A DNA stretch of 64,000 nt, from positions 186,001-250,000 of IMG/VR virus record IMGVR_UViG_3300042868_009074; one strand, written 5' to 3'. The translations under genes were made by a program, and so were the position numbers. The notes beneath the pieces are model-generated. The model saw only the letters and a program-made list of their open reading frames with translations. It was not told the origin of the DNA and did not search any database. This document shows, piece after piece, positions 1-64,000 of this stretch; within the stretch, counting starts at the first letter, position 1, and each line of letters opens with the position of its first letter.

Positions 1-582
1 TCCCGCAGGCTTTCTTAATGATCCGCCTCTAGCAAACCTATTTACAGCTCTACTTCCATTGACTATTGCGTTTCCAGTCGTAGACATAAACCCACCTTGA
101 ACAGGTGCGTAAAAGTTAGAATGAGCTCCAGCGCTAAATACTGAAGTACTGTGCATTCTTCCTGAAAGCATGTGCAATGGATTGGCATAGTTCGCCCTAA
201 AACCACCAGCCATGCCAGGTGTTCCACGGACTCCTTCTGCTGATCTGGCAAGCATTCTGCTGCCTCTTGTTGTTTCTTTTCCAAACTTTGAACCAAAAGC
301 AAAAGATCTATGCGAAAGATCAGTAGGCTTCATAGAGCCTGCATCTTTATATATTCTAAACTTATCTCTACCTATTGCTGTTCCAAATTTACCCCTACTG
401 GTGAGCTTGTCGTCATAAAAGCCACCTTTAAGCATTGTTTGTTGATAGCGAAAGTTATTAAACCCAGCCATTGCCATAGGCGTTGGAAGCATAGACATAG
501 CTTGCGTCATTGCACCGGGGAATCCACCTATTGCTGCTGCTTCTTGAGCTGCTACCATTTTTGTATTCTGGTCGCCTATCAT
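1..582 (-). CDS. Gly/Ala-rich hypothetical protein, runs off the window edge (possible virion protein)
   Basis: ATG at 582, 1 nt after the upstream stop. Frame open to base 1 (MIGDQNTKMVAAQEAAAIGGFPG...). Absent from the ORF track because it has no stop in the window. Confidence 0.75.
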   Translation of the reverse strand, partial: MIGDQNTKMVAAQEAAAIGGFPGAMTQAMSMLPTPMAMAGFNNFRYQQTMLKGGFYDDKLTSRGKFGTAIGRDKFRIYKDAGSMKPTDLSHRSFAFGSKFGKETTRGSRMLARSAEGVRGTPGMAGGFRANYANPLHMLSGRMHSTSVFSAGAHSNFYAPVQGGFMSTTGNAIVNGSRAVNRFARGGSLRKPAG

Positions 583-583
583 T

Positions 584-1417
584 CTATCCTCTTCTCAAGT
601 TGTGCATTCCGAGAACTATGTCTCCAGAACTATTCATTTGTTGAGATATTCTTCCAGAAGAATTACGATAAGCTTCTCTTGGGTCCGATGGACCTTGGTC
701 CCAATTGTGTTCTAAGGTGTTAGGATCTAGTCTTCTACTTCCACTATATGCAGTCTTAATAGCTTTGTCGCCTCTGTGTTTCCCTGTTCTAACATATCCG
801 GCTGTAGCTGCTCCACCACCCATTAACCCACCTACAGCTGCACCTTTTGCGCTTCTAGTAATTAGTCCACCAATTCCAGCTCCTATTGCTGCACCAGCAG
901 TTACACCTGCTCCTGGATTCAATGGAATTGCATAATCATCTGCGTACTGTGGGCTTAAAAGCTTTGCTCCACTTGCAGCTCCACCAATTGCTCCGCCACC
1001 AAAAATTAATGGACTTAATTTTCCACCTGTAAATTCTTTATCAGCGTCTGGGTTGTCAAACGCAACGTCCATTGCTGCGTCCATTGCTGGACGAGCTGCA
1101 ACGTTGTACATTCCTACTGCTGCTGCTCCTCCAATTATTGCCTTTGTACCAAATGAAGATGTAGCTGCTTTATATAAACTTTTACCCACACCCGGTGCCT
1201 TTGATGCTACTGCACTTGCTCCCCTAGTTAAAGGTGAAGCGTTATTAGCATACTGCCCTGCCCCTTGTGCAACCGCACTAGCACGAGAAGATGCAGAATT
1301 TCCTACCCTATTAAAGAAACCTCCTACACGTGCCGTCTCTTGACTAAAGTATCCTGCAGCTCTACTGGATCTTACCTCTTGTCCAACTCTGTTTAAGATG
1401 TTTCCAAATGATGGCAT
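584..1417 (-). CDS. Gly/Ala-rich hypothetical protein with hydrophobic GxxxG stretches (possible virion/ejection protein)
   Basis: 277 aa ORF, tightly packed between neighbours. Ends SSGDIVLGMHNLRRG. Confidence 0.7.
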   Translation of the reverse strand: MPSFGNILNRVGQEVRSSRAAGYFSQETARVGGFFNRVGNSASSRASAVAQGAGQYANNASPLTRGASAVASKAPGVGKSLYKAATSSFGTKAIIGGAAAVGMYNVAARPAMDAAMDVAFDNPDADKEFTGGKLSPLIFGGGAIGGAASGAKLLSPQYADDYAIPLNPGAGVTAGAAIGAGIGGLITRSAKGAAVGGLMGGGAATAGYVRTGKHRGDKAIKTAYSGSRRLDPNTLEHNWDQGPSDPREAYRNSSGRISQQMNSSGDIVLGMHNLRRG

Positions 1418-1422
1418 CTGTT

Positions 1423-4400
1423 TTATCCTCTAAATAAATGGGCGTTTTTTTGTGGACTCATATTTGTATGCCCTACTTTTCTGCGATCTAAATTACCAAC
1501 AACTCCAGCTGTTGCCAGTGGGTCTGAGTTCGACTGTGGAGCCTTAGGGGCTAACAACGCCTCTTGTGCACCATATGGTCTTTGACCCTGTTCTGGCTCA
1601 GACATCATCATAGTACTTTCATATTGCTGATTTTCTCTATGTTTTTTAGAGAAATGTCTTGCAATTAATGCAGTACCAATTACTGCTGCTCCAATTGCCA
1701 CTTTACCTCTATTGTCCCCATACATTTGTTTAGCCCTAATGGCAAATGGTTGAAACTTATCACCTATTTCTTTAGCCTTACTAATTCTTAAGTTTGATAC
1801 TAATTTAGAATCGTCTGCTAATACATTAGCAGTTGCTCCAAGTCCTCTTATCGCTTCCTCGTCTGCTGCACGACCAGCTAATTGAGCAGCTCTTTCTGCA
1901 CCAGACGCGCCTTCTACTGCTTCTAATCCAATTCTTTCTAATGCTTCTACTCCAACCGCTGCCTCTTGGTTTCTCATTGGTGACAATGCTACTCCTAGCA
2001 TGTCTTCTCCACCAAAAACTTGATTAATTCTCATTGGGTTCTTCATTGCTTCTACGTCAGTGTTTTGTCCAAAGAATATTTCTGGCATAGTGTGTTGTAA
2101 CGCTTGCTTTAATCTTCCTCCTGCTTCTCCCTTTACGGTAAAGCTTATGATTCCTCTTTCTCTTAAGGTTCTGCCAAGTTGTTCTACTATTGATTCGTAA
2201 GCTCCTCTTGCACCCTGTGGTATGACTAGGTCGTCACCTCCTGTCACCATCTGACTAACCTGTTTACTATTTACATCTATACCAGAAGCTTTTATGCTTT
2301 CAGTAATTTGATTAATAGGATGAATTGACATGTCATTTTCAATTGGTATATCTGTTGTAATATGCCTAAGGGCTTGCCTAACTAGATCTTGCGATTCCGC
2401 TACTGCCTCATCTTCTATTTGTGAAAAACCATGATTGAATCTTAAGTTAACAACATTCTCATTTTGAGGACCACTAGGAAGGGAATAGTGAACAGTATGA
2501 TTTGCCTGTTCTAGATATTCTGGACTACCAATAAGAATTCTTTTTCCAGTTTTTTCACCTAAATTATCAATTTGATCTACTTCTAGTTTCCCTAAAATAT
2601 TAGATGGAATAATAAAGTTTGAACCAGATTTTTCAACACCTTCTAATGGAATTCTTGAATAAGGTTTTTTATTAAATGTTGTTTCCTCTATCATTCCAAA
2701 TTCAAGTTCTCTTCCTTGTCCAACAGCGTATGTTTGTCCAAATTCCTCTAACAGTTCAATGTGTTCTGCTATATTTCTAGCAGTTCTTGCTTCTTCTCCG
2801 GATATCTTTCCAGCATGTTGCCTAAATAGTGTTGCTCCAATGTCGGAAGTTGCCCTTGAAGTTTCTACCGCAGAAACTCTAGAAACTGGAGATATATCAG
2901 CATAGGGCAAACCTAGCTCTTGCATTCTTTGCGCATAGTGAGAAATTCTTTCCGTACCATCTTCTAGTATGTCTCCATAATGAACTGTCTTTGAAAGAGG
3001 TATTCCTGCTTCTCTATAATTCGTAGAAGTGTGAGTAAGAGATTCTATTAATTGATCTTGATCAGTATTTGGATTAAATGGTAGCCCAGGTAAGTTTCTA
3101 GCTTGTCTTGCTGCGCTCATTTGTGTTAATTCAGTATGCTCCATGTTGGTCATTCTTATATCCAGCATGTTGTTAGCCATGTTAGTTTTTATTGGAGCAA
3201 TACCAGGTGCAATTTCTATGAGATCTTCTTCTAGTCCTGTTCTTGCATTCGCTAAAGTGTCTCTTATAAGTGATCGAGCTTTTGTTTGAAAATCAGATGG
3301 AAGAGTAGTTCCTTCTGGAAGATTAGTTATATAAAACTTATCTTTACCAAATCTTAATCTTCCCTGAAAATCATCTCCAAACCTAGAGATATCATCTTCA
3401 GAGAGACCTAATGCTCTCATTTGATCTTGGGCTATGCTTCCTTCTAAATCAAGCGATACTCTTCTAATTCCCTCTTCAGTATCTGCTAAATATTTATAGC
3501 CAGTTTCACTTAATAGATTTACGTCTTTAACATTAGTAGTCAAAGTAAGCGCACTACTTCTAGTTGCTTTTCTTCTAAAATGTTGCTCAAATGCACTGAA
3601 ACCTTTTTTTCTAACAAAACCCGCTTCGTCTAATCCCCTAAATGCTTGACGACCAAGTTCTTCGTCTAACCCTGCAGATTTAACCATGTTTATAACTTGT
3701 TCTTCTGTTAAGGTTCTTTGAATTCTTAATCTATCTTCTACTATTGCTTTTTCTATATAGCCCTGCATTACTACGTCCACTTTACCTGTGTGCGTACCTT
3801 TTTCTAGAGCTTTTAAAAGACTTGGATTATTAATCGCATCTTCTTCTATGATTGATAATAGATTTGTATTTAAAATAGTATTTTCTACAGAACTAACAGT
3901 AGCACCTTGCCCTGTAAATTCAGCTTTTTCCATTAGAGATCTATCTATAAGGGAATTTGTTAAAAACTTATTTACATGTTCTTGATTTACTCCACCAACT
4001 CTTTCAAGTATATTTTTTTGATCATTTACTTGTTTCATCATTGTTACAGTAACGCTATGTAATGTATCAACAACAAAATGTGGATCGTTAGCTCTTCTCT
4101 CTGCAAACTCTCTAAGAACTTTTATTGTTTCTGGATTTTTAGCCATGGGTAATACGTTTCTTACCATAAAGTCAATGTCAAAACTGTTGTTATGAAGAGA
4201 AAATCTAGTTGGAAGACCATTTGCATTTTCGCCTTTACCCATTATCATTGTAAAAGCTTCTCTAATTGCAGTTTCTGCGTCATCTCCACCTTCTTCTAAG
4301 AAACTGTATATTGGATTTTTTAATTTTTTTGTAACAGTGCCAAATTCGTCAACATGATCTACCATTTCTCTTGCTTCGGATTGCATAAAAGCGGTTTCTG

Positions 4401-5067
4401 ATAAAGGAACTGGTCTTTCTACTCCACCTACTGTTTCGTAAGTTGCTCCGGCATCCATTTTGTTTGTTTTGATATTAAAAGTTGTAACATTAGAAGGATC
4501 TATATCTTGAGTATATGTAGTATTTCCGTGGATATCGGTTATTGCTTTTCTATGCAATACAGAAATTTCTCTTGTTTGAGATAATGGATGAAGTCCTGTA
4601 GTTTCAATGTCTAATGTATAAATATTATATTCTTGACCAGGCAATATGTCATACATCCCCATTTTTCTAATCAGTTCTTCGTGACTAGAAACACCAGCCA
4701 TTGCTTGTTCTGCAGTAGATGATTCTATACCCTGTCTAATTGATTGGCCCGGCAATCTAACTCCGTATAAGTTAAGACCTCTTTGTAATGGATTAGTTAC
4801 AACCCTATCTCCAATTTCCAATAGCGTACCATCGGCATTAATTAGTCTACCATCGGTATCGACTAATGGTGCTATCCATCTAGCTGTTTGCGAATACATT
4901 TCATATGCTTCTTGGAAAGATGGTAATTGAGTTTTTCCTATACTAATTGCATCACTTAAGTTTCCACCAGTCATTCTAGTGTTAACTGAAGTTCTCATCA
5001 ATGACATTAGGGCTGGATGAATTCCGTTGACCTGCTTGTAATTGAGGGTCAATAAAGTATCTACCAA
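1423..5067 (-). CDS. Large protein with DEDDh 3'-5' exonuclease domain and a C-terminal hydrophobic helix; true start probably 5537
   Basis: ExoI TLDIETTG, ExoII HNNSFDIDF, ExoIII-like HTGKVD, and the helix VAIGAAVIGTALIA. No good start/RBS at 5067. Confidence 0.7.
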   Translation of the reverse strand: MVDTLLTLNYKQVNGIHPALMSLMRTSVNTRMTGGNLSDAISIGKTQLPSFQEAYEMYSQTARWIAPLVDTDGRLINADGTLLEIGDRVVTNPLQRGLNLYGVRLPGQSIRQGIESSTAEQAMAGVSSHEELIRKMGMYDILPGQEYNIYTLDIETTGLHPLSQTREISVLHRKAITDIHGNTTYTQDIDPSNVTTFNIKTNKMDAGATYETVGGVERPVPLSETAFMQSEAREMVDHVDEFGTVTKKLKNPIYSFLEEGGDDAETAIREAFTMIMGKGENANGLPTRFSLHNNSFDIDFMVRNVLPMAKNPETIKVLREFAERRANDPHFVVDTLHSVTVTMMKQVNDQKNILERVGGVNQEHVNKFLTNSLIDRSLMEKAEFTGQGATVSSVENTILNTNLLSIIEEDAINNPSLLKALEKGTHTGKVDVVMQGYIEKAIVEDRLRIQRTLTEEQVINMVKSAGLDEELGRQAFRGLDEAGFVRKKGFSAFEQHFRRKATRSSALTLTTNVKDVNLLSETGYKYLADTEEGIRRVSLDLEGSIAQDQMRALGLSEDDISRFGDDFQGRLRFGKDKFYITNLPEGTTLPSDFQTKARSLIRDTLANARTGLEEDLIEIAPGIAPIKTNMANNMLDIRMTNMEHTELTQMSAARQARNLPGLPFNPNTDQDQLIESLTHTSTNYREAGIPLSKTVHYGDILEDGTERISHYAQRMQELGLPYADISPVSRVSAVETSRATSDIGATLFRQHAGKISGEEARTARNIAEHIELLEEFGQTYAVGQGRELEFGMIEETTFNKKPYSRIPLEGVEKSGSNFIIPSNILGKLEVDQIDNLGEKTGKRILIGSPEYLEQANHTVHYSLPSGPQNENVVNLRFNHGFSQIEDEAVAESQDLVRQALRHITTDIPIENDMSIHPINQITESIKASGIDVNSKQVSQMVTGGDDLVIPQGARGAYESIVEQLGRTLRERGIISFTVKGEAGGRLKQALQHTMPEIFFGQNTDVEAMKNPMRINQVFGGEDMLGVALSPMRNQEAAVGVEALERIGLEAVEGASGAERAAQLAGRAADEEAIRGLGATANVLADDSKLVSNLRISKAKEIGDKFQPFAIRAKQMYGDNRGKVAIGAAVIGTALIARHFSKKHRENQQYESTMMMSEPEQGQRPYGAQEALLAPKAPQSNSDPLATAGVVGNLDRRKVGHTNMSPQKNAHLFRG

Positions 5068-5287
5068 ATGTGTTATATGGGCTTGAAGTTGGTAATGATA
5101 TTCCCGGAGTACCCAATCGTTCTACTATCTCTGGCATATTTATAGTGTTTTGGGCAAACATCTCATAAATAGGTTGTCTTGCCTTGTAATTTAAATCAGT
5201 TAGATCTAGTCTCGCACTTGTGGCTTTTAACCCTTTTCTCCATCGTAACTCAGCTGTTGGAGATTCTCCGTAACATTCTTTGACCAC
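4982..5287 (-). CDS. Probable middle fragment of a frameshifted 5537-1423 gene
   Basis: Overlaps both neighbours in shifted frames and has no RBS. Confidence 0.45.
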   Translation of the reverse strand: MVKECYGESPTAELRWRKGLKATSARLDLTDLNYKARQPIYEMFAQNTINMPEIVERLGTPGISLPTSSPYNTFGRYFIDPQLQAGQRNSSSPNVIDENFS

Positions 5288-5537
5288 TTAGACTTAGACT
5301 ATCTGGATCTTCTAACGTTTCCATGTAAGTGTTAGTAACTTTTCTTAGTGAAGTAAAGTATCTTTCGACGCCATAGATAAATGGATCTGAGTCTTCTGTG
5401 TTATATATTCTATTTATATCTTGTGGAGTAATAAAACTAGATTGAGGAACTATCGGAATTGATCCGCTTCGTCTTGATAGCCTAGCAGCATTTATTTCTT
5501 GTTCTGGTATAGTCTGCCTTGGTAGTATCTTAGCCAC
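5250..5537 (-). CDS. Probable N-terminal fragment of a frameshifted 5537-1423 gene
   Basis: GTG start overlapping the upstream stop, preceded by GGAG. Confidence 0.55.
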   Translation of the reverse strand: MAKILPRQTIPEQEINAARLSRRSGSIPIVPQSSFITPQDINRIYNTEDSDPFIYGVERYFTSLRKVTNTYMETLEDPDSLSLSGQRMLRRISNS

Positions 5538-6261
5538 TTTCTTTTTCTCCCGAGGATTCAGAATCTACAATGTAATCATCGATCTCATAGGTACCAAGTT
5601 TTTGTCTAAGAATCTTATTTCTTTCCGTTTCAACATTTTTAACTTTTTGAATTATTTCAGATATAGCTTGAGCAGTATCAAGTTGAACTTGTCCGACTTT
5701 TGCTCTAGCTTCACGTGTTGCCAGTAATTGATTACGAAGATCTTTTCTTCTCTTGTGCAAACGATCTTCTAATTCAACTGCAAGGTGCAATTCTTTTTTG
5801 AGAATTGGCTCACCACTATTAGGGTCAATTCCAACAATATTTTCTTGAATGAAATGTTCTTTAGCAAGCAGTTTTGTTTTACGAAGATATTGAACTTCTT
5901 GATCCACAAGGTCTCTAACCATAGAAACTTCGACTAAATTGTCTGGACTAACATCCAATTGATGCATGTATTCAGAAGTGAACTGAGAAACCATAGACAT
6001 CTCTATTGGACATGGCTTCCCATGTGGGGCAAGATTCTCTGCGTATAATGGACATGTTGAGGCGTAGACGCATTTGCTAGACTGACAACTCATTGGTATA
6101 GAAGAAAACATGGCGTTTTTAGTTCTCTGTGGTCTAATTAATTCTGTTGCCTTATCTACTTGAGACTGATCCCATTCTTCAGGAAAAAACAAGTCTGGTC
6201 TTAATGACTCAAAACTTTTTATGAAGTTATTCTTTTGGTCAATCTTTTCTATTTCCGACAT
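5530..6261 (-). CDS. Hypothetical protein with Cys cluster and C-terminal coiled coil
   Basis: CQSSKCVYASTCP...PCPIE, followed by a helical C-terminal half. Confidence 0.75.
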   Translation of the reverse strand: MSEIEKIDQKNNFIKSFESLRPDLFFPEEWDQSQVDKATELIRPQRTKNAMFSSIPMSCQSSKCVYASTCPLYAENLAPHGKPCPIEMSMVSQFTSEYMHQLDVSPDNLVEVSMVRDLVDQEVQYLRKTKLLAKEHFIQENIVGIDPNSGEPILKKELHLAVELEDRLHKRRKDLRNQLLATREARAKVGQVQLDTAQAISEIIQKVKNVETERNKILRQKLGTYEIDDYIVDSESSGEKESG

Positions 6262-6424
6262 TTAAGTCTATCCAATCGCTATTATATCTTTTATCTTCGT
6301 AAAATTTTTCTATTAGAACACTCTTACAATTAGAACAATATGTATCTCTTACCAATACCTGTATATTATAATCGTAATATTCTGAAACTACTTCAGTTTT
6401 ATATAGGCACCTAGGACATTTCAT
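6239..6424 (-). CDS. Small zinc-ribbon protein
   Basis: CPRC...CSNC; overlaps both neighbours. Confidence 0.65.
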   Translation of the reverse strand: MKCPRCLYKTEVVSEYYDYNIQVLVRDTYCSNCKSVLIEKFYEDKRYNSDWIDLNVGNRKD

Positions 6425-6824
6425 TTAGTGCTTGAATCAAACTTTTTTGAATCTTACTTATTGCTTGAGCATCTTGGGCTGCGTTAAAAAATACTCCAAC
6501 TTCTCTCATTTCGTCTGGAGAAAGAGTTGCGCTTATTACATATCTTGCACCTTTGCAAGCGTCACAATAGCTTTCTCTGTATGAGGATTTACAGATACAT
6601 TCTTCTATTAGACCAAAAAATTCTAAAGACTCAGCTATAGAAAACCATTTATTCTTAAATAACTTTTTAGTCTGTTCTTTATATGCTCTCAACTTATACT
6701 GATCGTCAGAAAGGAGAGTCCCCATATCTAAAGCTTGTTTCATTAATTCATTTATTGTCTTATATAAAAAATTAGGTAATTCAAAGTTACCATTTAAATC
6801 AATATAATTCTTCCAATCATTCAT
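6411..6824 (-). CDS. Hypothetical protein with CxC/CxxC motifs
   Basis: ECICK...YCDACKG. Start MNDWK follows GGAG. Confidence 0.7.
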   Translation of the reverse strand: MNDWKNYIDLNGNFELPNFLYKTINELMKQALDMGTLLSDDQYKLRAYKEQTKKLFKNKWFSIAESLEFFGLIEECICKSSYRESYCDACKGARYVISATLSPDEMREVGVFFNAAQDAQAISKIQKSLIQALNEMS

Positions 6825-6869
6825 CTTACATATCTCCAATACATTATTATTATAAAATTTTATATCAAG

Positions 6870-7181
6870 TTAGAATTCGCCTACTCCCATTCCACCTGAT
6901 GATTTTGGTTGCAACCCGCCAGTTGCAGAGGATCTTGGATTATATCCACCTCTTTTTTGATTGTCTCTTAATGACATTCCTATTGCACCGCCGGCTGCTG
7001 CACCCATTCTCATTTTGCCCATAGTACTAAAACCGTTTTTATAAGCGTATGATCCATGTAGCCCTATGCTGCCTACACCTTTTTTTAATTGTGGGCCATA
7101 TCCAGAGAATTTTTTCGCTCCAGATCCCATCATCCTTCCAGCTGAACCTACTCGTCCAGCCATTCCACCTAGAAAGGCCAT
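6870..7181 (-). CDS. Small basic Gly/Met-rich protein
   Basis: AGGAG RBS; composition similar to the adjacent ORF. Confidence 0.7.
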   Translation of the reverse strand: MAFLGGMAGRVGSAGRMMGSGAKKFSGYGPQLKKGVGSIGLHGSYAYKNGFSTMGKMRMGAAAGGAIGMSLRDNQKRGGYNPRSSATGGLQPKSSGGMGVGEF

Positions 7182-7193
7182 TAGTCTCTCCTA

Positions 7194-7508
7194 TTAGTAC
7201 ATTGGGTAGTTTTGACTACCCTTACGACGACCGTCACCTGCCATTGCACCAAGTCCAGCTGTTCCGGCTACTCCAGCTGCTCCTATTGATCTCATTGGGT
7301 GTCTAGCTATTGAACTTGCGGCTTTAGCTCCAGCACCGTACATGGCACTTCTTGCGCCTGAGGAACTTGCGCTCCTCATTCCCATAGTAGCAGATGCCCT
7401 TCCTGCTCCTCTTGACACTCTTGAAGCCATTGGCCCCATCATTCCCAGAGCTCTTGCTCCAGTGGATGTTCCGGCTACTCTGCCAACCATTCCGCCATAC
7501 ATTCCCAT
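7194..7508 (-). CDS. Small basic Gly/Ala/Met-rich protein
   Basis: AAGGAG RBS. N-terminus GGMVGRV resembles GGMAGRV of the neighbour. Confidence 0.7.
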   Translation of the reverse strand: MGMYGGMVGRVAGTSTGARALGMMGPMASRVSRGAGRASATMGMRSASSSGARSAMYGAGAKAASSIARHPMRSIGAAGVAGTAGLGAMAGDGRRKGSQNYPMY

Positions 7509-7568
7509 TTTATTTCTCCTTGTTTAAAGACTATCAATACTGAGTGGTATTTATAGCTATATAGTAAT

Positions 7569-8990
7569 TTAAGTTTCCAGATTTAGTTGTTTTTCTGGCT
7601 TTTTAATTGTAAAAATAAAATTATCTTCTTTATCTTTATAAGATATCTCAAATATACTGCCTCTTGGAGGAATGGACTTAATAAGTATGTCTGCCAGCTT
7701 ATCTTCCATTTGTTCTCTACGAACTTGAGCTAAACCTCTGGCCCCCTTTACTGTATCCACGCCTTTTAATATTAGAGCAGATATAACTTGATCGTTATAA
7801 TTAACTGAATAACCTTTTTTAGTAAGCTTTTCTACTATAACAGACATCTCAAGTTCTGCTATTTTTTCATAATCTGATTGAATAAGGTGATTAAATACAA
7901 TAATTTTATCTAATCTATTAAGAAATTCTGGTCTAAAATGTTTTCTTACTGCATCTAAAGTATTTTTTTCAACCATTTCCTTTGGTGGAGCTTGAGTTGT
8001 AGTAGTTTTATAGTTAATATTTTTATTAAATCCAGTTCCACCAGCTAATAAATAATCTACAGTCTTTTCATTTCCCAAATTAGTAGTCATTATTATAACT
8101 GTATTTTGAAAATTAACTTCTTCGCCTTTAGCATCTGTTAAAATTCCGTCATCAAATACTCTAAGGAAAGTATTCCATAGATCTGGATGAGCTTTTTCTA
8201 CCTCGTCAAGCAAAACTACAGTTGAAGGATTCTTTTTTACTAGATTTACTAGCTGACCACCTTCATCGTGACCTATATAACCAGGTGGAGAACCAATTAA
8301 CTTTTGATTTTCATGCTTATGTTGAAATTCTCCGCAATCAATTCGCACCATAGGGTTATCTTCACCAAATAAATACTTATGAAGTGTATTAGCTAGATGA
8401 GTTTTACCAACGCCAGAAGATCCTGCAAATAAAAATATTCCTAATGGTCTGTTTTTATCGTTCAAACCTACTTGAGATCTTTTCAAAGCCGATATTACTG
8501 ACTCTACAGCATCTGTTTGTCCTATGATATTGCTATCAAGATGATTTTGAAGTCCCAAAAACTTTTGTCTAGTAACTTTTTTTACTTTATTTTTAGTTGA
8601 AGTCTTCTTATTCTTAGCGTCGTGTATTTTTTTAGCTAATTCGTCATCTATGAATATATTATCATCTAGTCCAGAGATCTCTAGTGTCTTAGAATATGCG
8701 AGATTAATCCACAAATCTATATCTAGACCGGGGTTTAGCATTACGCAACCGTTATAAAGTGCGTCAATACATTTTTCTGCCGTTGGACGGGACATCAATC
8801 TAAGAGATTCTGATATTTCAGATTTTATATTATAGATAACATTTTCTAAAATAGCTAATTTATACTCTTTAGCAGTTTTTCCAGACAACTCAGCAACTAA
8901 TGCTTCAATATCTTCTGGTGTGAGAACTTTATACTTAACGTAAGATGCTAGTTCTGGAACATATATTTGATATATCTTCATTTTAGTCAC
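7569..8990 (-). CDS. ClpA/B/C-family AAA+ ATPase, second (D2) module only, with an unrecognised N-terminal domain
   Basis: IIGQTDAV, Walker A GSSGVGKT, LIGSPPGYIGH, Walker B LLDEVEKAHPD, FRPEFLNRLD, GARGL. Confidence 0.9.
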   Translation of the reverse strand: MTKMKIYQIYVPELASYVKYKVLTPEDIEALVAELSGKTAKEYKLAILENVIYNIKSEISESLRLMSRPTAEKCIDALYNGCVMLNPGLDIDLWINLAYSKTLEISGLDDNIFIDDELAKKIHDAKNKKTSTKNKVKKVTRQKFLGLQNHLDSNIIGQTDAVESVISALKRSQVGLNDKNRPLGIFLFAGSSGVGKTHLANTLHKYLFGEDNPMVRIDCGEFQHKHENQKLIGSPPGYIGHDEGGQLVNLVKKNPSTVVLLDEVEKAHPDLWNTFLRVFDDGILTDAKGEEVNFQNTVIIMTTNLGNEKTVDYLLAGGTGFNKNINYKTTTTQAPPKEMVEKNTLDAVRKHFRPEFLNRLDKIIVFNHLIQSDYEKIAELEMSVIVEKLTKKGYSVNYNDQVISALILKGVDTVKGARGLAQVRREQMEDKLADILIKSIPPRGSIFEISYKDKEDNFIFTIKKPEKQLNLET

Positions 8991-9137
8991 CTACTTTTAA
9001 ATTAGAGATGTACTTATGAAGATTATAGTAATTACTAGATCCTGTTGCAGATACATTTAATCTGTTTTGCGAAGTAATTATATAATATAGGTTATGTATT
9101 CTTGTGATAGCTAATATTCTGTCGCTGAGAGTAAACA

Positions 9138-9167
9138 ATTATAACCACGCCTGTCAAGCTCTGTCAA
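9138..9167 (-). promoter_or_regulatory. Sigma70/SigA-type promoter upstream of the Clp ATPase gene
   Basis: TTGACA-18 nt-TATAAT on the minus strand. Confidence 0.6.
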
Positions 9168-9322
9168 GAACTTTTAGGTATTTTTTCTACTTCTGGACAA
9201 TCTCCATGAAAAGGTCCGCAAAAAGCCCAAATTTTTATAAGATCCATTGGAGTATTGATTCTATTCTTAAGAAGTAGTACTGCTCTTCTGTAATCAAAAT
9301 TGACATCGACATTCTTAGACAT
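9164..9322 (-). CDS. Small hypothetical protein (52 aa)
   Basis: MSKNVDVNFDYRRAVLLLK..., preceded by AAGGA. Confidence 0.5.
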   Translation of the reverse strand: MSKNVDVNFDYRRAVLLLKNRINTPMDLIKIWAFCGPFHGDCPEVEKIPKSS

Positions 9323-9415
9323 GTTGCCTGATCCTTTTTAGTAGTTATAATGCTTACCTATTATATCATTGACTCATATGGTGATAGTGTATATTGCATG
9401 TGATATACTTGTTCT

Positions 9416-10393
9416 ATGGAAGAATCTAAATCACTTGAATTAGCGATTGCCCAACTCGAAAGACAATTTGGAATTGGTGCAGTAATGAAGTTAGGTGCTC
9501 ATACCTCAGAGCCTTGGCCATCAGTGTCAACGGGAGCACCAACGTTAGATAAGATACTAGGGATTGGCGGATTGCCACTAGGTCGTGTTGTAGAAATTTA
9601 TGGACCAGAATCATCTGGCAAATCTACAATTGCACTATCTACAGTAGCACAAGCTCAAAAGCAAGGACTACGTTGTGCATATATAGATGCCGAACATGCG
9701 TTAGATCCAGGTTACATGACTGCACTTGGTGTAGATCTAGATGAACTATTACTTGCGCAACCAGATTACGGCGAGCAAGCATTAGAGATTGTAGATAAGC
9801 TCATTAGGACCGGAGAGGTCGGCCTTATCGTTATAGACTCAGTTGCGGCACTTGTGCCCAAGGCAGAGCTTGAAGGCGATATGGAGGCCAACCAGATGGG
9901 TCTGCAGGCACGTATGATGTCTAAGGCATTACGTAAGATCGTAGCACTTGCTAACGAGCATAAAACTCTTGTTATATTTATTAACCAGCTTCGCATGAAG
10001 ATAGGTATCATGTTTGGTAACCCAGAGACCACTCCTGGTGGTCGAGCACTACCTTACGCAGCATCTGTACGTCTAGATATTCGCAAGAAAGAAGATCTTA
10101 AGGACAAGGCCGGCGATTCAATTGGAATTAAGGTCAAAGCTAAGGTTATCAAGAATAAGATGGCACCCCCACTTAAGGTAACTGAGTTTGATATCTATTA
10201 CGGTAAGGGTGTGGACATGTATGGTTCTTTGTTGGACCTTGGATTCATGTCTGGAATCTTTACACAAAAGGGAGCTTGGGTTTACTATAATGGTGAGATG
10301 TTTTCTCAAGGAAGAGACAACGCCATCAATAAGCTCAAAGAAGACGAGAATGTTTACAAAGAAATTGCTAAGCTTTTAGATTATGAAAGCTGA
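9416..10393 (+). CDS. recA: Recombinase RecA
   Basis: GPESSGKST, IDAEHALDP, VIDSVAALVP, INQLRMKIG, GNPETTPGGRAL, KNKMAPP. Confidence 0.97.
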   Translation: MEESKSLELAIAQLERQFGIGAVMKLGAHTSEPWPSVSTGAPTLDKILGIGGLPLGRVVEIYGPESSGKSTIALSTVAQAQKQGLRCAYIDAEHALDPGYMTALGVDLDELLLAQPDYGEQALEIVDKLIRTGEVGLIVIDSVAALVPKAELEGDMEANQMGLQARMMSKALRKIVALANEHKTLVIFINQLRMKIGIMFGNPETTPGGRALPYAASVRLDIRKKEDLKDKAGDSIGIKVKAKVIKNKMAPPLKVTEFDIYYGKGVDMYGSLLDLGFMSGIFTQKGAWVYYNGEMFSQGRDNAINKLKEDENVYKEIAKLLDYES

Positions 10394-10541
10394 ACAACTA
10401 AAACTAGACCCTTGCCCTGAATGCCCAGTACCAATGAATGTTTTAATAAAACCATTGGCTGTTAAAGAAGGCGAATGTCAAAGCTTTGGAATCTCTTGTA
10501 GAGAGTGTGGCGAAAAATGGACCGAGGAAATAGAAGGTTGA
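10383..10541 (+). CDS. Small zinc-ribbon protein (52 aa)
   Basis: MKAEQLKLDPCPECP...SCRECGEKW; overlaps the recA stop. Confidence 0.6.
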   Translation: MKAEQLKLDPCPECPVPMNVLIKPLAVKEGECQSFGISCRECGEKWTEEIEG

Positions 10542-10542
10542 T

Positions 10543-10683
10543 ATGTCGCTAGCTGGCTTTAGAAAAGTTACTAAAGGCGATGAGAACGGTATAGACCCTT
10601 GGTCAGTAAACTACTACTGGGATGGAGAGAAATGGGTTATCAAGAACTCAGATCAAGATCCACCAGTTGAAGATGTACCCTAA
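10543..10683 (+). CDS. Small hypothetical protein
   Basis: Starts 1 nt after the previous stop (MSLAGFRKV...). Confidence 0.45.
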   Translation: MSLAGFRKVTKGDENGIDPWSVNYYWDGEKWVIKNSDQDPPVEDVP

Positions 10684-10743
10684 GATTAATCCCAACTTTC
10701 CCCGCAAATTTTTTTTGTAATTTTTAAGGTTAATGGAGTCTAT

Positions 10744-11007
10744 CTATTTCTTGCCACGGTTACGGCCACGGTTTATAGCTGGTGACTCTGGGACCATTCT
10801 GCCGTCTTTAGTGTGTGACATGTCTTTGCCACCCTTGCCCATAATCCCACGGCTACGACGTTCAGCTGATAACTCACGACGCTTTGCTAATTGCTCAGGC
10901 TTTGTGTTGAATGCCTTATTATAAGCGTCCTTCTTAGCCTTAGCTGCTGGGTTCTTAGAGTAGAACTGTGAAGATGATCTTGGCTTAGAAGCCTTACGTG
11001 GTGCCAT
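10744..11007 (-). CDS. Small basic protein with HNH-like remnant
   Basis: GKDMSHTKDG...INRGRN; AAGGA RBS. Confidence 0.65.
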   Translation of the reverse strand: MAPRKASKPRSSSQFYSKNPAAKAKKDAYNKAFNTKPEQLAKRRELSAERRSRGIMGKGGKDMSHTKDGRMVPESPAINRGRNRGKK

Positions 11008-11009
11008 TA

Positions 11010-11276
11010 TTACATCCTTAATGAACTTATATCATAGTTCGGATAATTTGAAGCTATATCTCTTGCTGCTGATGTATGAGATGATCCACCTTCTCTCATC
11101 CATTCATATTGTTTCTGAGGGCTAGCTACACTAGTGAAATCACCAGTAACTGTAATACCCTTAGATCTGTTCCTGTAGCTTCTTACGCCTGCTGCTACAC
11201 CCAAAGCTCCCATACCTCCAAGAGCCATTTTACCACCTGCTGATTTAGGTATGAGGCCAAATCTTGCTGAGGACAT
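11010..11276 (-). CDS. Small hypothetical protein with hydrophobic segment
   Basis: AAGGA RBS; MALGGMGALGVAAGV. Confidence 0.65.
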   Translation of the reverse strand: MSSARFGLIPKSAGGKMALGGMGALGVAAGVRSYRNRSKGITVTGDFTSVASPQKQYEWMREGGSSHTSAARDIASNYPNYDISSLRM

Positions 11277-11345
11277 ATATCATTTCCTTGTCATTTTAGT
11301 GTACTATGTTAGTATAGTAAAACCATTTACGGAAAGATAGAACCT

Positions 11346-11639
11346 ATGAGCCTAAACTTTTGGGAACTAATCTATAAGTTCTTTAGTGAAGACCATGATG
11401 AAGGTAAAGATATCGTAGAATATCAGTTTGAGGGTATAGATGACAGTCAATGTGTCATCACTGCTCACAAAGAGGGTGAAAGTGTATTAGTTATTAATCT
11501 CATTGAAATGGATCAATGGGAAATGATTCAAGATATAGCTGATATCACAAACACCCAGATCTCAGATGTAGTTAAAGGATTATCTCCGCAAGAAATCGAT
11601 CAAATACGCCTGGATCTGGGTGAGATGGATTTAGATTAA
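11346..11639 (+). CDS. Acidic hypothetical protein
   Basis: 97 aa ORF, divergent from 11276. Confidence 0.65.
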   Translation: MSLNFWELIYKFFSEDHDEGKDIVEYQFEGIDDSQCVITAHKEGESVLVINLIEMDQWEMIQDIADITNTQISDVVKGLSPQEIDQIRLDLGEMDLD

Positions 11640-12269
11640 CGCCATCTTACCTTTTGTGTCATTAAGGTAAGTCTTTTGATGAATATCGTATAATACGACT
11701 CCATATGCTTCTTGAGCGTAACGTTGTGTGGTTAACGGTGAAATCAATGTTGGAATCAACTGATTCACATGTGCGCAAGCTAATGGTGAGTATTTTAGGC
11801 TCTTGCCGTAGAGATTGTAGATCTTAGTCTTTTTATATACAGACTTAACTGTATTGCCGTATACCTTTTCTTGATCTTCTCGCAAGTTATTGATGAAAAC
11901 CGCCCCATCAAATGTGAAGCCATAATTCACATAGAGATCGAATAACATCTCACAGTCTTGACCATGACCTATAAAGATCTTTTTATTATATCCAGACTCA
12001 AAGCTATTCTTTAAGGACGGATATATCTCATTAGTCTTTTCTATTGAAAGTTTATTATTATTGTATGGTATTAGAGCTATATCATGTTCATTAGCAAATA
12101 ACTTAGTAAAGCTATTGGTAAGGGACTTAGTGAATAGTCTTTCGGATCCTAGGATCAGGTTGTCTTGTGTCTTTAATAGCACTTTTATATCCTTTGATTT
12201 GTTTGGCATTTGATTAATAGTTTCTCTTGTATCAGTAGGATTCTGAGAATCCATAGTTATCTGTGTCAT
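11631..12269 (-). CDS. Hypothetical protein, possibly a degenerate alpha/beta-hydrolase fold
   Basis: IFIGHGQDC resembles a GHSxG elbow without the Ser. Confidence 0.6.
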   Translation of the reverse strand: MTQITMDSQNPTDTRETINQMPNKSKDIKVLLKTQDNLILGSERLFTKSLTNSFTKLFANEHDIALIPYNNNKLSIEKTNEIYPSLKNSFESGYNKKIFIGHGQDCEMLFDLYVNYGFTFDGAVFINNLREDQEKVYGNTVKSVYKKTKIYNLYGKSLKYSPLACAHVNQLIPTLISPLTTQRYAQEAYGVVLYDIHQKTYLNDTKGKMALI

Positions 12270-12450
12270 AGTCTAGGTATCTATCGTTATTTGAGTAACC
12301 ATAGTATACGGAAGCATATGTGTGGGCGTCTTCTATTGGTTCATCAGCATATACGAGACAGTCTGGACAACGTAGTGTTGTTTCAGCTGCGCCTTCATCT
12401 ATTATGAACTCTGATGAGCATTTTGTACAGGTGGTATATTCCATAGTCAT
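12232..12450 (-). CDS. Small zinc-ribbon protein
   Basis: CTKC...RCPDC; AAAGGA RBS. Confidence 0.65.
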   Translation of the reverse strand: MTMEYTTCTKCSSEFIIDEGAAETTLRCPDCLVYADEPIEDAHTYASVYYGYSNNDRYLDYDTDNYGFSESY

Positions 12451-12508
12451 TGGATTCTATCCTTTTGTTTTTTGGGGCGGATCATCGCCTTTGTGGTTAG
12501 TGAGTGAA

Positions 12509-12537
12509 ACATTATCGGTTGATTTGTGGTTTGTCAA
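12509..12537 (-). promoter_or_regulatory. Sigma70-type promoter for the leftward genes
   Basis: TTGACA-17 nt-TAATGT on the minus strand. Confidence 0.45.
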
Positions 12538-12766
12538 CCTAGGTGGGAATATTTGTAAGAAAAATTTTTTGGACTGTAATGATTGTATGTGAACCTATAT
12601 ATACATATATAAAAGTCATATAGGGGAAAAGTTGAGAAAATTTATAAAGGGGTAATAGTATATTATATGTATATGTTTATATCTTTAACATGCCCACCGG
12701 GTCTATGTAGGATATATATATGTTTTAAAGTTTATAATGTCACTATGAGTACTAGGAGGTACCGAC

Positions 12767-12961
12767 ATGTCCCTATTCACACCACTAACACAAGCCGAGT
12801 TCGAGGCTAAGTGCGCTGCAAAGCGTGCGAAAGGCGTATCAGCACGTCAGAAGAACAACGCACAAGTAACTGCAGTAACACAGCAGGTACGCATGCAAGT
12901 AGTACAACCAGCGTTGGGCTACATCACAGCTCGCGACAAGAGCGTCCCTACAACCATCTAG
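12767..12961 (+). CDS. Cassette protein, 64 aa, copy 1
   Basis: AGGAGG RBS; paralogue of 13403-13597 with mostly synonymous or conservative changes. Confidence 0.85.
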   Translation: MSLFTPLTQAEFEAKCAAKRAKGVSARQKNNAQVTAVTQQVRMQVVQPALGYITARDKSVPTTI

Positions 12962-13061
12962 TCTTCGGACTGCTCTGGTCCCTCACTTCCCCGTAAGGGG
13001 GGTGAGGGTTAAAGGAGTATATATCTTTAAATTATAGTATGCTCGTGAAAGGAGTATTATC

Positions 13062-13208
13062 ATGTTTACACTATTAACATCATTGTTCACTATCATCGGA
13101 TTCGCACTCACCAAGGGTGTATGGATCTTCGGTGCGTACACGCTCGTACGTAAGTACGACGTAGTGAACGTAATCAAGGCTCGCGTTCAGGACTCTTCGG
13201 AGTTCTGA
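13062..13208 (+). CDS. Cassette membrane peptide (48 aa)
   Basis: GAAAGGAG RBS; MFTLLTSLFTIIGFALTKGVWIFGAY... Confidence 0.7.
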   Translation: MFTLLTSLFTIIGFALTKGVWIFGAYTLVRKYDVVNVIKARVQDSSEF

Positions 13209-13402
13209 GCGTAAGCTAAGAAAAGGTATATATATTTAAATCTTATAGTGAGCAGCAATGCACACGTGTCGTTAGAGTTTGTATTTAGGAGGAACAATGT
13301 CAGCAACCGTTCAGGTCTAGAGTTGAGGTGTGTTGTTGTTTCAACAATGTTATATATCTTTAAATATTATAGTGTCTCTATTAGTACTTAGGAGGTACAG
13401 AC

Positions 13403-13597
13403 ATGTCATTATTCACACCACTATCACAGGCCGAGTTCGAGGCTGCGTGCGCTGCAAAGCGTGCGAAAGGCGTCCAAGCACGTCAGAAGAACAACGCTGC
13501 AGTCCAGGCTGTATCACAGCAGGTACGTATGCAGGTCATTGCTCCGGCAATGGGTTACATCACGACTCGTGACAAGAGCGTTCCAACAACCATCTAG
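13403..13597 (+). CDS. Cassette protein, 64 aa, copy 2
   Basis: AGGAGG RBS; paralogue of 12767-12961. Confidence 0.85.
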   Translation: MSLFTPLSQAEFEAACAAKRAKGVQARQKNNAAVQAVSQQVRMQVIAPAMGYITTRDKSVPTTI

Positions 13598-13717
13598 TCT
13601 TCGGACTACTCTGGTCCCTCACTTCCCCGTAAGGGGGGTGAGGGTTAAAGGAGTATATATCCTTTAAATCTTATAGTGACGCAAGGAAACCCAAGTACTT
13701 GTATCAGAAAGGTAAAC

Positions 13718-13969
13718 ATGTTTACATTAGCGCAAGTTGACGCACTCATCAACACGGCTATCAGCAAGGGCGATCTGCTCCACTACAACGGTGGTCAGGC
13801 TTACATCCGTTACGGTAACAACGTGATCATCATTGATCATGCTTGTCTTCCAGTAACAATGGAAGTCCACACCGGTGGATGGGCAGAGTCCTACATTGCA
13901 GAAAACCGTGGTGGTGGATACACTCACCACACGTCGCACTTGGCCGAGCTCCATCCGGAACTCGTCTAA
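13718..13969 (+). CDS. Cassette hypothetical protein
   Basis: GAAAGG RBS before MFTLAQVDALI; GCAA-tetraloop hairpin follows. Confidence 0.75.
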   Translation: MFTLAQVDALINTAISKGDLLHYNGGQAYIRYGNNVIIIDHACLPVTMEVHTGGWAESYIAENRGGGYTHHTSHLAELHPELV

Positions 13970-14057
13970 TCGCCAGCCTGTTCCCCCGCAAGGGGGACGG
14001 GCACCAAGGATTATAGTTCTTTAAATTATAGTATGAATTCCATGAAAGGGGATAAAC

Positions 14058-14162
14058 GTGAAGACTTTACGTTCTGCGTACTATGTTACGTACATCGTGT
14101 CAGCGATTCTTTCGTTCGTTGCTTTGGCTTTTGCCTACAAGCATCGCGACGAGATTCTCTGA
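14058..14162 (+). CDS. Cassette membrane peptide (34 aa)
   Basis: GAAAGGGG RBS, GTG start, one hydrophobic helix. Confidence 0.6.
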   Translation: MKTLRSAYYVTYIVSAILSFVALAFAYKHRDEIL

Positions 14163-14455
14163 CCAACCGCTCCGGCTGCCTCTCCCCCAGGCAAGTCGGG
14201 TAAGTCGGTTACTGTTATATATCTTTAGTTTATAGCCCACTATCACGGCTAGCCTATGTCCACATAGTGGGATAGGGTAGGCATAGTGATGTATATATGT
14301 ATGTATGTATTGTACATACCTTTAAATCATAGTATGAGCGATATGCAACTGGGTACCAGAGCTATCGTGGACTTGGTCTTTACTTCCCTTTTGGGAGGTA
14401 GAGACTACTGATTTATATATCTTTAAATTATAGTTTGCTCGTGAAAGGAGTTATT

Positions 14456-14617
14456 ATGTGGACATGTGGACACTGCACTAAGGAAATTGAAGACAAGTAT
14501 GATTACTGTGGATGGTGTGAATACTGTGGATGCACGTTGGATGATCATCGTTGCGTTTGCAAATGTGGTTCTACCGATGTGGAAGATCATGATTGCACTG
14601 GAGTTGGCTCAGCGTAA
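14456..14617 (+). CDS. Cassette Cys-rich peptide
   Basis: GAAAGGAG RBS; CGHC, CGWC, CGC, CVCKC. Confidence 0.7.
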   Translation: MWTCGHCTKEIEDKYDYCGWCEYCGCTLDDHRCVCKCGSTDVEDHDCTGVGSA

Positions 14618-14679
14618 GCTGGGTTAACTTCCCTGATTTATATACCTTTAAATTTCATAGAGAACTTAGGAGGTTCATT

Positions 14680-14850
14680 ATGGCTAAGAAAGCTATTATC
14701 TGTCGGCACTCTATCTGGTCGTTGATTAGCGACGATTCACGTCGTGCACTCATCACCCTCATCGAGGCTAACGTTGAGTTTGCTAATCGTCAGCTCAAGT
14801 TTGAGTTGGTTAATGGTCAGCTCAAGAAGGCCCCAGCGAAAGCTGGGTAA
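14680..14850 (+). CDS. Cassette hypothetical protein (56 aa)
   Basis: AGGAGG RBS; ends KKAPAKAG inside a hairpin. Confidence 0.75.
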   Translation: MAKKAIICRHSIWSLISDDSRRALITLIEANVEFANRQLKFELVNGQLKKAPAKAG

Positions 14851-14907
14851 CCTTCAACTATTTATATATCTTTAAATTATAGTATGTCCCTACAGAATGG
14901 AGATTAC

Positions 14908-15162
14908 ATGTATTACGTGTATCTACGACGTCGTATTGCGGTAGCAGTTGTACTGTTTATCGCCTTTATCCCAGTCATCAAGGTGCTCGTTCAAGAGCCA
15001 CCTGCCGATTGCGACCATGCATTGCATGTTGTTGCAAGAGGCGAGACTATTTGGTCAATCGCACATGCGCATTGCACCTCCGGTATCATCACCGCCATTG
15101 ATCAATTGGTAGATCAGTATGGTGGTGTTATCGATGTCGGTGACCGCATTCAGTTGCCTTGA
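14908..15162 (+). CDS. Membrane-anchored LysM-domain protein
   Basis: YLRRRIAVAVV TM segment, then HVVARGETIWSIA...IDVGDRIQLP. Confidence 0.8.
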   Translation: MYYVYLRRRIAVAVVLFIAFIPVIKVLVQEPPADCDHALHVVARGETIWSIAHAHCTSGIITAIDQLVDQYGGVIDVGDRIQLP

Positions 15163-15488
15163 CCAGGTCAAGTACACTCAGCCTTTTAGGTTGGGTGTAT
15201 TTGGCTATTGTATATATCTTTAAATCTTATAGTGGGAGAGATGGCACAGACAAGACTCATCCCGCTGCAGACGTGCAGTCCGGTTCGTCATGAACTGGGA
15301 TCTTGTTGGTAGTCACTGATCTTACCCGCTTAAGAGCGGTGCAGTGACTATTTACCTAATTGTTATATATCTTTAAATTATAGAGTGAGAAGCAATTGCA
15401 AACCGATGGGGCACTGGACTGCAGTGCATTGTTTCTTATTGTGTATATATCTTTAAATTTTATAGTGTGACTTGTGAAAGGAGTTATT

Positions 15489-15668
15489 ATGTCTAATGTA
15501 GACGAAGACGGACGTGGAGCATGTGTGAAATGTGGTCGTAATCAAGTATTGATTGATGAACTATGTGAAATGTGTGACAATGGGTTCACCCTAAAGGAAA
15601 TCAACATGTTTGAAACATGGTTGGCCGTTGGGGCACCCGGCGAGACCCCCTGGAGTAATCCAGGGTAA
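15489..15668 (+). CDS. Cassette zinc-finger peptide
   Basis: CVKC...CEMC; GAAAGGAG RBS. Confidence 0.7.
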   Translation: MSNVDEDGRGACVKCGRNQVLIDELCEMCDNGFTLKEINMFETWLAVGAPGETPWSNPG

Positions 15669-15764
15669 GTCCGTTGTATTTATACACCTTTAGTCCATAG
15701 TCCACTATCACGCGCAGGGTGATTATATATCTTTAAATACTTTAGTGAACTAAGGAGGTTCATT

Positions 15765-15920
15765 ATGTATTATGATTTTGACAAAGATGCTTGGTATTGT
15801 TCGACTTGTCACATCGATCTCAAGCAGATGGTTATTGACTATGACCCAGATTGTGGTGAATGCGAGTCTGCCATTTACACACTTCTGGTCAGTGGTGATC
15901 ACGACGTTTCGGCGTCGTGA
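15765..15920 (+). CDS. Cassette zinc-finger peptide (51 aa)
   Basis: AAGGAGG RBS; WYCSTC...DCGEC. Confidence 0.7.
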   Translation: MYYDFDKDAWYCSTCHIDLKQMVIDYDPDCGECESAIYTLLVSGDHDVSAS

Positions 15921-16111
15921 TTATCCACTTGTATATATCTTTTAAATTTTATAGTGAGTTGCCAACAAAACCAACCAGCGAAGTGGTTCTTCGGGTCTAG
16001 CACAGCACTAGGCGATAATGCAACTAAGATCTTCGGGAGTCATTCTCCCGAGGATCTATGCTGAAAGGTATATATCTTTAAATTATAGTTCGACTTTTGA
16101 AAGGAGTTATT

Positions 16112-16306
16112 ATGAGATTATTTATTATGCCAGATGGAAAAGGCGAAGGCGTCGATGCTGTGGTCTGTGAACGTTGTATTGAAAATGACTACGACATCAA
16201 CGAGAACAACGGTATGAGTGACCTTGAGCAGCAGCGCTACTTAAACGGGCTCGATGTTGCACCTGCTGCATCGTATTGTTGGTTGTGTGGAGTTGACTCG
16301 GCTTAG
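16112..16306 (+). CDS. Cassette zinc-finger peptide
   Basis: CERC...CWLC; GAAAGGAG RBS. Confidence 0.7.
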   Translation: MRLFIMPDGKGEGVDAVVCERCIENDYDINENNGMSDLEQQRYLNGLDVAPAASYCWLCGVDSA

Positions 16307-16372
16307 GCTGGGTTAACTCTCATGTCTTATATACCTTTAAATACTTATATGAACTCTTGAAAGGAGAACACA

Positions 16373-16606
16373 ATGAAGAATGCGATTTTATTCTTTCGTA
16401 ACATTGGCAATCCACACGGCATGGAATGGCGCAAGATTGGCTGTTTCAACATTTGGGCTTTTAGCGACTGGGCTGATTACGCAGGCTCTGGCTTGCATTG
16501 GAGCACCCATGACCGTTGCCTCGTGTTGAAAACATCCGCGAACAAGCGTAAATCTTGGAAGACCATTACACTTCTGCGTTTGCCCAAGGAAGGGACCTCA
16601 GCTTAG
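16373..16606 (+). CDS. Cassette hypothetical protein
   Basis: GAAAGGAG RBS; 77 aa. Confidence 0.7.
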   Translation: MKNAILFFRNIGNPHGMEWRKIGCFNIWAFSDWADYAGSGLHWSTHDRCLVLKTSANKRKSWKTITLLRLPKEGTSA

Positions 16607-16811
16607 GCTGAGGGACTTTTCCTTGTTTATATATCTTTAAATTTCATAGTGGTAGGCTGTACCGACGGCTATTCGATGGTCGGAGTAAATGGTGGGTCAA
16701 CACAGCGCAGGCTCCATCAGCTGGGTACCAGAAAGCTCAGAACGTTTATCGTTCTGGGTTTTTCTATTATTATATATCTTTAAATTTCATAGCGAACTAA
16801 GGAGGTTCAAC

Positions 16812-16970
16812 ATGTTTGTTACTAACTGTCCTCGTTGCGGGCAACTTGCGCCTGACTTTGAGAGTCCATCACATCAAGACGAATGGTGTTTTCATCATCG
16901 TTTGAATGGATTTGGCGAAGTCGTTGTTTCTGACGACGATTACCAGTCATCGGACGACGAGCCCTTTTAG
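16812..16970 (+). CDS. Cassette peptide with CPRC motif
   Basis: AAGGAGG RBS before MFVTNCPRCG. Confidence 0.7.
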   Translation: MFVTNCPRCGQLAPDFESPSHQDEWCFHHRLNGFGEVVVSDDDYQSSDDEPF

Positions 16971-17029
16971 GGTTCGTTGTTTGAGCTTTATATATCTTTA
17001 AATTTCATAGTGACCTAAGGAGGTTCATT

Positions 17030-17371
17030 ATGGCAACAACGCCATCCGTCACATCCCTACTATTACAACAGGAAGATTTGCAAACGCAAATTGATTCTGT
17101 TGACAGCAAGATTGCTGCGCTTCATCAGACCATGAAGGAGTGCGAGTCTCAAATCAACGCTTATGAGCAGGACCGTAAGCGTCTTGATTATTTGACTTGG
17201 GAGATTCAGAAGGCTTTGGCCAAGGCTGTCTGCCCTACTAACCAAGTTCTTCTTCGGTTCTCTAGTACTCTCAACGCTCTTCGGAATCCTGACCATCCGA
17301 GCTATGGAGCACTAGCGATTGACCAACGCTTTGCAGCCCTTGGCTTTACTCAGTCTTCTTCGGAAGGCTGA
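17030..17371 (+). CDS. Cassette coiled-coil protein
   Basis: AAGGAGG RBS; heptad pattern. Confidence 0.8.
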   Translation: MATTPSVTSLLLQQEDLQTQIDSVDSKIAALHQTMKECESQINAYEQDRKRLDYLTWEIQKALAKAVCPTNQVLLRFSSTLNALRNPDHPSYGALAIDQRFAALGFTQSSSEG

Positions 17372-17425
17372 GTTTAGCTGGATTATATATCTTTAAATTA
17401 TAGTGGGACGAAAGGAGTCATCATC

Positions 17426-17614
17426 ATGAATGACTGGGTAACACCAAAAATGGTGGACCAAGCTTTAGACTTTGCAGAACTACATCAACGTTCAAACAAG
17501 TTTTGTCGTGCAATGTTTCTGACCTTCAGGGCTAAGGGTAACTTGTCTGACAAGCAGGTTCTCAAGCTGTTGGAAATCAAAGCTGGTTACCGCCGCAGTG
17601 CTCGAGCTTCTTAG
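17426..17614 (+). CDS. Cassette hypothetical protein
   Basis: GAAAGGAG RBS; GNLSDKQV motif. Confidence 0.75.
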   Translation: MNDWVTPKMVDQALDFAELHQRSNKFCRAMFLTFRAKGNLSDKQVLKLLEIKAGYRRSARAS

Positions 17615-17867
17615 CTCGGGTTACTGTGGTCTTTATATATATCTTTAGCTTATAGTTGTCGTCCACTATCACGCGCCAGCTTGTATGCACATAGTGCTAT
17701 ACAGATGGTGTAGTGATTATACTGTGTGTATATCTTTAAATCTTATAGTGCCGACTGGAGTTGTAACAAGGACTGTCCGGGCACACAAGGATTGCATCTC
17801 TGACGAGAGATGTAGTCTTGTATCTATATAGATCTTTAAATGTCATAGTGTCCTTAGGAGGTACACT

Positions 17868-18020
17868 ATGTCCGCTATTTGCGCACGTTGTCGCTTGGAA
17901 AGCAACAACATCACACCACAGTCCATCGACCACATCCGTGGTCATTACGCAGCATTCCATGCTGCTTCGTCGAAGCCTCGCAAGGCTCGTGCGAAGAAGG
18001 CCCCAGCGAAAGCTGGGTGA
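17868..18020 (+). CDS. Cassette basic peptide (50 aa)
   Basis: AGGAGG RBS; MSAICARC...KKAPAKAG. Confidence 0.7.
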   Translation: MSAICARCRLESNNITPQSIDHIRGHYAAFHAASSKPRKARAKKAPAKAG

Positions 18021-18332
18021 CCTTCAACCGTTTATATGTCTTTAGTTTATATCTATAGTCTCACGTTTCAGGGATTGGAAACCAGTGAACTAAGTGAATA
18101 GTATGAGGAGTCCGCGAACGATTGTCCTACTGAACGCTGTAATAGTATCTTATATATGTTTATATATATGTTGGAGCAATGTCTTAGACTTGATCAGGCA
18201 TAGTTATTTTGCCGGCAAACAATTACGTCTATATTATTAATAGACATATATCTTAAGTTTTAATATTATATTATTCTAAATTTTCAAATAGGGACCCAAT
18301 CCGTGGGTTTCTTGTAGTAGTTTGGAGAAACT

Positions 18333-18758
18333 ATGAAAGTCCGTATCAACGCTCTTGCTTCTGGCAAGGGCTCAACTCAGCAAGCACCAATCCAAAAGCG
18401 TTCCGCTGATGGTCAACGCTTCGCTTTCTTGGTTAGCATTATGGATGCTACCAACACTGTACCAGTCGACCTTCGTTTCGACTCGGTTGCCTCTGATGGC
18501 GTCAAGTACCAGAACTTCTCTGGTGCGTATGAACTCTGGTTTTCAGCAGAAGAGAACTCTGAGATTGTTTCTCGGTTCAACACAGCAAAGGCTTCTGGCC
18601 AAGTTGTGTACTATGAGTTCACTTGCTTGACCGCTGACAAGTCTGTCCCCTATCTCTCTGAGAAGGGTGTCACTTATCAGACCATCATCCTGAATGCTGA
18701 CCGCTTTGCGGAACGCATTTGCGGTTTGGCACCAGTGCCCGCCATCAAGTTCGTTTGA
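18333..18758 (+). CDS. Hypothetical beta-rich protein
   Basis: GGAG RBS; 141 aa; hairpins downstream. Confidence 0.75.
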   Translation: MKVRINALASGKGSTQQAPIQKRSADGQRFAFLVSIMDATNTVPVDLRFDSVASDGVKYQNFSGAYELWFSAEENSEIVSRFNTAKASGQVVYYEFTCLTADKSVPYLSEKGVTYQTIILNADRFAERICGLAPVPAIKFV

Positions 18759-19452
18759 TGAGATTTGCCACCAAGTTCTCTTGGTGAAGACACCAGTCTG
18801 GTCACTTCGGTGACTAGGCTGTGTGTAACCCCCTCTATATATCCTTAGGTTTGATTTCACCTAGCACTGATCCGCTGAAACAATCCTTGTGTCCTACCTT
18901 GTGTAGTTGTGTACTGACGAGTACATTACTACATTAGGTAACACTCGTACCTACATAGATTCTAAATCTATAATCGATCTCAAGTTCTCTGGGGTTGGGC
19001 CCCCAGTTAGATGATTGCAGGTATCATATCGATATCTTTAGCCCGTTGTCCCGCTTTAAGGCATTTCCATTTGGATTTGCCGGCCAGGCAACAAAAGCAA
19101 ACATATGATAGTTTGGTAGATACCTACGGCTGATTGCCAAGAAACTACCCTTTTCGTTAGTATAAGTATACTTATCCCCTAATGTATCTATAGCAATATA
19201 TATATTATTGTTGGACAAATGCTTATATTAATATCTCTCAGGGGTATACCCATTATAAAACTATGCATATGTAACCTGCCAAGGTGTTATGCATTTGGGT
19301 ATACTAGACACGGCAAATGTAAGTATACCCAATATGGGAGATTATCTCCCCCTATATTAGGTGTCTCTATACTCTCTTATTCCTTTCTAGAGTATATGAT
19401 ATACCCCTGAGAATATTCGTGTTCGTTGGTTTTGCCGGCGAACCACAAGATT

Positions 19453-19734
19453 TCTTAAGAAGAGTCTGTATAGCGAGTCTGTAACTGATTAGACTAAAAC
19501 CCGATTGAGTTACCCTTAAGTTTCCAATTGAGAAGTGCCTAATCAAGTGCCACTTTAGCCGAGACTACAGAACTGTCTCTTTGAGACTATGGTTGATACG
19601 AAATCCCGTGATAACCTCTGCGAACGAATGCATTACCCTGGTTCAATTGTTGGATTGTACAATCCCAACCCAGCGTATGTTAGCCATCTAGTACCCATTG
19701 TTATCCTTGCAAAATAGGACCAATCTTCTTAAGA
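19453..19734. ncRNA. Candidate ~280-nt structured RNA
   Basis: 11-bp terminal stem TCTTAAGAAGA/TCTTCTTAAGA, nested stem ATGGTTGATACG/CGTATGTTAGCCAT, no ORF. Confidence 0.5.
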
Positions 19735-19982
19735 TTAAAGTTTCCAACTGCACACTGCTTATTGTGTGTGCGTGTAGAAATATCGCACGGTTAGCGATAA
19801 AAACCCCTCACTGGTATATTGAGGCTCTTCTAACCGAATATACCACTTATGGTTTGTTACTTACTTAATTTAAAAGTAACTCATGCTGAGTATCATGATG
19901 TAAAGTGCTTCCATTCTATAAGATATTTGCCTGCGGGCAATTGACCATACGCCCATACAAAACCAGAATAACAGGAGTTATT

Positions 19983-20207
19983 ATGAACACTACAAAAATT
20001 AAATCAACATTTAAGAAAACAGCTCAATATGGAGTTGTTGCGCCAGCCATTGGTGCAGGAACATTGCTTTATGGCACTGCTCTTGGTCTATGGCACATCA
20101 CTAAATCTACTGGTTTTGCCCTAAAAACCATTGCTAATGATTCAGTCACAAATACTGTTGAGTATATCAATGAAATCAAAAACCCACACGTTCGTAACGA
20201 TTGGTAA
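19983..20207 (+). CDS. Small membrane protein
   Basis: AGGAG RBS before MNTTKIK; hydrophobic segment. Confidence 0.65.
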   Translation: MNTTKIKSTFKKTAQYGVVAPAIGAGTLLYGTALGLWHITKSTGFALKTIANDSVTNTVEYINEIKNPHVRNDW

Positions 20208-20436
20208 CAAAATGCATTTCCTATTTATAGGTTACCTGGATGGTAGTAAGCCAGGGTAAAATGCTAGCTAACGGAGCCTGAGTATGCTCTGCACAAATAT
20301 GCTCACCTTCGGGTGCCTGGAAGGTAATGACCACCCTGAATATAGCCTTCCCCCGCTATATCAGCTGTGAGATACATAATTGGGTTCAAATCCCATTACA
20401 CCCACTAAAATCAAATCTATAGTTAGGAGAACTATA

Positions 20437-20616
20437 ATGAACAATAATAATCAAACTATCTATTACGTAGTTGACCCTGCAGATGAATTCATCCTTTATC
20501 GTGGTAATCTTCAAGACTGTGAACAGGTCCTTGAACAACAATATGGAGGAGTTCTTATCTATCAAGAGTCACAACTGACTGAGGAAATGAAAACTTCAGT
20601 TTGGTATTATTTCTAA
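20437..20616 (+). CDS. Small hypothetical protein
   Basis: AGGAG RBS before MNNNNQ. Confidence 0.65.
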   Translation: MNNNNQTIYYVVDPADEFILYRGNLQDCEQVLEQQYGGVLIYQESQLTEEMKTSVWYYF

Positions 20617-20634
20617 AGAAAGAGTAAATTTAAA

Positions 20635-21252
20635 ATGAATCAACCTAATGACAAAAAAGTAATATGGGATCCTGAAACAGAGTCTTACAAAGTTGTTTCA
20701 AATCCTGAATGGGATATTGAAGCTGAAGTTGGCATTTACTCATCGCTTGTTCAAAGCGGTGTTAATGATACTTTAGCAACTGACATTCTATCTATGTTTA
20801 ATACCACTAGACCTGTCTATTCGTGCTATTGTCACAGTGAACACACAGAAATTGGCTATGGATTTAATCCATGCCCTTGTGCAGACTGTGAAGCAATTGC
20901 TCGTATTGAAGGTTATAATATCTCAGAACCTATAGACAACATTCAATTGCACAAAAATTCAGTTCATGTTGTTGGCCATATGGTTCAACAACAGCTTTCT
21001 GCTATTAATAAAGTTATTGCTTCTGACAATATTTATATTTCTGAAGATGACTTTAAAACTTTTCAATCTCTTTTAGAAGACTATGGCAAAACAGATTTGT
21101 CTTGGTCTGAAATCTTAGATTATATGGCCGTTGATCCTAGAAACTCATCTGAACCAGATCATTTTTATGCTGTTGCTGCAGTTTTAGAATACTTCTGGAT
21201 TGCATTTGTTCTCAAGAACCCAACAGTTACGGGTCATCGTCCAAAACAATAA
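20635..21252 (+). CDS. Hypothetical protein with Cys motifs
   Basis: 205 aa; CYCH, CPCADC. Confidence 0.7.
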   Translation: MNQPNDKKVIWDPETESYKVVSNPEWDIEAEVGIYSSLVQSGVNDTLATDILSMFNTTRPVYSCYCHSEHTEIGYGFNPCPCADCEAIARIEGYNISEPIDNIQLHKNSVHVVGHMVQQQLSAINKVIASDNIYISEDDFKTFQSLLEDYGKTDLSWSEILDYMAVDPRNSSEPDHFYAVAAVLEYFWIAFVLKNPTVTGHRPKQ

Positions 21253-21270
21253 AGAAAAAAATGAAAGAGT

Positions 21271-21792
21271 ATGCTTAATCATTCTCAAGAATTAGTGGAT
21301 AAATATCCACTACTCAACTGTACAAACTGTGGGATACCCAATCCCACGACTCAACAACAGGGTATGTTTATTGACGACGGTATTTCTATCAATACCTTGT
21401 CACTTGGACACTATGGCGGATTCACTGACTGCATCCCCGATCAAACTCGGGGTGAAGTGTACTCAATTTCTGAGTATGATTCTAATCCATACCTAGCACA
21501 TTTGTGCCATGACTGCAGTGTGATACTTTTCAATGCACTACCTGGACTTGCAAAATTTGCAGGAGTTCATGGTGGTCATGGCAACATCACCGGAGGATGG
21601 TGTTTCTCAGGTGGCGAACTTAGCCACATTGAGAATGGAACACTTGTTCCACCTTGTTGTCCATACGCTTGGACTTGGGATCAGACTGAAAAGTCTGGTC
21701 CATACAATCAATCCACTACTTACATAGCTACACCCGAATTAACTTGGGTAAAGCGACAATATTTGGATGATGACTTAGAGGATTTCCTCTAG
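21271..21792 (+). CDS. Hypothetical Cys-containing protein
   Basis: CTNC, GHYGGFTD, LCHDC. Confidence 0.7.
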   Translation: MLNHSQELVDKYPLLNCTNCGIPNPTTQQQGMFIDDGISINTLSLGHYGGFTDCIPDQTRGEVYSISEYDSNPYLAHLCHDCSVILFNALPGLAKFAGVHGGHGNITGGWCFSGGELSHIENGTLVPPCCPYAWTWDQTEKSGPYNQSTTYIATPELTWVKRQYLDDDLEDFL

Positions 21793-21843
21793 GTCATTAT
21801 CCTTAGCCCAAACAATAACCCACTAACATTAGGAGAAATTAAA

Positions 21844-22038
21844 ATGTGGTATTGGTATCTTTCAGGTATGATTTCAGCTTTCTTGCTGGTATCTGCCGTA
21901 ATCAATGTAGGATTTGTGTTTGGTTTTATAACCTATACAAAATCTAAATCAAAATCATCCCAACTTACAGGAGCTGATAAAGCCCTGTATGATTGGGCCA
22001 AACAAGACATCACTGGTGAAACCCAAAGGAGTAACTAA
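21844..22038 (+). CDS. Small membrane protein
   Basis: AGGAG RBS; N-terminal TM helix. Confidence 0.65.
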   Translation: MWYWYLSGMISAFLLVSAVINVGFVFGFITYTKSKSKSSQLTGADKALYDWAKQDITGETQRSN

Positions 22039-22553
22039 TGTTATTATCTATGATGATTATCTTAGCAATTACATCGTGTGCTTTAGAGCTCATGATTGCT
22101 GCTAAGGTTCCAATCTGGCGTCAAATGTCAGCTAAATATCCATTGTTCAACCTACTAAACTCTCTTGTTATCTCATTCATAATGGGTATAGCATTTGGTG
22201 CAGCAGGTCTTGTAGCAATGGGTGCTGGTGTTATCTCAACTGTACTTTCAGTTCCAGGTTATCAGTTCCTTAAATGGAACTATGACACACCTCGTGCTCG
22301 TGCACACGGTGGAAGTGAATACAAATATCACCATGCTATCTTTAAGTCTAAACTAGAAAACTATAAAGTTACCCTCGCTAAATGGGGTGTAGCTTTGAAT
22401 GATCTAGGTAAACTTATGTATAGCTTTATCCGATTCCTTACTTTCCCTATCTGGATGACCCGCGACTTTATCGTATGGGTTCGTCCATATGTGGTTAAGT
22501 ATAACAACTATGTAGCTAGAAAACGTCTGGCTAAGATAAGGACAACACCATGA
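22038..22553 (+). CDS. Membrane protein
   Basis: AGGAG RBS; several hydrophobic helices. Confidence 0.75.
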   Translation: MLLSMMIILAITSCALELMIAAKVPIWRQMSAKYPLFNLLNSLVISFIMGIAFGAAGLVAMGAGVISTVLSVPGYQFLKWNYDTPRARAHGGSEYKYHHAIFKSKLENYKVTLAKWGVALNDLGKLMYSFIRFLTFPIWMTRDFIVWVRPYVVKYNNYVARKRLAKIRTTP

Positions 22554-22617
22554 AACGTGTAGCACAATACATTGGGCTCACTATCACTTCCGTAGCGTTT
22601 GCTTTTGGGTGGTCAAA

Positions 22618-22821
22618 ATGACCATTTCCAATACAATAGGTGCATACCAAGCAAACCCTAGTAACGGTATATATAGACACAAATGTATAGAACCATCTTG
22701 CTCAGAATTCGTCTTGTACGATGACGAGCCTTGGTGTTTCGACCATTCCCCTGATGAAGGTTCATCCCTTCCAGGATATTCCGCTTATCAACTAGATCTC
22801 TTAAAGGAGACAGCACAATGA
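22618..22821 (+). CDS. Small hypothetical protein
   Basis: ATGA-type overlap; CIEPSC...WCFDH. Confidence 0.55.
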   Translation: MTISNTIGAYQANPSNGIYRHKCIEPSCSEFVLYDDEPWCFDHSPDEGSSLPGYSAYQLDLLKETAQ

Positions 22822-22931
22822 GTATCATTAAAAATACTGTTGTTGCAATCAGTCAGCGTGTTCGCATCTTTGGTGCGTTCATCACTGGCTTTGTAACAAA
22901 GAAATAAATAAATTCATTAAAATAAAAAACA

Positions 22932-22963
22932 ATGACCTAGGGATCACCCAATCCCTAGGTCAT
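22932..22963. terminator. Perfect 13-bp inverted repeat (terminator or processing hairpin)
   Basis: ATGACCTAGGGAT/ATCCCTAGGTCAT. Confidence 0.55.
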
Positions 22964-23022
22964 AAAGCCCAATTAAAAACCCAAATATTATCCCTATTTA
23001 TACAGAAAGAATTATTGACACT

Positions 23023-24084
23023 ATGTCTATTCTAAATACACTTGTTAAGTCCTTCGACCCAGAAGGTTCACTTGGAATTGCAGTAGATTCACCCGAAATA
23101 CTGCAGTCCACACCAAAAACAGCTAACTTAATCCTTGGCCGTCGTGTTCCATTTCAGGCTTCCTTTAATGGCAACATGCTTCCTGGTTTCGTTACCTTAA
23201 AATCTGCAAATCTCCAGCGTCTTAGCGTTGAAGATCACACTTCTGCAAATGGCACAAAGCCATTAGTATCAGGTATCTTTAACAACGTTCAAATGGACGT
23301 AGAAGTAATGATTGGAACTGAAATTATTAGCCTTCAAGAACTTCTTCTTGCAATGTCTAATGCTTCAGCTCAAAACCAAGTTACATTGGAAGAATTCATG
23401 CCTACACTCGAAAGCCTTGGCTTCCGTTTCAACTCAGGTATGACCTTCTTCTGGCAACAGTTTGGCTCTAATATCGATAGCTACAACGAACTTCGTGACT
23501 CATTCAAGTCACTTGGTGCAGTAAGTGGTCTCGGTACTAAGAACTTGCCTGCTAAAGTTAAAGAAGTTTGGGAAATGCCAAAGAACCTTACTGGTCCTGC
23601 AATTGTAGGCTTTGAAGTTAGCCGTGCAAAGCGCGAAGAATCTAAGACAGGTCAAGGTTTCCTTGATTTCGTAGATGCCATTACAGCTAACTACAAGCGT
23701 ATTGTAGATCTTCGTAAGACTTCAGCAGCTATGAAGAACGATATCACTACAAACTCTGTTGTAGAAGCATGGTCTCCTGAGAAAATTAAAGCCGTTGAAG
23801 AGCATGCAAATGCTTTGATGCGCATTTCTCAGAACTGGTCAAGCGTTTGGTCTGGTTCTTCTCAAGGTAAAGTTATCGACGAGAAAGATCCTTCTGTTAT
23901 TGAACTTCAAGACCAGTGGTATGCAACCAAAGCTAACTGCGGACGTTTCTCTGTTGTCGTTAACGACAAAGTAATGCCAGTTGATCTTTGGACAAACTCA
24001 TTGCAAGCTAATACCTCAGGTAATACGACTGCATCTGCACCAGCTTCGGCTGTTGCTGGTGAAGCTCCAATTTCCTGGGAATAA
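23023..24084 (+). CDS. Hypothetical protein (353 aa) immediately upstream of the polymerase gene
   Basis: Long ORF with a low-complexity tail ending APISWE. Confidence 0.85.
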   Translation: MSILNTLVKSFDPEGSLGIAVDSPEILQSTPKTANLILGRRVPFQASFNGNMLPGFVTLKSANLQRLSVEDHTSANGTKPLVSGIFNNVQMDVEVMIGTEIISLQELLLAMSNASAQNQVTLEEFMPTLESLGFRFNSGMTFFWQQFGSNIDSYNELRDSFKSLGAVSGLGTKNLPAKVKEVWEMPKNLTGPAIVGFEVSRAKREESKTGQGFLDFVDAITANYKRIVDLRKTSAAMKNDITTNSVVEAWSPEKIKAVEEHANALMRISQNWSSVWSGSSQGKVIDEKDPSVIELQDQWYATKANCGRFSVVVNDKVMPVDLWTNSLQANTSGNTTASAPASAVAGEAPISWE

Positions 24085-24227
24085 GCAATCATCTAACTAA
24101 GCCCTACCGTAGGTGGGAGTATGCAGAAATGTATACTCCCACTTACACCCCCCATCATACTTTTTTATGTTTATGCAAAGACATACAAAAATATAATTAT
24201 AATTACACAATCTCTTAAGGAGGGATT

Positions 24228-26771
24228 TTGGCCATTAACCCCAAAACAAGAACTATCTGCTATGCTGATGGACCTATTCGCTCTACAGGTGGATATCAAG
24301 TAGGTTTCTACGATATATCTCACCTTCGCCAGGCATTACAATATTCTGGCGAATCATTCTATCGGGTAGGCTCTTTGCCTATCCCACAAAACGAACATGA
24401 ATTTACCCAAATTCAACAAATCATTAATGATCCTTCTATTCAGTATGCTCTAGTTGACAAGAACAAAATTGTTATCTGTCAAATTGGCAACAATACTGAA
24501 TGGCTTAGTATCTTTACTGATATGGGTTATACTGTCCACGGTGGAGGCAAGACTGCTAAGCGGTTGAAGACTCTCCATCGACCTACTTTAATCAATGCTC
24601 ACTTTGATCTTGATGAAATCAAAATACGCTATTGTGAAGCCGGCGACTTTAGTCGCTATTTCGATAGCGATGAAGAAGGCTATTGGCTTATAGATGCTGA
24701 AGACTATCAAGAATTTTATCAAAATCCTGAAGTTTGGGATCGACTCTTAGACGGTGGCTTTGCTATCCATCCACGATTGATCCATAAAGGTATTGATAAC
24801 CTACCTATCTTTGATCCCGCTGAAAACGAGGATCCAGGTGAGTACTATCTTAATCCTACTATGCGTATGGATTGCATCCGTAATCTATATAATGCTAAAG
24901 TATTTAATATTAGACTTACTGGACCAATGGGTCAGCTTAAAGGCAACTGCTTTGTTACCGATAAACTTCCTGAAGGTGTAGATGTATTGACTTGGCATGG
25001 AAATGTCAAGACAGAGATCTCATATTCTGAAGGCTATCAACTCATTGCTGAGCCTCAAGGACCTAAGTCCAAAGTCCGTACGGACGATCAAACTCTTATT
25101 AATATGCCACAACTCTTTACCAAGAGTGATATGGAATATTGGCTAGACGAGGAATATAAGAAACTCTTCAACGATGCCATCAACAATAAGCTTTTGATGA
25201 ACTGGAAGAATGTATACCAACGTTCTTTCCGTGATGATACTAACCTTGAAGATGAAGAGTCTTATGCACGGTTTCAATATCAAGGTTATCGCTGGAAAGC
25301 AATGGGGATGAAGGTAACTGATTCCCCTTGGTTATTCCAGACCCTTGCTACTAGCCATGCTAAACCCCTTCAAGAACGTATCCCAATCCCTTGTTCTGTA
25401 TCTGAACAGATTATTAGCGAGTCTATGGCTCGCTTATCTGGTTATGATGTAGAAGTCGAAGAAGGAACTATTCAACGCATCAATGACCTTGGTGTACACG
25501 TAGTTAATGATCTCGATTGGATTGAGATGTATGAGAGCCATGGTGGCTGCGACGGTGACGACTTCTTTGGTTTATTCTATAGGACTCCAGTTGGTGGACA
25601 ATATGATAAAGAAAAGGTTGTCTTTGCACGTCGATCTCCAAATGGTCTTGGTGAGTACTCTGTATTTAGATATGTAGAAGGACAATGGTCTCCAACTTGG
25701 TTGACCAGTGACGGTACTCAAGTTAAGTTTCCTGAGTGTTCTGGACGTGGTTGGCCTATGCGCCTATCTACCGCCATTCACGCAGGGAAAGTTAGCTATG
25801 TAGGACTTCCTTCTTCTACTGCTCCTAAAGCTGAACGTACTGAAACCTATACTAGACAAGATGTCTTTAATGATATCCGATCTAGTATGACAGGTGGAGG
25901 CGTTGGCGGTTTCGTCAATGCTGTAATGCTACATACTTCTGTGTTCCATTCTCATCGTCCACTTCAACTGTGTAGTTTGGAAGATGCAATCGACGGTTGC
26001 ACTCAGACAAACGAACCAGCTGACCGTGAAGCGATTGAGCTTGAAGCTAAAGTATTGGTTGATGAAGTTATTAGTTCTGGACTTCCAGTAGACCGTTCAT
26101 TATGGGATGCTAAGAAGTTTGACTACTATCTCAAGCCAGGCCAATTTGTAGAAAAGCACGAAGGTAAAATCACTCAGCTTAATATGATCACGAAAACTAA
26201 ATATCGTGAGTATGTAAAGATGATTACCGAATGGGCTCAAAAGAACTGTCAACCTGATGAAGTTATTCATAAGATTGGCTATCGCTTGAGCTTCAATGCT
26301 ATTCCTATCTTAAAACAATTCCGTAAAGATATTTACAACTTGAATCAATCAGACATGAATGAATCTAGTGGTTATCTTGACAGCAGTAGCTGGGACTTCC
26401 TGTATCAATCAATCGTTGATAAGATTGAACTACATGACAATGAGTCTGATCGACACGATCTAGTACTTGGTCTCTATTCTGCCAGCTTGAAGCACCCAAC
26501 TTCAAATGGTAAAGTAAGTGACCAAATCGTATTCAATCGACATGTCTTTCCGTTCCTTGAACGAGCACTCCAATATTATGGATTGGCTAACGTAGTTTCT
26601 TTCATTAGAAACAAAGATGGCACAGTCCGAGTAATGCAGAGCAAGACATCTGAATGGATTGGCATCGATGAAGATGGCAGTTATCATACCTTTGATGAAG
26701 CCATTGAATACCAAAGATTCCGTGGTAAGATTAGCCCTATTGTGTTTACCAACGCAAAGAAAACTGCTTAA
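24228..26771 (+). CDS. Single-subunit two-barrel (DPBB) RNA polymerase, QDE-1/YonO-like
   Basis: AAGGAGG RBS. Motifs LDGGFAI (DG.G.I), FNIR...LKG (fQiR...KG), HGGCDGDD (metal-binding loop), RRSPNGLGE (R.P....G[DE]), VGGFVNAVM (lG..aNa), DAIDG (AVD). Confidence 0.7.
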   Translation: MAINPKTRTICYADGPIRSTGGYQVGFYDISHLRQALQYSGESFYRVGSLPIPQNEHEFTQIQQIINDPSIQYALVDKNKIVICQIGNNTEWLSIFTDMGYTVHGGGKTAKRLKTLHRPTLINAHFDLDEIKIRYCEAGDFSRYFDSDEEGYWLIDAEDYQEFYQNPEVWDRLLDGGFAIHPRLIHKGIDNLPIFDPAENEDPGEYYLNPTMRMDCIRNLYNAKVFNIRLTGPMGQLKGNCFVTDKLPEGVDVLTWHGNVKTEISYSEGYQLIAEPQGPKSKVRTDDQTLINMPQLFTKSDMEYWLDEEYKKLFNDAINNKLLMNWKNVYQRSFRDDTNLEDEESYARFQYQGYRWKAMGMKVTDSPWLFQTLATSHAKPLQERIPIPCSVSEQIISESMARLSGYDVEVEEGTIQRINDLGVHVVNDLDWIEMYESHGGCDGDDFFGLFYRTPVGGQYDKEKVVFARRSPNGLGEYSVFRYVEGQWSPTWLTSDGTQVKFPECSGRGWPMRLSTAIHAGKVSYVGLPSSTAPKAERTETYTRQDVFNDIRSSMTGGGVGGFVNAVMLHTSVFHSHRPLQLCSLEDAIDGCTQTNEPADREAIELEAKVLVDEVISSGLPVDRSLWDAKKFDYYLKPGQFVEKHEGKITQLNMITKTKYREYVKMITEWAQKNCQPDEVIHKIGYRLSFNAIPILKQFRKDIYNLNQSDMNESSGYLDSSSWDFLYQSIVDKIELHDNESDRHDLVLGLYSASLKHPTSNGKVSDQIVFNRHVFPFLERALQYYGLANVVSFIRNKDGTVRVMQSKTSEWIGIDEDGSYHTFDEAIEYQRFRGKISPIVFTNAKKTA

Positions 26772-26780
26772 CAGTTTATG

Positions 26781-26827
26781 AACCCCCAGAGTATTAGCAC
26801 GTTGCTAGTATTCTGGGGGTTTTTTTT
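26781..26827 (+). terminator. Rho-independent terminator
   Basis: AACCCCCAGAGTATTAGCA/TGCTAGTATTCTGGGGGTT followed by a T-run. Confidence 0.85.
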
Positions 26828-26870
26828 CTCACGCGGGCGAACGCGTACGAGGGTTAACACCAACTTACAA

Positions 26871-26886
26871 TGTTCCACGTGAAACA
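26871..26886. promoter_or_regulatory. parS-like site
   Basis: TGTTCCACGTGAAACA, one mismatch from the chromosomal parS palindrome TGTTTCACGTGAAACA; intergenic. Confidence 0.75.
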
Positions 26887-26913
26887 TCCGCTACCATAAA
26901 AAACAACGAACTG

Positions 26914-27026
26914 TAGTCAGCTCTGCTGTCTCTAGGAAATAATCTTTGAGCACTTACCCTCCTTAGCTCAGATTAAAATCTCCCAGTGCCCCATCACCAC
27001 TGTCCTAGAGATGGCAGAGTTGACTA
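26914..27026 (+). ncRNA. Candidate sRNA: 24-bp closing stem with two C-rich loops
   Basis: TAGTCAGCTCTGCTGTCTCTAGGA/TCCTAGAGATGGCAGAGTTGACTA; the G-U pairs favour the + strand. T-run follows. Confidence 0.6.
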
Positions 27027-27058
27027 TGGTTTTTTTTAAACGAGAGGCACCAACTAAT

Positions 27059-27343
27059 ATGGCTGATATTGATATCTCAAGTTATAACTTACAAGACCCT
27101 GCAGACATTGAGAAATTCTTCTTGGCTAACCACGCTGAGCTCATGTCTATGATGTCAGTGCTGTCTGAAAATGTTAGCACTATCCAAAATTATATTCTTG
27201 AATTAGATCTTTACACACTTCCAGAAGATACTGTTGTTAGTCTTTCTTCATTAATGGACGCTAACTTCAAAGTTCATGAAACCATCATAACTTTCTTTCA
27301 AGCTCTCATGCAAGTCTCTAAGATAGCTCCACGTCAAGATTAA
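27059..27343 (+). CDS. Helical hypothetical protein
   Basis: GAGG RBS before MADIDIS. Confidence 0.65.
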   Translation: MADIDISSYNLQDPADIEKFFLANHAELMSMMSVLSENVSTIQNYILELDLYTLPEDTVVSLSSLMDANFKVHETIITFFQALMQVSKIAPRQD

Positions 27344-27531
27344 TTTGTTAGACCATTGATTTTATATACCTTCGAGGACATCATCACTATATATATTATA
27401 TTATTTGTAATGATGTTCTTGATTTTATCAACTTTATTTGCTAAACTATTCCTATGTAACACAATTATTTATATACCTTTATATGAATAAAAATCCATAA
27501 ACAATCCCCGTTAACGGGAAAGGAAACCACA

Positions 27532-27756
27532 ATGCAAAAGAGAAATAAAACTCAACTCATAACACAATACCTTGACCAGAACATTGGTAGTGAAGTTACT
27601 CCTCAGCAGATTGCTGATGCAGTAGAAACTACCATTCAAACAGTATACACTTTTATTCGTTCAAATGCATCACGCTTTGAGTCAGTTAAGCGTGGTACTT
27701 TTAAAATTAATTCCTCACAAAACACCCTCTTTTTAAATAACGAGGGTACTATATAG
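27532..27756 (+). CDS. Small winged-HTH DNA-binding protein
   Basis: VTPQQIADAVETTIQTVYTFI...VKRGTFK; GAAAGGA RBS. Confidence 0.7.
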   Translation: MQKRNKTQLITQYLDQNIGSEVTPQQIADAVETTIQTVYTFIRSNASRFESVKRGTFKINSSQNTLFLNNEGTI

Positions 27757-28336
27757 AGGTTATCAACAATTGATAACAGCGCAGTAATCTCGATAAATCG
27801 GCTTCATGCTAACCATTTGCTTTGTTAAGAGCGAATAAGTAAACTAAAAATCTACTTCTTTGTTTTAAAGTTATGGTTAGATATGAGGCCTTTTTTTATC
27901 TATTGCTTCCTGTTTTCAAAAGATTATTATTAAGGAATAGACTATGGCTAAGAAAGATAGAACTCAACAGCACCCTGTTGATGTAAATCTACTCACTAGG
28001 TCAATAGTCTTGGTTGCTCAAAAAATTGATCAACTTACCGAAGAAGTTCGTCTTCTTAGGCAAGACCTTTCTAATAGTCCTAACAAGGAGGAATGTAGCT
28101 GAACACCAACTGGAACCACCCATATCCAATGTGTTATACTATATACATGCCCGTTGACAAGCGGGCAGGGAAACAATCCCTTACGTAACAGTTATACTGT
28201 GAAGTCGGAGAAGGCAAACCTGTCTTTTGTTGAACGGACAATTCGTTGTGTCCGGAACATTCGATTTCGCAACCTGCGCGATGCTAATGAAATCTGTTTT
28301 TAAGATTTCAAACCCAATCGAAAAGGAGCGAATAAA

Positions 28337-29212
28337 ATGCGCATACTACGAGTGATAATATTAATATTAACAATGCTAGTAACATCTGTTGTTGTTAGCT
28401 CTGCTGCTGGTGCAGCAACTGGAGGCGTCTCGGAGCTTTCTTCCGAGCCCCGAAGTACCACCCTACTCAGTACTCCTACTAAGTGGAAGTCCGTCGAATT
28501 TAAGATGGGACCTTCTATTAAGTACTGGACTAAAGTAGCCCAATGCGAGACTCGCCAGGACTGGCAAGACGGTGGCAACTGGGGTGGTGGACTTGGCATA
28601 GCTAAATCCACATGGCAAGGATATGGTGGCAAAGAGTTTGCATCTCATCCTTCCAAAGCGACTGTTCTTGAACAGATCGTAGTGGCTAACAGAATTGCAG
28701 TGTTTGGCTACCAAACAAAGAATGAGTTTATGACTGTCGAAGACAGAACTAATAACACACCATTCTTTAGACCAGCTGTTGGCTTTAATGGTTGGGGCTG
28801 TATTAAAAATAATACTTACCTCAAACCTAAAAAAGACACAGTTCTTAAAGTTAAACTTCCTGTAGGTAAAGAATTTTACTGTCCACAGTTTGAAGATACT
28901 TTTAAGAAGTATGCCCTGCCACACAAAGTGTTTTCTTATATCGCTTGGCGTGAATCTAGGTGTAATCCTGGAGCCGTCAATGCTAAATGGGAAAACGGGC
29001 ATATAGTCTGGACCCTCAACTCTAACGGTTCATACGACTCAGGTCTGCTCCAAATCAACTCTTCATGGTTTAAAACATTAAGAGAACAATTTGGTTATGC
29101 CCCTGACGATCTAATGACACCAGCAGTCAATGCTTTATTCGCCAGTTGGATTCTCCACTTCTCTAGTGGCAGACTTAGAAACTGGAATGTTAAAGCTACT
29201 TCTGTACGCTAG
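28337..29212 (+). CDS. Secreted dual lytic transglycosylase: Rpf-like domain plus SLT-like domain
   Basis: Signal peptide; WTKVAQCET...GGGLGIAKSTWQGYGG...ATVLEQIVVA (Rpf); IAWRESRCNPGAVN...DSGLLQINSSW (SLT). Confidence 0.85.
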   Translation: MRILRVIILILTMLVTSVVVSSAAGAATGGVSELSSEPRSTTLLSTPTKWKSVEFKMGPSIKYWTKVAQCETRQDWQDGGNWGGGLGIAKSTWQGYGGKEFASHPSKATVLEQIVVANRIAVFGYQTKNEFMTVEDRTNNTPFFRPAVGFNGWGCIKNNTYLKPKKDTVLKVKLPVGKEFYCPQFEDTFKKYALPHKVFSYIAWRESRCNPGAVNAKWENGHIVWTLNSNGSYDSGLLQINSSWFKTLREQFGYAPDDLMTPAVNALFASWILHFSSGRLRNWNVKATSVR

Positions 29213-29245
29213 TTTGCAGTAAAAGGGGAATACCCATTCCCCTTA

Positions 29246-29560
29246 ATGCAAAACACAAGAATCATTACCCTTAATCATAAGGATATCCCTATGCCTAAAA
29301 CTAACTACCTACCAGAAGAACTAGACTCTAAGTCTAAAATAAAAGAAATCATACTACAATACATTATCGATGCCAATGTAGAAGAGTATGAATACGACGA
29401 TGACGACGGCGACTGCTGTGACGATTGCTCGTATGAAGATGCTGACTGCAGCGACTGCTCATGTCATTCTGATTTTCCTGGCTACGATGAACATCTTGCT
29501 GCCCTACTAGTAAGATTCATCTATAATAACTTTAAACTTCAAGAAACACCTAATGAATAA
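29246..29560 (+). CDS. Acidic Cys-rich hypothetical protein
   Basis: DCCDDCSYEDADCSDCSCH. Confidence 0.6.
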   Translation: MQNTRIITLNHKDIPMPKTNYLPEELDSKSKIKEIILQYIIDANVEEYEYDDDDGDCCDDCSYEDADCSDCSCHSDFPGYDEHLAALLVRFIYNNFKLQETPNE

Positions 29561-30308
29561 TCAAATTAACTATGACCATGTTCACAATCAAGATCTAGCC
29601 CAATTAGATATTGAATCAGACACCCTTATGAGCGTAGATGTTGTGTCTATAATGTCACGCAAATTTAATTTTATTTCTCGTGGTTTTGATACTACAGAAA
29701 TGGAAAACCTTGTATCTTTCTATTATGACATAGAAGACACACGGATCTCGTTGCTAGATCTCAATGATTCTAAGAACTCATCTGTTTTTAAATCATATTC
29801 TCATTATCTAAGAGGATTAGAGAATTCTACTACTCCCATCTTTAGTGACTATAACCACTCCACTGTGACTGGTACCTGGGCTTTACAACAGCCTGGTATC
29901 GGACAAGCTGCCTCTGCTGCGTTGTTGTCTACGATAGATATTCACAAAGCTCCTAACTTTAATAACTTATGGAGCTATTGTGGTCTTAATCCAAGTACTG
30001 CTCAACCAGGATCTTGGAACCCATTCTTAAAGAATCTTACTTGGAAGATCGGCAAATCTTTTGCTACTGTTCCTGATTCCTTTTACGGTCAACTCTATAC
30101 TAAAGAGCTTGACCGTAGAATCAAACAACGAGATGATTCAGGTGCTGACACAGAAGACTCCAGGCTAGAAGCTCAAGCTCGACGCTATGCAACTAAGATC
30201 TTCTTGTCTCACTGGCATCAGATCCGATACATAGAAGTTATTGGACAAGAGCCATCATCTTCATTCAAAAATTCTAGTTACATTGCCCCACCTAATAATC
30301 CTTATTGA
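29553..30308 (+). CDS. IS110/Nop-domain-like protein without a nuclease domain (TasA-like)
   Basis: HhH PGIGQAASAALLSTID, LWSYCGLNP, WNPFLK, ARRYATKIFLSHW. No DEDD/RuvC N-terminus. Confidence 0.7.
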   Translation: MNNQINYDHVHNQDLAQLDIESDTLMSVDVVSIMSRKFNFISRGFDTTEMENLVSFYYDIEDTRISLLDLNDSKNSSVFKSYSHYLRGLENSTTPIFSDYNHSTVTGTWALQQPGIGQAASAALLSTIDIHKAPNFNNLWSYCGLNPSTAQPGSWNPFLKNLTWKIGKSFATVPDSFYGQLYTKELDRRIKQRDDSGADTEDSRLEAQARRYATKIFLSHWHQIRYIEVIGQEPSSSFKNSSYIAPPNNPY

Positions 30309-30365
30309 ATAAAAAGCAATGAACAATTTCAGTTCCTATCACCACTATATAATAAGAGGTAAATC

Positions 30366-30710
30366 ATGCCTATGATAACAAGTACAGAGACTCAAGTACA
30401 TCAGAACCCAGGGCGGTTCAAGATGGCTGAGCCAACCAAGCTGCTCACACCAATCCAAGGCGAGCCACCAATCGGTGCAGGCAAAGGCCGTAAGCGTAAT
30501 CCAGTGATTACCGCAATCTACAACGAGCTTGTAGGTAAGCGTAACCAGTGGTTCCACGTAAACATTCCCATCACCGACAAAAAGCAACTGAGCACCCTTC
30601 GTGCATCATTGTTTGCTCGCGCAGCAAAAGATAATCTCAGTATCTCTTCAGCGTCTGTTCTCAACGAACAAACAAAGATGATCGATCTTTGGGTAATGCT
30701 TACAGCCTAA
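30366..30710 (+). CDS. Basic hypothetical protein
   Basis: GAGG RBS; GKGRKRNP. Confidence 0.75.
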   Translation: MPMITSTETQVHQNPGRFKMAEPTKLLTPIQGEPPIGAGKGRKRNPVITAIYNELVGKRNQWFHVNIPITDKKQLSTLRASLFARAAKDNLSISSASVLNEQTKMIDLWVMLTA

Positions 30711-30932
30711 CCCAATTAAGATTTCCTAGAGTACAAGTTCATTGAACTTATAATGCTTAGATGTATTATGATTAAATGTGTGTGTTTATTGGGTACAAAG
30801 AAATAATCCTTTCTTGTGCTCTAGGATTAAAGTCTTAAGACCTGCTTAGTCATATGCAGGAGAATGACCGACGCCAGCTCGGCTCACTAAATATGACAGC
30901 TGGCTTTTACTCTATTTTTAAAAGGTACCATT

Positions 30933-31169
30933 ATGACCAATGTGATCTATTATAGACTCACTAAAGAAGTAGCTCCTTGTTTTGTTCAAAAGATATGCCT
31001 TCATTGTAATGATGAAGTATTCTTTTTAATGACACAAGATCAGTACGATCGATGGGTTAAAAATCTAGAGTATGCTCAAGATGTTTTTCCTGATACAGCT
31101 CCAGACATTCGTGAATGGATGATTTCAGGTACTCACCCGAAGTGTTGGGATGAAATGTTTTCTGAATAA
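30933..31169 (+). CDS. Small phage protein with Cys/His motifs
   Basis: CLHC...ISGTHPKCWD. Confidence 0.7.
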   Translation: MTNVIYYRLTKEVAPCFVQKICLHCNDEVFFLMTQDQYDRWVKNLEYAQDVFPDTAPDIREWMISGTHPKCWDEMFSE

Positions 31170-31343
31170 GATTTGAATTAATCATGTTTAGTTTATACAA
31201 AGAAAAAACTATTTAATATTCTCAAAAAAAAAAATAAACGGAGTTCTTCGGCACCGGATTATTAGTGGATCGTACAGCCATATACTTATCCTTTTAAGTA
31301 TATACAAAACAAAAATATATTATCTTTACAGTAAGGAATAGTT

Positions 31344-31691
31344 ATGACTATTATTACACCAACCCCATACGCATCGTTCTTCGATAGACTCAAGATGAAC
31401 GATCTTGAAATCGCTTATCATGTACCACAGTACGTATCTCAAGATACGCTCTTTACTAAAAGTAAAAGGCTTACACGTATTAGTGCAACTAAAACAAAAG
31501 AGTTCTTTGCTAGACCAGAAGTTAAAGTTGGATCTTTGATTTCCTATTGGGCAACTGAGGCTTTAATCTCTGCTCTTGGAGTCTACGCATTTATATCCAT
31601 GGGCATGTTTGTTCCTGCAGGATTTACTCTTGCTATCTTTGCCTATCTTACCTACGCTACATTTGGCGTTATCAATGAGGTTCAACTATGA
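31344..31691 (+). CDS. Membrane protein
   Basis: Two C-terminal TM helices; AAGGA RBS. Confidence 0.7.
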   Translation: MTIITPTPYASFFDRLKMNDLEIAYHVPQYVSQDTLFTKSKRLTRISATKTKEFFARPEVKVGSLISYWATEALISALGVYAFISMGMFVPAGFTLAIFAYLTYATFGVINEVQL

Positions 31692-32317
31692 GTTTTGATG
31701 TTGATCTTCTAAATGAATTTGGTATTCATCAGAATCCTGAAGTAGAAATCGCTAGTCTTCAAAAGACCTTTGAAGCTTGCGTTAAAGAAAACGGACCTGA
31801 CTCTTACAACCCAATGCTTGTAATTTACGACCATGATTCAAGTCCTATGTTTGCACTAGAAGCTCGTCCTTATACTTCTAAGAAAGACATGTACACCTGC
31901 TTTGCCGAAATGCTCTATTCCTATAGCGCATTAGAGGGTCATTCATTCATGATGTCTAGTGACGTTACCTTAAGGTCTCATGAATCTACTGGTGAAGCTA
32001 CTAAGAAAGAAGATTGTCTTACTCTTAGCTTTGCTTCTCGTAGTTCATCTTGTCTTGTAATCATGCCCTATCAAGTAGATTCTGATAACAATGTTATCTG
32101 GTTACATGATGAATTTAATATTGCTTCTATGCTTGATGATGAAGCTGCTGTATCTTTGGATGCAAGTGGTACTCTTACTGAGTTGTTTTATATCATGTCA
32201 CACATTAAACAATCTCCATTTCCTTTTAATACTTTAATTAATTATTATTCTTTTAGGGATTTTCCCTACACACTTCCCCCATCAATGATCGGTGACAAGA
32301 TACTTGTCAAGATCTAG
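31688..32317 (+). CDS. Hypothetical protein
   Basis: ATGA overlap, GAGG RBS, 209 aa. Confidence 0.75.
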   Translation: MSFDVDLLNEFGIHQNPEVEIASLQKTFEACVKENGPDSYNPMLVIYDHDSSPMFALEARPYTSKKDMYTCFAEMLYSYSALEGHSFMMSSDVTLRSHESTGEATKKEDCLTLSFASRSSSCLVIMPYQVDSDNNVIWLHDEFNIASMLDDEAAVSLDASGTLTELFYIMSHIKQSPFPFNTLINYYSFRDFPYTLPPSMIGDKILVKI

Positions 32318-32332
32318 AAATTATATAAATAT

Positions 32333-32542
32333 ATGTTAATAAAAAATATAACTAAACGTAGCTTAAGTAAAACTTATAATACAAAAAATTCAAAAGCTAA
32401 AGCTTCTATTTCTAATCAAGATAAATATCTTGTCACTAAAGAAGATTGTTACTTGGTTAATCAAGTTGTTTCTTTTGATAATCCATATGATAAAATGGAT
32501 GAGTTCATGGTTGATGAAATCTTCTATGAACCTTTATTCTAA
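32333..32542 (+). CDS. Small hypothetical protein
   Basis: 69 aa ORF in a co-directional run. Confidence 0.5.
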   Translation: MLIKNITKRSLSKTYNTKNSKAKASISNQDKYLVTKEDCYLVNQVVSFDNPYDKMDEFMVDEIFYEPLF

Positions 32543-32630
32543 TTATGATTATTCCAACTTGTTTGGTAATCTACTTTACAATTAGAATTATTGTCCATTA
32601 TTCTAACAAATTCTTTTAAGGAATTTAAAC

Positions 32631-34310
32631 ATGACCGTTACCCTTAGACCCTACCAGCAAGAAGCTCTTGATGCTATCCTATTCCATGAAGGAAAAGGAA
32701 TTAGTAAACAACTTGTAGTACTCCCTACTGGTGCCGGTAAAACAGTTTTGTTTTCTCATCTACCAGTTATTCGCAAGAACACTCTACCTATGCTCGTTCT
32801 TGCACATCGTGCAGAGCTATTAGAGCAGGCCCGCAATAAGATCATGGCATCTAACCCTACACTTACTGTAGAGATAGAGCAAGCTGATCGTAAAGCTGGC
32901 CATGTAGACGTAGTGGTAGCTTCTGTAGCTACCTTAGGTCGTAGTGGCACACCCCGTATTGAAGGATATCCTAATGACTATTTTAAGTCTATCGTTATTG
33001 ACGAAGCCCACCATGCTGCTGCTCCTTCTTACAGAAGAATTGTTGATTACTTTAATCCTCCTTTTCTGTTGGGAGTTACGGCAACGCCGCAAAGGTCGGA
33101 TTCGGTTAGACTCATTGATGTTTTCGATGAGATAGTTTACTATAAATCAATACAAGATCTCATTGAAGATGGCTGGCTTAGTCCCCTCATCGGATATAGA
33201 GTTAAAACAAATGTAGACATATCAGATGTCGAAATTAGAAACGGTGAATATGCTCAAGATCAACTCGAAGAAAAAGTGGATACTCCTGAGCGCAACGCTT
33301 TTGTTGTCGCTACCTATCGCAATTTGGCAATGGCTACGAAAGCCATTGTATTCGCATCCGGCGTTCGACACGCCGAAAACCTGGCCTTATCCTTTCGACA
33401 AGCGTCGGTAGAATGCGAAGTAATCGTGGGGACAACTCCTCACGAAGAACGTCAAAAGATCCTTCAGGATTTTTCTACGAATAAACTTAAAGTAATTGTC
33501 AATGTAGGTGTTCTCACCGAAGGTTTTGATGAACCCTCATTGGAAACAATTATCTTAGCTAAACCAACCAGATCAACACTTCTGTATACTCAGATTGTTG
33601 GTCGAGGTACCCGTCTATTCGAAGGCAAAGAACATTGTACGATTATCGATATTGCAGACACCACGAGGGGGAAGAAGCCTATTGGCCTTCCTACTCTTTT
33701 GGGAATGCCACCAGAGTTCGATTTACAAGGACAGAGCCTAACAGACGTCGCTAAGAAGTATGAAGAGCTAGAAGACTATTGTCCTGGTGAAGCTATTCGT
33801 GTACTTAATCCAGATGATATTCAAGGTGCATACAAACGCATTAACTTGTTTATGCCACCACCACCAAACCCTGCTATCTTAGAATACTCTAAGTATGTAT
33901 GGGCAGAGATCGGTGAAAACTCTTACCACCTAGGTCTTAATAATAATGAGTCCATGCATATAACATTAGATGCTTTGGGTCGTTGGAATACTGAGCTTCA
34001 TTATAAAGATAATGATAAAACTTCAGTTAAGATTATTGGTAGAGCTGATAATCTTAGATCAGTATTTTCCGGCACTGACAAATGGATTCAAGAGAATCGT
34101 GCAGCATCTTTAGTTCTAATCGATTCTTCTGCTCAATGGAGAACTGATGGACCTACTGATCCTCAAAAGAAAATGTTAAAGCGTTTAGGTATACCCCTTA
34201 CTGCTGACATGACTAAAGGTATGGCTTCTCAAATCATATCTAAGTATTACGAAAACAATCCTAAGCCTAAATGGCTTCAAAATAAGATTGAATCTAAAAA
34301 ACGTTGGTAG
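32631..34310 (+). CDS. SF2 DExH helicase (ResIII/Irc3-like)
   Basis: LRPYQ, PTGAGKT, DEAHH, TATP, LTEGFDEP, QIVGRGTR. Confidence 0.93.
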   Translation: MTVTLRPYQQEALDAILFHEGKGISKQLVVLPTGAGKTVLFSHLPVIRKNTLPMLVLAHRAELLEQARNKIMASNPTLTVEIEQADRKAGHVDVVVASVATLGRSGTPRIEGYPNDYFKSIVIDEAHHAAAPSYRRIVDYFNPPFLLGVTATPQRSDSVRLIDVFDEIVYYKSIQDLIEDGWLSPLIGYRVKTNVDISDVEIRNGEYAQDQLEEKVDTPERNAFVVATYRNLAMATKAIVFASGVRHAENLALSFRQASVECEVIVGTTPHEERQKILQDFSTNKLKVIVNVGVLTEGFDEPSLETIILAKPTRSTLLYTQIVGRGTRLFEGKEHCTIIDIADTTRGKKPIGLPTLLGMPPEFDLQGQSLTDVAKKYEELEDYCPGEAIRVLNPDDIQGAYKRINLFMPPPPNPAILEYSKYVWAEIGENSYHLGLNNNESMHITLDALGRWNTELHYKDNDKTSVKIIGRADNLRSVFSGTDKWIQENRAASLVLIDSSAQWRTDGPTDPQKKMLKRLGIPLTADMTKGMASQIISKYYENNPKPKWLQNKIESKKRW

Positions 34311-34336
34311 TCAATACCACCTACGGAAACTATTCT

Positions 34337-35917
34337 ATGAACAATAAATTAACTAAATACATAACAGCATTAGTTATGTTAACTACGTTTACACTTACTA
34401 ATGCTATTCCAGCCCAAGCTGCCCAAAACAAGGGCGGTTCAGAAATAACTAAACCCAATTCTAAACCTAAGAAAAAGACTAACAAAAGAGTTAAGTCTCA
34501 TTCTTATAAGAAAGTTGTAAAGACTAAGTCTAAAGTTGCTACTGCTAACTCTAAAGTTAAATTTAAACTTTCTTTGTCCACAGCTATTCCTAAGATAGGT
34601 GCAGACTATTCTTATGATTCTGGTTATACTGGGCAAGGATCTTACGTTGTTGTCATTGATACCGGCGTAGAAAAAGCACATCCTTTCTTAGCCGATAAGA
34701 TAGCTCTAGAAGCCTGCTTTGCTACTCGTTGCCCTAATGGTACCAATCAGATGATTGGACCAGGAGCAGCTGTCCCAGTGCATTATCACGGGACACACGT
34801 TGCTGGTATCATTGCTGGTAGCAACTCACAGTTTCATGGAATTGCCCCAGGTGCAAAGATCATAGCTATCAACATTTTTGACGTATATGGTGCAGCCTAT
34901 GATGATGATATGGTTAAAGCTTTAAACTATGTCTACTCTTTAGCTGATACTTACAACATTACTTCAGTTAATATGTCACTTGGTGGTAACACTGTTTTTA
35001 GATCTACTTGCGATTCTTATCTTCCTGATGTTACTCAAGCTATTAACAATTTAAAGTCAAAGAATATTGCTACAGTTATTGCTTCTGGAAACAATTATTC
35101 TGCTGGTATGTCAGCTCCTGCTTGTATCTCTACCGCCGTTAGCGTAGCTGCTACTTATACTTCTACAGATAAAGTAACTACATTTTCTAACGTATCTCAG
35201 TTTACTACACTGTCGGCTCCTGGCTATGCCATTAACTCTTCTAAGTTGATGGGATCTTATGGTTCAGCTTCTGGTACCTCAATGGCAACTCCATTTGTTG
35301 CCGGAGCTTTAGCCGTGTACCGTTCCAAGTTTGGTGTCCAATCTGTAGATAAAGTTATTACTGACTTTCAATCTACTTCTTCGCCTGCTGTTGATGATTT
35401 CACTGGAATTATAACTAAGCGAATTAATATGAAGTCCTTGATTGATTCCACTACTACACCGGTTGTTCCTCCAGTAGTAACTACTACTACTATTCCAAAT
35501 GCAACAACTACAACGTTACCTACTACAACAACTACTACTACTGTTCCGGTGACCACTACTACTGTCCCAGTAACTACAACCCTTCCTCCCGTTACTGGAT
35601 ATGCAGTAGGAAAACCATTGCTTGTTTCGTTAGACTCTATGTCGTCTGTCTATAACTCTTACCTCCATGATGTATTCACGATTACATATCTTGATGTTTA
35701 TTATGGCAAAGATGTTTTAACTCATTATCTATTGACTTGCGACAGTGGTCAAACGTTTACTATTCCAGTAGATTATACTGGCCGTTTAAACTATTATAGA
35801 TTAAAGAATACAGATGGAACCTACGCTAAAGCTACAGGTATCATTAGGTGTTACCTGCAAGGTGCAGTAGGATCCTTTCTTGCTCCAAAATCTTGGTGGG
35901 AAGACGTCAATAGATGA
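34337..35917 (+). CDS. Secreted S8 subtilisin-like serine protease with Thr-rich linker
   Basis: Signal peptide; VIDTG, HGTHVAG, ASGN, SGTSMATP. Confidence 0.93.
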   Translation: MNNKLTKYITALVMLTTFTLTNAIPAQAAQNKGGSEITKPNSKPKKKTNKRVKSHSYKKVVKTKSKVATANSKVKFKLSLSTAIPKIGADYSYDSGYTGQGSYVVVIDTGVEKAHPFLADKIALEACFATRCPNGTNQMIGPGAAVPVHYHGTHVAGIIAGSNSQFHGIAPGAKIIAINIFDVYGAAYDDDMVKALNYVYSLADTYNITSVNMSLGGNTVFRSTCDSYLPDVTQAINNLKSKNIATVIASGNNYSAGMSAPACISTAVSVAATYTSTDKVTTFSNVSQFTTLSAPGYAINSSKLMGSYGSASGTSMATPFVAGALAVYRSKFGVQSVDKVITDFQSTSSPAVDDFTGIITKRINMKSLIDSTTTPVVPPVVTTTTIPNATTTTLPTTTTTTTVPVTTTTVPVTTTLPPVTGYAVGKPLLVSLDSMSSVYNSYLHDVFTITYLDVYYGKDVLTHYLLTCDSGQTFTIPVDYTGRLNYYRLKNTDGTYAKATGIIRCYLQGAVGSFLAPKSWWEDVNR

Positions 35918-36309
35918 AGACCTTGAAAGATGTTCATAAATCTTTTGATGATGATTTCTTTCAATCTATTCTAATACCTTTTGATTCTTATCCACAAGTT
36001 ATTAAAGCTTCATTGAATGATGTTTTTAATTACGCTGGATTATCAGAAGAGAACTTATCTTTATTAATATTAAAGAATAACCATTGTCTAATCTTTCATG
36101 AAGACCATGAAAGATCAATTAAAGAATCTAATATCCTAGCAACTTCTATATATAGAGACTACACTAATACTTATTATATTAATGAAGTTATATATGGTAA
36201 TGCTGTAATATTGGGTTACAACTCTATCTTAATACAAGACAACGAAAGATTTCATTCCATATCTACTTTGTATATGAATGAAATTATTAACAGGTTTAAT
36301 GTATTATGA
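35914..36309 (+). CDS. Hypothetical protein
   Basis: ATGA overlap; IYGNAVILG. Confidence 0.65.
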   Translation: MKTLKDVHKSFDDDFFQSILIPFDSYPQVIKASLNDVFNYAGLSEENLSLLILKNNHCLIFHEDHERSIKESNILATSIYRDYTNTYYINEVIYGNAVILGYNSILIQDNERFHSISTLYMNEIINRFNVL

Positions 36310-36483
36310 AAAAAGATAGAAAATCTATTCACATTAAACAAATTAGATCTATACAAAACACATGTTCAGCATGTGGATTAAAATCCACTAAAGTTGAAAA
36401 GTCAATTAAGTTTAACAAATACTTTTGTATAGATTGTCTATTAGATTACATAAGAAATAATCTATAATTAATAGGAGACATTT

Positions 36484-36726
36484 ATGTCAATTAACATTTT
36501 AGTCGGATCAGATCCCGACGATATCCCCCGCATCGTGGACACGATTGCAGCACTTGAATTCCTTCATAATATCCTTCCACAACACCAATCTGTATTAGAT
36601 TTAGAAGGTGGAGAATTTAATGGAGAAAAAGTAGAATATCTTATTGACTGGTATAAGTCAATGAAAGATGTTATACTTTATGCAGGAAACACCGAAGACG
36701 TAGTCTTAGAACCTAACCTCGTCTAA
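36484..36726 (+). CDS. Hypothetical protein
   Basis: AGGAG RBS. Confidence 0.7.
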   Translation: MSINILVGSDPDDIPRIVDTIAALEFLHNILPQHQSVLDLEGGEFNGEKVEYLIDWYKSMKDVILYAGNTEDVVLEPNLV

Positions 36727-36731
36727 CATCT

Positions 36732-36815
36732 GCCCGAGTGGCGGAATAGGCAGACGCAGGGGGCTTAAACCCCCCGGAGGGCAACCTCTTACCGGTTCAA
36801 GTCCGGTCTCGGGTA
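36732..36815 (+). tRNA. tRNA-Leu(TAA)
   Basis: Acceptor GCCCGAG/CTCGGGT, anticodon loop CTTAAAC, long variable arm, GTTCAAGTC. Confidence 0.92.
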
Positions 36816-36844
36816 CTATGCAATACACTATAATAAGGAAAAAA

Positions 36845-37318
36845 ATGAACGATATTTTACTAGACCCACCAACACCTCAAGCTCCTAAGCCAGGTGCAGG
36901 TATGAAACAAATGGGAATTATCATGGGACTAATTGCAGTTGTTGCATTACTCATTGGTATTCTTTTAGCATCTGGGAGTAAAACATCAGATTCTGTAGTT
37001 ACCACACCGCCTGCCCCAGTGCAAACTTATGCTCCAGCTCCAGTTGTCAACAAGTATGAAGCTTATCTTGACCATGTTTATAATAACTCTGGTCAAGCTA
37101 ATACAATTACTAAAGCTTCTCTTATTGAATATGGAGATACTATTTGTTCTGCCTTAGATAATGGTAGAACAATTCCTTATATCGTAGGTTATCTTTCAAA
37201 TAGTTCTTCTGGCGAAACCGATGCTGCTTTGTATGCTTCAGTAATCTTTGGAGCTATCACTTATATTTGCGATGAATATAAAGGTGATCTTAACCTTTAT
37301 CTTTCTAACTCCAATTAA
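36845..37318 (+). CDS. Membrane-anchored DUF732-like protein
   Basis: TM helix, Pro-rich linker, LIEYGDTICSALDNG...AITYIC. Confidence 0.7.
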   Translation: MNDILLDPPTPQAPKPGAGMKQMGIIMGLIAVVALLIGILLASGSKTSDSVVTTPPAPVQTYAPAPVVNKYEAYLDHVYNNSGQANTITKASLIEYGDTICSALDNGRTIPYIVGYLSNSSSGETDAALYASVIFGAITYICDEYKGDLNLYLSNSN

Positions 37319-37336
37319 TATTTAAGGAAACATTTT

Positions 37337-38569
37337 ATGTCTATTCTAGTATCTGAACTAGATCTTCCTTATGTACCACCTAAACTTATTAAATCTGATT
37401 TAACAACTTATGATCAATTTAAAATTGGTTTAGAAGCTCATAAGCAAAACTGGATTGGCACAACAAAACTTTCTTATGTGATTTTAGACCACAAGCATTC
37501 TGCTGCTATGTTGAAAGACAAGAGATGGCACAATGGTTTGTATTTATTAAGCGAACTTAATCCTCATTTTACTGAAGAGATTAAGATGAGTAGGAAAAAA
37601 TTAATAATTAACTTAGAAGGCGAAGATCATTCAAGACTCAGAAAGATAATTGCTCCAGTTTTTTCACCAAAGACAGCTGAGCTTCTTCGACCAGACATGC
37701 AAGATGCTATCAATCAAGTTCTTAATGATGTCATCGAAAGCGGTCAATGCGATTTGCAAAAAGATGTATTCAACAAGTATCCATCATACATTATCTCTAA
37801 GATAGTAGGAGTCCCCAATTCAGATTGGGAGAAGTTTAGTCAATGGGCTGATGATACCTTCAAAACATTTGGTGGAAACTTTGAACACCATAGCGAAGTT
37901 ATATTAAATACTCAAAATGAATTAGATCAATATACTAATAATTTAATCATCAGCAAAAAAGAAAACAAAGGCAATGACCTTGTTTCTATGTTAATTGACG
38001 CAGAATTTGATGGTCAAAAATTATCAGATCAAGAAATACAATCTCTTATCCAAGTAGTTCTGATGGCAGGCATGGATACGACTAGAGCACAGCTTGGTCT
38101 TATAGCAGTTATGCTATCTGAGAGACCAGATTTAATATCGATGTTAGCCAATGATTTAAATGTTGAAGATATAATAGAAGAGTCTACTCGCTTAGATTCT
38201 GTTTTTAAATATGTAATGAGAATTGCTTCAGAAGACATTGAATACAATGGAGTCTTATTCCCTAAGGGAACAATTATCTCCCCAGCATTGGGTGTTAATA
38301 ATTACGATGACTTAGCTTTTGAAAACGCATCTGAATTTATTCTTGATCGTAAAGCAACAAAGGGCATTACCCTGTCTTATGGTGGTGGAATTCATTACTG
38401 TCTCGGTGCTTCTTTAGCACGAGCTCAAATGCAGGAATGTATGAAAGTTGTTGCAAAAAGAATGCCAGATTATAAAATTACTGGAGAAGTTCTTTATAAA
38501 GAAGCTTACGAATCAGTAGTCGGTCCAAGATCTATCCCTGTGACTTTTACACCTAACATTAAGATTTGA
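37337..38569 (+). CDS. Cytochrome P450
   Basis: HSRLRK, I-helix AGMDTT, ExxR (EESTR), heme motif YGGGIHYCLGASLAR. Confidence 0.95.
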   Translation: MSILVSELDLPYVPPKLIKSDLTTYDQFKIGLEAHKQNWIGTTKLSYVILDHKHSAAMLKDKRWHNGLYLLSELNPHFTEEIKMSRKKLIINLEGEDHSRLRKIIAPVFSPKTAELLRPDMQDAINQVLNDVIESGQCDLQKDVFNKYPSYIISKIVGVPNSDWEKFSQWADDTFKTFGGNFEHHSEVILNTQNELDQYTNNLIISKKENKGNDLVSMLIDAEFDGQKLSDQEIQSLIQVVLMAGMDTTRAQLGLIAVMLSERPDLISMLANDLNVEDIIEESTRLDSVFKYVMRIASEDIEYNGVLFPKGTIISPALGVNNYDDLAFENASEFILDRKATKGITLSYGGGIHYCLGASLARAQMQECMKVVAKRMPDYKITGEVLYKEAYESVVGPRSIPVTFTPNIKI

Positions 38570-38572
38570 TAT

Positions 38573-38785
38573 ATGGACAGTCAAATAATTAAAGCACAGA
38601 TGTCTTCTCTTATTGGTAGAAGGATAGAACTTGTTGATTGCACTGATGAGTTCACCCCAATGACACCTGGTACCAAAGGAACTATATCTTATATAGATGA
38701 TATTGGTACAGTCTTTGTTGATTGGGATAACGGATCTGCATTAGGTCTTATCCCTGGAATAGATAAATGGAAGTATATTAAATGA
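38573..38785 (+). CDS. DUF4314-like small protein
   Basis: GTKGTISYIDDIGTVFVDWDNGSALGLIPGID. Confidence 0.75.
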   Translation: MDSQIIKAQMSSLIGRRIELVDCTDEFTPMTPGTKGTISYIDDIGTVFVDWDNGSALGLIPGIDKWKYIK

Positions 38786-39078
38786 CTATTACATTTGGAA
38801 CACGGTCACTCGAAGGAGTGACATTAGAACACAAAACATTAGAAGAATCATTAGAGGCTTTTATGGCTGCTGATGGTTATAGAATAGATTTCATGTTCCC
38901 AGATGGAAGATTTCTTTTTATTCATCGGGGAGAATATGGCGATGACATTCCTGAAGAAAAGTTAAATCACCCTGCATGGAGGAACTACAAACAAGCTGTC
39001 TCTAAAGTTCTTGTTTATGATCCTCAAAATTTGCACAACAATAATGACAACGTAACTTACGTTGATTTTTCTTCTTAA
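38782..39078 (+). CDS. Hypothetical protein
   Basis: ATGA overlap. Confidence 0.7.
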   Translation: MTITFGTRSLEGVTLEHKTLEESLEAFMAADGYRIDFMFPDGRFLFIHRGEYGDDIPEEKLNHPAWRNYKQAVSKVLVYDPQNLHNNNDNVTYVDFSS

Positions 39079-39083
39079 GATTT

Positions 39084-39182
39084 TAGCTAGTAGCGTGTTC
39101 GATTTACTATTTGGAATTCGGAACGATATTAATAGTTACACACAGCACGTGGGCCTATATTCCCCGTAACTACTACTAGCTA
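39084..39182 (+). ncRNA. Candidate structured RNA, copy 1
   Basis: Terminal stem TAGCTAGTAG/CTACTAGCTA; inner stem GCGTGTT/AGCACGT. Confidence 0.55.
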
Positions 39183-39189
39183 GATAAGT

Positions 39190-39305
39190 TTGATGGTAGC
39201 TGGTAAATTCCTACTAAGCGATTTTCGCAGAAATAAGCCGGTGTGAATTGCTAACTAAAAGTAACGATACTAGTGGCCCCATATCGCCCCGTTACCTACC
39301 ATCAA
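39190..39305 (+). ncRNA. Candidate structured RNA, copy 2
   Basis: Terminal stem TTGATGGTAG/CTACCATCAA; inner stem GCTGGTA/TACTAGT; 3' motif shared with copy 1. Confidence 0.55.
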
Positions 39306-39557
39306 TTAATTTAAATTTAAAGGCAGTATTTTTTATGAACTTTTTTGCTATGACTATGTGCATATCAATTGTTGGTGGAACAATACTTTGCATTATATAT
39401 GATGCTTATAAATATAAGGACTGAATATGATTCATTCTATTAAACAACTTATTATCCGTATTCGTTTTAAACGAACAGCTAGACAACGTCATAAATCATA
39501 CAATAAAATGCATCAGACTCCTTATGGAGTTCCCACTAGAAATCAAGGATATTACGA

Positions 39558-39746
39558 ATGACTTACATTAAAATGCATGTTAAAGATAAGCTAGACATTA
39601 TTGCTCATGTTTTAACTCGTAATGGCATTACTGTTTGGTATGGTATACCAGAACAGATAGTTGATGAACTTAAAGCTAATGGCTATAAGATAAAAAAGCG
39701 TAAGAATTTTAAAAACCTTACATCTAAGAATCAACCATACTTATAA
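39558..39746 (+). CDS. Small hypothetical protein
   Basis: AAGGA RBS. Confidence 0.6.
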   Translation: MTYIKMHVKDKLDIIAHVLTRNGITVWYGIPEQIVDELKANGYKIKKRKNFKNLTSKNQPYL

Positions 39747-39870
39747 TGATAGCTTATGTAATCATTGCTATTGGTTCTTTGTGGGGCATCTTAACTTTTA
39801 TTGGGTTCCATGAAGAAGATAAAGAAATTAAAGAGATGATTGAATCTGCTCGCAAAGCAACTGAAAACAA

Positions 39871-39943
39871 GCGCCTTTAGCTCAGTTGGTAGAGCAGTGG
39901 ACTTTTAATCCATGTGTCCCGGGTTCGAACCCCGGAGGGCGCA
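39871..39943 (+). tRNA. tRNA-Lys(TTT)
   Basis: Acceptor GCGCCTT/AGGGCGC, anticodon loop CTTTTAA, GTTCGAAC. Confidence 0.95.
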
Positions 39944-40211
39944 CTATTAAAGATGTGTCTGTACTATATACAATACAAATCCAAAAGTTAGAGGGTAAAC
40001 ACAATGGAAGCAACTCCTAAACAACTAGCAACTAATCTCATAGATAAAGCTATTAAAGATATATCAGGTAGAGATCTTGTTTCCACCAATGAAATGACTG
40101 ATCTTCTTCTTGATATTAGGCTTTATCTTCTGGCTCAAGAAGAGCCAGTCCCCCAGTAGATCTAATCTATGCTATACTTAATAAATATTAGAAACAAATG
40201 AAAGATATATA

Positions 40212-40412
40212 ATGAACAAAGGTACAGTAAAATTCTTCAATGATGAAAAAGGCTTCGGCTTTATTTCACGTGAAAACGGTGACGATTTATTCGTTCACTT
40301 CTCAAACATCGAAGGTACAGGTCGCCGTTCTTTGGCTACCGGTCAAGAAGTAGAGTTTGAAGTTGGTCAAGGCCAAAAAGGCATGGAAGCTAAGAACGTC
40401 CGCCCACTCTAA
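40212..40412 (+). CDS. csp: Cold-shock protein
   Basis: [25 protein letters not shown]. Confidence 0.95.
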
Positions 40413-40422
40413 TAAGGTAGTT

Positions 40423-40623
40423 ATGAAAATTAAATTTACAGCTGAAATAACCATGGATATTCCTGGTGAATTTCAAGACGATGCAGATGCAGTTCAACTG
40501 ATTACAGAAGAACTTCGGGATAGACTAGAGACAGAAGTTGAGTACGATAAGTACGATCAACCTTCTCTTATGTTTCTAACTGCAGAAGTTCGTAGTTATT
40601 TTGTAACTGCCGGAAGAGTTTAA
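40423..40623 (+). CDS. Small hypothetical protein
   Basis: AAGG RBS before MKIKF. Confidence 0.6.
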   Translation: MKIKFTAEITMDIPGEFQDDADAVQLITEELRDRLETEVEYDKYDQPSLMFLTAEVRSYFVTAGRV

Positions 40624-40759
40624 TTGCTCTAGGCATTTTATTTCGGGAGCTTACAGTCCCCATTGTTACGGATCCCCACTCGTTTACGACTGGCCCGTCC
40701 ACAAAGTGAATATACCAATCCACCTTTCTCCCCAGATAAGGTGGTCACAACTGTCCTAC

Positions 40760-40833
40760 GGGCCTTTAGCTCAGTTGGTTAGAGCAGGGTGCTCATAACG
40801 CCTTGGTCCTCGGTTCGAGTCCGGGAAGGCCCA
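40760..40833 (+). tRNA. tRNA with CAT anticodon (Ile2 or elongator Met)
   Basis: Acceptor GGGCCTT/AAGGCCC, loop CTCATAA, GTTCGAGTC. Confidence 0.92.
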
Positions 40834-40835
40834 CT

Positions 40836-40991
40836 ATGATAAATCTTTTATTCACCTATATTTGGTTATTCTATATTGGATTAACCGAGTCTATAGTTAT
40901 GCAGTTTGCAGCAATACTTATATTTTATGTTGCTTCTCGAATTGCATACGCCCCTACTGATAATTGGTATTATCCCAAACAGGAAGACTAA
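40836..40991 (+). CDS. Small membrane peptide
   Basis: Hydrophobic 51 aa ORF directly after the tRNA. Confidence 0.45.
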   Translation: MINLLFTYIWLFYIGLTESIVMQFAAILIFYVASRIAYAPTDNWYYPKQED

Positions 40992-40992
40992 T

Positions 40993-41190
40993 ATGCCAAG
41001 ATATAATTTAAACCGTGAAGATGTAGATCTTCTTGTCGACGCTTTACAGAACTACTTAGTTAATAATGGTTTTGAAAAACATCCTACTAGAGTAGTTAGT
41101 CTTAAGAATAGACTCTTATTAAAAATCAAACCTGAAGATCTATCACTCGATGAGGTAGATGTTTGGTCCGCATTTCAAGAAGGTAACTAA
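40993..41190 (+). CDS. Small hypothetical protein
   Basis: AGGA RBS before MPRYN. Confidence 0.6.
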
Positions 41191-41453
41191 TGCCATATAT
41201 TGAACAATCTGATAGAAGCTTTTTTGATGAAAAGATTTCTTTTAAAAATAATGCAATACAAACTCCAGGTGAGTTAAACTATTTCATTACCAAGATAGTT
41301 GATCATTATATTTCAAGTCATGGTAAAAACTATTCTAGTATCAATGAAGCTATTGGCGTATTAGAATGCGCAAAACTTGAACTTTATCGTAGAATTGCAG
41401 CACCTTATGAAGATGCAAAGATACAACAAAACGGTGATGTTTACACCGCCTAA
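41190..41453 (+). CDS. Small conserved-looking phage protein
   Basis: MPYI...PGELNY...[11 protein letters not shown]...PYED...NGDVY. Confidence 0.8.
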
Positions 41454-41468
41454 TTAAGGAGAACCCAA

Positions 41469-41951
41469 ATGGGTATGGACGTCTATGGCAATAAGCCAAA
41501 GAACGAACTTGGTGAATACTTTCGTGCCAACGTATGGTACTGGCATCCTATGTGGGATTGTTTAGACCAACTCCACCCTACTATTTGTTCTAAGTGCGAA
41601 AGCCCCCATGATAATTCTGGCGCAGGTTTAAGTGCTAAAGACTCTATAACTCTTGCTAAACTTTTAAAAAAAGATTTAGAAGATGGAACTATAAAAGCAT
41701 ATATTGAACAATACAAAGCCCACATGGATTCTCTTCCATTGGATGATTGCAAGTATTGTGAAGGCTTAGGTGTTCGTGTTTGGAAAGAAGCAGATGCTAA
41801 TGGTCAAGAACAGAGTGTTACTAAACAATGTAACTCTTGCCAAGGTACTTTAAAAGTAGCTAACTTTGCTACTCATTACCATATGGATTATGATCTTCTC
41901 GTAGAGTTCCAACTATTCTTGCAAAATTGTGGCGGATTTAGGATTTGCTAA
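41469..41951 (+). CDS. Phage protein with DnaJ-type zinc finger insert
   Basis: YFRANVWYWHP, CKYCEGLG, CNSCQG. Confidence 0.8.
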   Translation: MGMDVYGNKPKNELGEYFRANVWYWHPMWDCLDQLHPTICSKCESPHDNSGAGLSAKDSITLAKLLKKDLEDGTIKAYIEQYKAHMDSLPLDDCKYCEGLGVRVWKEADANGQEQSVTKQCNSCQGTLKVANFATHYHMDYDLLVEFQLFLQNCGGFRIC

Positions 41952-42186
41952 TATGTCATTTCAAAACAAGCAGAGCATTAAACATCCTCCTTTGAGTATG
42001 AGAATGAAAGTTCTTGAAGTATATTATAAAAAGCTCAGTGAGTCAGATCATATTGATGCACTTGTTCTTTATAAAAATACTATGGGTGGACTTTACCATA
42101 GGTTTAATCCATGGTTAAGACAACGATTCTATACCAGAAAATCTTTTATGCCTAAGGAAGAAGAAGAATACGATGACTATAATTAA
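41929..42186 (+). CDS. Small hypothetical protein
   Basis: Co-directional ORF; true start probably at MSFQN. Confidence 0.55.
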   Translation: MADLGFANMSFQNKQSIKHPPLSMRMKVLEVYYKKLSESDHIDALVLYKNTMGGLYHRFNPWLRQRFYTRKSFMPKEEEEYDDYN

Positions 42187-42460
42187 TATCAAAAGAGATT
42201 CTAGCATTCATCTAGTATTAAAATATTTAAAGATGAAAAATTCTAGACCTTCAACTCAAAAAGATATTTATACATTTAATCCTAATAAGTTTGATTCTTC
42301 TTATGATGTTCAGGATTTGCTTAACAATTTAATTGATCAGCAATTTGCTATTTGCAAAAACAAACAGTATACTATTACTCCACGAGGTAAAGAGGCTCTT
42401 TGTTTTATAACCGCACAACAACCATTACCGAGATACAATGACAAAGCATCTATCATTTAA
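42173..42460 (+). CDS. Winged-helix protein
   Basis: LNNLIDQQFA...YTITPRGKEAL. Confidence 0.65.
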   Translation: MTIINIKRDSSIHLVLKYLKMKNSRPSTQKDIYTFNPNKFDSSYDVQDLLNNLIDQQFAICKNKQYTITPRGKEALCFITAQQPLPRYNDKASII

Positions 42461-42503
42461 ATTAGACTTTCGAATAACCACCGATACTACCCCAGCTTAT
42501 CAA

Positions 42504-42580
42504 GCGGGTGTATCCCCTCACTCTTATAAAGTGTAGAAAGGGTAGTTGGTGGCACGCGGGTTCAAATCCCGTCACCCGCA
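42504..42580 (+). ncRNA. Non-canonical tRNA-like RNA (TAT anticodon-like loop, no normal D arm)
   Basis: Acceptor GCGGGTG/CACCCGC+A; T arm GCGGG-TTCAAAT-CCCGT; hairpin CACT-CTTATAA-AGTG. Confidence 0.7.
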
Positions 42581-42598
42581 CTTTACCGAAAGGTTCTT

Positions 42599-42883
42599 AT
42601 GGAATCCGAACAATTAGATGATATAATTAATTCAGTCATCAATGAACATGATGTTATACTGAATAATTATAACGATATCTATTCTTTATTCAAAGAAATT
42701 ATTTGGATGCCCAAACAAGTTCTCATAAATCTTTCTTCTGTTGTTGAGTATATGCAAAGTAAAGATTCCAAATCAACATTGGATGCGCTACAAGAAACTA
42801 GTGCAATCCTTGAATCATTAAACAAAAAAATCAATCAATCAATTGAGTTAATCAAATCTGGAGAAGTTGTTGAAAAAAACTAG
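42599..42883 (+). CDS. Helical hypothetical protein
   Basis: GAAAGG RBS. Confidence 0.65.
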   Translation: MESEQLDDIINSVINEHDVILNNYNDIYSLFKEIIWMPKQVLINLSSVVEYMQSKDSKSTLDALQETSAILESLNKKINQSIELIKSGEVVEKN

Positions 42884-43274
42884 TAGAAAACCAAAAGGCT
42901 CTAAAAAGCTAGATGACTTTAATATTATTTCTGCTAATGAAAATGGTTGGAGACACAAAGCTTCTTGCTCTTCTAAGGAAGTCAATAGCAATTGGTTCTT
43001 TGCTCAACCTAAATCCCCTGAAGCCAATAGAGCTTTAAGCGTTTGCAAAAACTGTCCTGTTAAAGCTAATTGTCTTTACGATGCAATCATGTATCAATAC
43101 CATGGTATATGGGGTGGCTATACTCAAGAAGCCCGTAATAAGATAATTGTTCATTACCTCAATAATGATTTGACTTCTTTTACCCTTGAGCAAGCAAAAC
43201 AAATCTATGATCATGTAGAACAATCTGGACAGCGTAAACCTGTCAATACAACTAACGTCCATATAAAACGTTAG
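42867..43274 (+). CDS. whiB: WhiB-family Fe-S transcription factor
   Basis: W...ASC...WFF...VCKNCPVKANCL...GIWGG. Confidence 0.92.
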   Translation: MLKKTSRKPKGSKKLDDFNIISANENGWRHKASCSSKEVNSNWFFAQPKSPEANRALSVCKNCPVKANCLYDAIMYQYHGIWGGYTQEARNKIIVHYLNNDLTSFTLEQAKQIYDHVEQSGQRKPVNTTNVHIKR

Positions 43275-43290
43275 GTACAACTATTCTGGA

Positions 43291-44055
43291 GTGTGTATGC
43301 ACAACTATTCTTTTAACGATAACGATGATGACATCTTTGATGAAGAAAAAACTTTAACTAGTTCTAAACCTAAAGAACAAAAAAACTTTAAAGAAGATGT
43401 TAAAGATAAAGTTTCTGATTCAGACAAAGAGTTGAAAGACCTTATCGATTCTTTGTCATTAGACGATGATGAACAGAAACCTTTTAGCTTTGTTGCTAGT
43501 CTTGCTCTTAACTTTTATGGAGCTTCTGTTAAATGGATACAATCTAATCATGATGATCAGTTTAAGAAAGCTCTTCATTCTTATTTAGAATCTCTTAATA
43601 AAGGTAACCAAAAATCTTTTCCTTTTTATGAGAAGTACTATACAGCTCAATCTGATTTAGCTATGCGGAGAGTCGTTAATTTATTCTTACAAGAAGTAGT
43701 TAATTCTCCAGAAAAAATAGAACAACTAGTTAATAAAATTGGTTCTTCAGTTGATCCTAATTTTGTGACTACTTACTTTGCATCTTACTTTAATATAAAC
43801 CAGTTTACTATTTTAGAATGCTTCTCTCATTACAAAGCTCTAGCTCAGTACTTAGATCTTCCATTTGATGACTCAATAATGAAAGAGGTTAGTGGAGGAG
43901 CTCTTTCTCCAATTGACTATGAAACATTTTCTTCTAATCAATTCTCTCTTGCCATTATGGATAATCAAGAACTTAAGACTATCCTTACAGAAGTATTATC
44001 TGAATCAATAAAGACCTTTGTAAGAGTTAAGAACTTAGAAGATCTAGATATATAA
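43291..44055 (+). CDS. Hypothetical protein
   Basis: 254 aa; GGAG RBS. Confidence 0.75.
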   Translation: MCMHNYSFNDNDDDIFDEEKTLTSSKPKEQKNFKEDVKDKVSDSDKELKDLIDSLSLDDDEQKPFSFVASLALNFYGASVKWIQSNHDDQFKKALHSYLESLNKGNQKSFPFYEKYYTAQSDLAMRRVVNLFLQEVVNSPEKIEQLVNKIGSSVDPNFVTTYFASYFNINQFTILECFSHYKALAQYLDLPFDDSIMKEVSGGALSPIDYETFSSNQFSLAIMDNQELKTILTEVLSESIKTFVRVKNLEDLDI

Positions 44056-44071
44056 CAGAAAGTTTTAAAAT

Positions 44072-44380
44072 ATGTCAGAAGCCGTAATAATACCCGTTGA
44101 ACAAAAAGAATATGTTTCAGTTCTTTTAACTCTTGAAGTTACTGATTGCTACCACATGGCTGAACTTCTTATGACAGTTGCTTCACAGGTAGCAAGAATA
44201 AAAAACAATAAAATTTCTTTAGTAGAATCCCAAATTGTGTTATTAGATTCCGAAACTGGTCAACCAAAATACCGAGATATTGAAGATGATGACGAAGGTT
44301 ATGAATATCAGATGACTGAATCTGGGGTTATTAAAAATGATGAACATTTGATTGTATTTGATCCAAATGAAGAAATATAG
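44072..44380 (+). CDS. Acidic hypothetical protein
   Basis: 102 aa, co-directional. Confidence 0.7.
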   Translation: MSEAVIIPVEQKEYVSVLLTLEVTDCYHMAELLMTVASQVARIKNNKISLVESQIVLLDSETGQPKYRDIEDDDEGYEYQMTESGVIKNDEHLIVFDPNEEI

Positions 44381-44382
44381 AT

Positions 44383-44826
44383 ATGTTTATAGGAAAAAAG
44401 TTTAAATCTTTTACAGTTAGCTTTTGTACTATTGGTGCTCTCGCTGCAATCAACTATACATTGATCCATAACCCTTTAGTGTTTGTCTTTACTATGATGT
44501 TACTGGTTCATGAACTAGGTCATTATCTTATTGCTAAACTAGCTAAAGCAGATGCATCTTATCCTTTCTTTATACCTCTTCCTTTTATAGGTATAGGTAT
44601 AACCAGAGTTAAAAATCTCTTACCCAAGCACAGAGCTTCCGTTGCTATTGCCGGAGTTCTGTTTTCTGCATTGTTTATTTTAAACGTTATTTTTAATAAC
44701 TTTATATATCATATGTTTACTTTTTCTTCTTTATTTGTTCTTTTGTTTCTGGAATTGTTCTTTAACTATTTCGGATCAGACGGTAATAAATACCGTCAAT
44801 CAAAACTTTCTTTGCTATCTTCCTAA
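44383..44826 (+). CDS. M50/site-2-protease-like membrane zinc metallopeptidase (short)
   Basis: LLVHELGHY, FIPLPFIG, VAIAG; multiple TM helices. Confidence 0.75.
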   Translation: MFIGKKFKSFTVSFCTIGALAAINYTLIHNPLVFVFTMMLLVHELGHYLIAKLAKADASYPFFIPLPFIGIGITRVKNLLPKHRASVAIAGVLFSALFILNVIFNNFIYHMFTFSSLFVLLFLELFFNYFGSDGNKYRQSKLSLLSS

Positions 44827-44850
44827 ACCAAAACAAAACATAAATCATCA

Positions 44851-45093
44851 TTGAACAGGAAAACCATGAATCAAAGCAACAAGGCCAAAGCTAATATGTT
44901 AGAAAACAAAATCAATAATTTCTTTGAAGAATCTTATTTTGATGTTCAAGGAATGACTACTAAGATTTCTTTTAATGAGACTCAACTTGTTCGTCTTATG
45001 ACTAAGATTAGTGTTGGTCTTGTGACTGTTTGGTGGTCATCGTTAGAACTCAAAACTCTGCTAAAAACTTATCAATTATCTAAGGGGCTTTAA
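44851..45093 (+). CDS. Small hypothetical protein
   Basis: AGGA before MNQSN. Confidence 0.6.
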   Translation: MNRKTMNQSNKAKANMLENKINNFFEESYFDVQGMTTKISFNETQLVRLMTKISVGLVTVWWSSLELKTLLKTYQLSKGL

Positions 45094-45485
45094 TGTCTGA
45101 ATATCCTGAACAAATTCCAAAGGAACAAAAGCCTTTGGATAAGTTTACCTTTTCTCTTAATCTTTCCAACAAAGTTAAAGAAGATCTAGAGTCTGAACTT
45201 TCTACAATAGAAGAGAGAATAAATTCTATTGTTAATAAGGTTACTGTTGACGGGATGCCTATACTAAAAGCTATTCTTCAAACCAGCCACGATAAAAAAG
45301 AACTTAAGCGTTTAGCTAAAGGTCTAGATAGAGTTGCTGATTTGATTGAAGGATCTGATCATATTAAAACTCGGTTAAATATAATTGATACCGCACATAA
45401 AGATCCTGATTGGTTCGCTTGGACCTTTGGTGATTTCTCTGAAGAAATCGACAAGCACATTGAATCTATTCTAGACGAAAGCTGA
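45093..45485 (+). CDS. Coiled-coil hypothetical protein
   Basis: TAATG coupling to the upstream gene. Confidence 0.7.
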   Translation: MSEYPEQIPKEQKPLDKFTFSLNLSNKVKEDLESELSTIEERINSIVNKVTVDGMPILKAILQTSHDKKELKRLAKGLDRVADLIEGSDHIKTRLNIIDTAHKDPDWFAWTFGDFSEEIDKHIESILDES

Positions 45486-45487
45486 TT

Positions 45488-47410
45488 ATGTCTAAAAATA
45501 TAACCTATTCTATTGAGCAAACAGAGTCAACTATTGTAGCTCGCTCTACTGTAAAATCTTTTAACTTAGATCATGTGACAGATAAAGATATTACTTCTTA
45601 TTATCGTCAGATTTCTAACCAGGCTTTATTTGACACCGGTCTTTTGCCCCTTAATGGAACTGGAATTCTTTCTATCCGTTCTGCAGGACGGCATACTCAG
45701 ATAGCTTTCCAGCATGCTCCAGCATTGGCTTACATTAACTGGGGTGCTAACGAAGGAGACCGAAACGCTAAAGCCTATTTGCTTGCTCAGCCTTATCGTA
45801 TTTGGGTAGCAGATCTTTTAGACGGCAATCTATACGGTGCTAGAATGTTCTATAGCCCTTATCCAATCAGCCATCCTGATCAGCCTCTTTATCATATCAA
45901 CCTTCCTAACACTAACTGCAAGGGTTATCGTGGTAATGGTGTAGGTTGGCAATGCTTGTATCACAATGAAGACTGGACTAACATTTCTTTTAACGATAAA
46001 GTTAATAAGTTGATTCAACGTTGTTCAGGCATTGAAGCATACAACGATGCTAACATGTCAGAGACTGATGGTCCTAGGTTTTATCGTGAAAACAATAAAC
46101 CAGAATACCTTTGGAACCCATCTGCTTGGCAAGAAAAATCTCAAGAAGAAGGATTAGACTGGACTCTTGATGAAGATATGTGGATTCCTATTCTTGTTAA
46201 AGATATGGATAACCAAGACAAGCACTACGATGATGGTCAACCATTAACATTTGCAATGGCTTTGTTAGGTAACTATAATTCTTACTACAATGATAACTAT
46301 CACCCTAAGCTTATCAACGCTTTTGCTCGTACTGATATTGATATTCCTACAGACCAAGTATTTAATGTCTTTGTACAAGCTCACAACTCTGCTAAAACTG
46401 AACCTCAAAAGCTAGATCAGTTTAATGCTGCTGCTTTAAGCAAGGTAAAGATTGCAGAAACTTTTGTACAACCTTCGCTATTCAATTCACCAGACGATGA
46501 TAATGATAACACGTTTACTTGCCCAGGATGTGAAGAATCTTATTCTGAAGATAATGAAGAGTTCTTTGCTGATCCTAAAGGATCTAACTGGTGTCAAAGT
46601 TGCTTCCAAGAAAATTGGGTTTATTGTGAAAACGTAGATACTTATCTTCATGCAGAAGATGATGATGCTGTTTACATGGAAGCTTATTCTTATTATGTAG
46701 ATGCCAAGAAAGCAACTATAAAAGAATGTAACCATTGCGACATGTCTTATTGGATCACTAAAGATTCTACTGAATCATTTCCGTTCTATCAGTTTCAATC
46801 GCAAAAAGAAGACGTTGATTTAGTTGATTGTTGTCCATCATGTTTTAACGAACAAGCAGCTGAACATCTTCCTGATCTTCTTCCTTCTGGATTAAACCCT
46901 TACAGTAAAAAGCCTGTTTACACTAAGAACCATGCTGTATGTTCTGGTTGTAATGTTGGTATATTTGTGGATGTTCCTGAGCTTGCTCACACTTATGTAA
47001 GCGTTCCTTCTTTGTTTCATCATAACGCTAACTTTTGGGAAGACATTGAAATTGATATTTCTACGTTTACTTTAGCCAGTCAAAAGTTTTGTTTACAATG
47101 TGCAAAGAAACAACACTATTGTCCTTCTGGACATTGGACTGACAAGAGTAATATTTCGATAATGCCTTTTGTCTCTACTCCTTTTGTTAATTCTAAAGGC
47201 GATGAAATAATTCTTAAAATAAAAGAAGTTTGTCAAGGATGTTTAAACTCTAAATATGATTTAGATGATCCTGTTAAATCTTTGTTTACTCATACTCATT
47301 ATTATTACAGAGCTTTGAGTTCAGTTTACTACGACCTTCATCCACAATATTCTACTACATTTGAATTGTTCAATACTGACGGTTCAGATTACAGTCCAGA
47401 ACCTTTTTAA
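45488..47410 (+). CDS. Prokaryotic E2-like (family D / PRTRC B-like) protein with C-terminal multi-zinc-finger region
   Basis: DTGLLP, LAQPYRIW, DQPLYHINLPNTN...GVGWQCL; many CxxC pairs after residue ~340. Confidence 0.7.
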   Translation: MSKNITYSIEQTESTIVARSTVKSFNLDHVTDKDITSYYRQISNQALFDTGLLPLNGTGILSIRSAGRHTQIAFQHAPALAYINWGANEGDRNAKAYLLAQPYRIWVADLLDGNLYGARMFYSPYPISHPDQPLYHINLPNTNCKGYRGNGVGWQCLYHNEDWTNISFNDKVNKLIQRCSGIEAYNDANMSETDGPRFYRENNKPEYLWNPSAWQEKSQEEGLDWTLDEDMWIPILVKDMDNQDKHYDDGQPLTFAMALLGNYNSYYNDNYHPKLINAFARTDIDIPTDQVFNVFVQAHNSAKTEPQKLDQFNAAALSKVKIAETFVQPSLFNSPDDDNDNTFTCPGCEESYSEDNEEFFADPKGSNWCQSCFQENWVYCENVDTYLHAEDDDAVYMEAYSYYVDAKKATIKECNHCDMSYWITKDSTESFPFYQFQSQKEDVDLVDCCPSCFNEQAAEHLPDLLPSGLNPYSKKPVYTKNHAVCSGCNVGIFVDVPELAHTYVSVPSLFHHNANFWEDIEIDISTFTLASQKFCLQCAKKQHYCPSGHWTDKSNISIMPFVSTPFVNSKGDEIILKIKEVCQGCLNSKYDLDDPVKSLFTHTHYYYRALSSVYYDLHPQYSTTFELFNTDGSDYSPEPF

Positions 47411-47450
47411 AATTTAAAACTACAACTACAAATATACTATTGGAGAAATT

Positions 47451-49151
47451 ATGTCTAATAAAATTAAAGAACCAGTTACTCTAGATGATCTAGACTACTT
47501 CTGGATGACTAACGGAGCACCATGTTTTATGGCTGACCGTGAAGACATCTGTGAAGTAGTTGAGTCTCTAGGTTTTCAGATCTATTACTTAATCGCTGAT
47601 CTTGCAATTAATAAAGAAGTTAAAGGCAAAGATAAACAATTTAAAGAAATTACGTGGATTGAGACTACTCATAAAGCCCGAGTTCTTAAAGTTGTTAATA
47701 ACATTATTGGTCGTTCTGTTTCAGAAACAGATGATGAATTTGGACAAGACATTCTTTCTTCAGTAGAAGAATCTGCAACATACAACATGCCAAAGATTCC
47801 TAAAGTTATTGTTAAAAAGTTAGACGAGTTCTTTAGATTAGTGCACGCTCAGCACGGCACCGAGTCTATAGTCATCTTAACTTTTGATCCTAATGTAAAC
47901 ACATCTGATGGTTGGGGTGTCTTGGTTCCTGAACAGACTAATACTCCAGCACACTGCAAGTATGACGCTGAGTCCATTGTTGATCTTAAACCTGACCATG
48001 TAATCATTGTTGGCTCAGTCCACAGTCATCCTGAGATGGCAGCATACGCCTCTGGGACCGATCATGAGGACCAAGCAGACTTCGATGGGGTCCACATCAC
48101 CTACGGCTGGATGAAGACCAAGAACGGTGGAGCTACTGAGTATCATGCAGAGATGCAAATGAACGGTACTGCTTATCTTTTGAATATTGAAGATGTCTTT
48201 GAAGACACTACTGAAATTAAAGATCCAGATCCTCAAGTTGTTGAATGGTCCGGCAAAGTAAAAAAAGTATCCCCCCCGCCGTACAAAGCGGGGGTTACAC
48301 CACAGGCTACCCAAGCCCTGCCAACTGGTCAGGCTCAGGGTCTAGTGTCGGGACATACGGGCACTACTGGGATTAACTATTACGGTGGACGTTCTGTTCC
48401 ATCTCGTAAGCAAACAATCCCTTTTCAAATGGATGAATACGATGGTCAACTCGTTGCCGAGATTGACACTTCTTCAAATGTTTCAATGACCTGTCCTTCT
48501 TGTGAACTATATCTATTTAAAGCAGACGTTGAAGGACATGGCTTTTGTCCAGCTTGTGACATCCCATTAGCTCCTAAAAATGCTTCTCTTAAATCTATTG
48601 AATTTGCAGTTAATTATCATCTTGTCAATCGTTCTAAAGAAACAGGATGTGCCTATTACCTTTGGTGTAAAGACGATAAGAATGAAAACTTTCTTATTCA
48701 AATTAAACCAGATGAATTAGATAGTCGTGACATTTCAATCGGTTCTAGAATAGATGAATTCGAAGAGTATGGTGATGCTGATCAAGCTGGCTTATCTCTT
48801 CTTAAAGAATCAGATGGCTTGTTCTTTTATGCAGAAGACGTAACATTATGTTGTGCGTGTCCTGCTGACAGAGCATGGACTGAATGCAAGTGTGCACCTA
48901 CGGTTTACTGGGAAGACATTGAAAGATTTGAAATAGCAGCAAACAATACAGAAAAATATGTTGCTGATTCAATTTGTCAAACATGTGCTTTCTATTGTCT
49001 TCCTGAATGTGATTCTTATAGAAACAACATTATTGAATTTATTTCTACACAACAGTTGCCATCCAAAGCAATAGATGGCTGTGATTCTTGGGTTGATTTT
49101 TCCAAGGTTGCTAACGATATAGATAGCGGTATTTATGACACATACAGATAA
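47451..49151 (+). CDS. JAB/MPN metalloisopeptidase (PRTRC A-like) with C-terminal zinc fingers
   Basis: GTESIV (catalytic E), VPEQ, GSVHSHPEMAAYASGTD (HxH-x7-S-x2-D), DGVHITYG. Confidence 0.9.
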   Translation: MSNKIKEPVTLDDLDYFWMTNGAPCFMADREDICEVVESLGFQIYYLIADLAINKEVKGKDKQFKEITWIETTHKARVLKVVNNIIGRSVSETDDEFGQDILSSVEESATYNMPKIPKVIVKKLDEFFRLVHAQHGTESIVILTFDPNVNTSDGWGVLVPEQTNTPAHCKYDAESIVDLKPDHVIIVGSVHSHPEMAAYASGTDHEDQADFDGVHITYGWMKTKNGGATEYHAEMQMNGTAYLLNIEDVFEDTTEIKDPDPQVVEWSGKVKKVSPPPYKAGVTPQATQALPTGQAQGLVSGHTGTTGINYYGGRSVPSRKQTIPFQMDEYDGQLVAEIDTSSNVSMTCPSCELYLFKADVEGHGFCPACDIPLAPKNASLKSIEFAVNYHLVNRSKETGCAYYLWCKDDKNENFLIQIKPDELDSRDISIGSRIDEFEEYGDADQAGLSLLKESDGLFFYAEDVTLCCACPADRAWTECKCAPTVYWEDIERFEIAANNTEKYVADSICQTCAFYCLPECDSYRNNIIEFISTQQLPSKAIDGCDSWVDFSKVANDIDSGIYDTYR

Positions 49152-49899
49152 TTCTCCTAGAAGAGTAGTTCTTGTTGGTGCCGGTGGCATTGGCACTTGG
49201 CTTGCTGAAGGCGTAGCTCGAATGCTAGAGTGGAAATTTCCTGGCTCTGCATTGATTCTTGTTGACGGTGATAACTATGAACAAAAGAATTTAGAACGTC
49301 AGAACTTTAAACAGATGGGCAACAAGGCTTCAGTTAAAGCTTTGGAACTTACTCCTTCATTTCCAAACACAATGTTTATTCCAGTCCCTAAATGGGTTGT
49401 TGATGATAACTTTGCTGGAGTAACAGATGAAGAATCTCCAAAGATTAAAGCTTCTGAGCTAATCACTGAAGGAGATATTGTTCTTGCAGTAGTAGATAAC
49501 TTTGCTGCACGCAAAATCTTGTTCGATGCGGCATCTAAACTTGATAATGTTGACGTCTTTACTGGTGGCAATGATGATGACCTTTTTGGTTCTATCTATC
49601 ATTATCAACGCAGAGATGCTAAAGATGTTACTGAGCATCCAGTAACCTTTCATCCAGAGTATGAGAGTCCACCAGATAAAAACCCCGGTGAGATGTCTTG
49701 TCAAGAACGAGCAGAAGTAAATGGTGGAACCCAGTTACTTGCAACTAACATGGCAGTTGCAGCTTTTATTCTTGGTCGTATTCACAAAACAATTGTGAAC
49801 AACCAAAACCCCGAAGAGTCTGAGATTTACTTTGATCTCGGCGTCGGTAAATCAGAACCATATAACCGTATGGTTCAATTAGTACCACTACCAGTATAA
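49135..49899 (+). CDS. ThiF/E1-like adenylating enzyme
   Basis: VVLVGAGGIG, LVDGDNYEQKNLERQ, NKA, AVVDNFAAR, candidate catalytic Cys in EMSCQE, ATNMAVA. Confidence 0.93.
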   Translation: MTHTDNSPRRVVLVGAGGIGTWLAEGVARMLEWKFPGSALILVDGDNYEQKNLERQNFKQMGNKASVKALELTPSFPNTMFIPVPKWVVDDNFAGVTDEESPKIKASELITEGDIVLAVVDNFAARKILFDAASKLDNVDVFTGGNDDDLFGSIYHYQRRDAKDVTEHPVTFHPEYESPPDKNPGEMSCQERAEVNGGTQLLATNMAVAAFILGRIHKTIVNNQNPEESEIYFDLGVGKSEPYNRMVQLVPLPV

Positions 49900-49916
49900 T
49901 AGGAGAATCTATTACT

Positions 49917-50168
49917 ATGAATAATCAATCATCATCAGCTTCGGCTGCGTCTTCTTCTGGCGTAGCTAACGTCAGATTTGGCGTTTACAGTCAGCCAACA
50001 CCAGTTGCTGGCAAAAGCGTTAAAGAAGTTCGCGAGCAATTCAGCAAGTTGTGGGGAATCCCCAACGACGCAATTGCTTACAAGGGCAAGGATAAGCTTG
50101 ACGAAGACTATGTCGTTCAGCCAAGTGACAACCTTGAGTTCCATCGCCGTGCCGGCGAAAAGGGCTAA
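49917..50168 (+). CDS. Ubiquitin-like beta-grasp protein (PRTRC C-like)
   Basis: GKSVKEVRE...DYVVQPSDNLEFHRRAGEKG; C-terminal Gly; AGGAG RBS. Confidence 0.85.
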   Translation: MNNQSSSASAASSSGVANVRFGVYSQPTPVAGKSVKEVREQFSKLWGIPNDAIAYKGKDKLDEDYVVQPSDNLEFHRRAGEKG

Positions 50169-50284
50169 CTAACCCTTGCAAAGATCGTGGGGGAGGATGT
50201 ACTAAACTTCTTACTTGATGTAGTACAGCTTCCCCCACTCTTACATTTTTTACAAAGGCCCCCACTTATTTTAAAGGTATCCTA

Positions 50285-51907
50285 ATGCTATTCTCCCAAA
50301 TTAAACTTGGAGTTCCTTCTATTTGGCTTAAGACTACTGATTATGCTAGAACCACAGAGTCTCTTATCAAGTTTAATCAACGCTCTTTCTACACTATAGA
50401 TCCCCTTAAAGGTTATGCTAAGTTCATAGACAATGAATGGAAGAGCATACTAGTCCAAATGCCTGATCCTCAAAACCCAGAGGAACTTCGTGAGACTACA
50501 ACTTTTGATTTTACTGTAGCTTACACTCATCTTCTTGACCAGTTAAACACTAACAAAGAATCTGCTACATTTTTATATTCTGTTTACACTAAACCAGAAG
50601 CAATGATGGAAATGTTTTCTGGATTGATCTCCATGAACAACACTCAATATCGTTCTGCTTTTTGGTCTGATGATCTTGAACAAATGCCTCTTCAGTTGGT
50701 GTTTATGTCTTGGTTTGATTGTCCAGAAGATTTTAAAAACATGTTTTATCTTTCTGATTTTGAAGAACCAAACCTTGAAGAACTCGCAACTATTATTAAT
50801 CACATAGATGATTCTTCTGGTAACACTCTTGTTGATCAGGGATCTCTTCCTGCAATTGCTAAAGCCGCAATTGGTTTGACAGAATCTGATTTCATTAATG
50901 TTTGTCTTAATTCTGTTCTTGAAAATGGAAAGATTGATCCAGATTATATTTATAATTTTAAGATGGCCGACATTAAAAAGAATGGCATTCTTGAAATCAT
51001 TCGTCCTAAGACTACCTTTGATAATATTGGTGGTCTTGATAACATTAAAGAACTTATTACTCGCAACGCTGTTCTTTGGCATAATCCAGAAAAAGCTGCT
51101 GAGTTTGGGATTAGTCCTATCCGTCGTATTCTTATGGTTGGCGTTCCCGGTACTGGTAAATCAGCTATTTGTGAAGCAACTGCTAATGCACTAGGGCTTG
51201 ATCTTGCTCGTACTGGTGTTAGCCAAGTTATGAATTCTTACATTGGTCAATCAGAGCAAAACATGCGTACTGTCTTTAAACAGATTAGTGTTATGGCTCC
51301 GTTGTGCGTTTGGATTGATGAGTTTGGTCGAGACATGTCTGGTGGTCAAAGCTCTGGACAAGTCGACGGCGGTACTACTGACCGTGTTCATGGTGAGTTC
51401 CTTACTGGTTTACAAGAGCTTCCTGATAACGTCTTCTTGATGTGTGCTGCCAATCAGCTTGATCATCTTAAACCAGAAATGCTACGAGCTGATCGTTTTG
51501 ACAAGATCATGTTTGTTGGTCTTCCTTCTTTTAATGAGCGTATGTCCATCCTTGATATTTATCTTCAAGGAATTAAAACAGATCACGTTTTTGATCTTGA
51601 AGAGCTAGCTCATGCTACTCAATACTTTACTGGTGCAGAGATGAAGTCTTTGATTAAAGAAGTTAAGTTTAACGTTTCTTCTGCCGAACTTCGTCCAATC
51701 AATACCCGTGATATTCTGGCTTATGCTCCGAAGCAGAGAAATATTCTTTGGAATAAGAGTCGTCAAATGATTCAAGATCTCTACGTCACTGCTATAGAGC
51801 AATGGGACTGGGCCTCGACAGATCAATTTAATGATGCTAAACTAATAGTTAGCGGTGAATCTAAAACAACAAATGCACCTGCAAAAGCCAGTGGCTTTAA
51901 ATGGTAA
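50285..51907 (+). CDS. AAA+ ATPase (Ycf46/Cdc48-clade, degenerate N-terminal module plus intact C-terminal module)
   Basis: FDNIGGLDNIK, GVPGTGKS, YIGQSE, WIDEFG, AANQ, MLRADRFD, FTGAEM. Confidence 0.92.
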   Translation: MLFSQIKLGVPSIWLKTTDYARTTESLIKFNQRSFYTIDPLKGYAKFIDNEWKSILVQMPDPQNPEELRETTTFDFTVAYTHLLDQLNTNKESATFLYSVYTKPEAMMEMFSGLISMNNTQYRSAFWSDDLEQMPLQLVFMSWFDCPEDFKNMFYLSDFEEPNLEELATIINHIDDSSGNTLVDQGSLPAIAKAAIGLTESDFINVCLNSVLENGKIDPDYIYNFKMADIKKNGILEIIRPKTTFDNIGGLDNIKELITRNAVLWHNPEKAAEFGISPIRRILMVGVPGTGKSAICEATANALGLDLARTGVSQVMNSYIGQSEQNMRTVFKQISVMAPLCVWIDEFGRDMSGGQSSGQVDGGTTDRVHGEFLTGLQELPDNVFLMCAANQLDHLKPEMLRADRFDKIMFVGLPSFNERMSILDIYLQGIKTDHVFDLEELAHATQYFTGAEMKSLIKEVKFNVSSAELRPINTRDILAYAPKQRNILWNKSRQMIQDLYVTAIEQWDWASTDQFNDAKLIVSGESKTTNAPAKASGFKW

Positions 51908-51927
51908 CAACAATATAAAGGATAAAT

Positions 51928-52554
51928 ATGTCTGAAGAATTTTCTTATCACGATGATTCATACAACCCTGAAGCTGCAATTGATGCATCTACTGGTGAAG
52001 TTCAAAAAACTTATGATAAAGATCTATACAAGAAATGGTTTCGTTCTAAAACTCAGAGTGGATTTCTTTCAATCCGTCCTTGGTTTCAGGGTCTAAAGCT
52101 TCGTATTGATATTGGTAAGACTTCTTCAGACGGCAAGCTTATGAGCAGCACTAATGTGTTTGTTGATGTAGTAGACTTTGGTGCCTATCTCAAGGCTATT
52201 ACTACAGGCACTGCAGCTCTTGGCTATCCAGCCAATGAAAGAACTGGTGTACCTAGTGCTGAAGGATTTGTTTCTTATGGTGGTGCTAAAATAAATGGCA
52301 AACCAGTAAGTAGAATATTTAAATCTCATTATTGGCAAAATGGAGATGTCTTTGATTCTAACAACTTTGTATTTAAGACTGGTCACTTTGAAGCTCGTAT
52401 GGCTGAGTCCGGAGCTTTCATTCCAGATATGAAGAATATTATTTCTTTTGATTCAATTAAAGTAACTCGTCAAGATATCCACTCTATTTCTTATATGGTT
52501 GATCTGGCTATGGCTTCTCATGTAGCTAATAAATCAGATTGGTATGAGGTCTGA
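51928..52554 (+). CDS. Hypothetical protein
   Basis: AAAGGA RBS; 208 aa. Confidence 0.8.
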   Translation: MSEEFSYHDDSYNPEAAIDASTGEVQKTYDKDLYKKWFRSKTQSGFLSIRPWFQGLKLRIDIGKTSSDGKLMSSTNVFVDVVDFGAYLKAITTGTAALGYPANERTGVPSAEGFVSYGGAKINGKPVSRIFKSHYWQNGDVFDSNNFVFKTGHFEARMAESGAFIPDMKNIISFDSIKVTRQDIHSISYMVDLAMASHVANKSDWYEV

Positions 52555-52954
52555 TATGGAAAATATAGAAGAAGAATTTCTTGAACTTCCTCCTTTGACT
52601 GAGATAGAAGAACTTAAAAGACTTCTTAACGAATTAGTTATAGGACTTGCTGCTAAGTTTGATGAGAAAATAAATCAGATTGAAAAGACCATGGAAGATT
52701 ATGAGAAGCAGTCTGCTACTCTTATAGTTGGTTTTGGTGAACAAGCAGTATTCCTTGAGGCCTTAATGGGTCAACTCCAGTTTGCTACATCTGAAGCACA
52801 AAAAGATTTTCACGATACTCTTAACAACAGTAGAAAACAAATGTTGAACATTATGAAAGATGGTGCTCGTGATCTCGTGGCCGATGAAAATGAAGGACTT
52901 GCCTCAGCCATTGAAGACGTGGTTGACTCAAAGTCAACTGACACCCCCAATTAA
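52544..52954 (+). CDS. Acidic coiled-coil protein
   Basis: GAGG RBS; heptad pattern. Confidence 0.75.
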   Translation: MRSDMENIEEEFLELPPLTEIEELKRLLNELVIGLAAKFDEKINQIEKTMEDYEKQSATLIVGFGEQAVFLEALMGQLQFATSEAQKDFHDTLNNSRKQMLNIMKDGARDLVADENEGLASAIEDVVDSKSTDTPN

Positions 52955-53147
52955 TTCTGCTTGTGTTCTGTTGGTAGATAAAGAATCTTATCCATTCATT
53001 AATACACTACCATCTTTAAATAAGATTTATCCTTTTGTTAAATCTTTGCATCCTGACATGCTTTCCCTGCATGTTATATCTTCGTCCGTTTCTTTCTTCA
53101 TTAAAAATAATGTCTTAGAACTACACACAGTAGAGGTAATAAAATGA
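52860..53147 (+). CDS. Small hypothetical protein (start uncertain)
   Basis: Fills the gap and ends in an ATGA overlap with the next gene. Confidence 0.5.
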   Translation: MVLVISWPMKMKDLPQPLKTWLTQSQLTPPINSACVLLVDKESYPFINTLPSLNKIYPFVKSLHPDMLSLHVISSSVSFFIKNNVLELHTVEVIK

Positions 53148-53764
53148 TTACAGTCATTGATACTTTAGAACAGTTTAATGATCGTTTTATTAATTTTAAC
53201 GATTCTCAAAGAACTGATTTCTTTCTTCCTTTAGACTCAATGGTTAATGATGCCCTTGTCAATAACCGGATTGAAGAACTTAGAATAATATTAGAAGATA
53301 ATGATAATTCTTATTCTTATTATGAGGATTTGTATAACTTAAATTACAGTCCTTTAACAGAACACCAGTACATATCTAATTATTCTTTACTCTATCCTTA
53401 TTCTAAAAATAATTTTATTAAACAGTTCTTTAATGATATGCTTCCTAGCTTATCTAATCATGTTTTATCTTACATGAAAACAACTTCTAGAATTGTCCAG
53501 ATTGGTGCTGGAAAAGGCAAAGGCCTTATGCTTAATCCTGTTTCTTTCACCGAAGACGATCTTCAGTTTTTAAAACCATTACAATATCAGCATGTTATTG
53601 AAGCTATGGTTAACGTCACAGCTTTAGTTAATAACCAACAAGCAGATATTAAATTCCTTCTTGACCAAAATCAAGAACTACAAACTACTAATACTATTTT
53701 ATCCCTTGAACACCAAGCAATGAATAACGCTCGAGTTCAGGATTATCTAACTACTTGGAGATAA
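53144..53764 (+). CDS. Hypothetical protein with C-terminal coiled coil
   Basis: GAGG RBS; 206 aa. Confidence 0.75.
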   Translation: MITVIDTLEQFNDRFINFNDSQRTDFFLPLDSMVNDALVNNRIEELRIILEDNDNSYSYYEDLYNLNYSPLTEHQYISNYSLLYPYSKNNFIKQFFNDMLPSLSNHVLSYMKTTSRIVQIGAGKGKGLMLNPVSFTEDDLQFLKPLQYQHVIEAMVNVTALVNNQQADIKFLLDQNQELQTTNTILSLEHQAMNNARVQDYLTTWR

Positions 53765-54669
53765 CTACTATGTCTAATTTCATTGTTCAAGATGAAAAAA
53801 CTATTCTCTATCCTACTCAACCTTGGGATGGCTCAATAGAAAACTGCATTATTCTTATTGAAGACAAAGATATGATTCCTGGCACTGTGCGCTGGGATAC
53901 TACAGCTACTGGGTTTATGTTTTATAATCTTCCAGAATATTCTACAATTTCTTCTATTAGCGATAGCCTTCTTCAAGTATACAATAAGTTTGTAATTCCT
54001 GGAAAATTTGCCAATGTCCCTTCTCCCAATGACAGCATTCCTAACTGGGCAACTTTTAACCCTGAAGACAAATCTTTCTATTTAAGATTTGATTTAGTTT
54101 TTAATATTAGAACAGACTATTCTTCTGTTTCTACTTGTAAGTTTTACACTAACCCTCATAGCAGCTTTTCTTCAGATGAATACCAGTATGCTAATAAATC
54201 AAAAGGCGACATTTGCTCTGAGCCAGTACTAAATGCCAAGTCTAGCGGCGTTGCTTATTGCCCTTATTACCAAAACTTGTTCGCTGATATGCCAGCACAT
54301 TCTTGCCAAGGTTACTCTGCTGACAGTAAGATTCTTTCTTTGACAAATCTTTCTTCTAGGCATTCTGAAAATAAAATTAATATTACTGTTACTCAATCCA
54401 GAATGGATGCAGGTAAAACGGTCAATATTTTATTTAAAGATCAAATAAATAACACTGTATTTCATGACATTAAATTTAGTTCTTTAGATAAAGACCAATT
54501 AGATTCCATACCTACTATGGTTCAATCTATCCTTGATGAAATATTAGAATCATATAAAAACGATTTTAATATTGATACACAAGATGTTATTTCGCAAGTA
54601 GTTAAAATAGAAAGAAAAAGTTTCATATCTTCTCTTATAGAAAGAGAGAATCAAGATGTCTACATTTAA
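53755..54669 (+). CDS. Hypothetical protein with Cys cluster
   Basis: 304 aa; CKFY...ICSE...YCPYY...SCQGY. Confidence 0.75.
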   Translation: MEITTMSNFIVQDEKTILYPTQPWDGSIENCIILIEDKDMIPGTVRWDTTATGFMFYNLPEYSTISSISDSLLQVYNKFVIPGKFANVPSPNDSIPNWATFNPEDKSFYLRFDLVFNIRTDYSSVSTCKFYTNPHSSFSSDEYQYANKSKGDICSEPVLNAKSSGVAYCPYYQNLFADMPAHSCQGYSADSKILSLTNLSSRHSENKINITVTQSRMDAGKTVNILFKDQINNTVFHDIKFSSLDKDQLDSIPTMVQSILDEILESYKNDFNIDTQDVISQVVKIERKSFISSLIERENQDVYI

Positions 54670-55810
54670 TATCTATAAACAATATGATGATAACCTTTAT
54701 TATCTATCTTTGATTTCTGATCGTTTTCAAAGACAAAATTCTGAATACTACAGATTCTCATCTCATCTTGGAATTATTTCTTTAGATCAAGTTCAAGAAA
54801 ATATTAATTCGTTTCCAAAGAACCGGTTAATAGATTCTCTTAGCGGTCCTTATCCAATAGCTGTTCGTTATATGGATAAAGGAGTATTCCTTGTTGAAAG
54901 GCCTCCTTTCCAAATGAAGATTGACTACTCACCTACTAAGAGCAATCGTGTTCGCCGTCCAATTAAACCAGTTACAGTCTGGGTCCCCTGGACTGTTTCT
55001 GTTTATAATTTATCTGCAGATGTAAACACAATGATCAACTCTTACAAGATATATTTTAACGACTCTTCTATATCTTCATTAGAAGATCGTTTAGTTACTA
55101 ACTATTTTTGTAATGTTTATGGTGATGGCAAAATTTGTTTAGGCCGTTCTGCTCAAGGTATCCAAGATAAATTACAAAATAATCAGATTACAGACTTTGC
55201 TACTTTACATTCTTATATGTTTAATGAATACTTTTCTGGTGGATGGAATACTGACTTAGGTTCTAATTTGTATTCTTTAATGAGAAGTATAGATTCTTCT
55301 TACATGATCAAAGATTACATTAATCTTTCTGATTCCTCAATCGATGCAAGAGCTAAAAAATTAAAGTTGAAGTTCTTTAAATCTCATCATCCTGCTTATG
55401 AGATAGCTAACTCTTTTTATAATCTTTCTCTTTTATCTCTTGAAGAAACTTTGAACATGGTTACTGAAGTAAAACAAAAGCATTTTCATCAAGTTAAACC
55501 AATTAGTTCTATTGCAGCTACTGACGTAGATAGTTCTGTAGATCATTATGTTGATCCAATAAATTTTACAGATAATTATTCTAACAATTATTGTGTTGTA
55601 AAACTTGTTTTAGATAACAGTCTTAACGCTACTAATCTTAATAGCCGTGATATCCCTTCTGAAATATTGCAGTTCTTTAAAGAAAACTCCTACGATATTA
55701 TGGATCAAGTTTACGAAAGCTATAATTCTAGAAACTCAATGTCTATTGAATTAAATTATCAAATTCCTCTTATTTCTCCTTCTACAATTGAGGAGCAGGT
55801 GAATGTATAA
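54656..55810 (+). CDS. Prokaryotic E2-like (family D) paralogue 2
   Basis: LVERPP, VWVPWTV, NYFCNVYGDGKICLG, WNTDL. Confidence 0.7.
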   Translation: MSTFNIYKQYDDNLYYLSLISDRFQRQNSEYYRFSSHLGIISLDQVQENINSFPKNRLIDSLSGPYPIAVRYMDKGVFLVERPPFQMKIDYSPTKSNRVRRPIKPVTVWVPWTVSVYNLSADVNTMINSYKIYFNDSSISSLEDRLVTNYFCNVYGDGKICLGRSAQGIQDKLQNNQITDFATLHSYMFNEYFSGGWNTDLGSNLYSLMRSIDSSYMIKDYINLSDSSIDARAKKLKLKFFKSHHPAYEIANSFYNLSLLSLEETLNMVTEVKQKHFHQVKPISSIAATDVDSSVDHYVDPINFTDNYSNNYCVVKLVLDNSLNATNLNSRDIPSEILQFFKENSYDIMDQVYESYNSRNSMSIELNYQIPLISPSTIEEQVNV

Positions 55811-56873
55811 CTTAACAAACTTTAAAAGTACTTCTTCAAATTACGAAACAACCAATGCAGGAATTGTTCATTCTCTTACCGCATTTGATTCCTCTGGCAT
55901 AAGCCATGTTATAGAAGACCAAAACGAATTTGAATTTACCTACTACAATGAGTGGATGAAAGATAATATCTTTATTTCTCTTTATCGAGATTCAAAAGAT
56001 ACTTACAATTACAATTCTAATTCCATTATTCCACCAGGTCTTATCCATATTGATAAAAACTTTTTAGTTTTTGAGAAGCCTCCTACTCATAAGCTAATTA
56101 ATATTTATAACCAGTATCTTCATGACATAAATGATGATACAAGATTATACTCTTACTACCTACCTATTCCTTGGCAAGTTTATATTGTAGAATTTGATCC
56201 TAATAATAATAGGACTTGTTTAGTTAAAATGTTCTTTTCCAAATCAAGCTTAGTTAATTTTGATCAACAGCTTTTTCTTCCTCCTATCCCTAACTTTTAT
56301 GTTAACGGATTATTGTGTCGCCCGTTCTTTAATTCCATGGATGATATAGAAAGATATTCTGCTGATGTTCCTGGAATCATGGAATCAGCTTACGATTGGG
56401 TTTGGGCTAGTAACTTTAACTTAGATCTTTCAGAAACTATTTCTTCTGTTTATGTTCAAAAGAATCCTATTCAGTTATCTCGTGGCATAACTGACAGTTC
56501 TCACCTTAGTTATAAGCTTGGCATGAGTGTCATAAACCAGCTTTACACACATTGGGAATCATTACCGTTATCTGAAGTTACTTCTTTTAATTGGCCAAAT
56601 CCAGCTTTTGCAATGACTTTTCAAGAAGATCTTGCTACTGTAGATGTCCATGATTTATTTGATCAATGGTGTGAGAATAACAGTATATCCATAGATTCAG
56701 ACGAAGAGCATGATGAATACTACCAATCTGATAGTTTCAGATCATCTCTTCCTAATCCTAAAACTATCTCTAAGACATTTAAGGATATTATGAATTATTG
56801 CATTAGCCATACTTCTTTCCCTGTTTCTAAGAAAAAACTCAAAAATATTCTTGTTTCTCGAGCATCAGAATAA
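55803..56873 (+). CDS. Prokaryotic E2-like (family D) paralogue 3
   Basis: IIPPGL, VFEKPP, LPIPWQVY, LFLPPIPNFYVNGLLC, SNFNLDL. Confidence 0.7.
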   Translation: MYNLTNFKSTSSNYETTNAGIVHSLTAFDSSGISHVIEDQNEFEFTYYNEWMKDNIFISLYRDSKDTYNYNSNSIIPPGLIHIDKNFLVFEKPPTHKLINIYNQYLHDINDDTRLYSYYLPIPWQVYIVEFDPNNNRTCLVKMFFSKSSLVNFDQQLFLPPIPNFYVNGLLCRPFFNSMDDIERYSADVPGIMESAYDWVWASNFNLDLSETISSVYVQKNPIQLSRGITDSSHLSYKLGMSVINQLYTHWESLPLSEVTSFNWPNPAFAMTFQEDLATVDVHDLFDQWCENNSISIDSDEEHDEYYQSDSFRSSLPNPKTISKTFKDIMNYCISHTSFPVSKKKLKNILVSRASE

Positions 56874-56879
56874 AACGAC

Positions 56880-56908
56880 TTGACAAATCTATTATGCTAT
56901 TATATACT
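56880..56908 (+). promoter_or_regulatory. Sigma70/SigA-type promoter
   Basis: TTGACA-17 nt-TATACT. Confidence 0.75.
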
Positions 56909-56936
56909 TATATAAACTTTAAAAAAGGTATTAAAA

Positions 56937-57245
56937 ATGGCAAAACAAAAGATGACAGAACCAGTATTCACTAGATCTGAAATAGCAGAAATACTTAATG
57001 TATCCACCCTCACCATAGCCAATAGGGAAAAGAACAAAAAATACCCTGAGCCAAAAAGAGATATGAATAACTATAGAATATATAGTTTGAATGATGTTTT
57101 CAATCTTCAACTTATTACCTATAACCATATCAACCCAAAGCCTGTGATATCTATTCTTTTTGATAAAGGGTATAAAGACAGTAAGCATCTAGGTGAAATG
57201 ATAGACAATGTTCTATCTCGTAGGAGCAACGCAAATGCAAAATGA
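56937..57245 (+). CDS. MerR-like HTH DNA-binding protein
   Basis: FTRSEIAEILNVSTLTIANRE...PKRDMNNYRIYSLNDV. Confidence 0.85.
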   Translation: MAKQKMTEPVFTRSEIAEILNVSTLTIANREKNKKYPEPKRDMNNYRIYSLNDVFNLQLITYNHINPKPVISILFDKGYKDSKHLGEMIDNVLSRRSNANAK

Positions 57246-57465
57246 TAAAGAAGAAAAGTTTTCACTAGTAGACGATGTAGATGATAATGTATCTACTGAT
57301 AATATTACAGAATTAAAATCTGGAATATTTAATCTATTTGTTAACTTGTACGACCATTTGTCCATAGACGTTGGTCCTCGTGATGCTATAATCGAATCAA
57401 CTAATTATCTACTTTATATTGTAGATACATTCAAACAAGCTCTTGAAAATGAAAATCAAGAATAA
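57208..57465 (+). CDS. Small acidic hypothetical protein
   Basis: AGGAG RBS before MQNDK. Confidence 0.65.
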   Translation: MFYLVGATQMQNDKEEKFSLVDDVDDNVSTDNITELKSGIFNLFVNLYDHLSIDVGPRDAIIESTNYLLYIVDTFKQALENENQE

Positions 57466-57495
57466 TAAATCAAACTAAATATTGGAGTAAACAAC

Positions 57496-57939
57496 ATGTT
57501 AGACGCAAAGAATGTAGTAACCATCTCAGGTGGTATAGTTTCAGAGCCAGAAATAATCAATGATAAAATAGCTAAGTTTAGAGTAGCTATTGATTACGCT
57601 GGTTCAGAAAAAGGCGGAGATAATAACTCAGGTTATTTCGACGTAGTATACTATCTCAAAGAAGGTACAAACTTCGCTTCAAAGAATGCACAGTTCTTGC
57701 ATTCTCAAATCACAGGTGGAAAACTCAAGAAGGGTTCACCACTTCAAATCCTCGGACGCTTAGTGCAAGAGCGTTGGCAACAAGATGGAGCTAACCGCTC
57801 TAAGGTTGTTATCGTAGCTGAATCAGTGTCCTACGCTGCATCTAACTACTCAAAGACTAATGAGTCAGGTGAAGCACCAAAGACTGCAGAAGCCGGATCC
57901 CCAGCATCTTCTTACTCTTCAGTACCTAACCAGTTTTAA
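57496..57939 (+). CDS. ssb: Single-stranded DNA-binding protein
   Basis: NVVTISGGI...EPE, LKKGSPLQILGRLVQERWQQDGANRSKVVIVAE, tail ending in F. Confidence 0.9.
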   Translation: MLDAKNVVTISGGIVSEPEIINDKIAKFRVAIDYAGSEKGGDNNSGYFDVVYYLKEGTNFASKNAQFLHSQITGGKLKKGSPLQILGRLVQERWQQDGANRSKVVIVAESVSYAASNYSKTNESGEAPKTAEAGSPASSYSSVPNQF

Positions 57940-58676
57940 TGGAGTCTGAGTTTAATCAGGATGATTTAGATTCTCTGATTAAAGAAGCTCTATCTGTTCC
58001 GGTAAACCCGCTGCATCCTAAATCTGGGATGCATGTGGGTTTTATGGAGACTGATATGTTGGAGCTGTTAAGCGGTCATCTTTCTAATAAGATTCCGCTT
58101 TCAGCTATATCAGAGATCTATCAAGATTTGCGATTAGATCTTTTATCTAGAAAATCTAATCATCAAATAAAAGACTTGCATACAGTTATACTTAATTGTC
58201 GCAAATGTGAGATGCAACAAACTACTCCGGAACTTCCTAAGTGGAATGTAAAAAACCCAGATGTTTTATTCATTACTGATAATCCTTCTTTAGATTCTGA
58301 TTCAGTTTCTTTCTTTCTTTCTGCTTTGAAAGAAGCCGGTTTTGAATCATCTAATGTTTGTTTAACTTACGTTAACCGTTGCCCAGTCAAAAGAAAATAT
58401 ACCAATCAAGAAGTTTTTAATTGTTCTCCTTATCTTCATAATGAGATTCAACTATTAAACCCTAAATTGATTGTAACGTTAGGTTCAGTGCCTCTAATCT
58501 CATTACTTGGATTAGATGTAAAACTTAAAGAGTATAGGGGTAATTTAACTTGGTTAGGATACTGGCCAATCATTCCCACATATTCACCAATATACGCTGT
58601 AAGAAATGGTCAGAATTTTCAAGACCAATTTTTATCAGACATTAAATCAGCACATAACTTTTCAACCAAGGATTAA
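57939..58676 (+). CDS. Family-4 uracil-DNA glycosylase-like protein (catalytic motifs altered)
   Basis: NCRKC, YVNRCP, NCSPYLHNEIQLLNPKLIVTLG, PTYSP. Confidence 0.8.
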   Translation: MESEFNQDDLDSLIKEALSVPVNPLHPKSGMHVGFMETDMLELLSGHLSNKIPLSAISEIYQDLRLDLLSRKSNHQIKDLHTVILNCRKCEMQQTTPELPKWNVKNPDVLFITDNPSLDSDSVSFFLSALKEAGFESSNVCLTYVNRCPVKRKYTNQEVFNCSPYLHNEIQLLNPKLIVTLGSVPLISLLGLDVKLKEYRGNLTWLGYWPIIPTYSPIYAVRNGQNFQDQFLSDIKSAHNFSTKD

Positions 58677-58684
58677 CACAAATC

Positions 58685-59065
58685 ATGACTACAGACATAT
58701 GGTCTGATCTTCCTATAGAAGATCTTACAGAATCACAACTTAACTCTTTTAATGATCTTGTCTTAAAGGACATTAAAAACGAAGGTTCCTCAGAGGATAA
58801 AACAATCCTTTCTAACAATTTAGATCTTTGGCTTTTTCAATTGCGCGTTATTCGCCGCGATGTTGAGTTTCAATTATCTTCTCAAAAGTCTAAAGATAAA
58901 ATTAAGTTTATTGAATTAGCAGAAGTTAATGATGAAAATGAAATTAATGACTATAAAGTAAAGCAAAATAAGTGGAGAATGGGCGCAGTAAGATTTCTTA
59001 CCGCCATCGAACACAAGATGCTTTATGTTAAGTTAATCTTATCTGATTCAGAAGAATACGCTTAG
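58685..59065 (+). CDS. Helical hypothetical protein
   Basis: 126 aa; AAGGA upstream. Confidence 0.7.
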   Translation: MTTDIWSDLPIEDLTESQLNSFNDLVLKDIKNEGSSEDKTILSNNLDLWLFQLRVIRRDVEFQLSSQKSKDKIKFIELAEVNDENEINDYKVKQNKWRMGAVRFLTAIEHKMLYVKLILSDSEEYA

Positions 59066-59077
59066 GTCTAGTTTGAT

Positions 59078-59536
59078 ATGCAGCTGATAAATACTTTAGA
59101 ATATATATCTACAAAAGAATCTACTTTTGATGAGCAAGATTCTTATTATTTTCTTCAGGATTATCAGTTGCATACCGACTGGTATTCTTACTCTTCTAAA
59201 GATTTTTCATTAGATTCCGTTAAGAAACTTGCCAATACCTTTTGCTATTCCCATGGAATGGTTCCACTTAAGTCTAGTAAAGACCAACAAACGACTGAAG
59301 ATAATTTATTTTGGTCTTCTGTTCCTCTTGGTTTATTTAGATATAAGATGTTAGAAGATGGCTTTTGGTGTTCTACTTCTGTTCTTAAAAAACAAAAAGG
59401 ATTTATAGTAGAAGGCATTTATTGGATAAACGGCTTCGCTTATCTTGTAAGAAACAATGATTTTATCTTAGAAGCAAATTTATTTATTGATCAGAAAACA
59501 AAATTAAGATACAGTTATCCTGATACAATAAGCTAA
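59078..59536 (+). CDS. Hypothetical protein
   Basis: 152 aa, co-directional. Confidence 0.7.
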   Translation: MQLINTLEYISTKESTFDEQDSYYFLQDYQLHTDWYSYSSKDFSLDSVKKLANTFCYSHGMVPLKSSKDQQTTEDNLFWSSVPLGLFRYKMLEDGFWCSTSVLKKQKGFIVEGIYWINGFAYLVRNNDFILEANLFIDQKTKLRYSYPDTIS

Positions 59537-59544
59537 TAAACTTT

Positions 59545-59619
59545 GCCTCTATAGTTAAAGGGATATAACAAGGGACTTCTAATCCCTCGTTCTAGGTTCG
59601 AGTCCTAGTGGAGGCGCCA
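59545..59619 (+). tRNA. tRNA-Arg(TCT)
   Basis: Acceptor GCCTCTA/TGGAGGC+G, encoded CCA, loop CTTCTAA, GTTCGAGTC. Confidence 0.93.
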
Positions 59620-59900
59620 TGTCAGTCAGCGAACACTATTTTATAGACAGTTCTTTTATTCAACACATTCATTGGTATGAAGATACCAGTAACATGATTA
59701 TTACTTTTGCTACTAATTCTGTTTGGGTATATTACGATGTGCCTAAAGAAGTTTTTATTAACATGACTAAATCTAAATCAGTTGGTTCTGTATTTAACAA
59801 AGAAGTTAGAAACAAATTTCGAGCAGAAGTTTTATTTAAATTAGGTAAAACTTCAAATATCATTTATTCTAAAGGCGAAGAAATTGTCCAAGAAACGTAG
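59619..59900 (+). CDS. KTSC-domain protein
   Basis: SSFIQHIHW...YYDVPKEVF...SKSVGSVFNKEVR. Confidence 0.8.
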   Translation: MSVSEHYFIDSSFIQHIHWYEDTSNMIITFATNSVWVYYDVPKEVFINMTKSKSVGSVFNKEVRNKFRAEVLFKLGKTSNIIYSKGEEIVQET

Positions 59901-60072
59901 AAACAAAAACAAATATGCGTACAAAGACAACAGGTTTTACGGAAATGATGTAGTTTCTCATTACGCACGTCCAAAGAGTACTGCTTCACCTGAACAAATA
60001 AAGTCTTTAGCTTTACAGGTTTTTGGCTCTTTGTACGTTGATTCAACTTCTTTTTAATGTTATAATTATTCT

Positions 60073-60376
60073 ATGTCTATTTTTGATTATTTTAAATATA
60101 ATACAAAGAACAAAATTACTGATCATAAACTTATTTATATTAAGTGGTTAGATTCTTATACTCTAGAAGATACTTGGACTTCTCCAGATCAAATAGAAAA
60201 CTCCACATATGAAGTAGAAACATTTCGGATTTCTTATCTCATCTAACCCAATTGATTCTTATTATTCTGTAGCTTTATCCGTCGGCACTAAGACCGGTTC
60301 TAACCAAATATCTTATTCAAGTATTATTAATATACCTATATCTTCTATCATAACTTTAATAGAAAAAGATTTTTAA
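60073..60376 (+). pseudogene. Small phage gene interrupted by a +1 frameshift near 60226
   Basis: IKWLDSY...W...YEVETF continues as GFLIS...NIPISSII in the +1 frame. Confidence 0.55.
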
Positions 60377-60381
60377 TATAC

Positions 60382-60410
60382 TTGCGTTTTCTTTCAGTAA
60401 GCGCTATACT
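60382..60410 (+). promoter_or_regulatory. Sigma70-type promoter
   Basis: TTGCGT-17 nt-TATACT. Confidence 0.55.
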
Positions 60411-60443
60411 TTTATCAAGATATTATAGAAGTTAGGAGCTCAC

Positions 60444-60659
60444 TTGCCAAGACAGCATCAATCTAAATCGATGAAGAAAGTCTTAGCTGAATTAGAACGG
60501 TTAGGTTTCTCCGTAGTTAGGAATAAATCTGGTACATATAAGATTGTCCCCCCTCCGACAACATGCGGACCGATCTACACTACACACGGGACGGAATCAG
60601 CCCTCCATCCCATGCGGAGAGATTTTAAACGGCTCTATAATGTAGAACTCACTTTATAA
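60444..60659 (+). CDS. HicA-like dsRBD-fold protein
   Basis: KKVLAELERLGFSVVRNKSGTYKI...TTHGT; AGGAG RBS. Confidence 0.65.
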   Translation: MPRQHQSKSMKKVLAELERLGFSVVRNKSGTYKIVPPPTTCGPIYTTHGTESALHPMRRDFKRLYNVELTL

Positions 60660-60668
60660 TACTTAATT

Positions 60669-60713
60669 AAAACCCTGGATCTCTTTGGTGGTAAGAGCTC
60701 CAGGGTTTTTTTT
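60669..60713 (+). terminator. Rho-independent terminator
   Basis: AAAACCCTGGA...TCCAGGGTTTTTTT. Confidence 0.8.
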
Positions 60714-60727
60714 ATCTCACAGAAGGA

Positions 60728-63700
60728 TTGACCAATATGATATATGCAGATAATTGGAATCTCCCATCGCCTCAGATTAATAAACGAGTTGAAAAACCAA
60801 TTTCCCAAGACTCAGAAACATATTCTTCTAAGTTTCAAACTTTATTAAATGATTCTAAAAGTAATCAAAAATTAGGAATTCTATTTAAAGATATTGATAC
60901 ATCACAAATGATGGATGCTTTAAATGCTTTAGATAAAGTAATAGCTAATAAAAAGCTAGGTGGTTTTGATTTAGATGATGTTCAAATAAATACTGCCGGT
61001 CTTTTAGATAAATTTCATAATAAAATTAACTATGATCCAAAAGGTAAAATTCCTTTTCCTAAAGAACAACCAATTGTATTTATAGATGGCCTTGCCAATG
61101 ATGATCCGTTTTGATATAATCGATCATGGATAATATTAAATCAGGTGCAACCATAAAAGTCGACAAAGACTGGAACATTGAATTTTCTGATGGTCCTGAT
61201 GCTGAATATATAATTAATGGTCAAGTAATCACAACTTTAATAGAACATATTAAATATTTAGAAGTTGTTATTTTAGATTGTCCTGGCAATGAAAAAGTTC
61301 TAACAGAACGTGATCAGCTAAAAGTAAGAGTACAACATTTATCTTCTGAAGTAGAAAGACTTTCTAAGGAGTTGGGTCATGGTTAATTCATTCGATGATT
61401 GGATTAAAATTGGTTTAGACAAAGGCTGGTGTGGTCCTGCTGTGTGTTATACTCATGATAGCTTTCCTATAAGCTTAGAAGAAGATAATGAGTTTGAAGA
61501 AGGCAATGATCCTTGTATGCACATGATAAGGTTGTACGAAGATCCTGAACATAAACAATCTATAGAAGAATCTCATTCTCCTTCAATTTGGAGAAAACCG
61601 TATGAATCAGAATGATAGGAACATTAAACTTATAAAAGAGTTTTACCCTTATGTACTAGCCGAAGCTGAACAGGCTATAAAGCTAGGTGCTCTTCCTGAT
61701 GATCATCCTTATGATCCTCAATGTGAAGATTGTCAGTGGTACAATTGGGGTATATCTTTTATGTTAAGAGTACAAAAAGGAGAATTTAATGAATTCAATA
61801 GTTAGAGCATTAAACAACATAGCTGTATCTCTTGGTAAAATAGCTGACGCTTTAAATAATAAAGCAGTTACCAAGACTCATACTTCGATTCCAACTACTT
61901 CTACTTCAGTAGATAACAAAGTTGCAATAACAAGTTACAAAGTTGCTAACACCACTAATCCTTATCAAGATGTTTGGAAACAAAAAAAATCTCAAGACCA
62001 GTTTCAAAAACACAAGCATGATTATATTTCTCAAAAAATAGAAGAGCTATCCTCTAAAGATAACAGAGATATTCTTATTTTAAGATTGCGCAATATTGTC
62101 TTTAACGATAACGCATCAGACTCTTTACAGTCTTATTATATTGGTTCTGTAAATCCTAAACTTCATCAAAAAATTATAGATCAGCACAGACGAGAATGGC
62201 CTTCTCTTTGGCTTGTAATAGATGAGTTAATTAAAGATTCAAAACAGACTGGATTAAAATGAGCGTTCTATACTCTTTAATGATAGAAGGTCCTGATGGC
62301 TGGGATACTGAATATGATGTTGATCAGCATATTTACGTAATAATGAGATCTTATGACAACGGATTAACTTGGCATAAGCTTGCAACTATGAATGACTCAG
62401 ATCGAGACGATGCTTTAGATCTAATAAATACTTTAAATTTAAATAGCCAAAAAGTTAATAATTCCATTAGTACTAAAAGCGTTTCTACTGCATCTTCCTT
62501 AGATGCAATACGTAAACAACTAAGTGAATGGGATATCCACGATGATTAGTTGTAATGATATTTTTACCCTCTAAAGAAGTAAGAGATAGACTATCTTCTT
62601 ATTGGGGAACCGAAGTTATACTTCGTTGTTGCACAGATTGGCCAAGTCATTCTATGTTCCATCAAAGAGGAAACGGTAAATGTGGATCTTGCCACAACAC
62701 GCCTAAGATGCTACCTATAACCTGGGAAGAGTACAATGACTCAAATGATTATAAGAGCTGAACACGATCATCCTTCAATTACCGGACACTCTAGTCCTGG
62801 TTTTGCTCAACTATATGATGGATCACAAGTTCATTTTACTTCCCTTTGGGTTGAGGGTGATGAGTTTGTAGTAGATACTTTATTAAATGGGTTGATAACC
62901 TTTCCTATTGAAGAAACGTTGGTAATAGATTATGAGTGATTTTGAAGAAATGAGAAAAGCAATGACACGTGCCTTAGATGAGATACATAATGATTTTTGT
63001 AACAATTGTAAAAATTCATTTGATGAAAATCAAGGTGGATACACAGATCTTGTAACTGCTAGTAAAATGTATAAACTTTGGTACTGTGATGATTGTTTTG
63101 AAGTTGTTGAAAATGAAGATGAATATTTTAGTTAATATTAAAAATCGTAGAAAACATAAAGTTATTTTTAGACTTCAGTCAAACAATAAAAAGATTTGCA
63201 CTGTTAAATTTAATGACAGAGAATTTTTAAAGATAAAGCTTGCAGCTATATCTGCAGATATTACTCTTGAAGAGTTCTTTATTCGTATAATAAAAGATTT
63301 AGGAAAAAAATGACACATCATAATCCAATTACAGAAGTAATTAAAAAACTAAAGCGTCATCCCAACAACACTGATCAACCTGATCTTACTGAGTCTGAAT
63401 TAATAGCTAATCAACGTCAATTAATTAAATTTTGGGTTGATCGTTCTACTTTATTGGAAAAAGAAAACGACCAACTTAAGCTTCAAATAAACACTTTACG
63501 TGAAGAATACAATTGTACAGAAGATCCTGATCTGATATAATTTACTTATGGGATTATACGACACTATATTCATAGAATATCCCTTGCCTATACCGGAATA
63601 TATTCCCTCTAAAATTAGATCCTTCATCCATTCAACAATTTCTCAAGATGGATTTCAAACAAAAGATTTAGATCAATGTTTAGATGATTATTTTATTTCA

Positions 63701-63952
63701 AATGATGGAAGATTTCACATTTGTAATTATCTTAATTTTGATTCTCCTGAAATATCCAATTATGAGCCTATGTACATGCATGGTCATATTGAAGTTCATA
63801 CGATAGTTCGACTTGATGAAGAGTCTATGTATATGACTCCTACTAACAGTTTTAGGCTTGAGTATGATTTAAAATTTACTGACAGCCTATTGGTCTCAGC
63901 TACTCTGTTATCACCTACTATTGAGGATATACAAAAATATGAACAAGATTAA
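60728..63952 (+). other. Run of about 12 small, tightly coupled hypothetical phage CDS (60728, 61126, 61379, 61602, 61789, 62259, 62555, 62736, 62932, ~63120, 63310, 63548)
   Basis: Co-directional ORFs with overlapping start/stop codons; no family recognised with confidence. Confidence 0.7.
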
Positions 63953-64000
63953 ACAATGGATTTACATTGCAAAAGTGTTTTTAACTGGTTTTGATTATGG

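What the first reader, a model, noticed from the sequence alone, without database searches (positions are those of the whole stretch)
12710..18060. Array of ~25 modular mini-cassettes, each opened by one AT-rich motif and closed by a hairpin
Seen: TATATATCTTTAAAT(n1-3)ATAGT recurs every ~80-400 bp in one orientation. Units follow the pattern motif, short leader with SD, one tiny ORF (or none), GC-rich hairpin (often a UUCG, GNRA or TTAG loop). The motif has a -10-like TATAGT but no -35, unlike the TTGACA promoters elsewhere in the window, and I did not see a full copy outside this block. Inference: either a battery of monocistronic early host-takeover genes under a phage-specific promoter, or an integron-like shuffling array in which the motif is the crossover site, or both.
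Basis: partly seen in the sequence, partly recalled or inferred. Interest (0 to 1): 0.87.

Follow-up and report, generated by a model that had tools for sequence, protein, structure and literature searches.

The report
Shuffling promoter-terminator cassette array in phage
A 5.3-kb stretch of a large uncultured lake phage holds about 27 tiny expression units, each opened by the same 24-base signal and most closed by a hairpin; close relatives carry different sets and orders of these units joined exactly at that signal, a style of phage genome plasticity known from T4-like phages but seen here in a new lineage with a non-standard promoter.

Summary
There are 27 same-strand copies of the motif between 12715 and 18047 and none elsewhere in the window. 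The exact form occurs nowhere else in the 268-kb source contig.

The motif is not "box + variable spacer + TATAGT". It is a fixed-length element: TATATATCTTTAAAT, then 8 nt, then an invariant G (53/53 copies in six genomes). In a diverged relative the box is unchanged but TATAGT is absent.

Sixteen units carry SD-led ORFs of 34-113 aa, nearly all ORFans. The rest would give short structured RNAs. The ORFs have GC3 0.49 against 0.22-0.28 elsewhere and avoid the codons read by the phage's tRNAs.

Four relatives with 94% identical recA DNA carry 14-27 units with different content and order. Homology blocks start and stop at the box.

No integrase or attC was found. The nearest known system is the PeSL cassettes of T4-type phages.

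Canonical TTGACA/TAnnnT promoters are conserved on neighbouring genes. An 847-aa ORF 6 kb downstream folds as a two-barrel RNA polymerase. The box is therefore probably a phage-polymerase promoter, but no RNA data were available to test this.

Verdict: new variant of a known kind; interest 0.6.

The parts
12270..12714 (.). Divergent control region between the leftward gene block and the array. It carries a leftward sigma70-type promoter TTGACA-17-TAATGT, starting at 12537 on the minus strand.
   Evidence: both hexamers are conserved while the spacer varies in L099, L097, L092 and L016; a ~75-nt block at 12593-12667 is conserved even in L016.
12715..18060 (+). Array of 27 units. Box starts are 12715*, 13018, 13227, 13351, 13654*, 14012, 14216v, 14313, 14414, 14639, 14863, 15211, 15364, 15444, 15680v, 15724, 15932*, 16069, 16328, 16628, 16771, 16989, 17384, 17636v, 17727, 17827 and 18033v (* = 1-nt insertion; v = CTTTAG variant). 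Each canonical copy is the 15-nt box, then 8 nt, then an invariant G.
12767..12961 (+). u1, 64-aa ORF, paralogue of u4.
13062..13208 (+). u2, 48-aa hydrophobic ORF (family C, also in L099, L097 and L019).
13403..13597 (+). u4, 64-aa ORF, paralogue of u1. The stretch from u1 to u4 is skipped in a contig of run X16 (joint 12972 to 13609).
13718..13969 (+). u5, 83-aa ORF. It is the most widely shared cassette among the relatives and changes mostly at synonymous sites.
14058..14162 (+). u6, 34-aa hydrophobic ORF with a GTG start.
14216..14312 (+). Variant box plus a CACTAT...ATAGTG hairpin element. Further copies are at 15680-15723 and 17636-17726. Function is unexplained.
14456..14617 (+). u9, 53-aa Cys-rich ORF (family D). 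It lies before cassette E here but after E in L099, L097 and L092.
14680..14850 (+). u10, 56-aa ORF. Its last 8 codons and its hairpin are shared with the unrelated u26.
14908..15162 (+). u11, 84-aa ORF with a membrane anchor and a LysM-like domain (family E).
   Evidence: LysM E 7.6e-4, 19.8 bits against a cut-off of 20.9.
15211..15443 (+). Two ORF-less units (15211-15363 and 15364-15443) predicted to give structured RNAs of 57-130 nt.
   Evidence: z -2.9 and -2.4.
15489..15668 (+). u14, 59-aa ORF with two CxxC pairs.
15765..15920 (+). u16, 51-aa CxxC ORF (family O, also in L016).
15932..16068 (+). ORF-less unit giving a structured RNA.
   Evidence: z -4.4.
16112..16306 (+). u18, 64-aa CxxC ORF (family F). 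It occupies three different slots in W, L099 and L097.
16373..16606 (+). u19, 77-aa ORF.
16628..16770 (+). ORF-less unit ending in a hairpin plus T-run. It is 96% identical in L099.
16812..16970 (+). u21, 52-aa CxxC ORF (family A). Its last 93 nt, hairpin and following box are 97.8% identical to L092, while the 5' part has diverged.
17030..17371 (+). u22, 113-aa ORF, the largest cassette.
17426..17614 (+). u23, 62-aa ORF (family B, shared with L099, L097, L092 and L016).
17868..18020 (+). u26, 50-aa CxxC ORF (family G).
18333..18758 (+). 141-aa ORF just past the array. It has no box but shares the array's codon signature (GC3 0.53) and is conserved in L099, L092 and L016.
24228..26771 (+). 847-aa ORF, a predicted single-chain two-barrel RNA polymerase and a candidate enzyme for the box promoters.

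Best explanation
The block is a hyperplastic early-gene region of an uncultured ~268-kb lake phage whose host is probably an actinobacterium. Each unit is a self-contained expression cassette. It opens with a 24-nt promoter: TATATATCTTTAAAT, then 8 nt, then an invariant G that I take to be the transcript start. A 17-23-nt leader with a strong SD follows, then a tiny ORF or a short structured RNA, then a GC-rich hairpin that ends or stabilises the transcript. The repeated promoter, leader and hairpin modules are the only sequence shared between otherwise unrelated cassettes. They therefore act as crossover points for homologous recombination, which duplicates, deletes, replaces and reorders cassettes, as PeSL modules do in T4-type phages.

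The promoter is most likely read by a phage-encoded polymerase, not by the host primary-sigma holoenzyme. That polymerase could be the 847-aa two-barrel enzyme encoded 6 kb downstream or an unidentified virion enzyme.

Shown here: the motif geometry, its confinement to the array, the cassette anatomy, the codon signature, variable content and order in relatives, junctions at the box, and the polymerase fold. Inferred: promoter activity, G as +1, early timing, and which polymerase acts.
For: Motif: 53/53 copies from six genomes have G at +9 after the box, with T at +8 in 43 and A at +10 in 38. The PWM hits only the array, and the exact motif is absent from the rest of the 268-kb contig.

The box is fully conserved in L016, whose flanking protein is only 49% identical. 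There the following bases read ACTTTGGTGA and the like, with no TATAGT.

The distance from G to the start codon has a mode of 17-23 nt and a median of 20 (n=68).

Hairpins precede most boxes. ORF-less units fold with z -2.4 to -5.4.

Array ORFs have GC3 0.49 against 0.22-0.28 elsewhere. TTA/AAA/AGA usage is 0.12/0.25/0.04 against 0.30/0.63/0.45, and those are the codons of the phage's own tRNAs.

Relatives with RecA 99.7% identical in protein and 94% in DNA carry 27, 22, 14 and 14 units. Cassette D lies on either side of E, and F sits in three different slots. The 3' end of cassette E is the same in three genomes up to the box, after which three different cassettes follow. Of 38 homology-block ends, 25 lie within 5 nt of a box, against 17% expected by chance.

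Unrelated ORFs share hairpin and leader modules. One lake run has a contig that skips 636 nt between the paralogous units u1 and u4, with 53 nt identical at both sides of the joint.

Host-type TTGACA-17/18-TAnnnT promoters on the neighbouring leftward genes keep their hexamers while the spacers vary across all relatives.

The 847-aa ORF gives a model with pLDDT 90.7 and pTM 0.90. Its top three PDB matches, all at probability 1.00, are two-barrel polymerases: RDR2, phage P32 gp64 and P74 gp62. Atlas look-alikes carry PF05183. The family has an invariant acidic triad and two invariant lysines.

Precedents: PeSLs (PMC2839356) and the AT-rich pre-early promoters of a phage two-barrel virion polymerase in P23-45 (PMC10770324).
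Against: There is no RNA evidence, because no RNA run holding the region was listed. The promoter, the +1 position and the timing are therefore all inferred.

In this genome and its close relatives, 'TAAATT' (the end of the box plus one base) or TATAGT could serve as an actinobacterial TAnnnT -10 element, so host sigma-A is not excluded.

The polymerase family has DxDD, not the canonical DxDxD. Its Foldseek TM-scores are low, 0.28-0.38. Nothing links it specifically to the box. A relative whose polymerase is 43% identical has no box array within 10 kb upstream of the gene.

Because the box is conserved in every cassette, homology blocks would end at boxes even if the exchange happened nearby. 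The junction statistic places breakpoints at cassette borders, not at a particular base.

The 636-nt joint comes from contigs and spans a 53-nt repeat, so it could be an assembly collapse.

Many of the hairpins lack a clean U-tract.
Confidence: 0.6

Rival explanations
1. These are the same cassettes and the same recombination, but the box is an ordinary host promoter. The actinobacterial primary-sigma holoenzyme would use a -10-only promoter (TAAATT at the end of the box, or TATAGT), with the conserved upstream part acting as an AT-rich spacer or UP-like enhancer, or as a regulator site.
For: Actinobacterial promoters often lack a conserved -35 (general knowledge). In this window and its close relatives TAAAT+T fits TAnnnT about 7 nt upstream of the invariant G, and TATAGT is frequent. 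PeSL promoters in T4-type phages are host sigma70 promoters. The array's host-like codon usage fits genes expressed first by host machinery.
Against: In L016 the base after TAAAT is A in 7 of 11 copies and T in only 1, and TATAGT is absent, yet the box and G+9 are unchanged. TATAGT floats between two registers relative to the invariant parts. The same genomes keep canonical TTGACA/TAnnnT promoters on neighbouring genes, which shows what a host-type promoter looks like in this phage. A 15-nt block that stays invariant across phages whose flanking protein is 49% identical is more than a sigma -10 element needs.
Confidence: 0.27
2. The box is an RNA-level signal, not a promoter. One upstream promoter would make a long transcript that is cut at each AU-rich box next to a hairpin, as RNase III or RNase E process early phage transcripts. 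This would leave monocistronic RNAs with protective 3' hairpins.
For: Many hairpins lack a U-tract and could be stabilisers, not terminators. A conserved element with weak sigma70-like hexamers lies just upstream of the first unit.
Against: Ribonuclease sites are not normally 15-nt invariant blocks with a fixed-distance invariant G. Several hairpins do score as intrinsic terminators, 15 against 7.7 expected. Cassettes function in many different orders and contexts, which suits autonomous units.
Confidence: 0.07
3. This is an integron-like site-specific system. A dedicated recombinase would excise and insert cassettes at the box or at the hairpins.
For: The array is cassette-like, with junctions at a repeated site and hairpins at the cassette ends.
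Against: No tyrosine or serine recombinase domain was found in any of the 46 ORFs of 120 aa or more in the 64-kb window. The only transposase-like hit is a partial IS110-type domain 11 kb away. The hairpins are heterogeneous and have no shared attC-type core. Every cassette carries its own promoter. Mosaic tracts extend into ORF ends and leaders, as expected for homologous exchange.
Confidence: 0.03
4. The boxes are primarily protein-binding sites with another role, such as stoperator-like repressor sites or replication-origin iterons. They would only incidentally lie upstream of genes.
For: The sites are one-orientation repeats in intergenic positions, next to a strand switch and a GC-skew minimum. 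Cluster A mycobacteriophages have oriented stoperators (general knowledge).
Against: The sites are spaced by whole genes, not in tandem. Their distance to the SD and start codon is fixed. They are confined to one block, not spread over the genome.
Confidence: 0.03

Closest known systems
PeSL (promoter-early stem-loop) regulatory cassettes of T4-type phages (Arbiol et al. 2010, PMC2839356; Comeau et al. 2014, PMC4122927)
   Same: Both are composite promoter-plus-stem-loop modules repeated in intergenic positions of a hyperplastic region, each placed upstream of a small ORFan. In both, indels, replacements and reorderings between close relatives are bounded by the modules, and the proposed mechanism is homologous recombination between them.
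   Different: PeSL promoters match the host sigma70 consensus with -35, -10 and an AT-rich upstream region. Here there is no -35, and a 15-nt box plus a fixed G replaces them. This phage is not recognisably T4-like, since its large proteins have no PHROG, Pfam or INPHARED matches. About 40% of the units carry no ORF. PeSL mini-circles have been demonstrated, whereas here they are untested.
AT-rich pre-early promoters of Thermus phage P23-45, read by its tape-measure-fused virion two-barrel RNA polymerase (Chaban et al. 2024, PMC10770324)
   Same: Both are strongly conserved AT-rich motifs repeated upstream of many start sites in one early block. In both, the phage also encodes a gp64-type two-barrel polymerase, and the 847-aa ORF here matches P32 gp64 and P74 gp62 by fold.
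   Different: The sequence motifs were not compared, because the paper's logo is not in the text I could read. No virion polymerase has been identified here. In P23-45 the start sites were mapped, here they were not. Cassette shuffling was not described for P23-45.
Integron cassette arrays
   Same: Both are one-orientation arrays of small mobile cassettes with a repeated junction site.
   Different: There is no IntI, no attI or attC, and the cassettes are not promoterless.
Phage 'morons' and T7/N4-type phage-polymerase promoters (general knowledge)
   Same: Each unit is a gene with its own promoter and terminator, which is the definition of a moron. Like single-subunit phage-polymerase promoters, this is a long fixed-length promoter abutting a conserved initiating G.
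   Different: Morons are usually single insertions with host-type promoters. T7-like polymerases belong to a different fold family from the polymerase predicted here.

Membership tests
PeSL cassettes (T4-type phages) | Repeated intergenic composite of a promoter and a stem-loop | tested here: met
   There are 27 boxes, and most are preceded within 5-18 nt by a GC-rich hairpin.
PeSL cassettes (T4-type phages) | Promoter identical to the host sigma70 consensus (-35, -10, AT-rich upstream) | tested here: not met
   There is no -35. The conserved part lies at about -23 to -9 relative to the invariant G, and the -10-like TATAGT is not conserved in L016.
PeSL cassettes (T4-type phages) | Concentrated in a hyperplastic region, upstream of ORFans | tested here: met
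   All copies lie in one 5.3-kb block. The ORFs have no confident Pfam or PHROG family.
PeSL cassettes (T4-type phages) | Differences between close relatives are bounded by the modules | tested here: met
   25 of 38 block ends lie at a box, p 4e-11.
PeSL cassettes (T4-type phages) | Excised mini-circles | not testable with these tools
   Only assembled contigs could be laid on the region. They showed one deletion joint and no back-joints.
Integron | Adjacent tyrosine-recombinase integrase | tested here: not met
   Pfam scans of all 46 ORFs of 120 aa or more in the window found none.
Integron | attC sites with a conserved core at cassette ends, and promoterless cassettes | tested here: not met
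   The hairpins are heterogeneous, and every cassette has its own box.
Sigma70/sigma-A promoter | -10 TAnnnT at a fixed distance, with or without a -35 TTGACA | tested here: inconclusive
   There is no -35. TAAAT+T fits in the window, L092 and L099, but the last base is A in most L016 copies.
Phage-polymerase promoter | Long fixed-length conserved element abutting a conserved start base | tested here: met
   The 15-nt box, 8 nt and G are present in 53/53 copies.
Phage-polymerase promoter | Primary 5' ends at the motif, and rifampicin-resistant transcription | not testable with these tools
   No RNA run was listed.
Two-barrel (DPBB) RNA polymerases, for ORF 24228-26771 | Two-barrel polymerase fold | tested here: met
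   The model has pLDDT 90.7. Its top Foldseek hits are RDR2, P32 gp64 and P74 gp62, at probability 1.00 and E 2e-6 to 6e-5. Atlas look-alikes carry PF05183.
Two-barrel (DPBB) RNA polymerases, for ORF 24228-26771 | DxDxD metal-binding motif | tested here: not met
   The family instead has an invariant D442-x-D444-D445 in HGGxDxDDxF, plus invariant K111 and K238. This is a variant acidic triad, and its catalytic role is untested.

The most novel reading that the evidence does not exclude
The 24-nt element is the natural promoter of an uncharacterised family of single-chain two-barrel RNA polymerases. That family has about 275 representative clusters and a DxDD motif instead of DxDxD. The enzyme would be either the 847-aa protein encoded downstream or a virion-delivered paralogue. 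In addition, the phage would exploit dozens of identical copies of this promoter as built-in recombination linkers to turn over its early counter-host gene set. The arrays in these relatives would then supply more than 60 natural promoter variants for defining how this polymerase family recognises DNA.
Probability: 0.35. Interest if true: 0.72.

Novelty: new variant of a known kind. Interest (0 to 1): 0.6.

Why it matters
Promoter-terminator modules that also serve as recombination linkers have so far been documented mainly in T4-type phages with host-type promoters. Finding the same logic in an unrelated uncultured jumbo phage, apparently with a private promoter, suggests it is a general way for large phages to turn over small early genes, which are the likely host-takeover and anti-defence repertoire.

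The array also gives a clean, testable candidate promoter for a little-studied family of two-barrel phage RNA polymerases.

Finally, the lake time-series metagenomes offer a natural population in which cassette gain and loss could be followed.

Tried and rejected
- Megablast of the array and tblastn of the 1214-aa protein against INPHARED phages found no match.
- PHROGs and Pfam on the large neighbouring ORFs and on the cassette ORFs gave almost nothing. The only near-threshold hit was LysM in u11.
- Rfam on the array, on the downstream non-coding stretch and on the whole window found only tRNAs.
- No RNA runs were listed, so 5' ends could not be examined. Read laying on four DNA runs showed identical order apart from one deletion joint.
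A relaxed pattern returned chance singletons. Single-protein locus searches with the two flanking genes found only identical copies.
- A literature search for the motif string returned nothing relevant.
- PDB sequence searches with the 847-, 1213- and 640-aa proteins, and with the polymerase-family profile, found nothing. Pfam on nine family members also found nothing.
- A k-mer search for another shared upstream motif among the other genes in the window found nothing.
- To test co-variation of polymerase and box, I looked at a relative whose polymerase is 43% identical (L100). It has no box array within 10 kb upstream, which is uninformative. Contigs for a 38% relative had no DNA available.
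- Variable-spacer promoter model: rejected in favour of a fixed register.
- Integron model: rejected (see the membership test).
- Iteron or replication-origin model: rejected on the spacing of the sites and their fixed distance to start codons.

Full report
**Source and context.** The window is part of IMG/VR contig UViG_3300042868_009074 (267,766 bp), with window position 1 at about contig position 186,004. Two further IMG/VR contigs carry the same sequence. At least 24 lake-water metagenome runs hold the array. The genome has no nucleotide or protein match in the INPHARED phage collection, and few of its large ORFs have family matches. The matches that do exist point to an actinobacterial host: WhiB (42867-43274), an Rpf-type transglycosylase (28337-29212) and DUF732 (36818-37318). 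Genes to the left of about 12.3 kb run leftward. The array and everything after it run rightward.

**The observation.** The 15-mer is strongly over-represented, with 45 hits at up to 3 mismatches against 10.6 expected. All exact copies are on the + strand inside the block. I count 27 units between 12715 and 18047, spaced 80-395 bp. Sixteen have an ORF of 34-113 aa behind a strong SD. Most units end in a GC-rich hairpin 5-18 nt before the next box, and terminator-like sites number 15 against 7.7 expected. A PWM built from 64 copies scores 20 sites at 22-36 bits, all in the array, and nothing above 12 bits elsewhere on either strand.

**The motif re-read.** The flanking 212-aa protein (11631-12269) has homologues at 92-96%, 67% and about 50% identity. 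The contigs that encode them carry a syntenic array on the same relative strand. In the 50% relative (L016) the 15-nt box is unchanged, but what follows is ACTTTGGTGA, CCTTAGGTGA or ACTCTAGTGA. There is no TATAGT and no A at the would-be -11 position.

I then re-aligned all copies without gaps. T occupies +8 in 43 copies, A occupies +10 in 38, and +3 is always a pyrimidine. In this genome TATAGT simply sits at +1 to +6 or at +3 to +8. The G lies 17-23 nt (median 20) upstream of the start codon in 68 ORF-bearing units. If G is +1, this gives a natural short leader that contains the SD.

**Cassette contents.** All ORFs are ORFans apart from u11, which combines a membrane anchor with a near-threshold LysM domain. 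Six ORFs have CxxC pairs. Array ORFs have GC3 0.49, against 0.22-0.28 for 43 other ORFs in the window. They avoid TTA, AAA and AGA, the codons read by three of the four phage tRNAs. The 141-aa ORF just past the array shares this signature. This is what one expects of genes translated before the phage's own tRNAs accumulate, and I take it as indirect support for early expression.

Two cassettes (u5 and the 141-aa ORF) change mostly at synonymous sites between relatives. Others (E and G) change mostly at the protein level. RecA differs by one residue in 325. The eleven ORF-less units would give 57-130-nt RNAs with significant predicted structure (z -2.4 to -5.4), and they have no Rfam match.

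**Comparison among relatives.** L099, L097 and L092 are very close to the window. RecA is 99.7% identical in protein and 94% in DNA for L099 and L097, and the flanking protein is 96% identical in L092. Yet the arrays have 27 (window), 22, 14 and 14 units. With letters for blastp families, the shared cassettes run as follows:

| Genome | Order of shared cassettes |
|---|---|
| Window | ...D N E ... O F ... A ... B ... G |
| L099 | ...N E F D A B ... G |
| L092 | ...E D A B G |
| L097 | ...E D A F B G |

D lies on either side of E, and F occupies three different slots.

At the nucleotide level, homology blocks begin at the first base of a box and end at the last base of the next. Examples are 14639-15233, 16069-16342 and 16621-16786 against L099. 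The 3' end of cassette E is the same in three genomes up to a few bases before the box, after which three different cassettes follow. Of 38 block ends, 25 lie within 5 nt of a box, against 17% expected for random positions (p about 4e-11). There is a caveat: because the box is conserved everywhere, this statistic places breakpoints at cassette borders, not at a specific base.

Mosaic tracts also cross module borders. The last 93 nt of u21, its hairpin and the next box are 97.8% identical to L092, while the 5' part of the ORF has diverged. The unrelated ORFs u10 and u26 share their last eight codons and their hairpin. Leader modules are exchanged between cassettes. In one lake run a contig joins 12972 to 13609 across the paralogues u1 and u4, with 53 nt identical at both sides, and the skipped part is present at lower depth. 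This could be a real deletion variant or an assembly collapse.

**Mechanism of shuffling.** No integrase or other site-specific recombinase domain occurs in any of the 46 ORFs of 120 aa or more in the window. The hairpins share no attC-like core, and each cassette has its own promoter. The pattern instead matches the PeSL elements of T4-type phages. Those are strong early promoters joined to stem-loops, scattered through hyperplastic regions upstream of ORFans, and recombination between them causes insertions, deletions, replacements and mini-circles (PMC2839356; PMC4122927). A phage recA lies 2.3 kb from the array.

**Which polymerase.** Two TTGACA-17/18-TAnnnT promoters serve the neighbouring leftward genes, starting at 12537 and 9167 on the minus strand. 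They keep both hexamers while their spacers vary in every relative, L016 included. The phage therefore does use host-type promoters, and the box is something else.

The 847-aa ORF at 24228-26771 belongs to a family of about 275 representative clusters. The family has an invariant D-x-D-D in HGGxDxDDxF and two invariant lysines. Its AlphaFold model is confident, with pLDDT 90.7 and pTM 0.90. The only significant PDB matches are two-barrel RNA polymerases: Arabidopsis RDR2, phage P32 gp64 and P74 gp62. These have probability 1.00 and E 2e-6 to 6e-5, though the TM-scores are low at 0.28-0.38. ESM-atlas look-alikes carry PF05183, and BFVD lists a siphovirus 'RNA-dependent RNA polymerase'.

In Thermus phage P23-45, a gp64-type enzyme and a virion two-barrel polymerase read dedicated promoters, including a strongly conserved AT-rich motif repeated through the pre-early block (PMC10770324). 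By analogy, I favour a phage polymerase for the box. This is an inference. The DxDxD motif is not canonical. No box precedes the polymerase gene, whose upstream region looks host-type. A relative whose polymerase is 43% identical has no array within 10 kb upstream. If the 847-aa enzyme reads the box, the array is delayed-early. If an unidentified virion enzyme does, it is immediate-early.

**Verdict.** The feature is real and non-random. It is best described as a PeSL-like array of autonomous promoter, leader, ORF or small RNA, and hairpin cassettes in a hyperplastic early region, with the repeated regulatory modules acting as recombination linkers. It is a new variant of a known kind for three reasons: a different phage lineage, a non-sigma70 fixed-length promoter, and many RNA-only cassettes. 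The main open point is which polymerase reads the box and exactly where transcripts start. No referred steps.

Noticed in passing
window 14230-14311, 15695-15722, 17656-17725; also L099, L097, L092, L019, L016, L018: A conserved hairpin element built from CACTAT and ATAGTG half-sites lies just upstream of certain boxes in every relative. In the window's clade it is usually preceded by a 'CTTTAG' variant box that lacks the invariant G. It may be an operator or an insulator. ATAGTG is also the sequence at the proposed start site of many boxes in this genome.
   Followed up: partly
window 18760-19960 (and L016 about 2400-3250, minus strand): A stretch of about 1.2 kb has no convincing ORF. It is partly conserved even in the 50% relative, for example the run containing GGGGTTGGGCCCCCAG. 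It may encode a large structured RNA. It has no Rfam match.
   Followed up: partly
window about 20210-20405; L016 about 700-860 (minus strand): A sequence resembling a tRNA T-arm plus acceptor end (GGTTCAAATCC... in the window, GGTTCGAATCC...CCA in L016) is conserved in both clades. Neither ARAGORN nor Rfam calls it. It could be a tRNA-like or tmRNA-like element.
   Followed up: no
window 47451-51907: Three adjacent genes carry a JAB deubiquitinase-like domain (47451-49151), a ThiF/E1-like domain (49135-49899) and an AAA ATPase (50285-51907). Together they resemble a ubiquitin-like conjugation or deconjugation module in a phage.
   Followed up: no
window 37337-38569 and 34304-35917: The phage encodes a cytochrome P450 (E 9e-25) and a subtilase (E 7e-34). 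Both are unusual auxiliary genes for a phage.
   Followed up: no
window 29553-30308: A 251-aa ORF carries only the C-terminal IS110-family Transposase_20 domain (E 7e-6). It lies 11 kb from the array, and nothing links the two.
   Followed up: no
window 42504-42580: Rfam calls a fifth tRNA at 35 bits that ARAGORN did not report.
   Followed up: no
window 12972-13609 (run X16): A contig joint skips 636 nt between the paralogous cassettes u1 and u4, and the skipped part is present at lower depth. This could be a population deletion variant or an assembly collapse across a 53-nt repeat.
   Followed up: partly
window 20635-26771: GC3 falls in steps along the rightward genes. It is 0.49-0.53 in the array and the 141-aa ORF, about 0.33-0.35 for 21271-26771, and 0.20-0.30 beyond. 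The steps may mark temporal expression classes.
   Followed up: no
window 1423-5067 (minus strand): The 1214-aa ORF has no family or PDB sequence match. Its atlas look-alikes are DnaQ-like 3'-5' exonucleases at low scores, so it may be a divergent DNA polymerase.
   Followed up: partly

What the first reader, a model, noticed from the sequence alone, without database searches (positions are those of the whole stretch)
13250..17825. ORF-less cassettes: candidate small RNAs in the same expression format
Seen: units at about 13250-13350, 14335-14410, 15234-15360, 15385-15440, 15956-16065, 16650-16765 and 17750-17820 have the motif and hairpins (for example AGATCTTCGGGAG-TCATT-CTCCCGAGGATCT and ACCGAC...GTCGG) but no convincing ORF. 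Inference: phage sRNAs (antisense, decoy or anti-defence RNAs), or decayed or empty cassettes.
Basis: partly seen in the sequence, partly recalled or inferred. Interest (0 to 1): 0.6.

Follow-up and report, generated by a model that had tools for sequence, protein, structure and literature searches.

The report
Small-RNA cassettes in a jumbo-phage gene array
In a lake jumbo phage, an array of tiny genes that each have their own promoter-like motif and terminator hairpin holds seven units with no protein-coding frame; most are conserved in related phages with changes that preserve RNA hairpins, so they are probably small structured RNAs of unknown target.

Summary
A promoter-like motif, TATATATCTTTAAAT(N0-3)TATAGTG, occurs about 24 times on the + strand at 12.6-18.2 kb. 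Seven motif-to-hairpin units have no Shine-Dalgarno-led ORF; the coding cassettes all have a stereotyped SD and ATG about 40 nt after the motif.

The window is an uncultured lake-water jumbo phage (268 kb complete, one such array). No phage RNA polymerase or sigma factor was detected.

In more than 20 related arrays, six of the seven units recur as exchangeable cassettes:
- They are as conserved as the coding cassettes or more so. u3 is 78% identical against 51-62% for coding cassettes; u6 is 86% against 47-60%; u4 is identical in five arrays.
- Paired positions show compensatory changes. u3 has 33 pairs, 99% paired, 7 with changes on both sides. u2 has 6 covarying pairs in a 12-bp hairpin.
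- None keeps an ORF: start codons are lost and indels are not multiples of three.

Two units are weaker. u1 carries an SD, an ATG and 7 codons, and looks derived from a coding cassette. u5 is an orphan.

There is no Rfam match, no antisense target in the phage genome and no exact copy in prokaryote genomes. No RNA run holds the stretch, so transcription is untested.

Verdict: probably new phage small-RNA families; function unknown.

The parts
12596..18332 (+). The cassette array. It holds about 24 units on the + strand, each made of a motif, a short body and a hairpin. About 17 encode 34-113 aa proteins of unknown function.
   Evidence: It is the only such cluster in the 268-kb genome.
13227..13350 (+). 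u1: motif 13227-13250, then about 100 nt with TAGGAGG, an ATG at 13298 and 7 codons. A closing helix joins the 5' end to the G/U-rich 3' end. There is no strong terminator.
   Evidence: Fold z -0.4. Homologues in L217, L227 and L243 keep the closing helix but not the SD or ATG. The unit is absent from population variants that skip 12930/12972 to 13595/13609.
14313..14413 (+). u2: a weaker motif copy (TACATACCTTTAAATCATAGT), a 5' hairpin at 14338-14368 and a terminator hairpin at 14374-14407.
   Evidence: Fold z -5.3. Five distinct close homologues and three distant ones were found. In the 12-pair 5' hairpin every cell is paired and 6 pairs covary. The ATG at the transcript start is followed at once by TGA in L214 and L215.
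15211..15363 (+). u3: a perfect motif and four helices: about 15234-15263, 15264-15279, 15281-15297, and a long terminator-like helix at 15308-15352.
   Evidence: Five distinct homologues (L252, L217, L225, L132 and the window). Of 33 pairs, 99.2% of cells are paired and 7 pairs changed on both sides. 0 of 500 shuffles reached the covariation score. In L225 and L132 the ATG is AAG, and there are 1-nt and 6-nt indels.
15364..15443 (+). u4: a perfect motif and a hairpin RNA of about 57 nt (15384-15440). The 5' arm AGAAGCAAU pairs with the U-rich 3' arm. An inner hairpin lies at 15411-15427.
   Evidence: Fold z -3.3. The body is 100% identical in five other arrays. A second subtype with another inner hairpin but the same arms occurs in L213 and L250.
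15932..16068 (+). u5: motif with a 1-nt insertion and a body of about 111 nt with a perfect-but-one 13-bp hairpin at 16027-16057. No U-tract follows directly.
   Evidence: Fold z -3.8. No homologue in any related array or in IMG/VR. A 36-codon frame from the GTG at 15954 without an SD cannot be excluded.
16628..16770 (+). u6: a perfect motif, a hairpin at 16661-16683, and a canonical intrinsic terminator at 16731-16763 followed by TTTTT.
   Evidence: Fold z -3.4. The body is 97-100% identical in L214, L215 and L243. It is about 86-90% identical in L133, where coding cassettes are only 47-60% identical. The 2-nt and 1-nt indels shift every frame.
17727..17830 (+). u7: motif, a 5' hairpin at 17748-17784 and a terminator-like hairpin at 17785-17821.
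   Evidence: Fold z -3.8. Homologues in L243, L252 and L213 show one full compensatory change and several one-sided changes in the 3' hairpin. L213 and L214 hold a subfamily with another 5' part. The unit is absent from L212 at the same place.
14216..14312 (+). u2a: a variant motif (TATATATCTTTAG..) followed by the CCACTATCACG element. It lies just upstream of u2's motif.
   Evidence: Two sister copies lie at 15680-15723 and 17636-17726.
17636..17726 (+). u7a: the same variant element, just upstream of u7's motif.
   Evidence: 82-99% identical in 9 of 14 arrays.

Best explanation
Most of the ORF-less cassettes (u2, u3, u4, u6, u7; less surely u1 and u5) are genes for small, structured, non-coding RNAs of about 55-130 nt.

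Each would be transcribed from its own copy of the array's promoter-like motif. Each would end at its own hairpin, in the same format as the neighbouring mini-protein genes.

The array looks like a hypervariable host-takeover module, probably expressed early. It is probably read by the host RNA polymerase, because the complete phage genome shows no T7-type polymerase, no Rpb2-type subunit and no sigma-70 region 2.

The RNA cassettes are exchanged between phages as whole modules, most likely by recombination at the repeated motifs. Selection on their RNA folds maintains them.

What is shown: the anatomy, the lack of a conserved ORF, the conservation, the covariation and the modular mobility.

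What is inferred: that they are transcribed, where the transcripts start, that expression is early, and that they act in trans. The likeliest targets are host mRNAs or host RNA-binding proteins, since no phage target was found.
For: - Motif and hairpins are real and non-random.
- Coding cassettes have a stereotyped SD and ATG; u2 to u7 lack them.
- Six of the seven units have homologues in other arrays, always with their own motif and hairpin but in different neighbourhoods.
- They are at least as conserved as coding cassettes. Between the window and L132, u3 is 78% identical against 51-62% for coding cassettes. Between the window and L133, u6 is 86% against 47-60%. u4 is 100% identical in five arrays.
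- u3 covaries: 33 pairs, 99.2% of cells paired, 7 pairs changed on both sides, 0 of 500 shuffles reach the covariation score, and slid controls collapse.
- u2 covaries: in the 12-pair 5' hairpin all cells pair in 5 distinct sequences, and 6 pairs covary, for example CTGG/CCAG, CTAC/GTAG and CTGT/ACAG.
- u1 and u4 keep a helix that closes the 5' end on the 3' end.
- Frames are not kept. The ATG becomes AAG in u3. In u2 relatives the ATG is followed at once by TGA. Indels of 1 and 2 nt occur in u2, u3 and u6.
- Truly decayed cassettes in relatives look different: they keep the parental leader, SD and ATG, then stop after 3 codons.
Against: - There are no RNA data of any kind. All 24 runs that hold the stretch are lake-water DNA metagenomes, so transcription, ends and abundance are untested.
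- The motif is not a canonical sigma-70 promoter. The conserved part sits where the spacer would be, there is no -35, and the generic promoter scan is not enriched. Its promoter role is therefore inferred.
- Each family has only 3-5 distinct sequences. Much of the covariation lies in terminator-like hairpins, which selection for termination alone would also keep.
- Part of the high identity could come from recent lateral exchange rather than constraint.
- u2's first bases match the 5' leader of a coding cassette in L213, so an origin by loss of an ORF is likely for some units.
- No target or known family was found.
- u5 is an orphan, and u1 does not fold better than shuffles.
Confidence: 0.6

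Rival explanations
1. The units are decayed or empty cassettes. Deletion of the ORF from a protein cassette left a promoter, part of a leader and a terminator. These remnants are neutral and persist only because the array turns over fast.
For: - u1 keeps a good SD and an ATG followed by 7 codons, does not fold better than shuffles, and is missing from population variants.
- u2 begins with the same bases (ATGAGCGA) as the leader of a coding cassette in L213, and L227 has that leader joined directly to the u2 terminator.
- Clear decay products exist in relatives (L213:4346, L222:3865).
- u7's terminator is shared with a differently built unit.
- u5 has no relatives.
Against: - Neutral remnants should diverge faster than coding cassettes. 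Instead u3, u4 and u6 are the best-conserved segments of the arrays.
- Compensatory changes outside terminators (the u2 5' hairpin; helices 1 and 3 of u3) indicate selection on an RNA fold.
- The same units recur in 3-5 arrays in different neighbourhoods.
Confidence: 0.17
2. The units are cis-acting transcription elements rather than RNA genes. They could be spare promoters and terminators that insulate neighbouring cassettes, soak up RNA polymerase, or act as leaders or attenuators for the next cassette. In this reading the hairpins are selected only for termination or RNA stability.
For: - Much of the conserved structure is terminator-like.
- In u1 and u4 the 5' end pairs with the U-rich 3' end, as in extended terminators.
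- The half-motif TATATATCTTT can occur without the TATAG part, directly after a terminator. Part of the motif may therefore belong to termination.
Against: - Every unit is followed by a complete motif for the next cassette, so no leader role is needed.
- Insulation does not explain conserved, covarying 5' hairpins and conserved unpaired stretches: GCAAC..AGAGC in u2, the invariant helix 2 of u3, and AATYGCA..CGATGGGG in u4.
- Coding cassettes adjoin one another without such spacers.
Confidence: 0.13
3. The units encode micropeptides, translated from leaderless or weakly led starts. Candidates are u1 (7 aa), u3 (23 aa), u2 (25 aa from the ATG at the start), u5 (36 aa from a GTG) and u7 (27 aa from a GTG).
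For: - Open frames exist.
- u7's frame stays open in its L213 homologue, and a short HKD[CY]I stretch is shared with the subfamily in L213 and L214 (reading).
- u1 has a strong SD.
Against: - Starts are lost or followed at once by a stop in homologues of u1, u2 and u3.
- Indels of 1-2 nt change the frame in u2, u3 and u6.
- There is no SD, whereas every accepted gene of the array has a strong one.
- GUG is a poor leaderless start (established knowledge).
- The putative peptides run through terminator hairpins.
Confidence: 0.06

Closest known systems
Stand-alone phage small RNAs with their own promoter and intrinsic terminator (lambda OOP, P22 Sar, T4 RNAs C and D, recently described lytic-phage sRNAs; recalled from general knowledge, plus the review cited as bib5 in PMC10914365 and bioRxiv 10.1101/2024.10.31.621285)
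   Same: Short (about 60-130 nt) structured RNAs encoded by a phage, each bounded by a promoter and a hairpin terminator, with no ORF.
   Different: There is no sequence or Rfam relation. Here there are at least seven units in one genome, and at least ten families across relatives. They are interleaved with protein cassettes in one uniform format and are not antisense to any phage gene. Expression is unproven.
Non-coding RNAs found by transcript mapping in Pseudomonas phages, including phiKZ (PMC10914365, PMC8244752)
   Same: Jumbo and other lytic phages carry many candidate ncRNAs in regions dense in promoters and terminators.
   Different: Most of those candidates derive from 5' or 3' UTRs by processing or premature termination (PMC10914365, read). 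The units here are separate modules with their own motif. phiKZ uses its own RNA polymerases, and none was detected here.
Host-takeover or early mini-gene clusters with repeated strong promoters and terminators (SPO1 host-takeover module, T4 early and T5 pre-early regions; recalled from general knowledge)
   Same: A cluster of very small genes of unknown function on one strand, each with a strong SD, with many repeated promoters and terminators and high variability between relatives.
   Different: Those clusters are described as protein-coding. Here about a quarter to a third of the cassettes are ORF-less and conserved. The motif also does not have a sigma-70 layout.
ORF-less cassettes of integron arrays (recalled from general knowledge)
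   Same: An array of exchangeable cassettes bounded by a repeated element, with a minority lacking an ORF.
   Different: There is no attC or attI architecture, and no integrase was seen next to the array. Each cassette has its own promoter-like motif. Exchange is most simply explained by homologous recombination at the repeated motifs (deletion joints).

Membership tests
Any described RNA family (Rfam 15) | A covariance-model match at or near the family's gathering score | tested here: not met
   searched 11000-20000 on both strands at E up to 1. The only match was LPR10 at 25.7 bits against a gathering score of 69 (E 0.31). It lies at 14829-14914, across a terminator and promoter junction and not in any unit.
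Bacterial or phage trans-acting small RNA gene | Its own promoter upstream and an intrinsic terminator downstream | tested here: inconclusive
   The array motif precedes every unit. Terminator-like hairpins follow u2, u3, u4 and u6, but u1 and u5 lack a U-tract right after the stem. Promoter activity of the motif is inferred only.
Bacterial or phage trans-acting small RNA gene | No conserved protein-coding frame | tested here: met
   Start codons are lost or followed by an immediate stop, and indels of 1-2 nt occur in homologues of u1, u2, u3 and u6. No SD is present in u2 to u7. u5 could not be tested because it is an orphan.
Bacterial or phage trans-acting small RNA gene | Secondary structure conserved through compensatory changes | tested here: met
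   Met for u3 and u2. Weaker for u1, u4 and u7. Too little variation in u6. u5 not testable.
Bacterial or phage trans-acting small RNA gene | A discrete transcript is detected | not testable with these tools
   No RNA run holds the stretch. The runs that were laid are DNA contigs.
Antisense RNA against a phage gene | Extended complementarity to a phage mRNA | tested here: not met
   The best complementary matches in the 267,766-bp genome are 11-16 nt at E of 0.05 or more. Duplex energies against 324 start regions do not exceed those of shuffled RNAs.
Mimic of a host RNA (decoy) | Sequence shared with a host genome | tested here: inconclusive
   Exact conserved cores of u6 (22 nt) and u3 (22 nt with 2 degenerate positions) have no match in the contigs of 185,579 prokaryote species. 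Only exact matches of two units were tested, and the host is unknown.
Decayed protein cassette | Remnant of the parental leader, SD and start with a truncated frame | tested here: inconclusive
   Met for u1 and for L213:4346 and L222:3865 in relatives. Not met for u3 to u7. u2 shares only its first 8 bases with a coding leader.

The most novel reading that the evidence does not exclude
Lake jumbo phages of this clade keep a shared, fast-shuffling pool of at least ten families of small-RNA cassettes. They sit beside mini-protein cassettes in one promoter-bounded array. This would be an RNA arm of host takeover or counter-defence, in which individual RNAs neutralise particular host factors or defence systems and are swapped between phages like accessory genes.
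Probability: 0.3. Interest if true: 0.75.

Novelty: new variant of a known kind. Interest (0 to 1): 0.55.

Why it matters
Small RNAs encoded by lytic phages are still few, and most were found one at a time. Here a single uniform expression format marks out a whole set of candidate RNA genes in an uncultured jumbo-phage clade, with comparative evidence of selection on their folds.

If the RNAs are real, the motif gives a simple rule for harvesting many phage small-RNA families from metagenomes. It would also show that hypervariable early or host-takeover arrays trade RNA genes as well as protein genes. The cassettes are short and self-contained, so they are easy to test in a surrogate host.

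Tried and rejected
- Rfam at permissive threshold found nothing relevant.
- Megablast of the array against GenBank phages found no match. The RecA-like protein has no cultured-phage relative above 56% identity, so host and clade stay unknown.
- A 15-nt motif scan of IMG/VR gave only chance single hits and was uninformative.
- Exact-core scans for u6, u3 and u5 in IMG/VR returned only contigs already known.
- The metagenome scan with the 141-aa flanking protein gave one locus, L212.
- Covariance models of u3, u2 and u6 searched over 91 loci (1.5 Mb). They found no further u3 or u6 homologues, and only weak extra u2-like hits that share the terminator.
- The sequencing-run search found no RNA holder. 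Laying four DNA runs showed almost no variation inside the units, so it added no covariation data.
- Antisense and duplex target searches in the phage genome stayed at chance level. A first version of the duplex script timed out.
- Host-mimic scans of prokaryote genomes found no match.
- Searches of the complete genome for a T7-type RNA polymerase, an Rpb2-type subunit and sigma-70 region 2 were all negative. Very divergent polymerases cannot be excluded.
- A leaderless-peptide reading for u2 and u7 was considered and rejected for u2, where frames differ between homologues. It is unresolved for u7.


Full report
**What the window is.** The window is part of an IMG/VR virus record (104 kb, about half complete). 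It is 100% identical over the array to a complete 267,766-bp record from another sample. All 24 sequencing runs that hold the stretch are lake-water DNA metagenomes. The genome has a RecA-like recombinase, a Lon-like protease, helicases and four tRNA genes. It has no close cultured relative: the best phage RecA match is 56% identical. No T7-type RNA polymerase, Rpb2-type subunit or sigma-70 region 2 was detected in the complete genome.

**The array.** Between about 12.6 and 18.3 kb the + strand carries a repeated motif, TATATATCTTTAAAT, followed after 0-3 bases by (T/C)ATAGTG.
- The pattern search gave 22 matches against 1.26 expected. Twenty of them lie in the array and on the + strand.
- It is the only such cluster in the 268-kb genome.
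- Each motif opens a short unit that ends in a hairpin. Terminator-like sites number 12 against 4.3 expected, all on the + strand.
- About 17 units encode proteins of 34-113 aa. Only weak sub-threshold Pfam hits were seen (LysM, DUF7577).
- All coding units have a stereotyped leader with a strong SD and an ATG about 40 nt after the motif.
- The motif does not have a sigma-70 layout. Its conserved part lies where the spacer would be, and there is no -35. Its role as a promoter, the start site and early timing are therefore inferred, not shown.

**The finding.** Units u2 to u7 have no SD-led start. Unit u1 has TAGGAGG-N4-ATG but only seven codons. Six of the seven fold much better than shuffled sequence (z from -2.7 to -5.3). 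Unit u1 does not.

**Relatives.** Related arrays came from three sources:
- loci next to the RecA-like gene in IMG/VR;
- one metagenome locus;
- contigs that encode homologues of the LysM-like cassette protein and of the 141-aa protein flanking the array.

All related arrays use the same motif or a variant of it. All are mosaics of cassettes, and all contain ORF-less cassettes, from one to about eleven per array by a crude count. Clustering the ORF-less cassettes gives at least ten recurrent families. Many contigs of relatives end inside the array, as expected for a repeat-rich region.

**Evidence by unit.**
- **u3** has five distinct versions (window, L252, L217, L225, L132). The consensus has four helices with 33 pairs. 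Of all cells, 99.2% are paired, and seven pairs changed on both sides. None of 500 shuffles reaches the covariation score, and sliding the partners destroys pairing. The only ATG is AAG in two versions, and there are 1-nt and 6-nt indels.
- **u2** has five close versions and three distant ones that share its terminator. In its 12-pair 5' hairpin every cell pairs and six pairs covary. That alignment was fitted by the model, which favours the structure, but the pairs are plain in the raw sequences. The ATG at its start is followed at once by TGA in L214 and L215.
- **u4** is identical in five other arrays. A second subtype has a different inner hairpin but the same arms and the same conserved single-stranded stretch.
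- **u6** is 97-100% identical in three arrays and about 86-90% identical in L133. Its 2-nt and 1-nt indels break every frame. It varies too little to test its fold.
- **u7** recurs in L243, L252 and L213 with consistent changes in its 3' hairpin. It belongs to a wider family whose members differ in the 5' part.
- **u1** recurs in L217, L227 and L243. The 17-pair helix that closes the 5' end on the 3' end is kept through one-sided changes and one two-sided change. The SD and ATG are not kept.
- **u5** has no homologue anywhere.

**Rate of change.** Between the window and L132 (RecA-like protein 90% identical), shared coding cassettes are 51-62% identical in DNA, while u3 is 78% identical. Between the window and L133, coding cassettes are 47-60% identical and u6 is 86%. 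Across 14 arrays the ORF-less units are present as patchily as coding cassettes, in 0-5 arrays each, and they are at least as similar where present. So they behave as accessory genes, not as fast-decaying junk. Recent lateral exchange could explain part of the high identity.

**Decay does happen.** L213:4346 and L222:3865 keep the long leader, SD and ATG of the 83-aa gene (window 13718) and then stop after three codons. Unit u1 resembles that state. Unit u2 shares its first eight bases with the leader of a coding cassette in L213, and L227 has that leader joined directly to the u2 terminator. Some RNA cassettes probably arose from protein cassettes by loss of the ORF. The later compensatory evolution of the u2 hairpin argues that the product came under selection of its own.

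**Function.** Nothing known matches:
- no Rfam family;
- no complementarity to any part of the phage genome beyond chance;
- no duplex with 324 phage start regions better than shuffled controls;
- no exact copy of the u6 or u3 cores in 185,579 prokaryote species.

The most likely mode is action in trans on host RNAs or host RNA-binding proteins, but this is inference. No RNA data exist for this phage.

**Population data.** Laying contigs of four lake metagenomes on 12600-18300 (5,701 letters) showed the units almost invariant. Variants were seen that skip 12930/12972 to 13595/13609. That removes one of two paralogous 64-aa genes, the 48-aa cassette and u1. Two further joints lie near cassette boundaries (at 14002 to 15438 and 13160 to 16765), but each has only about 27-28 letters on its shorter side, so they are weak evidence. 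The pattern fits recombination between repeated parts of the array as the means of cassette gain and loss.

**Comparison with the known.** Phage small RNAs with their own promoter and terminator are a known kind. Transcript maps of Pseudomonas phages list many candidate ncRNAs, mostly UTR-derived (PMC10914365; PMC8244752). Clusters of mini-genes with repeated promoters and terminators are also known, for example the SPO1 host-takeover module and the T4 early region (from general knowledge). What is unusual here is the combination. A quarter to a third of the cassettes of one uniform array are RNA cassettes. They fall into many families with no known relatives, and they are exchanged between phages like the protein cassettes. 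I rate it a new variant of a known kind, of moderate interest. The main weakness is the complete lack of expression data.

Noticed in passing
window 14216-14312, 15680-15723, 17636-17726: A second class of ORF-less element. A variant motif (TATATATCTTTAG.., often without the TATAGTG part) is followed by CCACTATCACGCG.. and, further on..GTAGTGATTATA, always just upstream of a normal motif. The short copy at 15696-15720 looks like a 17-20-bp dyad (TATCAC-N7-GTGAT). The long copies carry an inner hairpin that seems to covary between arrays. It is 82-99% identical in 9 of 14 arrays, often with 2-3 copies per array. It could be an operator-like site or another RNA.
   Followed up: partly
window 18033-18332: The 278-nt ORF-less stretch that closes the array starts with a variant motif. 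It is 92-97% identical in 9 arrays. The 141-aa gene right after it is only 58-90% identical at the protein level in the same relatives. It is the best-conserved non-coding piece of the region.
   Followed up: partly
window 12767-12961 and 13403-13597: Two paralogous 64-aa genes (about 86% identical over 329 nt) bracket the 48-aa cassette and u1. Lake populations hold variants that skip 636-664 nt between them.
   Followed up: partly
window 16018-16034 and 30187-30203: A 17-nt exact match on the same strand (ATGCAACTAAGATCTTC) links u5 and the inside of the 251-aa ORF at 29553-30308. It has E about 1e-3 in the 268-kb genome. It is not antisense, and its meaning is unknown.
   Followed up: no
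L213:4346-4464 and L222:3865-3991: Decayed cassettes in relatives. They keep the long leader, SD and ATG of the 83-aa gene (window 13718-13969), followed by three codons, a stop and a terminator.
   Followed up: partly
L132:14970-15110, 17000-17090, 17090-17200; L133:16690-16800: More distant relatives use a changed motif (TTTTATAAAnGTTTTATAGA in L132). They have their own ORF-less cassettes. One family is shared by L132 and L133 but absent from the window.
   Followed up: no
window 13018-17870 (leaders of coding cassettes): The coding cassettes use two near-identical leader types..TAGTGAACTAAGGAGGTTCATTATG and ..TAGTTTGCTCGTGAAAGGAGTTATTATG. The repeat shared between cassettes therefore reaches about 45 nt, long enough for homologous recombination.
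   Followed up: no
window 12000-18000 against the rest: The array is richer in G+C (42-44%) than most of the window (31-41%) and has positive GC skew.
   Followed up: no
window 36732-36816, 39871-39944, 40760-40834, 59545-59619: Four tRNA genes: Leu-TAA, Lys-TTT, Met-CAT and Arg-TCT.
   Followed up: no
L134-L209 (contig ends): Many contigs of related phages end 3-6 kb downstream of the RecA-like gene, which is inside the array. This is probably assembly breakage at the repeated motif.
   Followed up: no

What the first reader, a model, noticed from the sequence alone, without database searches (positions are those of the whole stretch)
14216..17717. Second cassette class: variant motif followed by a conserved CCACTATCACG hairpin element
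Seen: three copies (14237, 15702, 17663) of CCACTATCACG follow a variant motif (CTTTAG instead of CTTTAAAT) and close with GTGAT. The two long copies have a central CAC-ATA-GTG triloop hairpin with compensatory flanks (CCAC/GTGG versus GCAC/GTGC), and the middle copy is internally shortened. They punctuate the array every 1.5-2 kb. Inference: a conserved structured RNA, or a DNA hairpin signal (promoter, nick or entry site).
Basis: partly seen in the sequence, partly recalled or inferred. Interest (0 to 1): 0.6.

Follow-up and report, generated by a model that had tools for sequence, protein, structure and literature searches.

The report
ORF-less hairpin cassettes in phage array
Among the many small early genes of an uncultured 268-kb freshwater phage sit three (plus one degenerate) gene-less units, each made of a variant phage promoter, an invariant 10-11-base box and a hairpin of variable length; the same units recur in its close relatives, and they most likely make a small structured RNA or leader signal whose role has not been tested.

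Summary
CCACTATCACG occurs exactly three times in the array (14237, 15702, 17663). Each copy follows a CTTTAG variant of the array's promoter-like motif. Two copies are 55-56-nt imperfect hairpins and one is a 23-nt short form. A fourth, degenerate copy lies at 18031-18078.

The window comes from a 268-kb jumbo phage of lake metagenomes. Positions 13.0-18.1 kb hold about 22 canonical promoter-like motifs (TATATATCTTTAAAT..ATAG). These drive tiny ORFs and ORF-less cassettes, and the motif is essentially absent from the rest of the genome.

The hairpins are strand-asymmetric. The + strand folds at -18.6 to -22.7 kcal/mol and the - strand at -13 to -16. Differences between copies and strains mostly keep pairing through G.U. 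This favours a single-stranded + strand form, most simply RNA, over a cruciform.

Close relatives carry the module. Invariant parts are CTTTAG and CCACTATCAC. The distal stem is dispensable: there are 56-, 46- and 23-nt forms, and the CAC-ATA-GTG triloop is lost in some. More distant family members have other promoters and no such element.

There is no Rfam match, no RNA data, and covariation is weak. Best reading: a conserved gene-less early cassette giving a box-plus-hairpin RNA, probably acting in cis. Its function is inferred, not shown.

The parts
13018..18060 (+). Early-type cassette array. It holds about 22 canonical promoter-like motifs (TATATATCTTTAAAT + 1-3 nt + ATAG). Each is followed by an SD plus small ORF, or by an ORF-less stretch, and ends in a terminator-like hairpin.
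   Evidence: The motif's 11-mers are the most over-represented in the 268-kb genome and are confined to this region. There are 12 terminator-like hairpins on the + strand against 4.3 expected.
14216..14235 (+). Variant (CTTTAG) promoter-like motif of module 1.
   Evidence: It scores 10.4 on the canonical PWM, against 19.5-26.3 for canonical sites.
14237..14291 (+). Element copy 1, long form: the box CCACTATCACG, then a 55-nt imperfect hairpin with a CAC-AUA-GUG apex that closes with GTGAT.
   Evidence: Strain variants at 14256, 14258 and 14281 keep the fold. An orthologue is present in L268/L269.
14292..14311 (.). AT-rich (TGTA)n-like spacer between copy 1 and the next canonical promoter. Its length varies between strains (an 8-nt deletion).
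15679..15700 (+). Variant (CTTTAG) promoter-like motif of module 2.
15702..15724 (+). Element copy 2, short form: the box, a 7-nt loop, then GTGATT, with a weak 5-bp stem at -4.6 kcal/mol.
   Evidence: It is identical (23/23) in L271 and L279, within flanks that are only 31-78% identical.
17634..17655 (+). Variant (CTTTAG) promoter-like motif of module 3. A 7-nt spacer (17656-17662) follows.
17663..17717 (+). Element copy 3, long form: the box plus a 21-bp imperfect hairpin with basal helix AUCAC/GUGAU.
   Evidence: Strain variants at 17698/17699 keep pairing. Orthologues exist as a 56-nt form (L273-L276, L280) and a 46-nt form (L268-L270, L277, L278).
18031..18078 (+). Fourth module, degenerate: CTTTAG at 18040, ATAG at 18055, then TCTCACG..CAGGGATT. 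It sits at the end of the array, ahead of a conserved leader of about 250 nt and the 141-aa ORF (18333).
   Evidence: It is identical in L268, L269, L273 and L277.
14312..14336 (+). Canonical promoter-like motif directly after copy 1. It drives an ORF-less cassette (14337-14410).
   Evidence: It is 100% conserved in L268.
15725..15750 (+). Canonical promoter-like motif abutting copy 2. It drives the Zn-ribbon ORF 15765-15920.
17726..17750 (+). Canonical promoter-like motif after copy 3. It drives an ORF-less cassette (17751-17830).

Best explanation
The three elements (and a fourth degenerate one) are a distinct, conserved class of gene-less cassette in the phage's early promoter array.

Anatomy. 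Each module has three parts:
- an AT-rich promoter-like motif that carries CTTTAG where the canonical motif has CTTTAAAT;
- 1-14 nt later, the invariant box CCACTATCAC(G);
- a + strand hairpin of variable length, whose base pairs the AUCAC of the box with GUGAU.

Proposed mechanism (inferred).
- The phage-specific polymerase that reads the array starts at or near the variant promoter and transcribes rightward.
- The nascent RNA therefore begins with the box and folds into the hairpin.
- The box plus the basal helix is the recognised part. The distal stem is a dispensable extension.
- The short forms cannot terminate, and every module is followed at once by a canonical promoter and cassette. 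For those two reasons I favour a cis-acting leader signal of the 'linear box plus hairpin' type. It would work like lambda nut, HK022 put or a processing/stabilising hairpin, and would affect the polymerase or the fate of transcripts that run on through the terminator-rich array.
- The long forms may also end as free hairpin RNAs of about 60-70 nt.

Shown: the anatomy, the strand asymmetry, the structure-preserving variation, and the conservation of box and CTTTAG in relatives.
Inferred: transcription, RNA-level action and the cis mechanism.
For: Real repeat.
- Three exact copies, confined to the array.

Context.
- The array is dense and unidirectional: promoter-like motif, then SD-ORF or ORF-less unit, then hairpin. 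The motif is essentially absent from the rest of the 268 kb.
- The element has no conserved ORF.
- The phage encodes its own single-chain two-barrel RNA polymerase, with a fold match to QDE-1/RDR2 and to phage RNAPs.

Strand asymmetry.
- With RNA parameters, + strand folds are -18.6 to -22.7 kcal/mol and - strand folds -13.1 to -16.4.
- With DNA parameters, z is -2.9 to -3.7 on the + strand and -0.8 to -1.3 on the - strand.

One common structure.
- A single structure fits copies 1 and 3. It has 21 pairs and 95% of cells are paired. One pair shows a double compensatory change and 5 pairs show one-sided changes that keep pairing by wobble.
- Thirteen random substitutions would keep an equally stable fold in only 0.9-2.4% of trials.

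Uneven conservation between copies 1 and 3.
- 0 of 27 positions differ in the box, apex and closing blocks, against 14 of 28 in the middle (p = 1.4e-5; the blocks were defined post hoc).

Strain variants in lake metagenomes.
- 14256 A>G changes A-U to G.U.
- 17699 A>G changes U-A to U.G.
- The others fall in bulges or unpaired positions.

Close relatives.
- They carry the module in 56-, 46- and 23-nt forms.
- CTTTAG and CCACTATCAC are invariant in every copy.
- The short form is 23/23 identical inside flanks that are 31-78% identical.
- All fully covered relatives keep a hairpin form at the copy-3 position.

Placement.
- The distance from the hairpin end to the next promoter core is 8-30 nt. 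Ordinary cassette-end hairpins sit 12-22 nt from the next core, so the modules occupy the same kind of position.
Against: - No RNA data: all 24 runs that hold the region are DNA.
- The variant promoter departs from the canonical motif at two invariant positions and scores far lower on its PWM, so it may not fire.
- In one relative's copy the ATAG part is missing altogether.
- Two short forms in relatives lack GTGAT and have no stable fold. A hairpin is therefore not universal to the module.
- Covariation is thin. With 6 distinct sequences there is 1 double change. Shuffles reach the observed pairing in 33/500 trials and the covariation score in 84/500.
- Template-switch 'quasipalindrome correction' can create apparent compensation without selection.
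- Part of the conservation in relatives lies in blocks that are about 98% identical overall, so it may reflect recent exchange rather than constraint.
- The element is absent from 78 more distant family members and from public viral and metagenome contig scans.
- No known RNA family matches.
- The elements do not meet a simple intrinsic-terminator consensus.
Confidence: 0.45

Rival explanations
1. Trans-acting small RNA or decoy. The long modules are complete mini transcription units. Their product of about 60-70 nt has the invariant box as a 5' seed or protein-binding site and the hairpin as a stabilising 3' end. It would act on host or phage mRNAs or sequester a protein.
For: - A conserved 5' box with a variable hairpin is the usual evolutionary pattern of seed-type sRNAs (established knowledge).
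- The hairpins sit where cassette-end hairpins sit relative to the next promoter.
- ORF-less, structured cassettes are common in these arrays, here and in relatives.
- Copy 1 has an 11-nt perfect antisense match to the start-codon region of ORF 14456, with a duplex energy in the top 0.4% of background.
Against: - Half of the box is paired in the basal helix.
- The short forms have no terminator-like hairpin, so they cannot give a discrete sRNA.
- The antisense match is not significant after 48 tests. It is broken by the natural variant 14258 G>A while the target is unchanged.
- No match to the reverse complement of the box stands out elsewhere in the genome.
- The host is unknown.
Confidence: 0.2
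2. DNA-level site. Either the box and its inverted partner (ATCAC..GTGAT) form an operator for a phage regulator placed between two promoters, or the + strand hairpin forms in single-stranded DNA as a replication, priming, nicking or entry signal.
For: - The short form is a 17-bp operator-like palindrome, ATCAC-N7-GTGAT, abutting the next promoter.
- It resembles lambdoid TATCAC..GTGATA operators. That comparison comes from memory and is a lead, not a test.
- The box and CTTTAG are invariant at DNA level whatever the distance between them.
- The + strand also folds well with DNA parameters.
- Contigs of several runs break at the elements.
Against: - In the long forms the half-sites are 41-42 bp apart. 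The - strand cannot form the matching hairpin, so a cruciform is unlikely.
- Wobble-type changes preserve pairing only on one strand.
- Two short forms lack GTGAT.
- No HTH or other DNA-binding domain was found among the array's ORFs.
- GC skew gives no origin signal here.
Confidence: 0.13
3. No function of its own. The module is the relic of a cassette that lost its ORF (promoter + start of leader + end hairpin), or a selfish quasi-palindrome. It would be spread and homogenised by the frequent recombination between promoter repeats.
For: - The arrays are highly mosaic. Cassettes are shuffled, gained and lost between relatives and strains.
- The hairpin interior has been lost repeatedly, giving 56, 46 and 23-nt forms.
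- The elements are polymorphic in the population.
- They are absent from more distant relatives.
Against: - The box and CTTTAG are invariant in every copy of every lineage, while the middle of the hairpin differs at 14 of 28 positions.
- The short form is an island of 100% identity in diverged flanks.
- Every fully covered relative keeps two or three modules, a hairpin form at the same syntenic place, and an identical fourth module.
Confidence: 0.15
4. N4-type hairpin promoter. The apical CAC-ATA-GTG stem-loop would extrude from supercoiled DNA and be recognised by an injected giant virion RNA polymerase.
For: - There are three copies in the early region, each with a 4-5-bp stem and a 3-nt loop.
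- The genome encodes a 3799-aa protein.
Against: - N4 promoters need a GC-rich heptamer and a loop with 5'G and 3'A, -11 purine/-10G and -8G (PMC4496689). Here the loop is ATA/TAT.
- The apex is absent in the 46-nt and short forms of relatives.
- No T7-like polymerase domain was found (PF00940).
- The giant proteins match no PDB sequence and match only an 'endolysin' PHROG.
Confidence: 0.02

Closest known systems
Lambda nut sites (boxA + boxB) and HK022 put RNAs
   Same: A conserved linear box followed by a hairpin, a few copies per genome. Each copy lies just downstream of an early promoter and ahead of terminators. The box is more conserved than the hairpin.
   Different: There is no sequence or Rfam similarity. 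The polymerase here is probably a phage enzyme, not host RNAP with Nus factors. Antitermination is not shown. Each module is followed by another promoter, and some copies have no hairpin.
Early promoter arrays of RNAP-encoding jumbo phages (phiKZ, AR9)
   Same: A phage-specific, highly conserved AT-rich motif of about 10 nt lies just upstream of the presumed start of many small early units and differs from phage to phage (PMC7598289). Here each clade of the family also has its own motif at the same locus.
   Different: No multisubunit beta/beta'-like genes were detected. The polymerase found instead is a single-chain QDE-1-like two-barrel enzyme. My search and the review I read (PMC7598289) turned up no second promoter subclass tied to a fixed leader box in those phages; I did not look further.
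RNase III processing hairpins of the T7 early region
   Same: Imperfect stem-loops of about 20 bp punctuate a rightward early transcription unit every 1-2 kb (established knowledge of T7 R0.3-R1.3).
   Different: No sequence relation. The short forms cannot be RNase III substrates. Each module has its own promoter-like motif. Cleavage is untested.
N4 virion-RNAP hairpin promoters
   Same: Three copies in the early region, each with a small stem and a 3-nt loop.
   Different: The loop and stem sequence determinants are not met. The apex is dispensable in relatives. No N4-like vRNAP was detected.

Membership tests
N4-type hairpin promoter | 5-7-bp stem with a 3-nt loop, conserved in all promoters | tested here: not met
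   The long copies have a 4-5-bp apical stem and a 3-nt loop. The apex is replaced by a tetraloop in the 46-nt form and is absent in the short forms.
N4-type hairpin promoter | GC-rich heptamer centred at -11; loop with 5'G and 3'A; -11 purine, -10G, -8G (PMC4496689) | tested here: not met
   The loop is AUA on the + strand and UAU on the - strand, and the stem is CAC/GUG.
N4-type hairpin promoter | Giant virion RNAP with a T7-like polymerase domain | tested here: not met
   PF00940 was not found in the complete genome. The control genomes also gave no hit for it, so this negative is weak. The 3799-aa ORF hits only phrog_20474 and no PDB sequence.
Intrinsic (rho-independent) terminator | GC-rich stem followed directly by a U tract | tested here: not met
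   The consensus scan lists 12 array hairpins but none of the three elements. Only 4 of the 8 bases after the stem are T (read directly from the sequence).
Any Rfam family | Covariance-model match | tested here: not met
   cmscan of 12500-18800 at E<=1 gave only a chance-level LPR10 hit, and that hit lies elsewhere.
nut/put-like leader signal (works-like comparison only) | Located downstream of an early promoter, with a conserved linear box followed by a hairpin | tested here: inconclusive
   The architecture is met in the long and 46-nt forms. It is not met in two short forms. Promoter activity is unproven.
nut/put-like leader signal (works-like comparison only) | Makes the polymerase read through downstream terminators | not testable with these tools
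   Needs in vivo or in vitro transcription.
Structured RNA (general) | Compensatory base changes that support one fold | tested here: inconclusive
   95% of cells are paired, with 1 double and 6 one-sided changes among 6 distinct sequences. Shuffles reach the observed values in 33/500 and 84/500 trials. The random-mutation test gives p of about 0.01-0.02.
Jumbo-phage vRNAP-type early promoter array | Phage-specific AT-rich motif repeated upstream of many early units | tested here: met
   Clade-specific motifs occur in relatives. The definition is from PMC7598289.
Jumbo-phage vRNAP-type early promoter array | Multisubunit beta/beta'-like RNAP genes | tested here: not met
   PF00623 and PF00562 are absent, and both hit all 14 control genomes. 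A single-chain two-barrel RNAP is present instead.

The most novel reading that the evidence does not exclude
The module could be a dedicated ligand or template for the phage's own QDE-1-like two-barrel RNA polymerase. Two versions are possible. In one, the CTTTAG promoter subclass with its fixed leader box is read by the second polymerase paralogue (the genome has two, 53% identical). In the other, the box-hairpin RNA binds the polymerase, either as a 6S-like decoy or as a template for RNA-primed or RNA-templated synthesis, and so times the shut-off or switch of early transcription.
Probability: 0.05. Interest if true: 0.8.

Novelty: new variant of a known kind. Interest (0 to 1): 0.42.

Why it matters
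If the modules are transcribed, they would be a simple, sequence-defined regulatory RNA signal in a large family of freshwater jumbo phages. I found no cultured relative in the phage collection. These phages carry single-chain QDE-1-like RNA polymerases and clade-specific promoter arrays.

The pairing of a promoter subclass with an invariant leader box gives a concrete handle for three questions:
- how such polymerases recognise promoters;
- how they escape or read through terminators;
- how early expression is partitioned.

The 56-, 46- and 23-nt forms are a natural deletion series and already indicate which part should matter: the box and the basal helix, not the triloop.

If instead the modules turn out to be relics, they still document how fast early-gene cassettes are shuffled between phage lineages.

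Tried and rejected
Searches that gave nothing useful.
- Megablast of the region and tblastn of the 847-aa and 1214-aa ORFs against cultured phages: no match.
- Viral-contig scan for box...GTGAT: only unspecific hits.
- Metagenome-contig scan for CTTTAG..ATAG..box: 14 chance hits, none in a promoter array.
- The search for related loci with the 212-aa and 141-aa neighbours: only the same phage.
- Covariance model R1 on 78 family members and on five whole related records: nothing. As a positive control, R1 finds all three copies in the phage's own genome.
- Rfam: nothing.

Readings tested and not supported.
- Polymerase and DNA-binding domains: Pfam RNAP families were not found. DxDGD-type motif scans were uninformative. 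No HTH domain was found among the array ORFs.
- Giant ORFs: no Pfam or PDB sequence match.
- Origin of replication: cumulative GC skew shows no turning point at the array.
- Coding potential: the only ORF over an element (17685-17831) has no SD, crosses a promoter and is not shared by copy 1, so it was rejected.
- sRNA target idea: copy 1 is antisense to the start of ORF 14456, but this is not significant after multiple testing and is broken by a natural variant.
- Homology of the elements to other cassettes: only short motif-level matches.
- RNA evidence: all 24 runs that hold the region are DNA.

Full report
**Source and setting.**
- The window is bases 13618-77617 (reverse strand) of a 104-kb IMG/VR virus record that is 49% complete.
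- A 267,766-bp record rated 100% complete (G001) holds the same sequence. It is colinear with the window with 0 mismatches, and window position = G001 position - 186000.
- Twenty-four sequencing runs hold the region. All are lake-water metagenomes and none is RNA.
- No cultured phage is similar at DNA or protein level.

**The array.**
- Window 13.0-18.1 kb is a dense, unidirectional array.
- It holds about 22 copies of TATATATCTTTAAAT followed after 1-3 nt by ATAG(TG). Each copy is followed either by an SD and a 48-113-aa ORF (several are Zn-ribbon-like) or by an ORF-less stretch. Each unit ends in a terminator-like hairpin.
- The motif's 11-mers are the most over-represented words of the whole 268-kb genome and are confined to this 5-kb cluster.
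- Positions CTTTAAAT are invariant in 21 copies.
- This matches what is described for early promoters of RNAP-encoding jumbo phages: a phage-specific AT-rich motif of about 10 nt near -10 (PMC7598289).

**Check of the observation.** It is confirmed.
- CCACTATCACG is exact at 14237, 15702 and 17663. With one mismatch allowed, 0.52 matches are expected by chance.
- These are the only promoter-linked copies in the complete genome. One more exact 11-mer lies inside a HAD-hydrolase ORF on the other strand and is taken as chance.
- Each copy follows a CTTTAG variant of the motif. The variant differs from the canonical motif at two invariant positions and scores -0.4 to 10.4 on its PWM, against 19.5-26.3 for canonical sites.
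- The two long copies fold into imperfect hairpins of 21 pairs, at -22.7 and -22.2 kcal/mol, with z = -2.7 and -3.4.
- The middle copy is a 23-nt short form with a 5-bp stem.
- A fourth CTTTAG motif at 18040 is followed by a degenerate box (TCTCACG...CAGGGATT). The variant promoter and the box therefore always travel together.

**Strand and structure.**
- The fold is strongly asymmetric. With RNA parameters the + strand gives -18.6 to -22.7 kcal/mol and the - strand -13.1 to -16.4.
- With DNA parameters only the + strand beats shuffled controls (z = -2.9 to -3.7 against -0.8 to -1.3).
- One common structure fits copies 1 and 3. It has 21 pairs and 95% of cells are paired.
Five pairs change on one side only and keep pairing by wobble.
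- Starting from either copy, 13 random substitutions keep an equally stable fold in only 0.9-2.4% of trials.
- Conservation is very uneven. No differences occur in 27 positions of the box, apex and closing blocks, against 14 in 28 positions of the middle (p = 1.4e-5; the blocks were chosen after looking).
- These results point to a single-stranded + strand form, most simply RNA. They argue against a symmetric cruciform.

**Population variants.** Contigs of four other lake runs were laid on the region.
- One run carries a strain with 14256 A>G (A-U becomes G.U), 14258 G>A (a bulge), 14281 G>A (unpaired) and an 8-nt deletion in the AT-rich spacer.
- In copy 3 that strain has 17698 T>C (a bulge) and 17699 A>G (U-A becomes U.G).
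- The variant folds stay at -20.3 and -21.8 kcal/mol. On their own these are not significant (0.31 and 0.13).
- Contigs often break at the elements, and some joints skip whole groups of cassettes. This suggests polymorphism and cassette turnover, but the evidence for it is weak.

**Distant relatives.**
- The ClpB-like ATPase next to the array retrieved 78 related contigs at 54-97% identity, many from genomes of about 200 kb.
- Each clade has an array at the same place but with its own AT-rich motif. ORF-less structured cassettes are common in them.
- Covariance model R1, built from copies 1 and 3, finds nothing in these contigs or in five whole related records. It does find all three copies in the phage's own genome.

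**Close relatives.**
- Homologues of the 113-aa array ORF led to assemblies L268-L280. These share the canonical promoter and do carry the module.
- Forms found:
  - the long copy-1 form, identical to the strain variant above;
  - the long copy-3 form with one A>G change that keeps a U.G pair;
  - a 46-nt copy-3 form in which the CAC-AUA-GUG apex is replaced by a tetraloop and one U.G becomes C-G (-18.6 kcal/mol);
  - the 23-nt short form, identical in two further assemblies although its flanks are only 31-78% identical;
  - two short forms that lack GTGAT and do not fold.
- Invariant in every copy are the AT-rich stretch with CTTTAG and, 1-14 nt later, CCACTATCAC.
- In one form the ATAG part of the promoter is missing.
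- Every fully covered relative keeps a hairpin form at the copy-3 position. Every one also keeps an identical fourth module ahead of a conserved leader.
- On six distinct sequences, 95% of cells pair, with one double and six one-sided changes. Shuffles reach the observed values in 33/500 and 84/500 trials, so covariation is suggestive only.
- Part of the conservation lies in blocks that are about 98% identical overall and may be recent exchange.

**Interpretation.**
- The module is a conserved, gene-less cassette class: variant promoter, invariant leader box, and a hairpin whose distal part is dispensable.
- I take it to be transcribed rightward, so that the RNA starts with the box and folds on itself. 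The box and basal helix would be the recognised part.
- The short forms cannot terminate, and every module abuts a canonical promoter. I therefore favour a cis-acting leader signal of the box-plus-hairpin kind, working like nut or put or a processing/stabilising hairpin.
- I rank a free trans-acting sRNA second, then a relic or selfish palindrome, then a DNA-level operator or single-strand signal.
- An N4-type hairpin promoter fails its defining tests. The loop sequence is wrong (PMC4496689), the apex is lost in relatives, and no T7-like polymerase was found.
- None of the functional steps is shown, because there is no RNA evidence.

**Polymerase context (noticed in passing).**
- The 847-aa ORF at 24228-26771 is a core gene of the family, with 237 homologues at 50-92% identity and no Pfam hit.
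- It was modelled at pLDDT 85.
- Its best structural matches are QDE-1 and RDR2 (E = 2e-9), followed by the phage RNA polymerases P32 gp64, P74 gp62, phi14:2 gp66 and P23-45 gp96.
- It is therefore a single-chain two-barrel RNA polymerase, with an invariant HGGxDxDDF motif.
- A 53%-identical paralogue lies at G001 1537-4071.
- Which enzyme reads the array is unknown. Pfam models of multisubunit and T7-like RNAPs find nothing.

**Verdict.**
- The repeat is real and non-random and is conserved in close relatives. It is most likely an RNA-level box-plus-hairpin signal.
- It is a new variant of a known kind, of moderate interest.
The invariant parts are the CTTTAG promoter variant and the 10-nt box.

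Noticed in passing
window 24228-26771 (+); paralogue at G001 1537-4071 (L156): The 847-aa ORF just right of the array is a core gene of the phage family with no Pfam hit. Its AlphaFold model (pLDDT 85) matches QDE-1/RDR2 and the phage two-barrel RNA polymerases P32 gp64, P74 gp62, phi14:2 gp66 and P23-45 gp96. The genome holds a second copy that is 53% identical.
   Followed up: partly
window 16635-16770 (+); L176 (reverse complement) 18322-18527: This ORF-less cassette (promoter, about 120 nt, terminator-like hairpin) is the only cassette of the array conserved in the 83%-ATPase relative L176 (81% identity over 210 nt). It is 93% identical in L271. It is a candidate conserved early non-coding RNA.
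   Followed up: partly
window 13232, 14320, 15218, 15371, 15939, 17734 (+): Six further canonical promoters are followed by 60-130 nt with no SD or plausible ORF before the next hairpin and promoter. The array appears to encode many small non-coding RNAs as well as tiny proteins.
   Followed up: no
loci L175-L252: At least 78 freshwater viral contigs, many from genomes of about 200 kb, share the ClpB-like ATPase. Each has an early-type array at the same locus, and each clade has a different AT-rich promoter motif, for example ..TATAAATATATC.GTG..TTTATGGGTAG and ..TTTTTTGAGGATAG.
   Followed up: partly
L176 (rc) 18499-18608; L179 (rc) 18925-19038: A two-hairpin ORF-less cassette of about 100 nt is shared by two relatives that use different promoter motifs.
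   Followed up: no
window 14256-14266 versus 14455-14465: Copy 1's 5' arm and loop is perfectly antisense over 11 nt to the start-codon region of the Zn-ribbon ORF 14456. The duplex energy is -31.6 kcal/mol, in the top 0.4% of background. This is not significant after multiple testing and is broken by a natural variant.
   Followed up: yes
window 18060-18332 (+): The leader between the fourth CTTTAG module and the 141-aa ORF is conserved in relatives. Its first ~95 nt (18060-18153) differ at one position in L268, L269 and L273; the region 18030-18332 as a whole is 83% identical to L268. The array cassettes to its left are shuffled between the same relatives.
   Followed up: no
window 12930-16765: Contigs of one lake run join 14002 to 15438, 13160 to 16765 and 12930 to 13595, and contigs of several runs end at the elements. 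This suggests gain and loss of cassettes by recombination between promoter repeats. The support is weak (short sides, low depth).
   Followed up: no
G001 114939-139983 (-) (L170, L171): Three adjacent giant ORFs of 3799, 2071 and 2313 aa have no Pfam or PDB sequence match. The 3799-aa ORF hits only phrog_20474, annotated 'endolysin'.
   Followed up: partly
G001 1.5-8.5 kb versus 210-222 kb: A set of three large ORFs of matching sizes occurs twice in G001: 845/569/538 aa at 1.5-8.5 kb and 850/567/539 aa at 210-222 kb. In the second set they are the RNA polymerase, a helicase and a subtilase. Only the polymerase pair was compared (53% identical). The record is about 60 kb longer than related genomes of 200-210 kb. 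This could be a real duplication or an assembly chimera.
   Followed up: no
window 7569-10393, 34304-35917, 36732-59619: Other recognisable genes are a ClpB-like AAA ATPase, RecA, an S8 subtilase, a DEAD/ResIII helicase, a JAB-domain protein and an AAA protein. There are four tRNA genes: Leu-TAA, Lys-TTT, Met-CAT and Arg-TCT.
   Followed up: no
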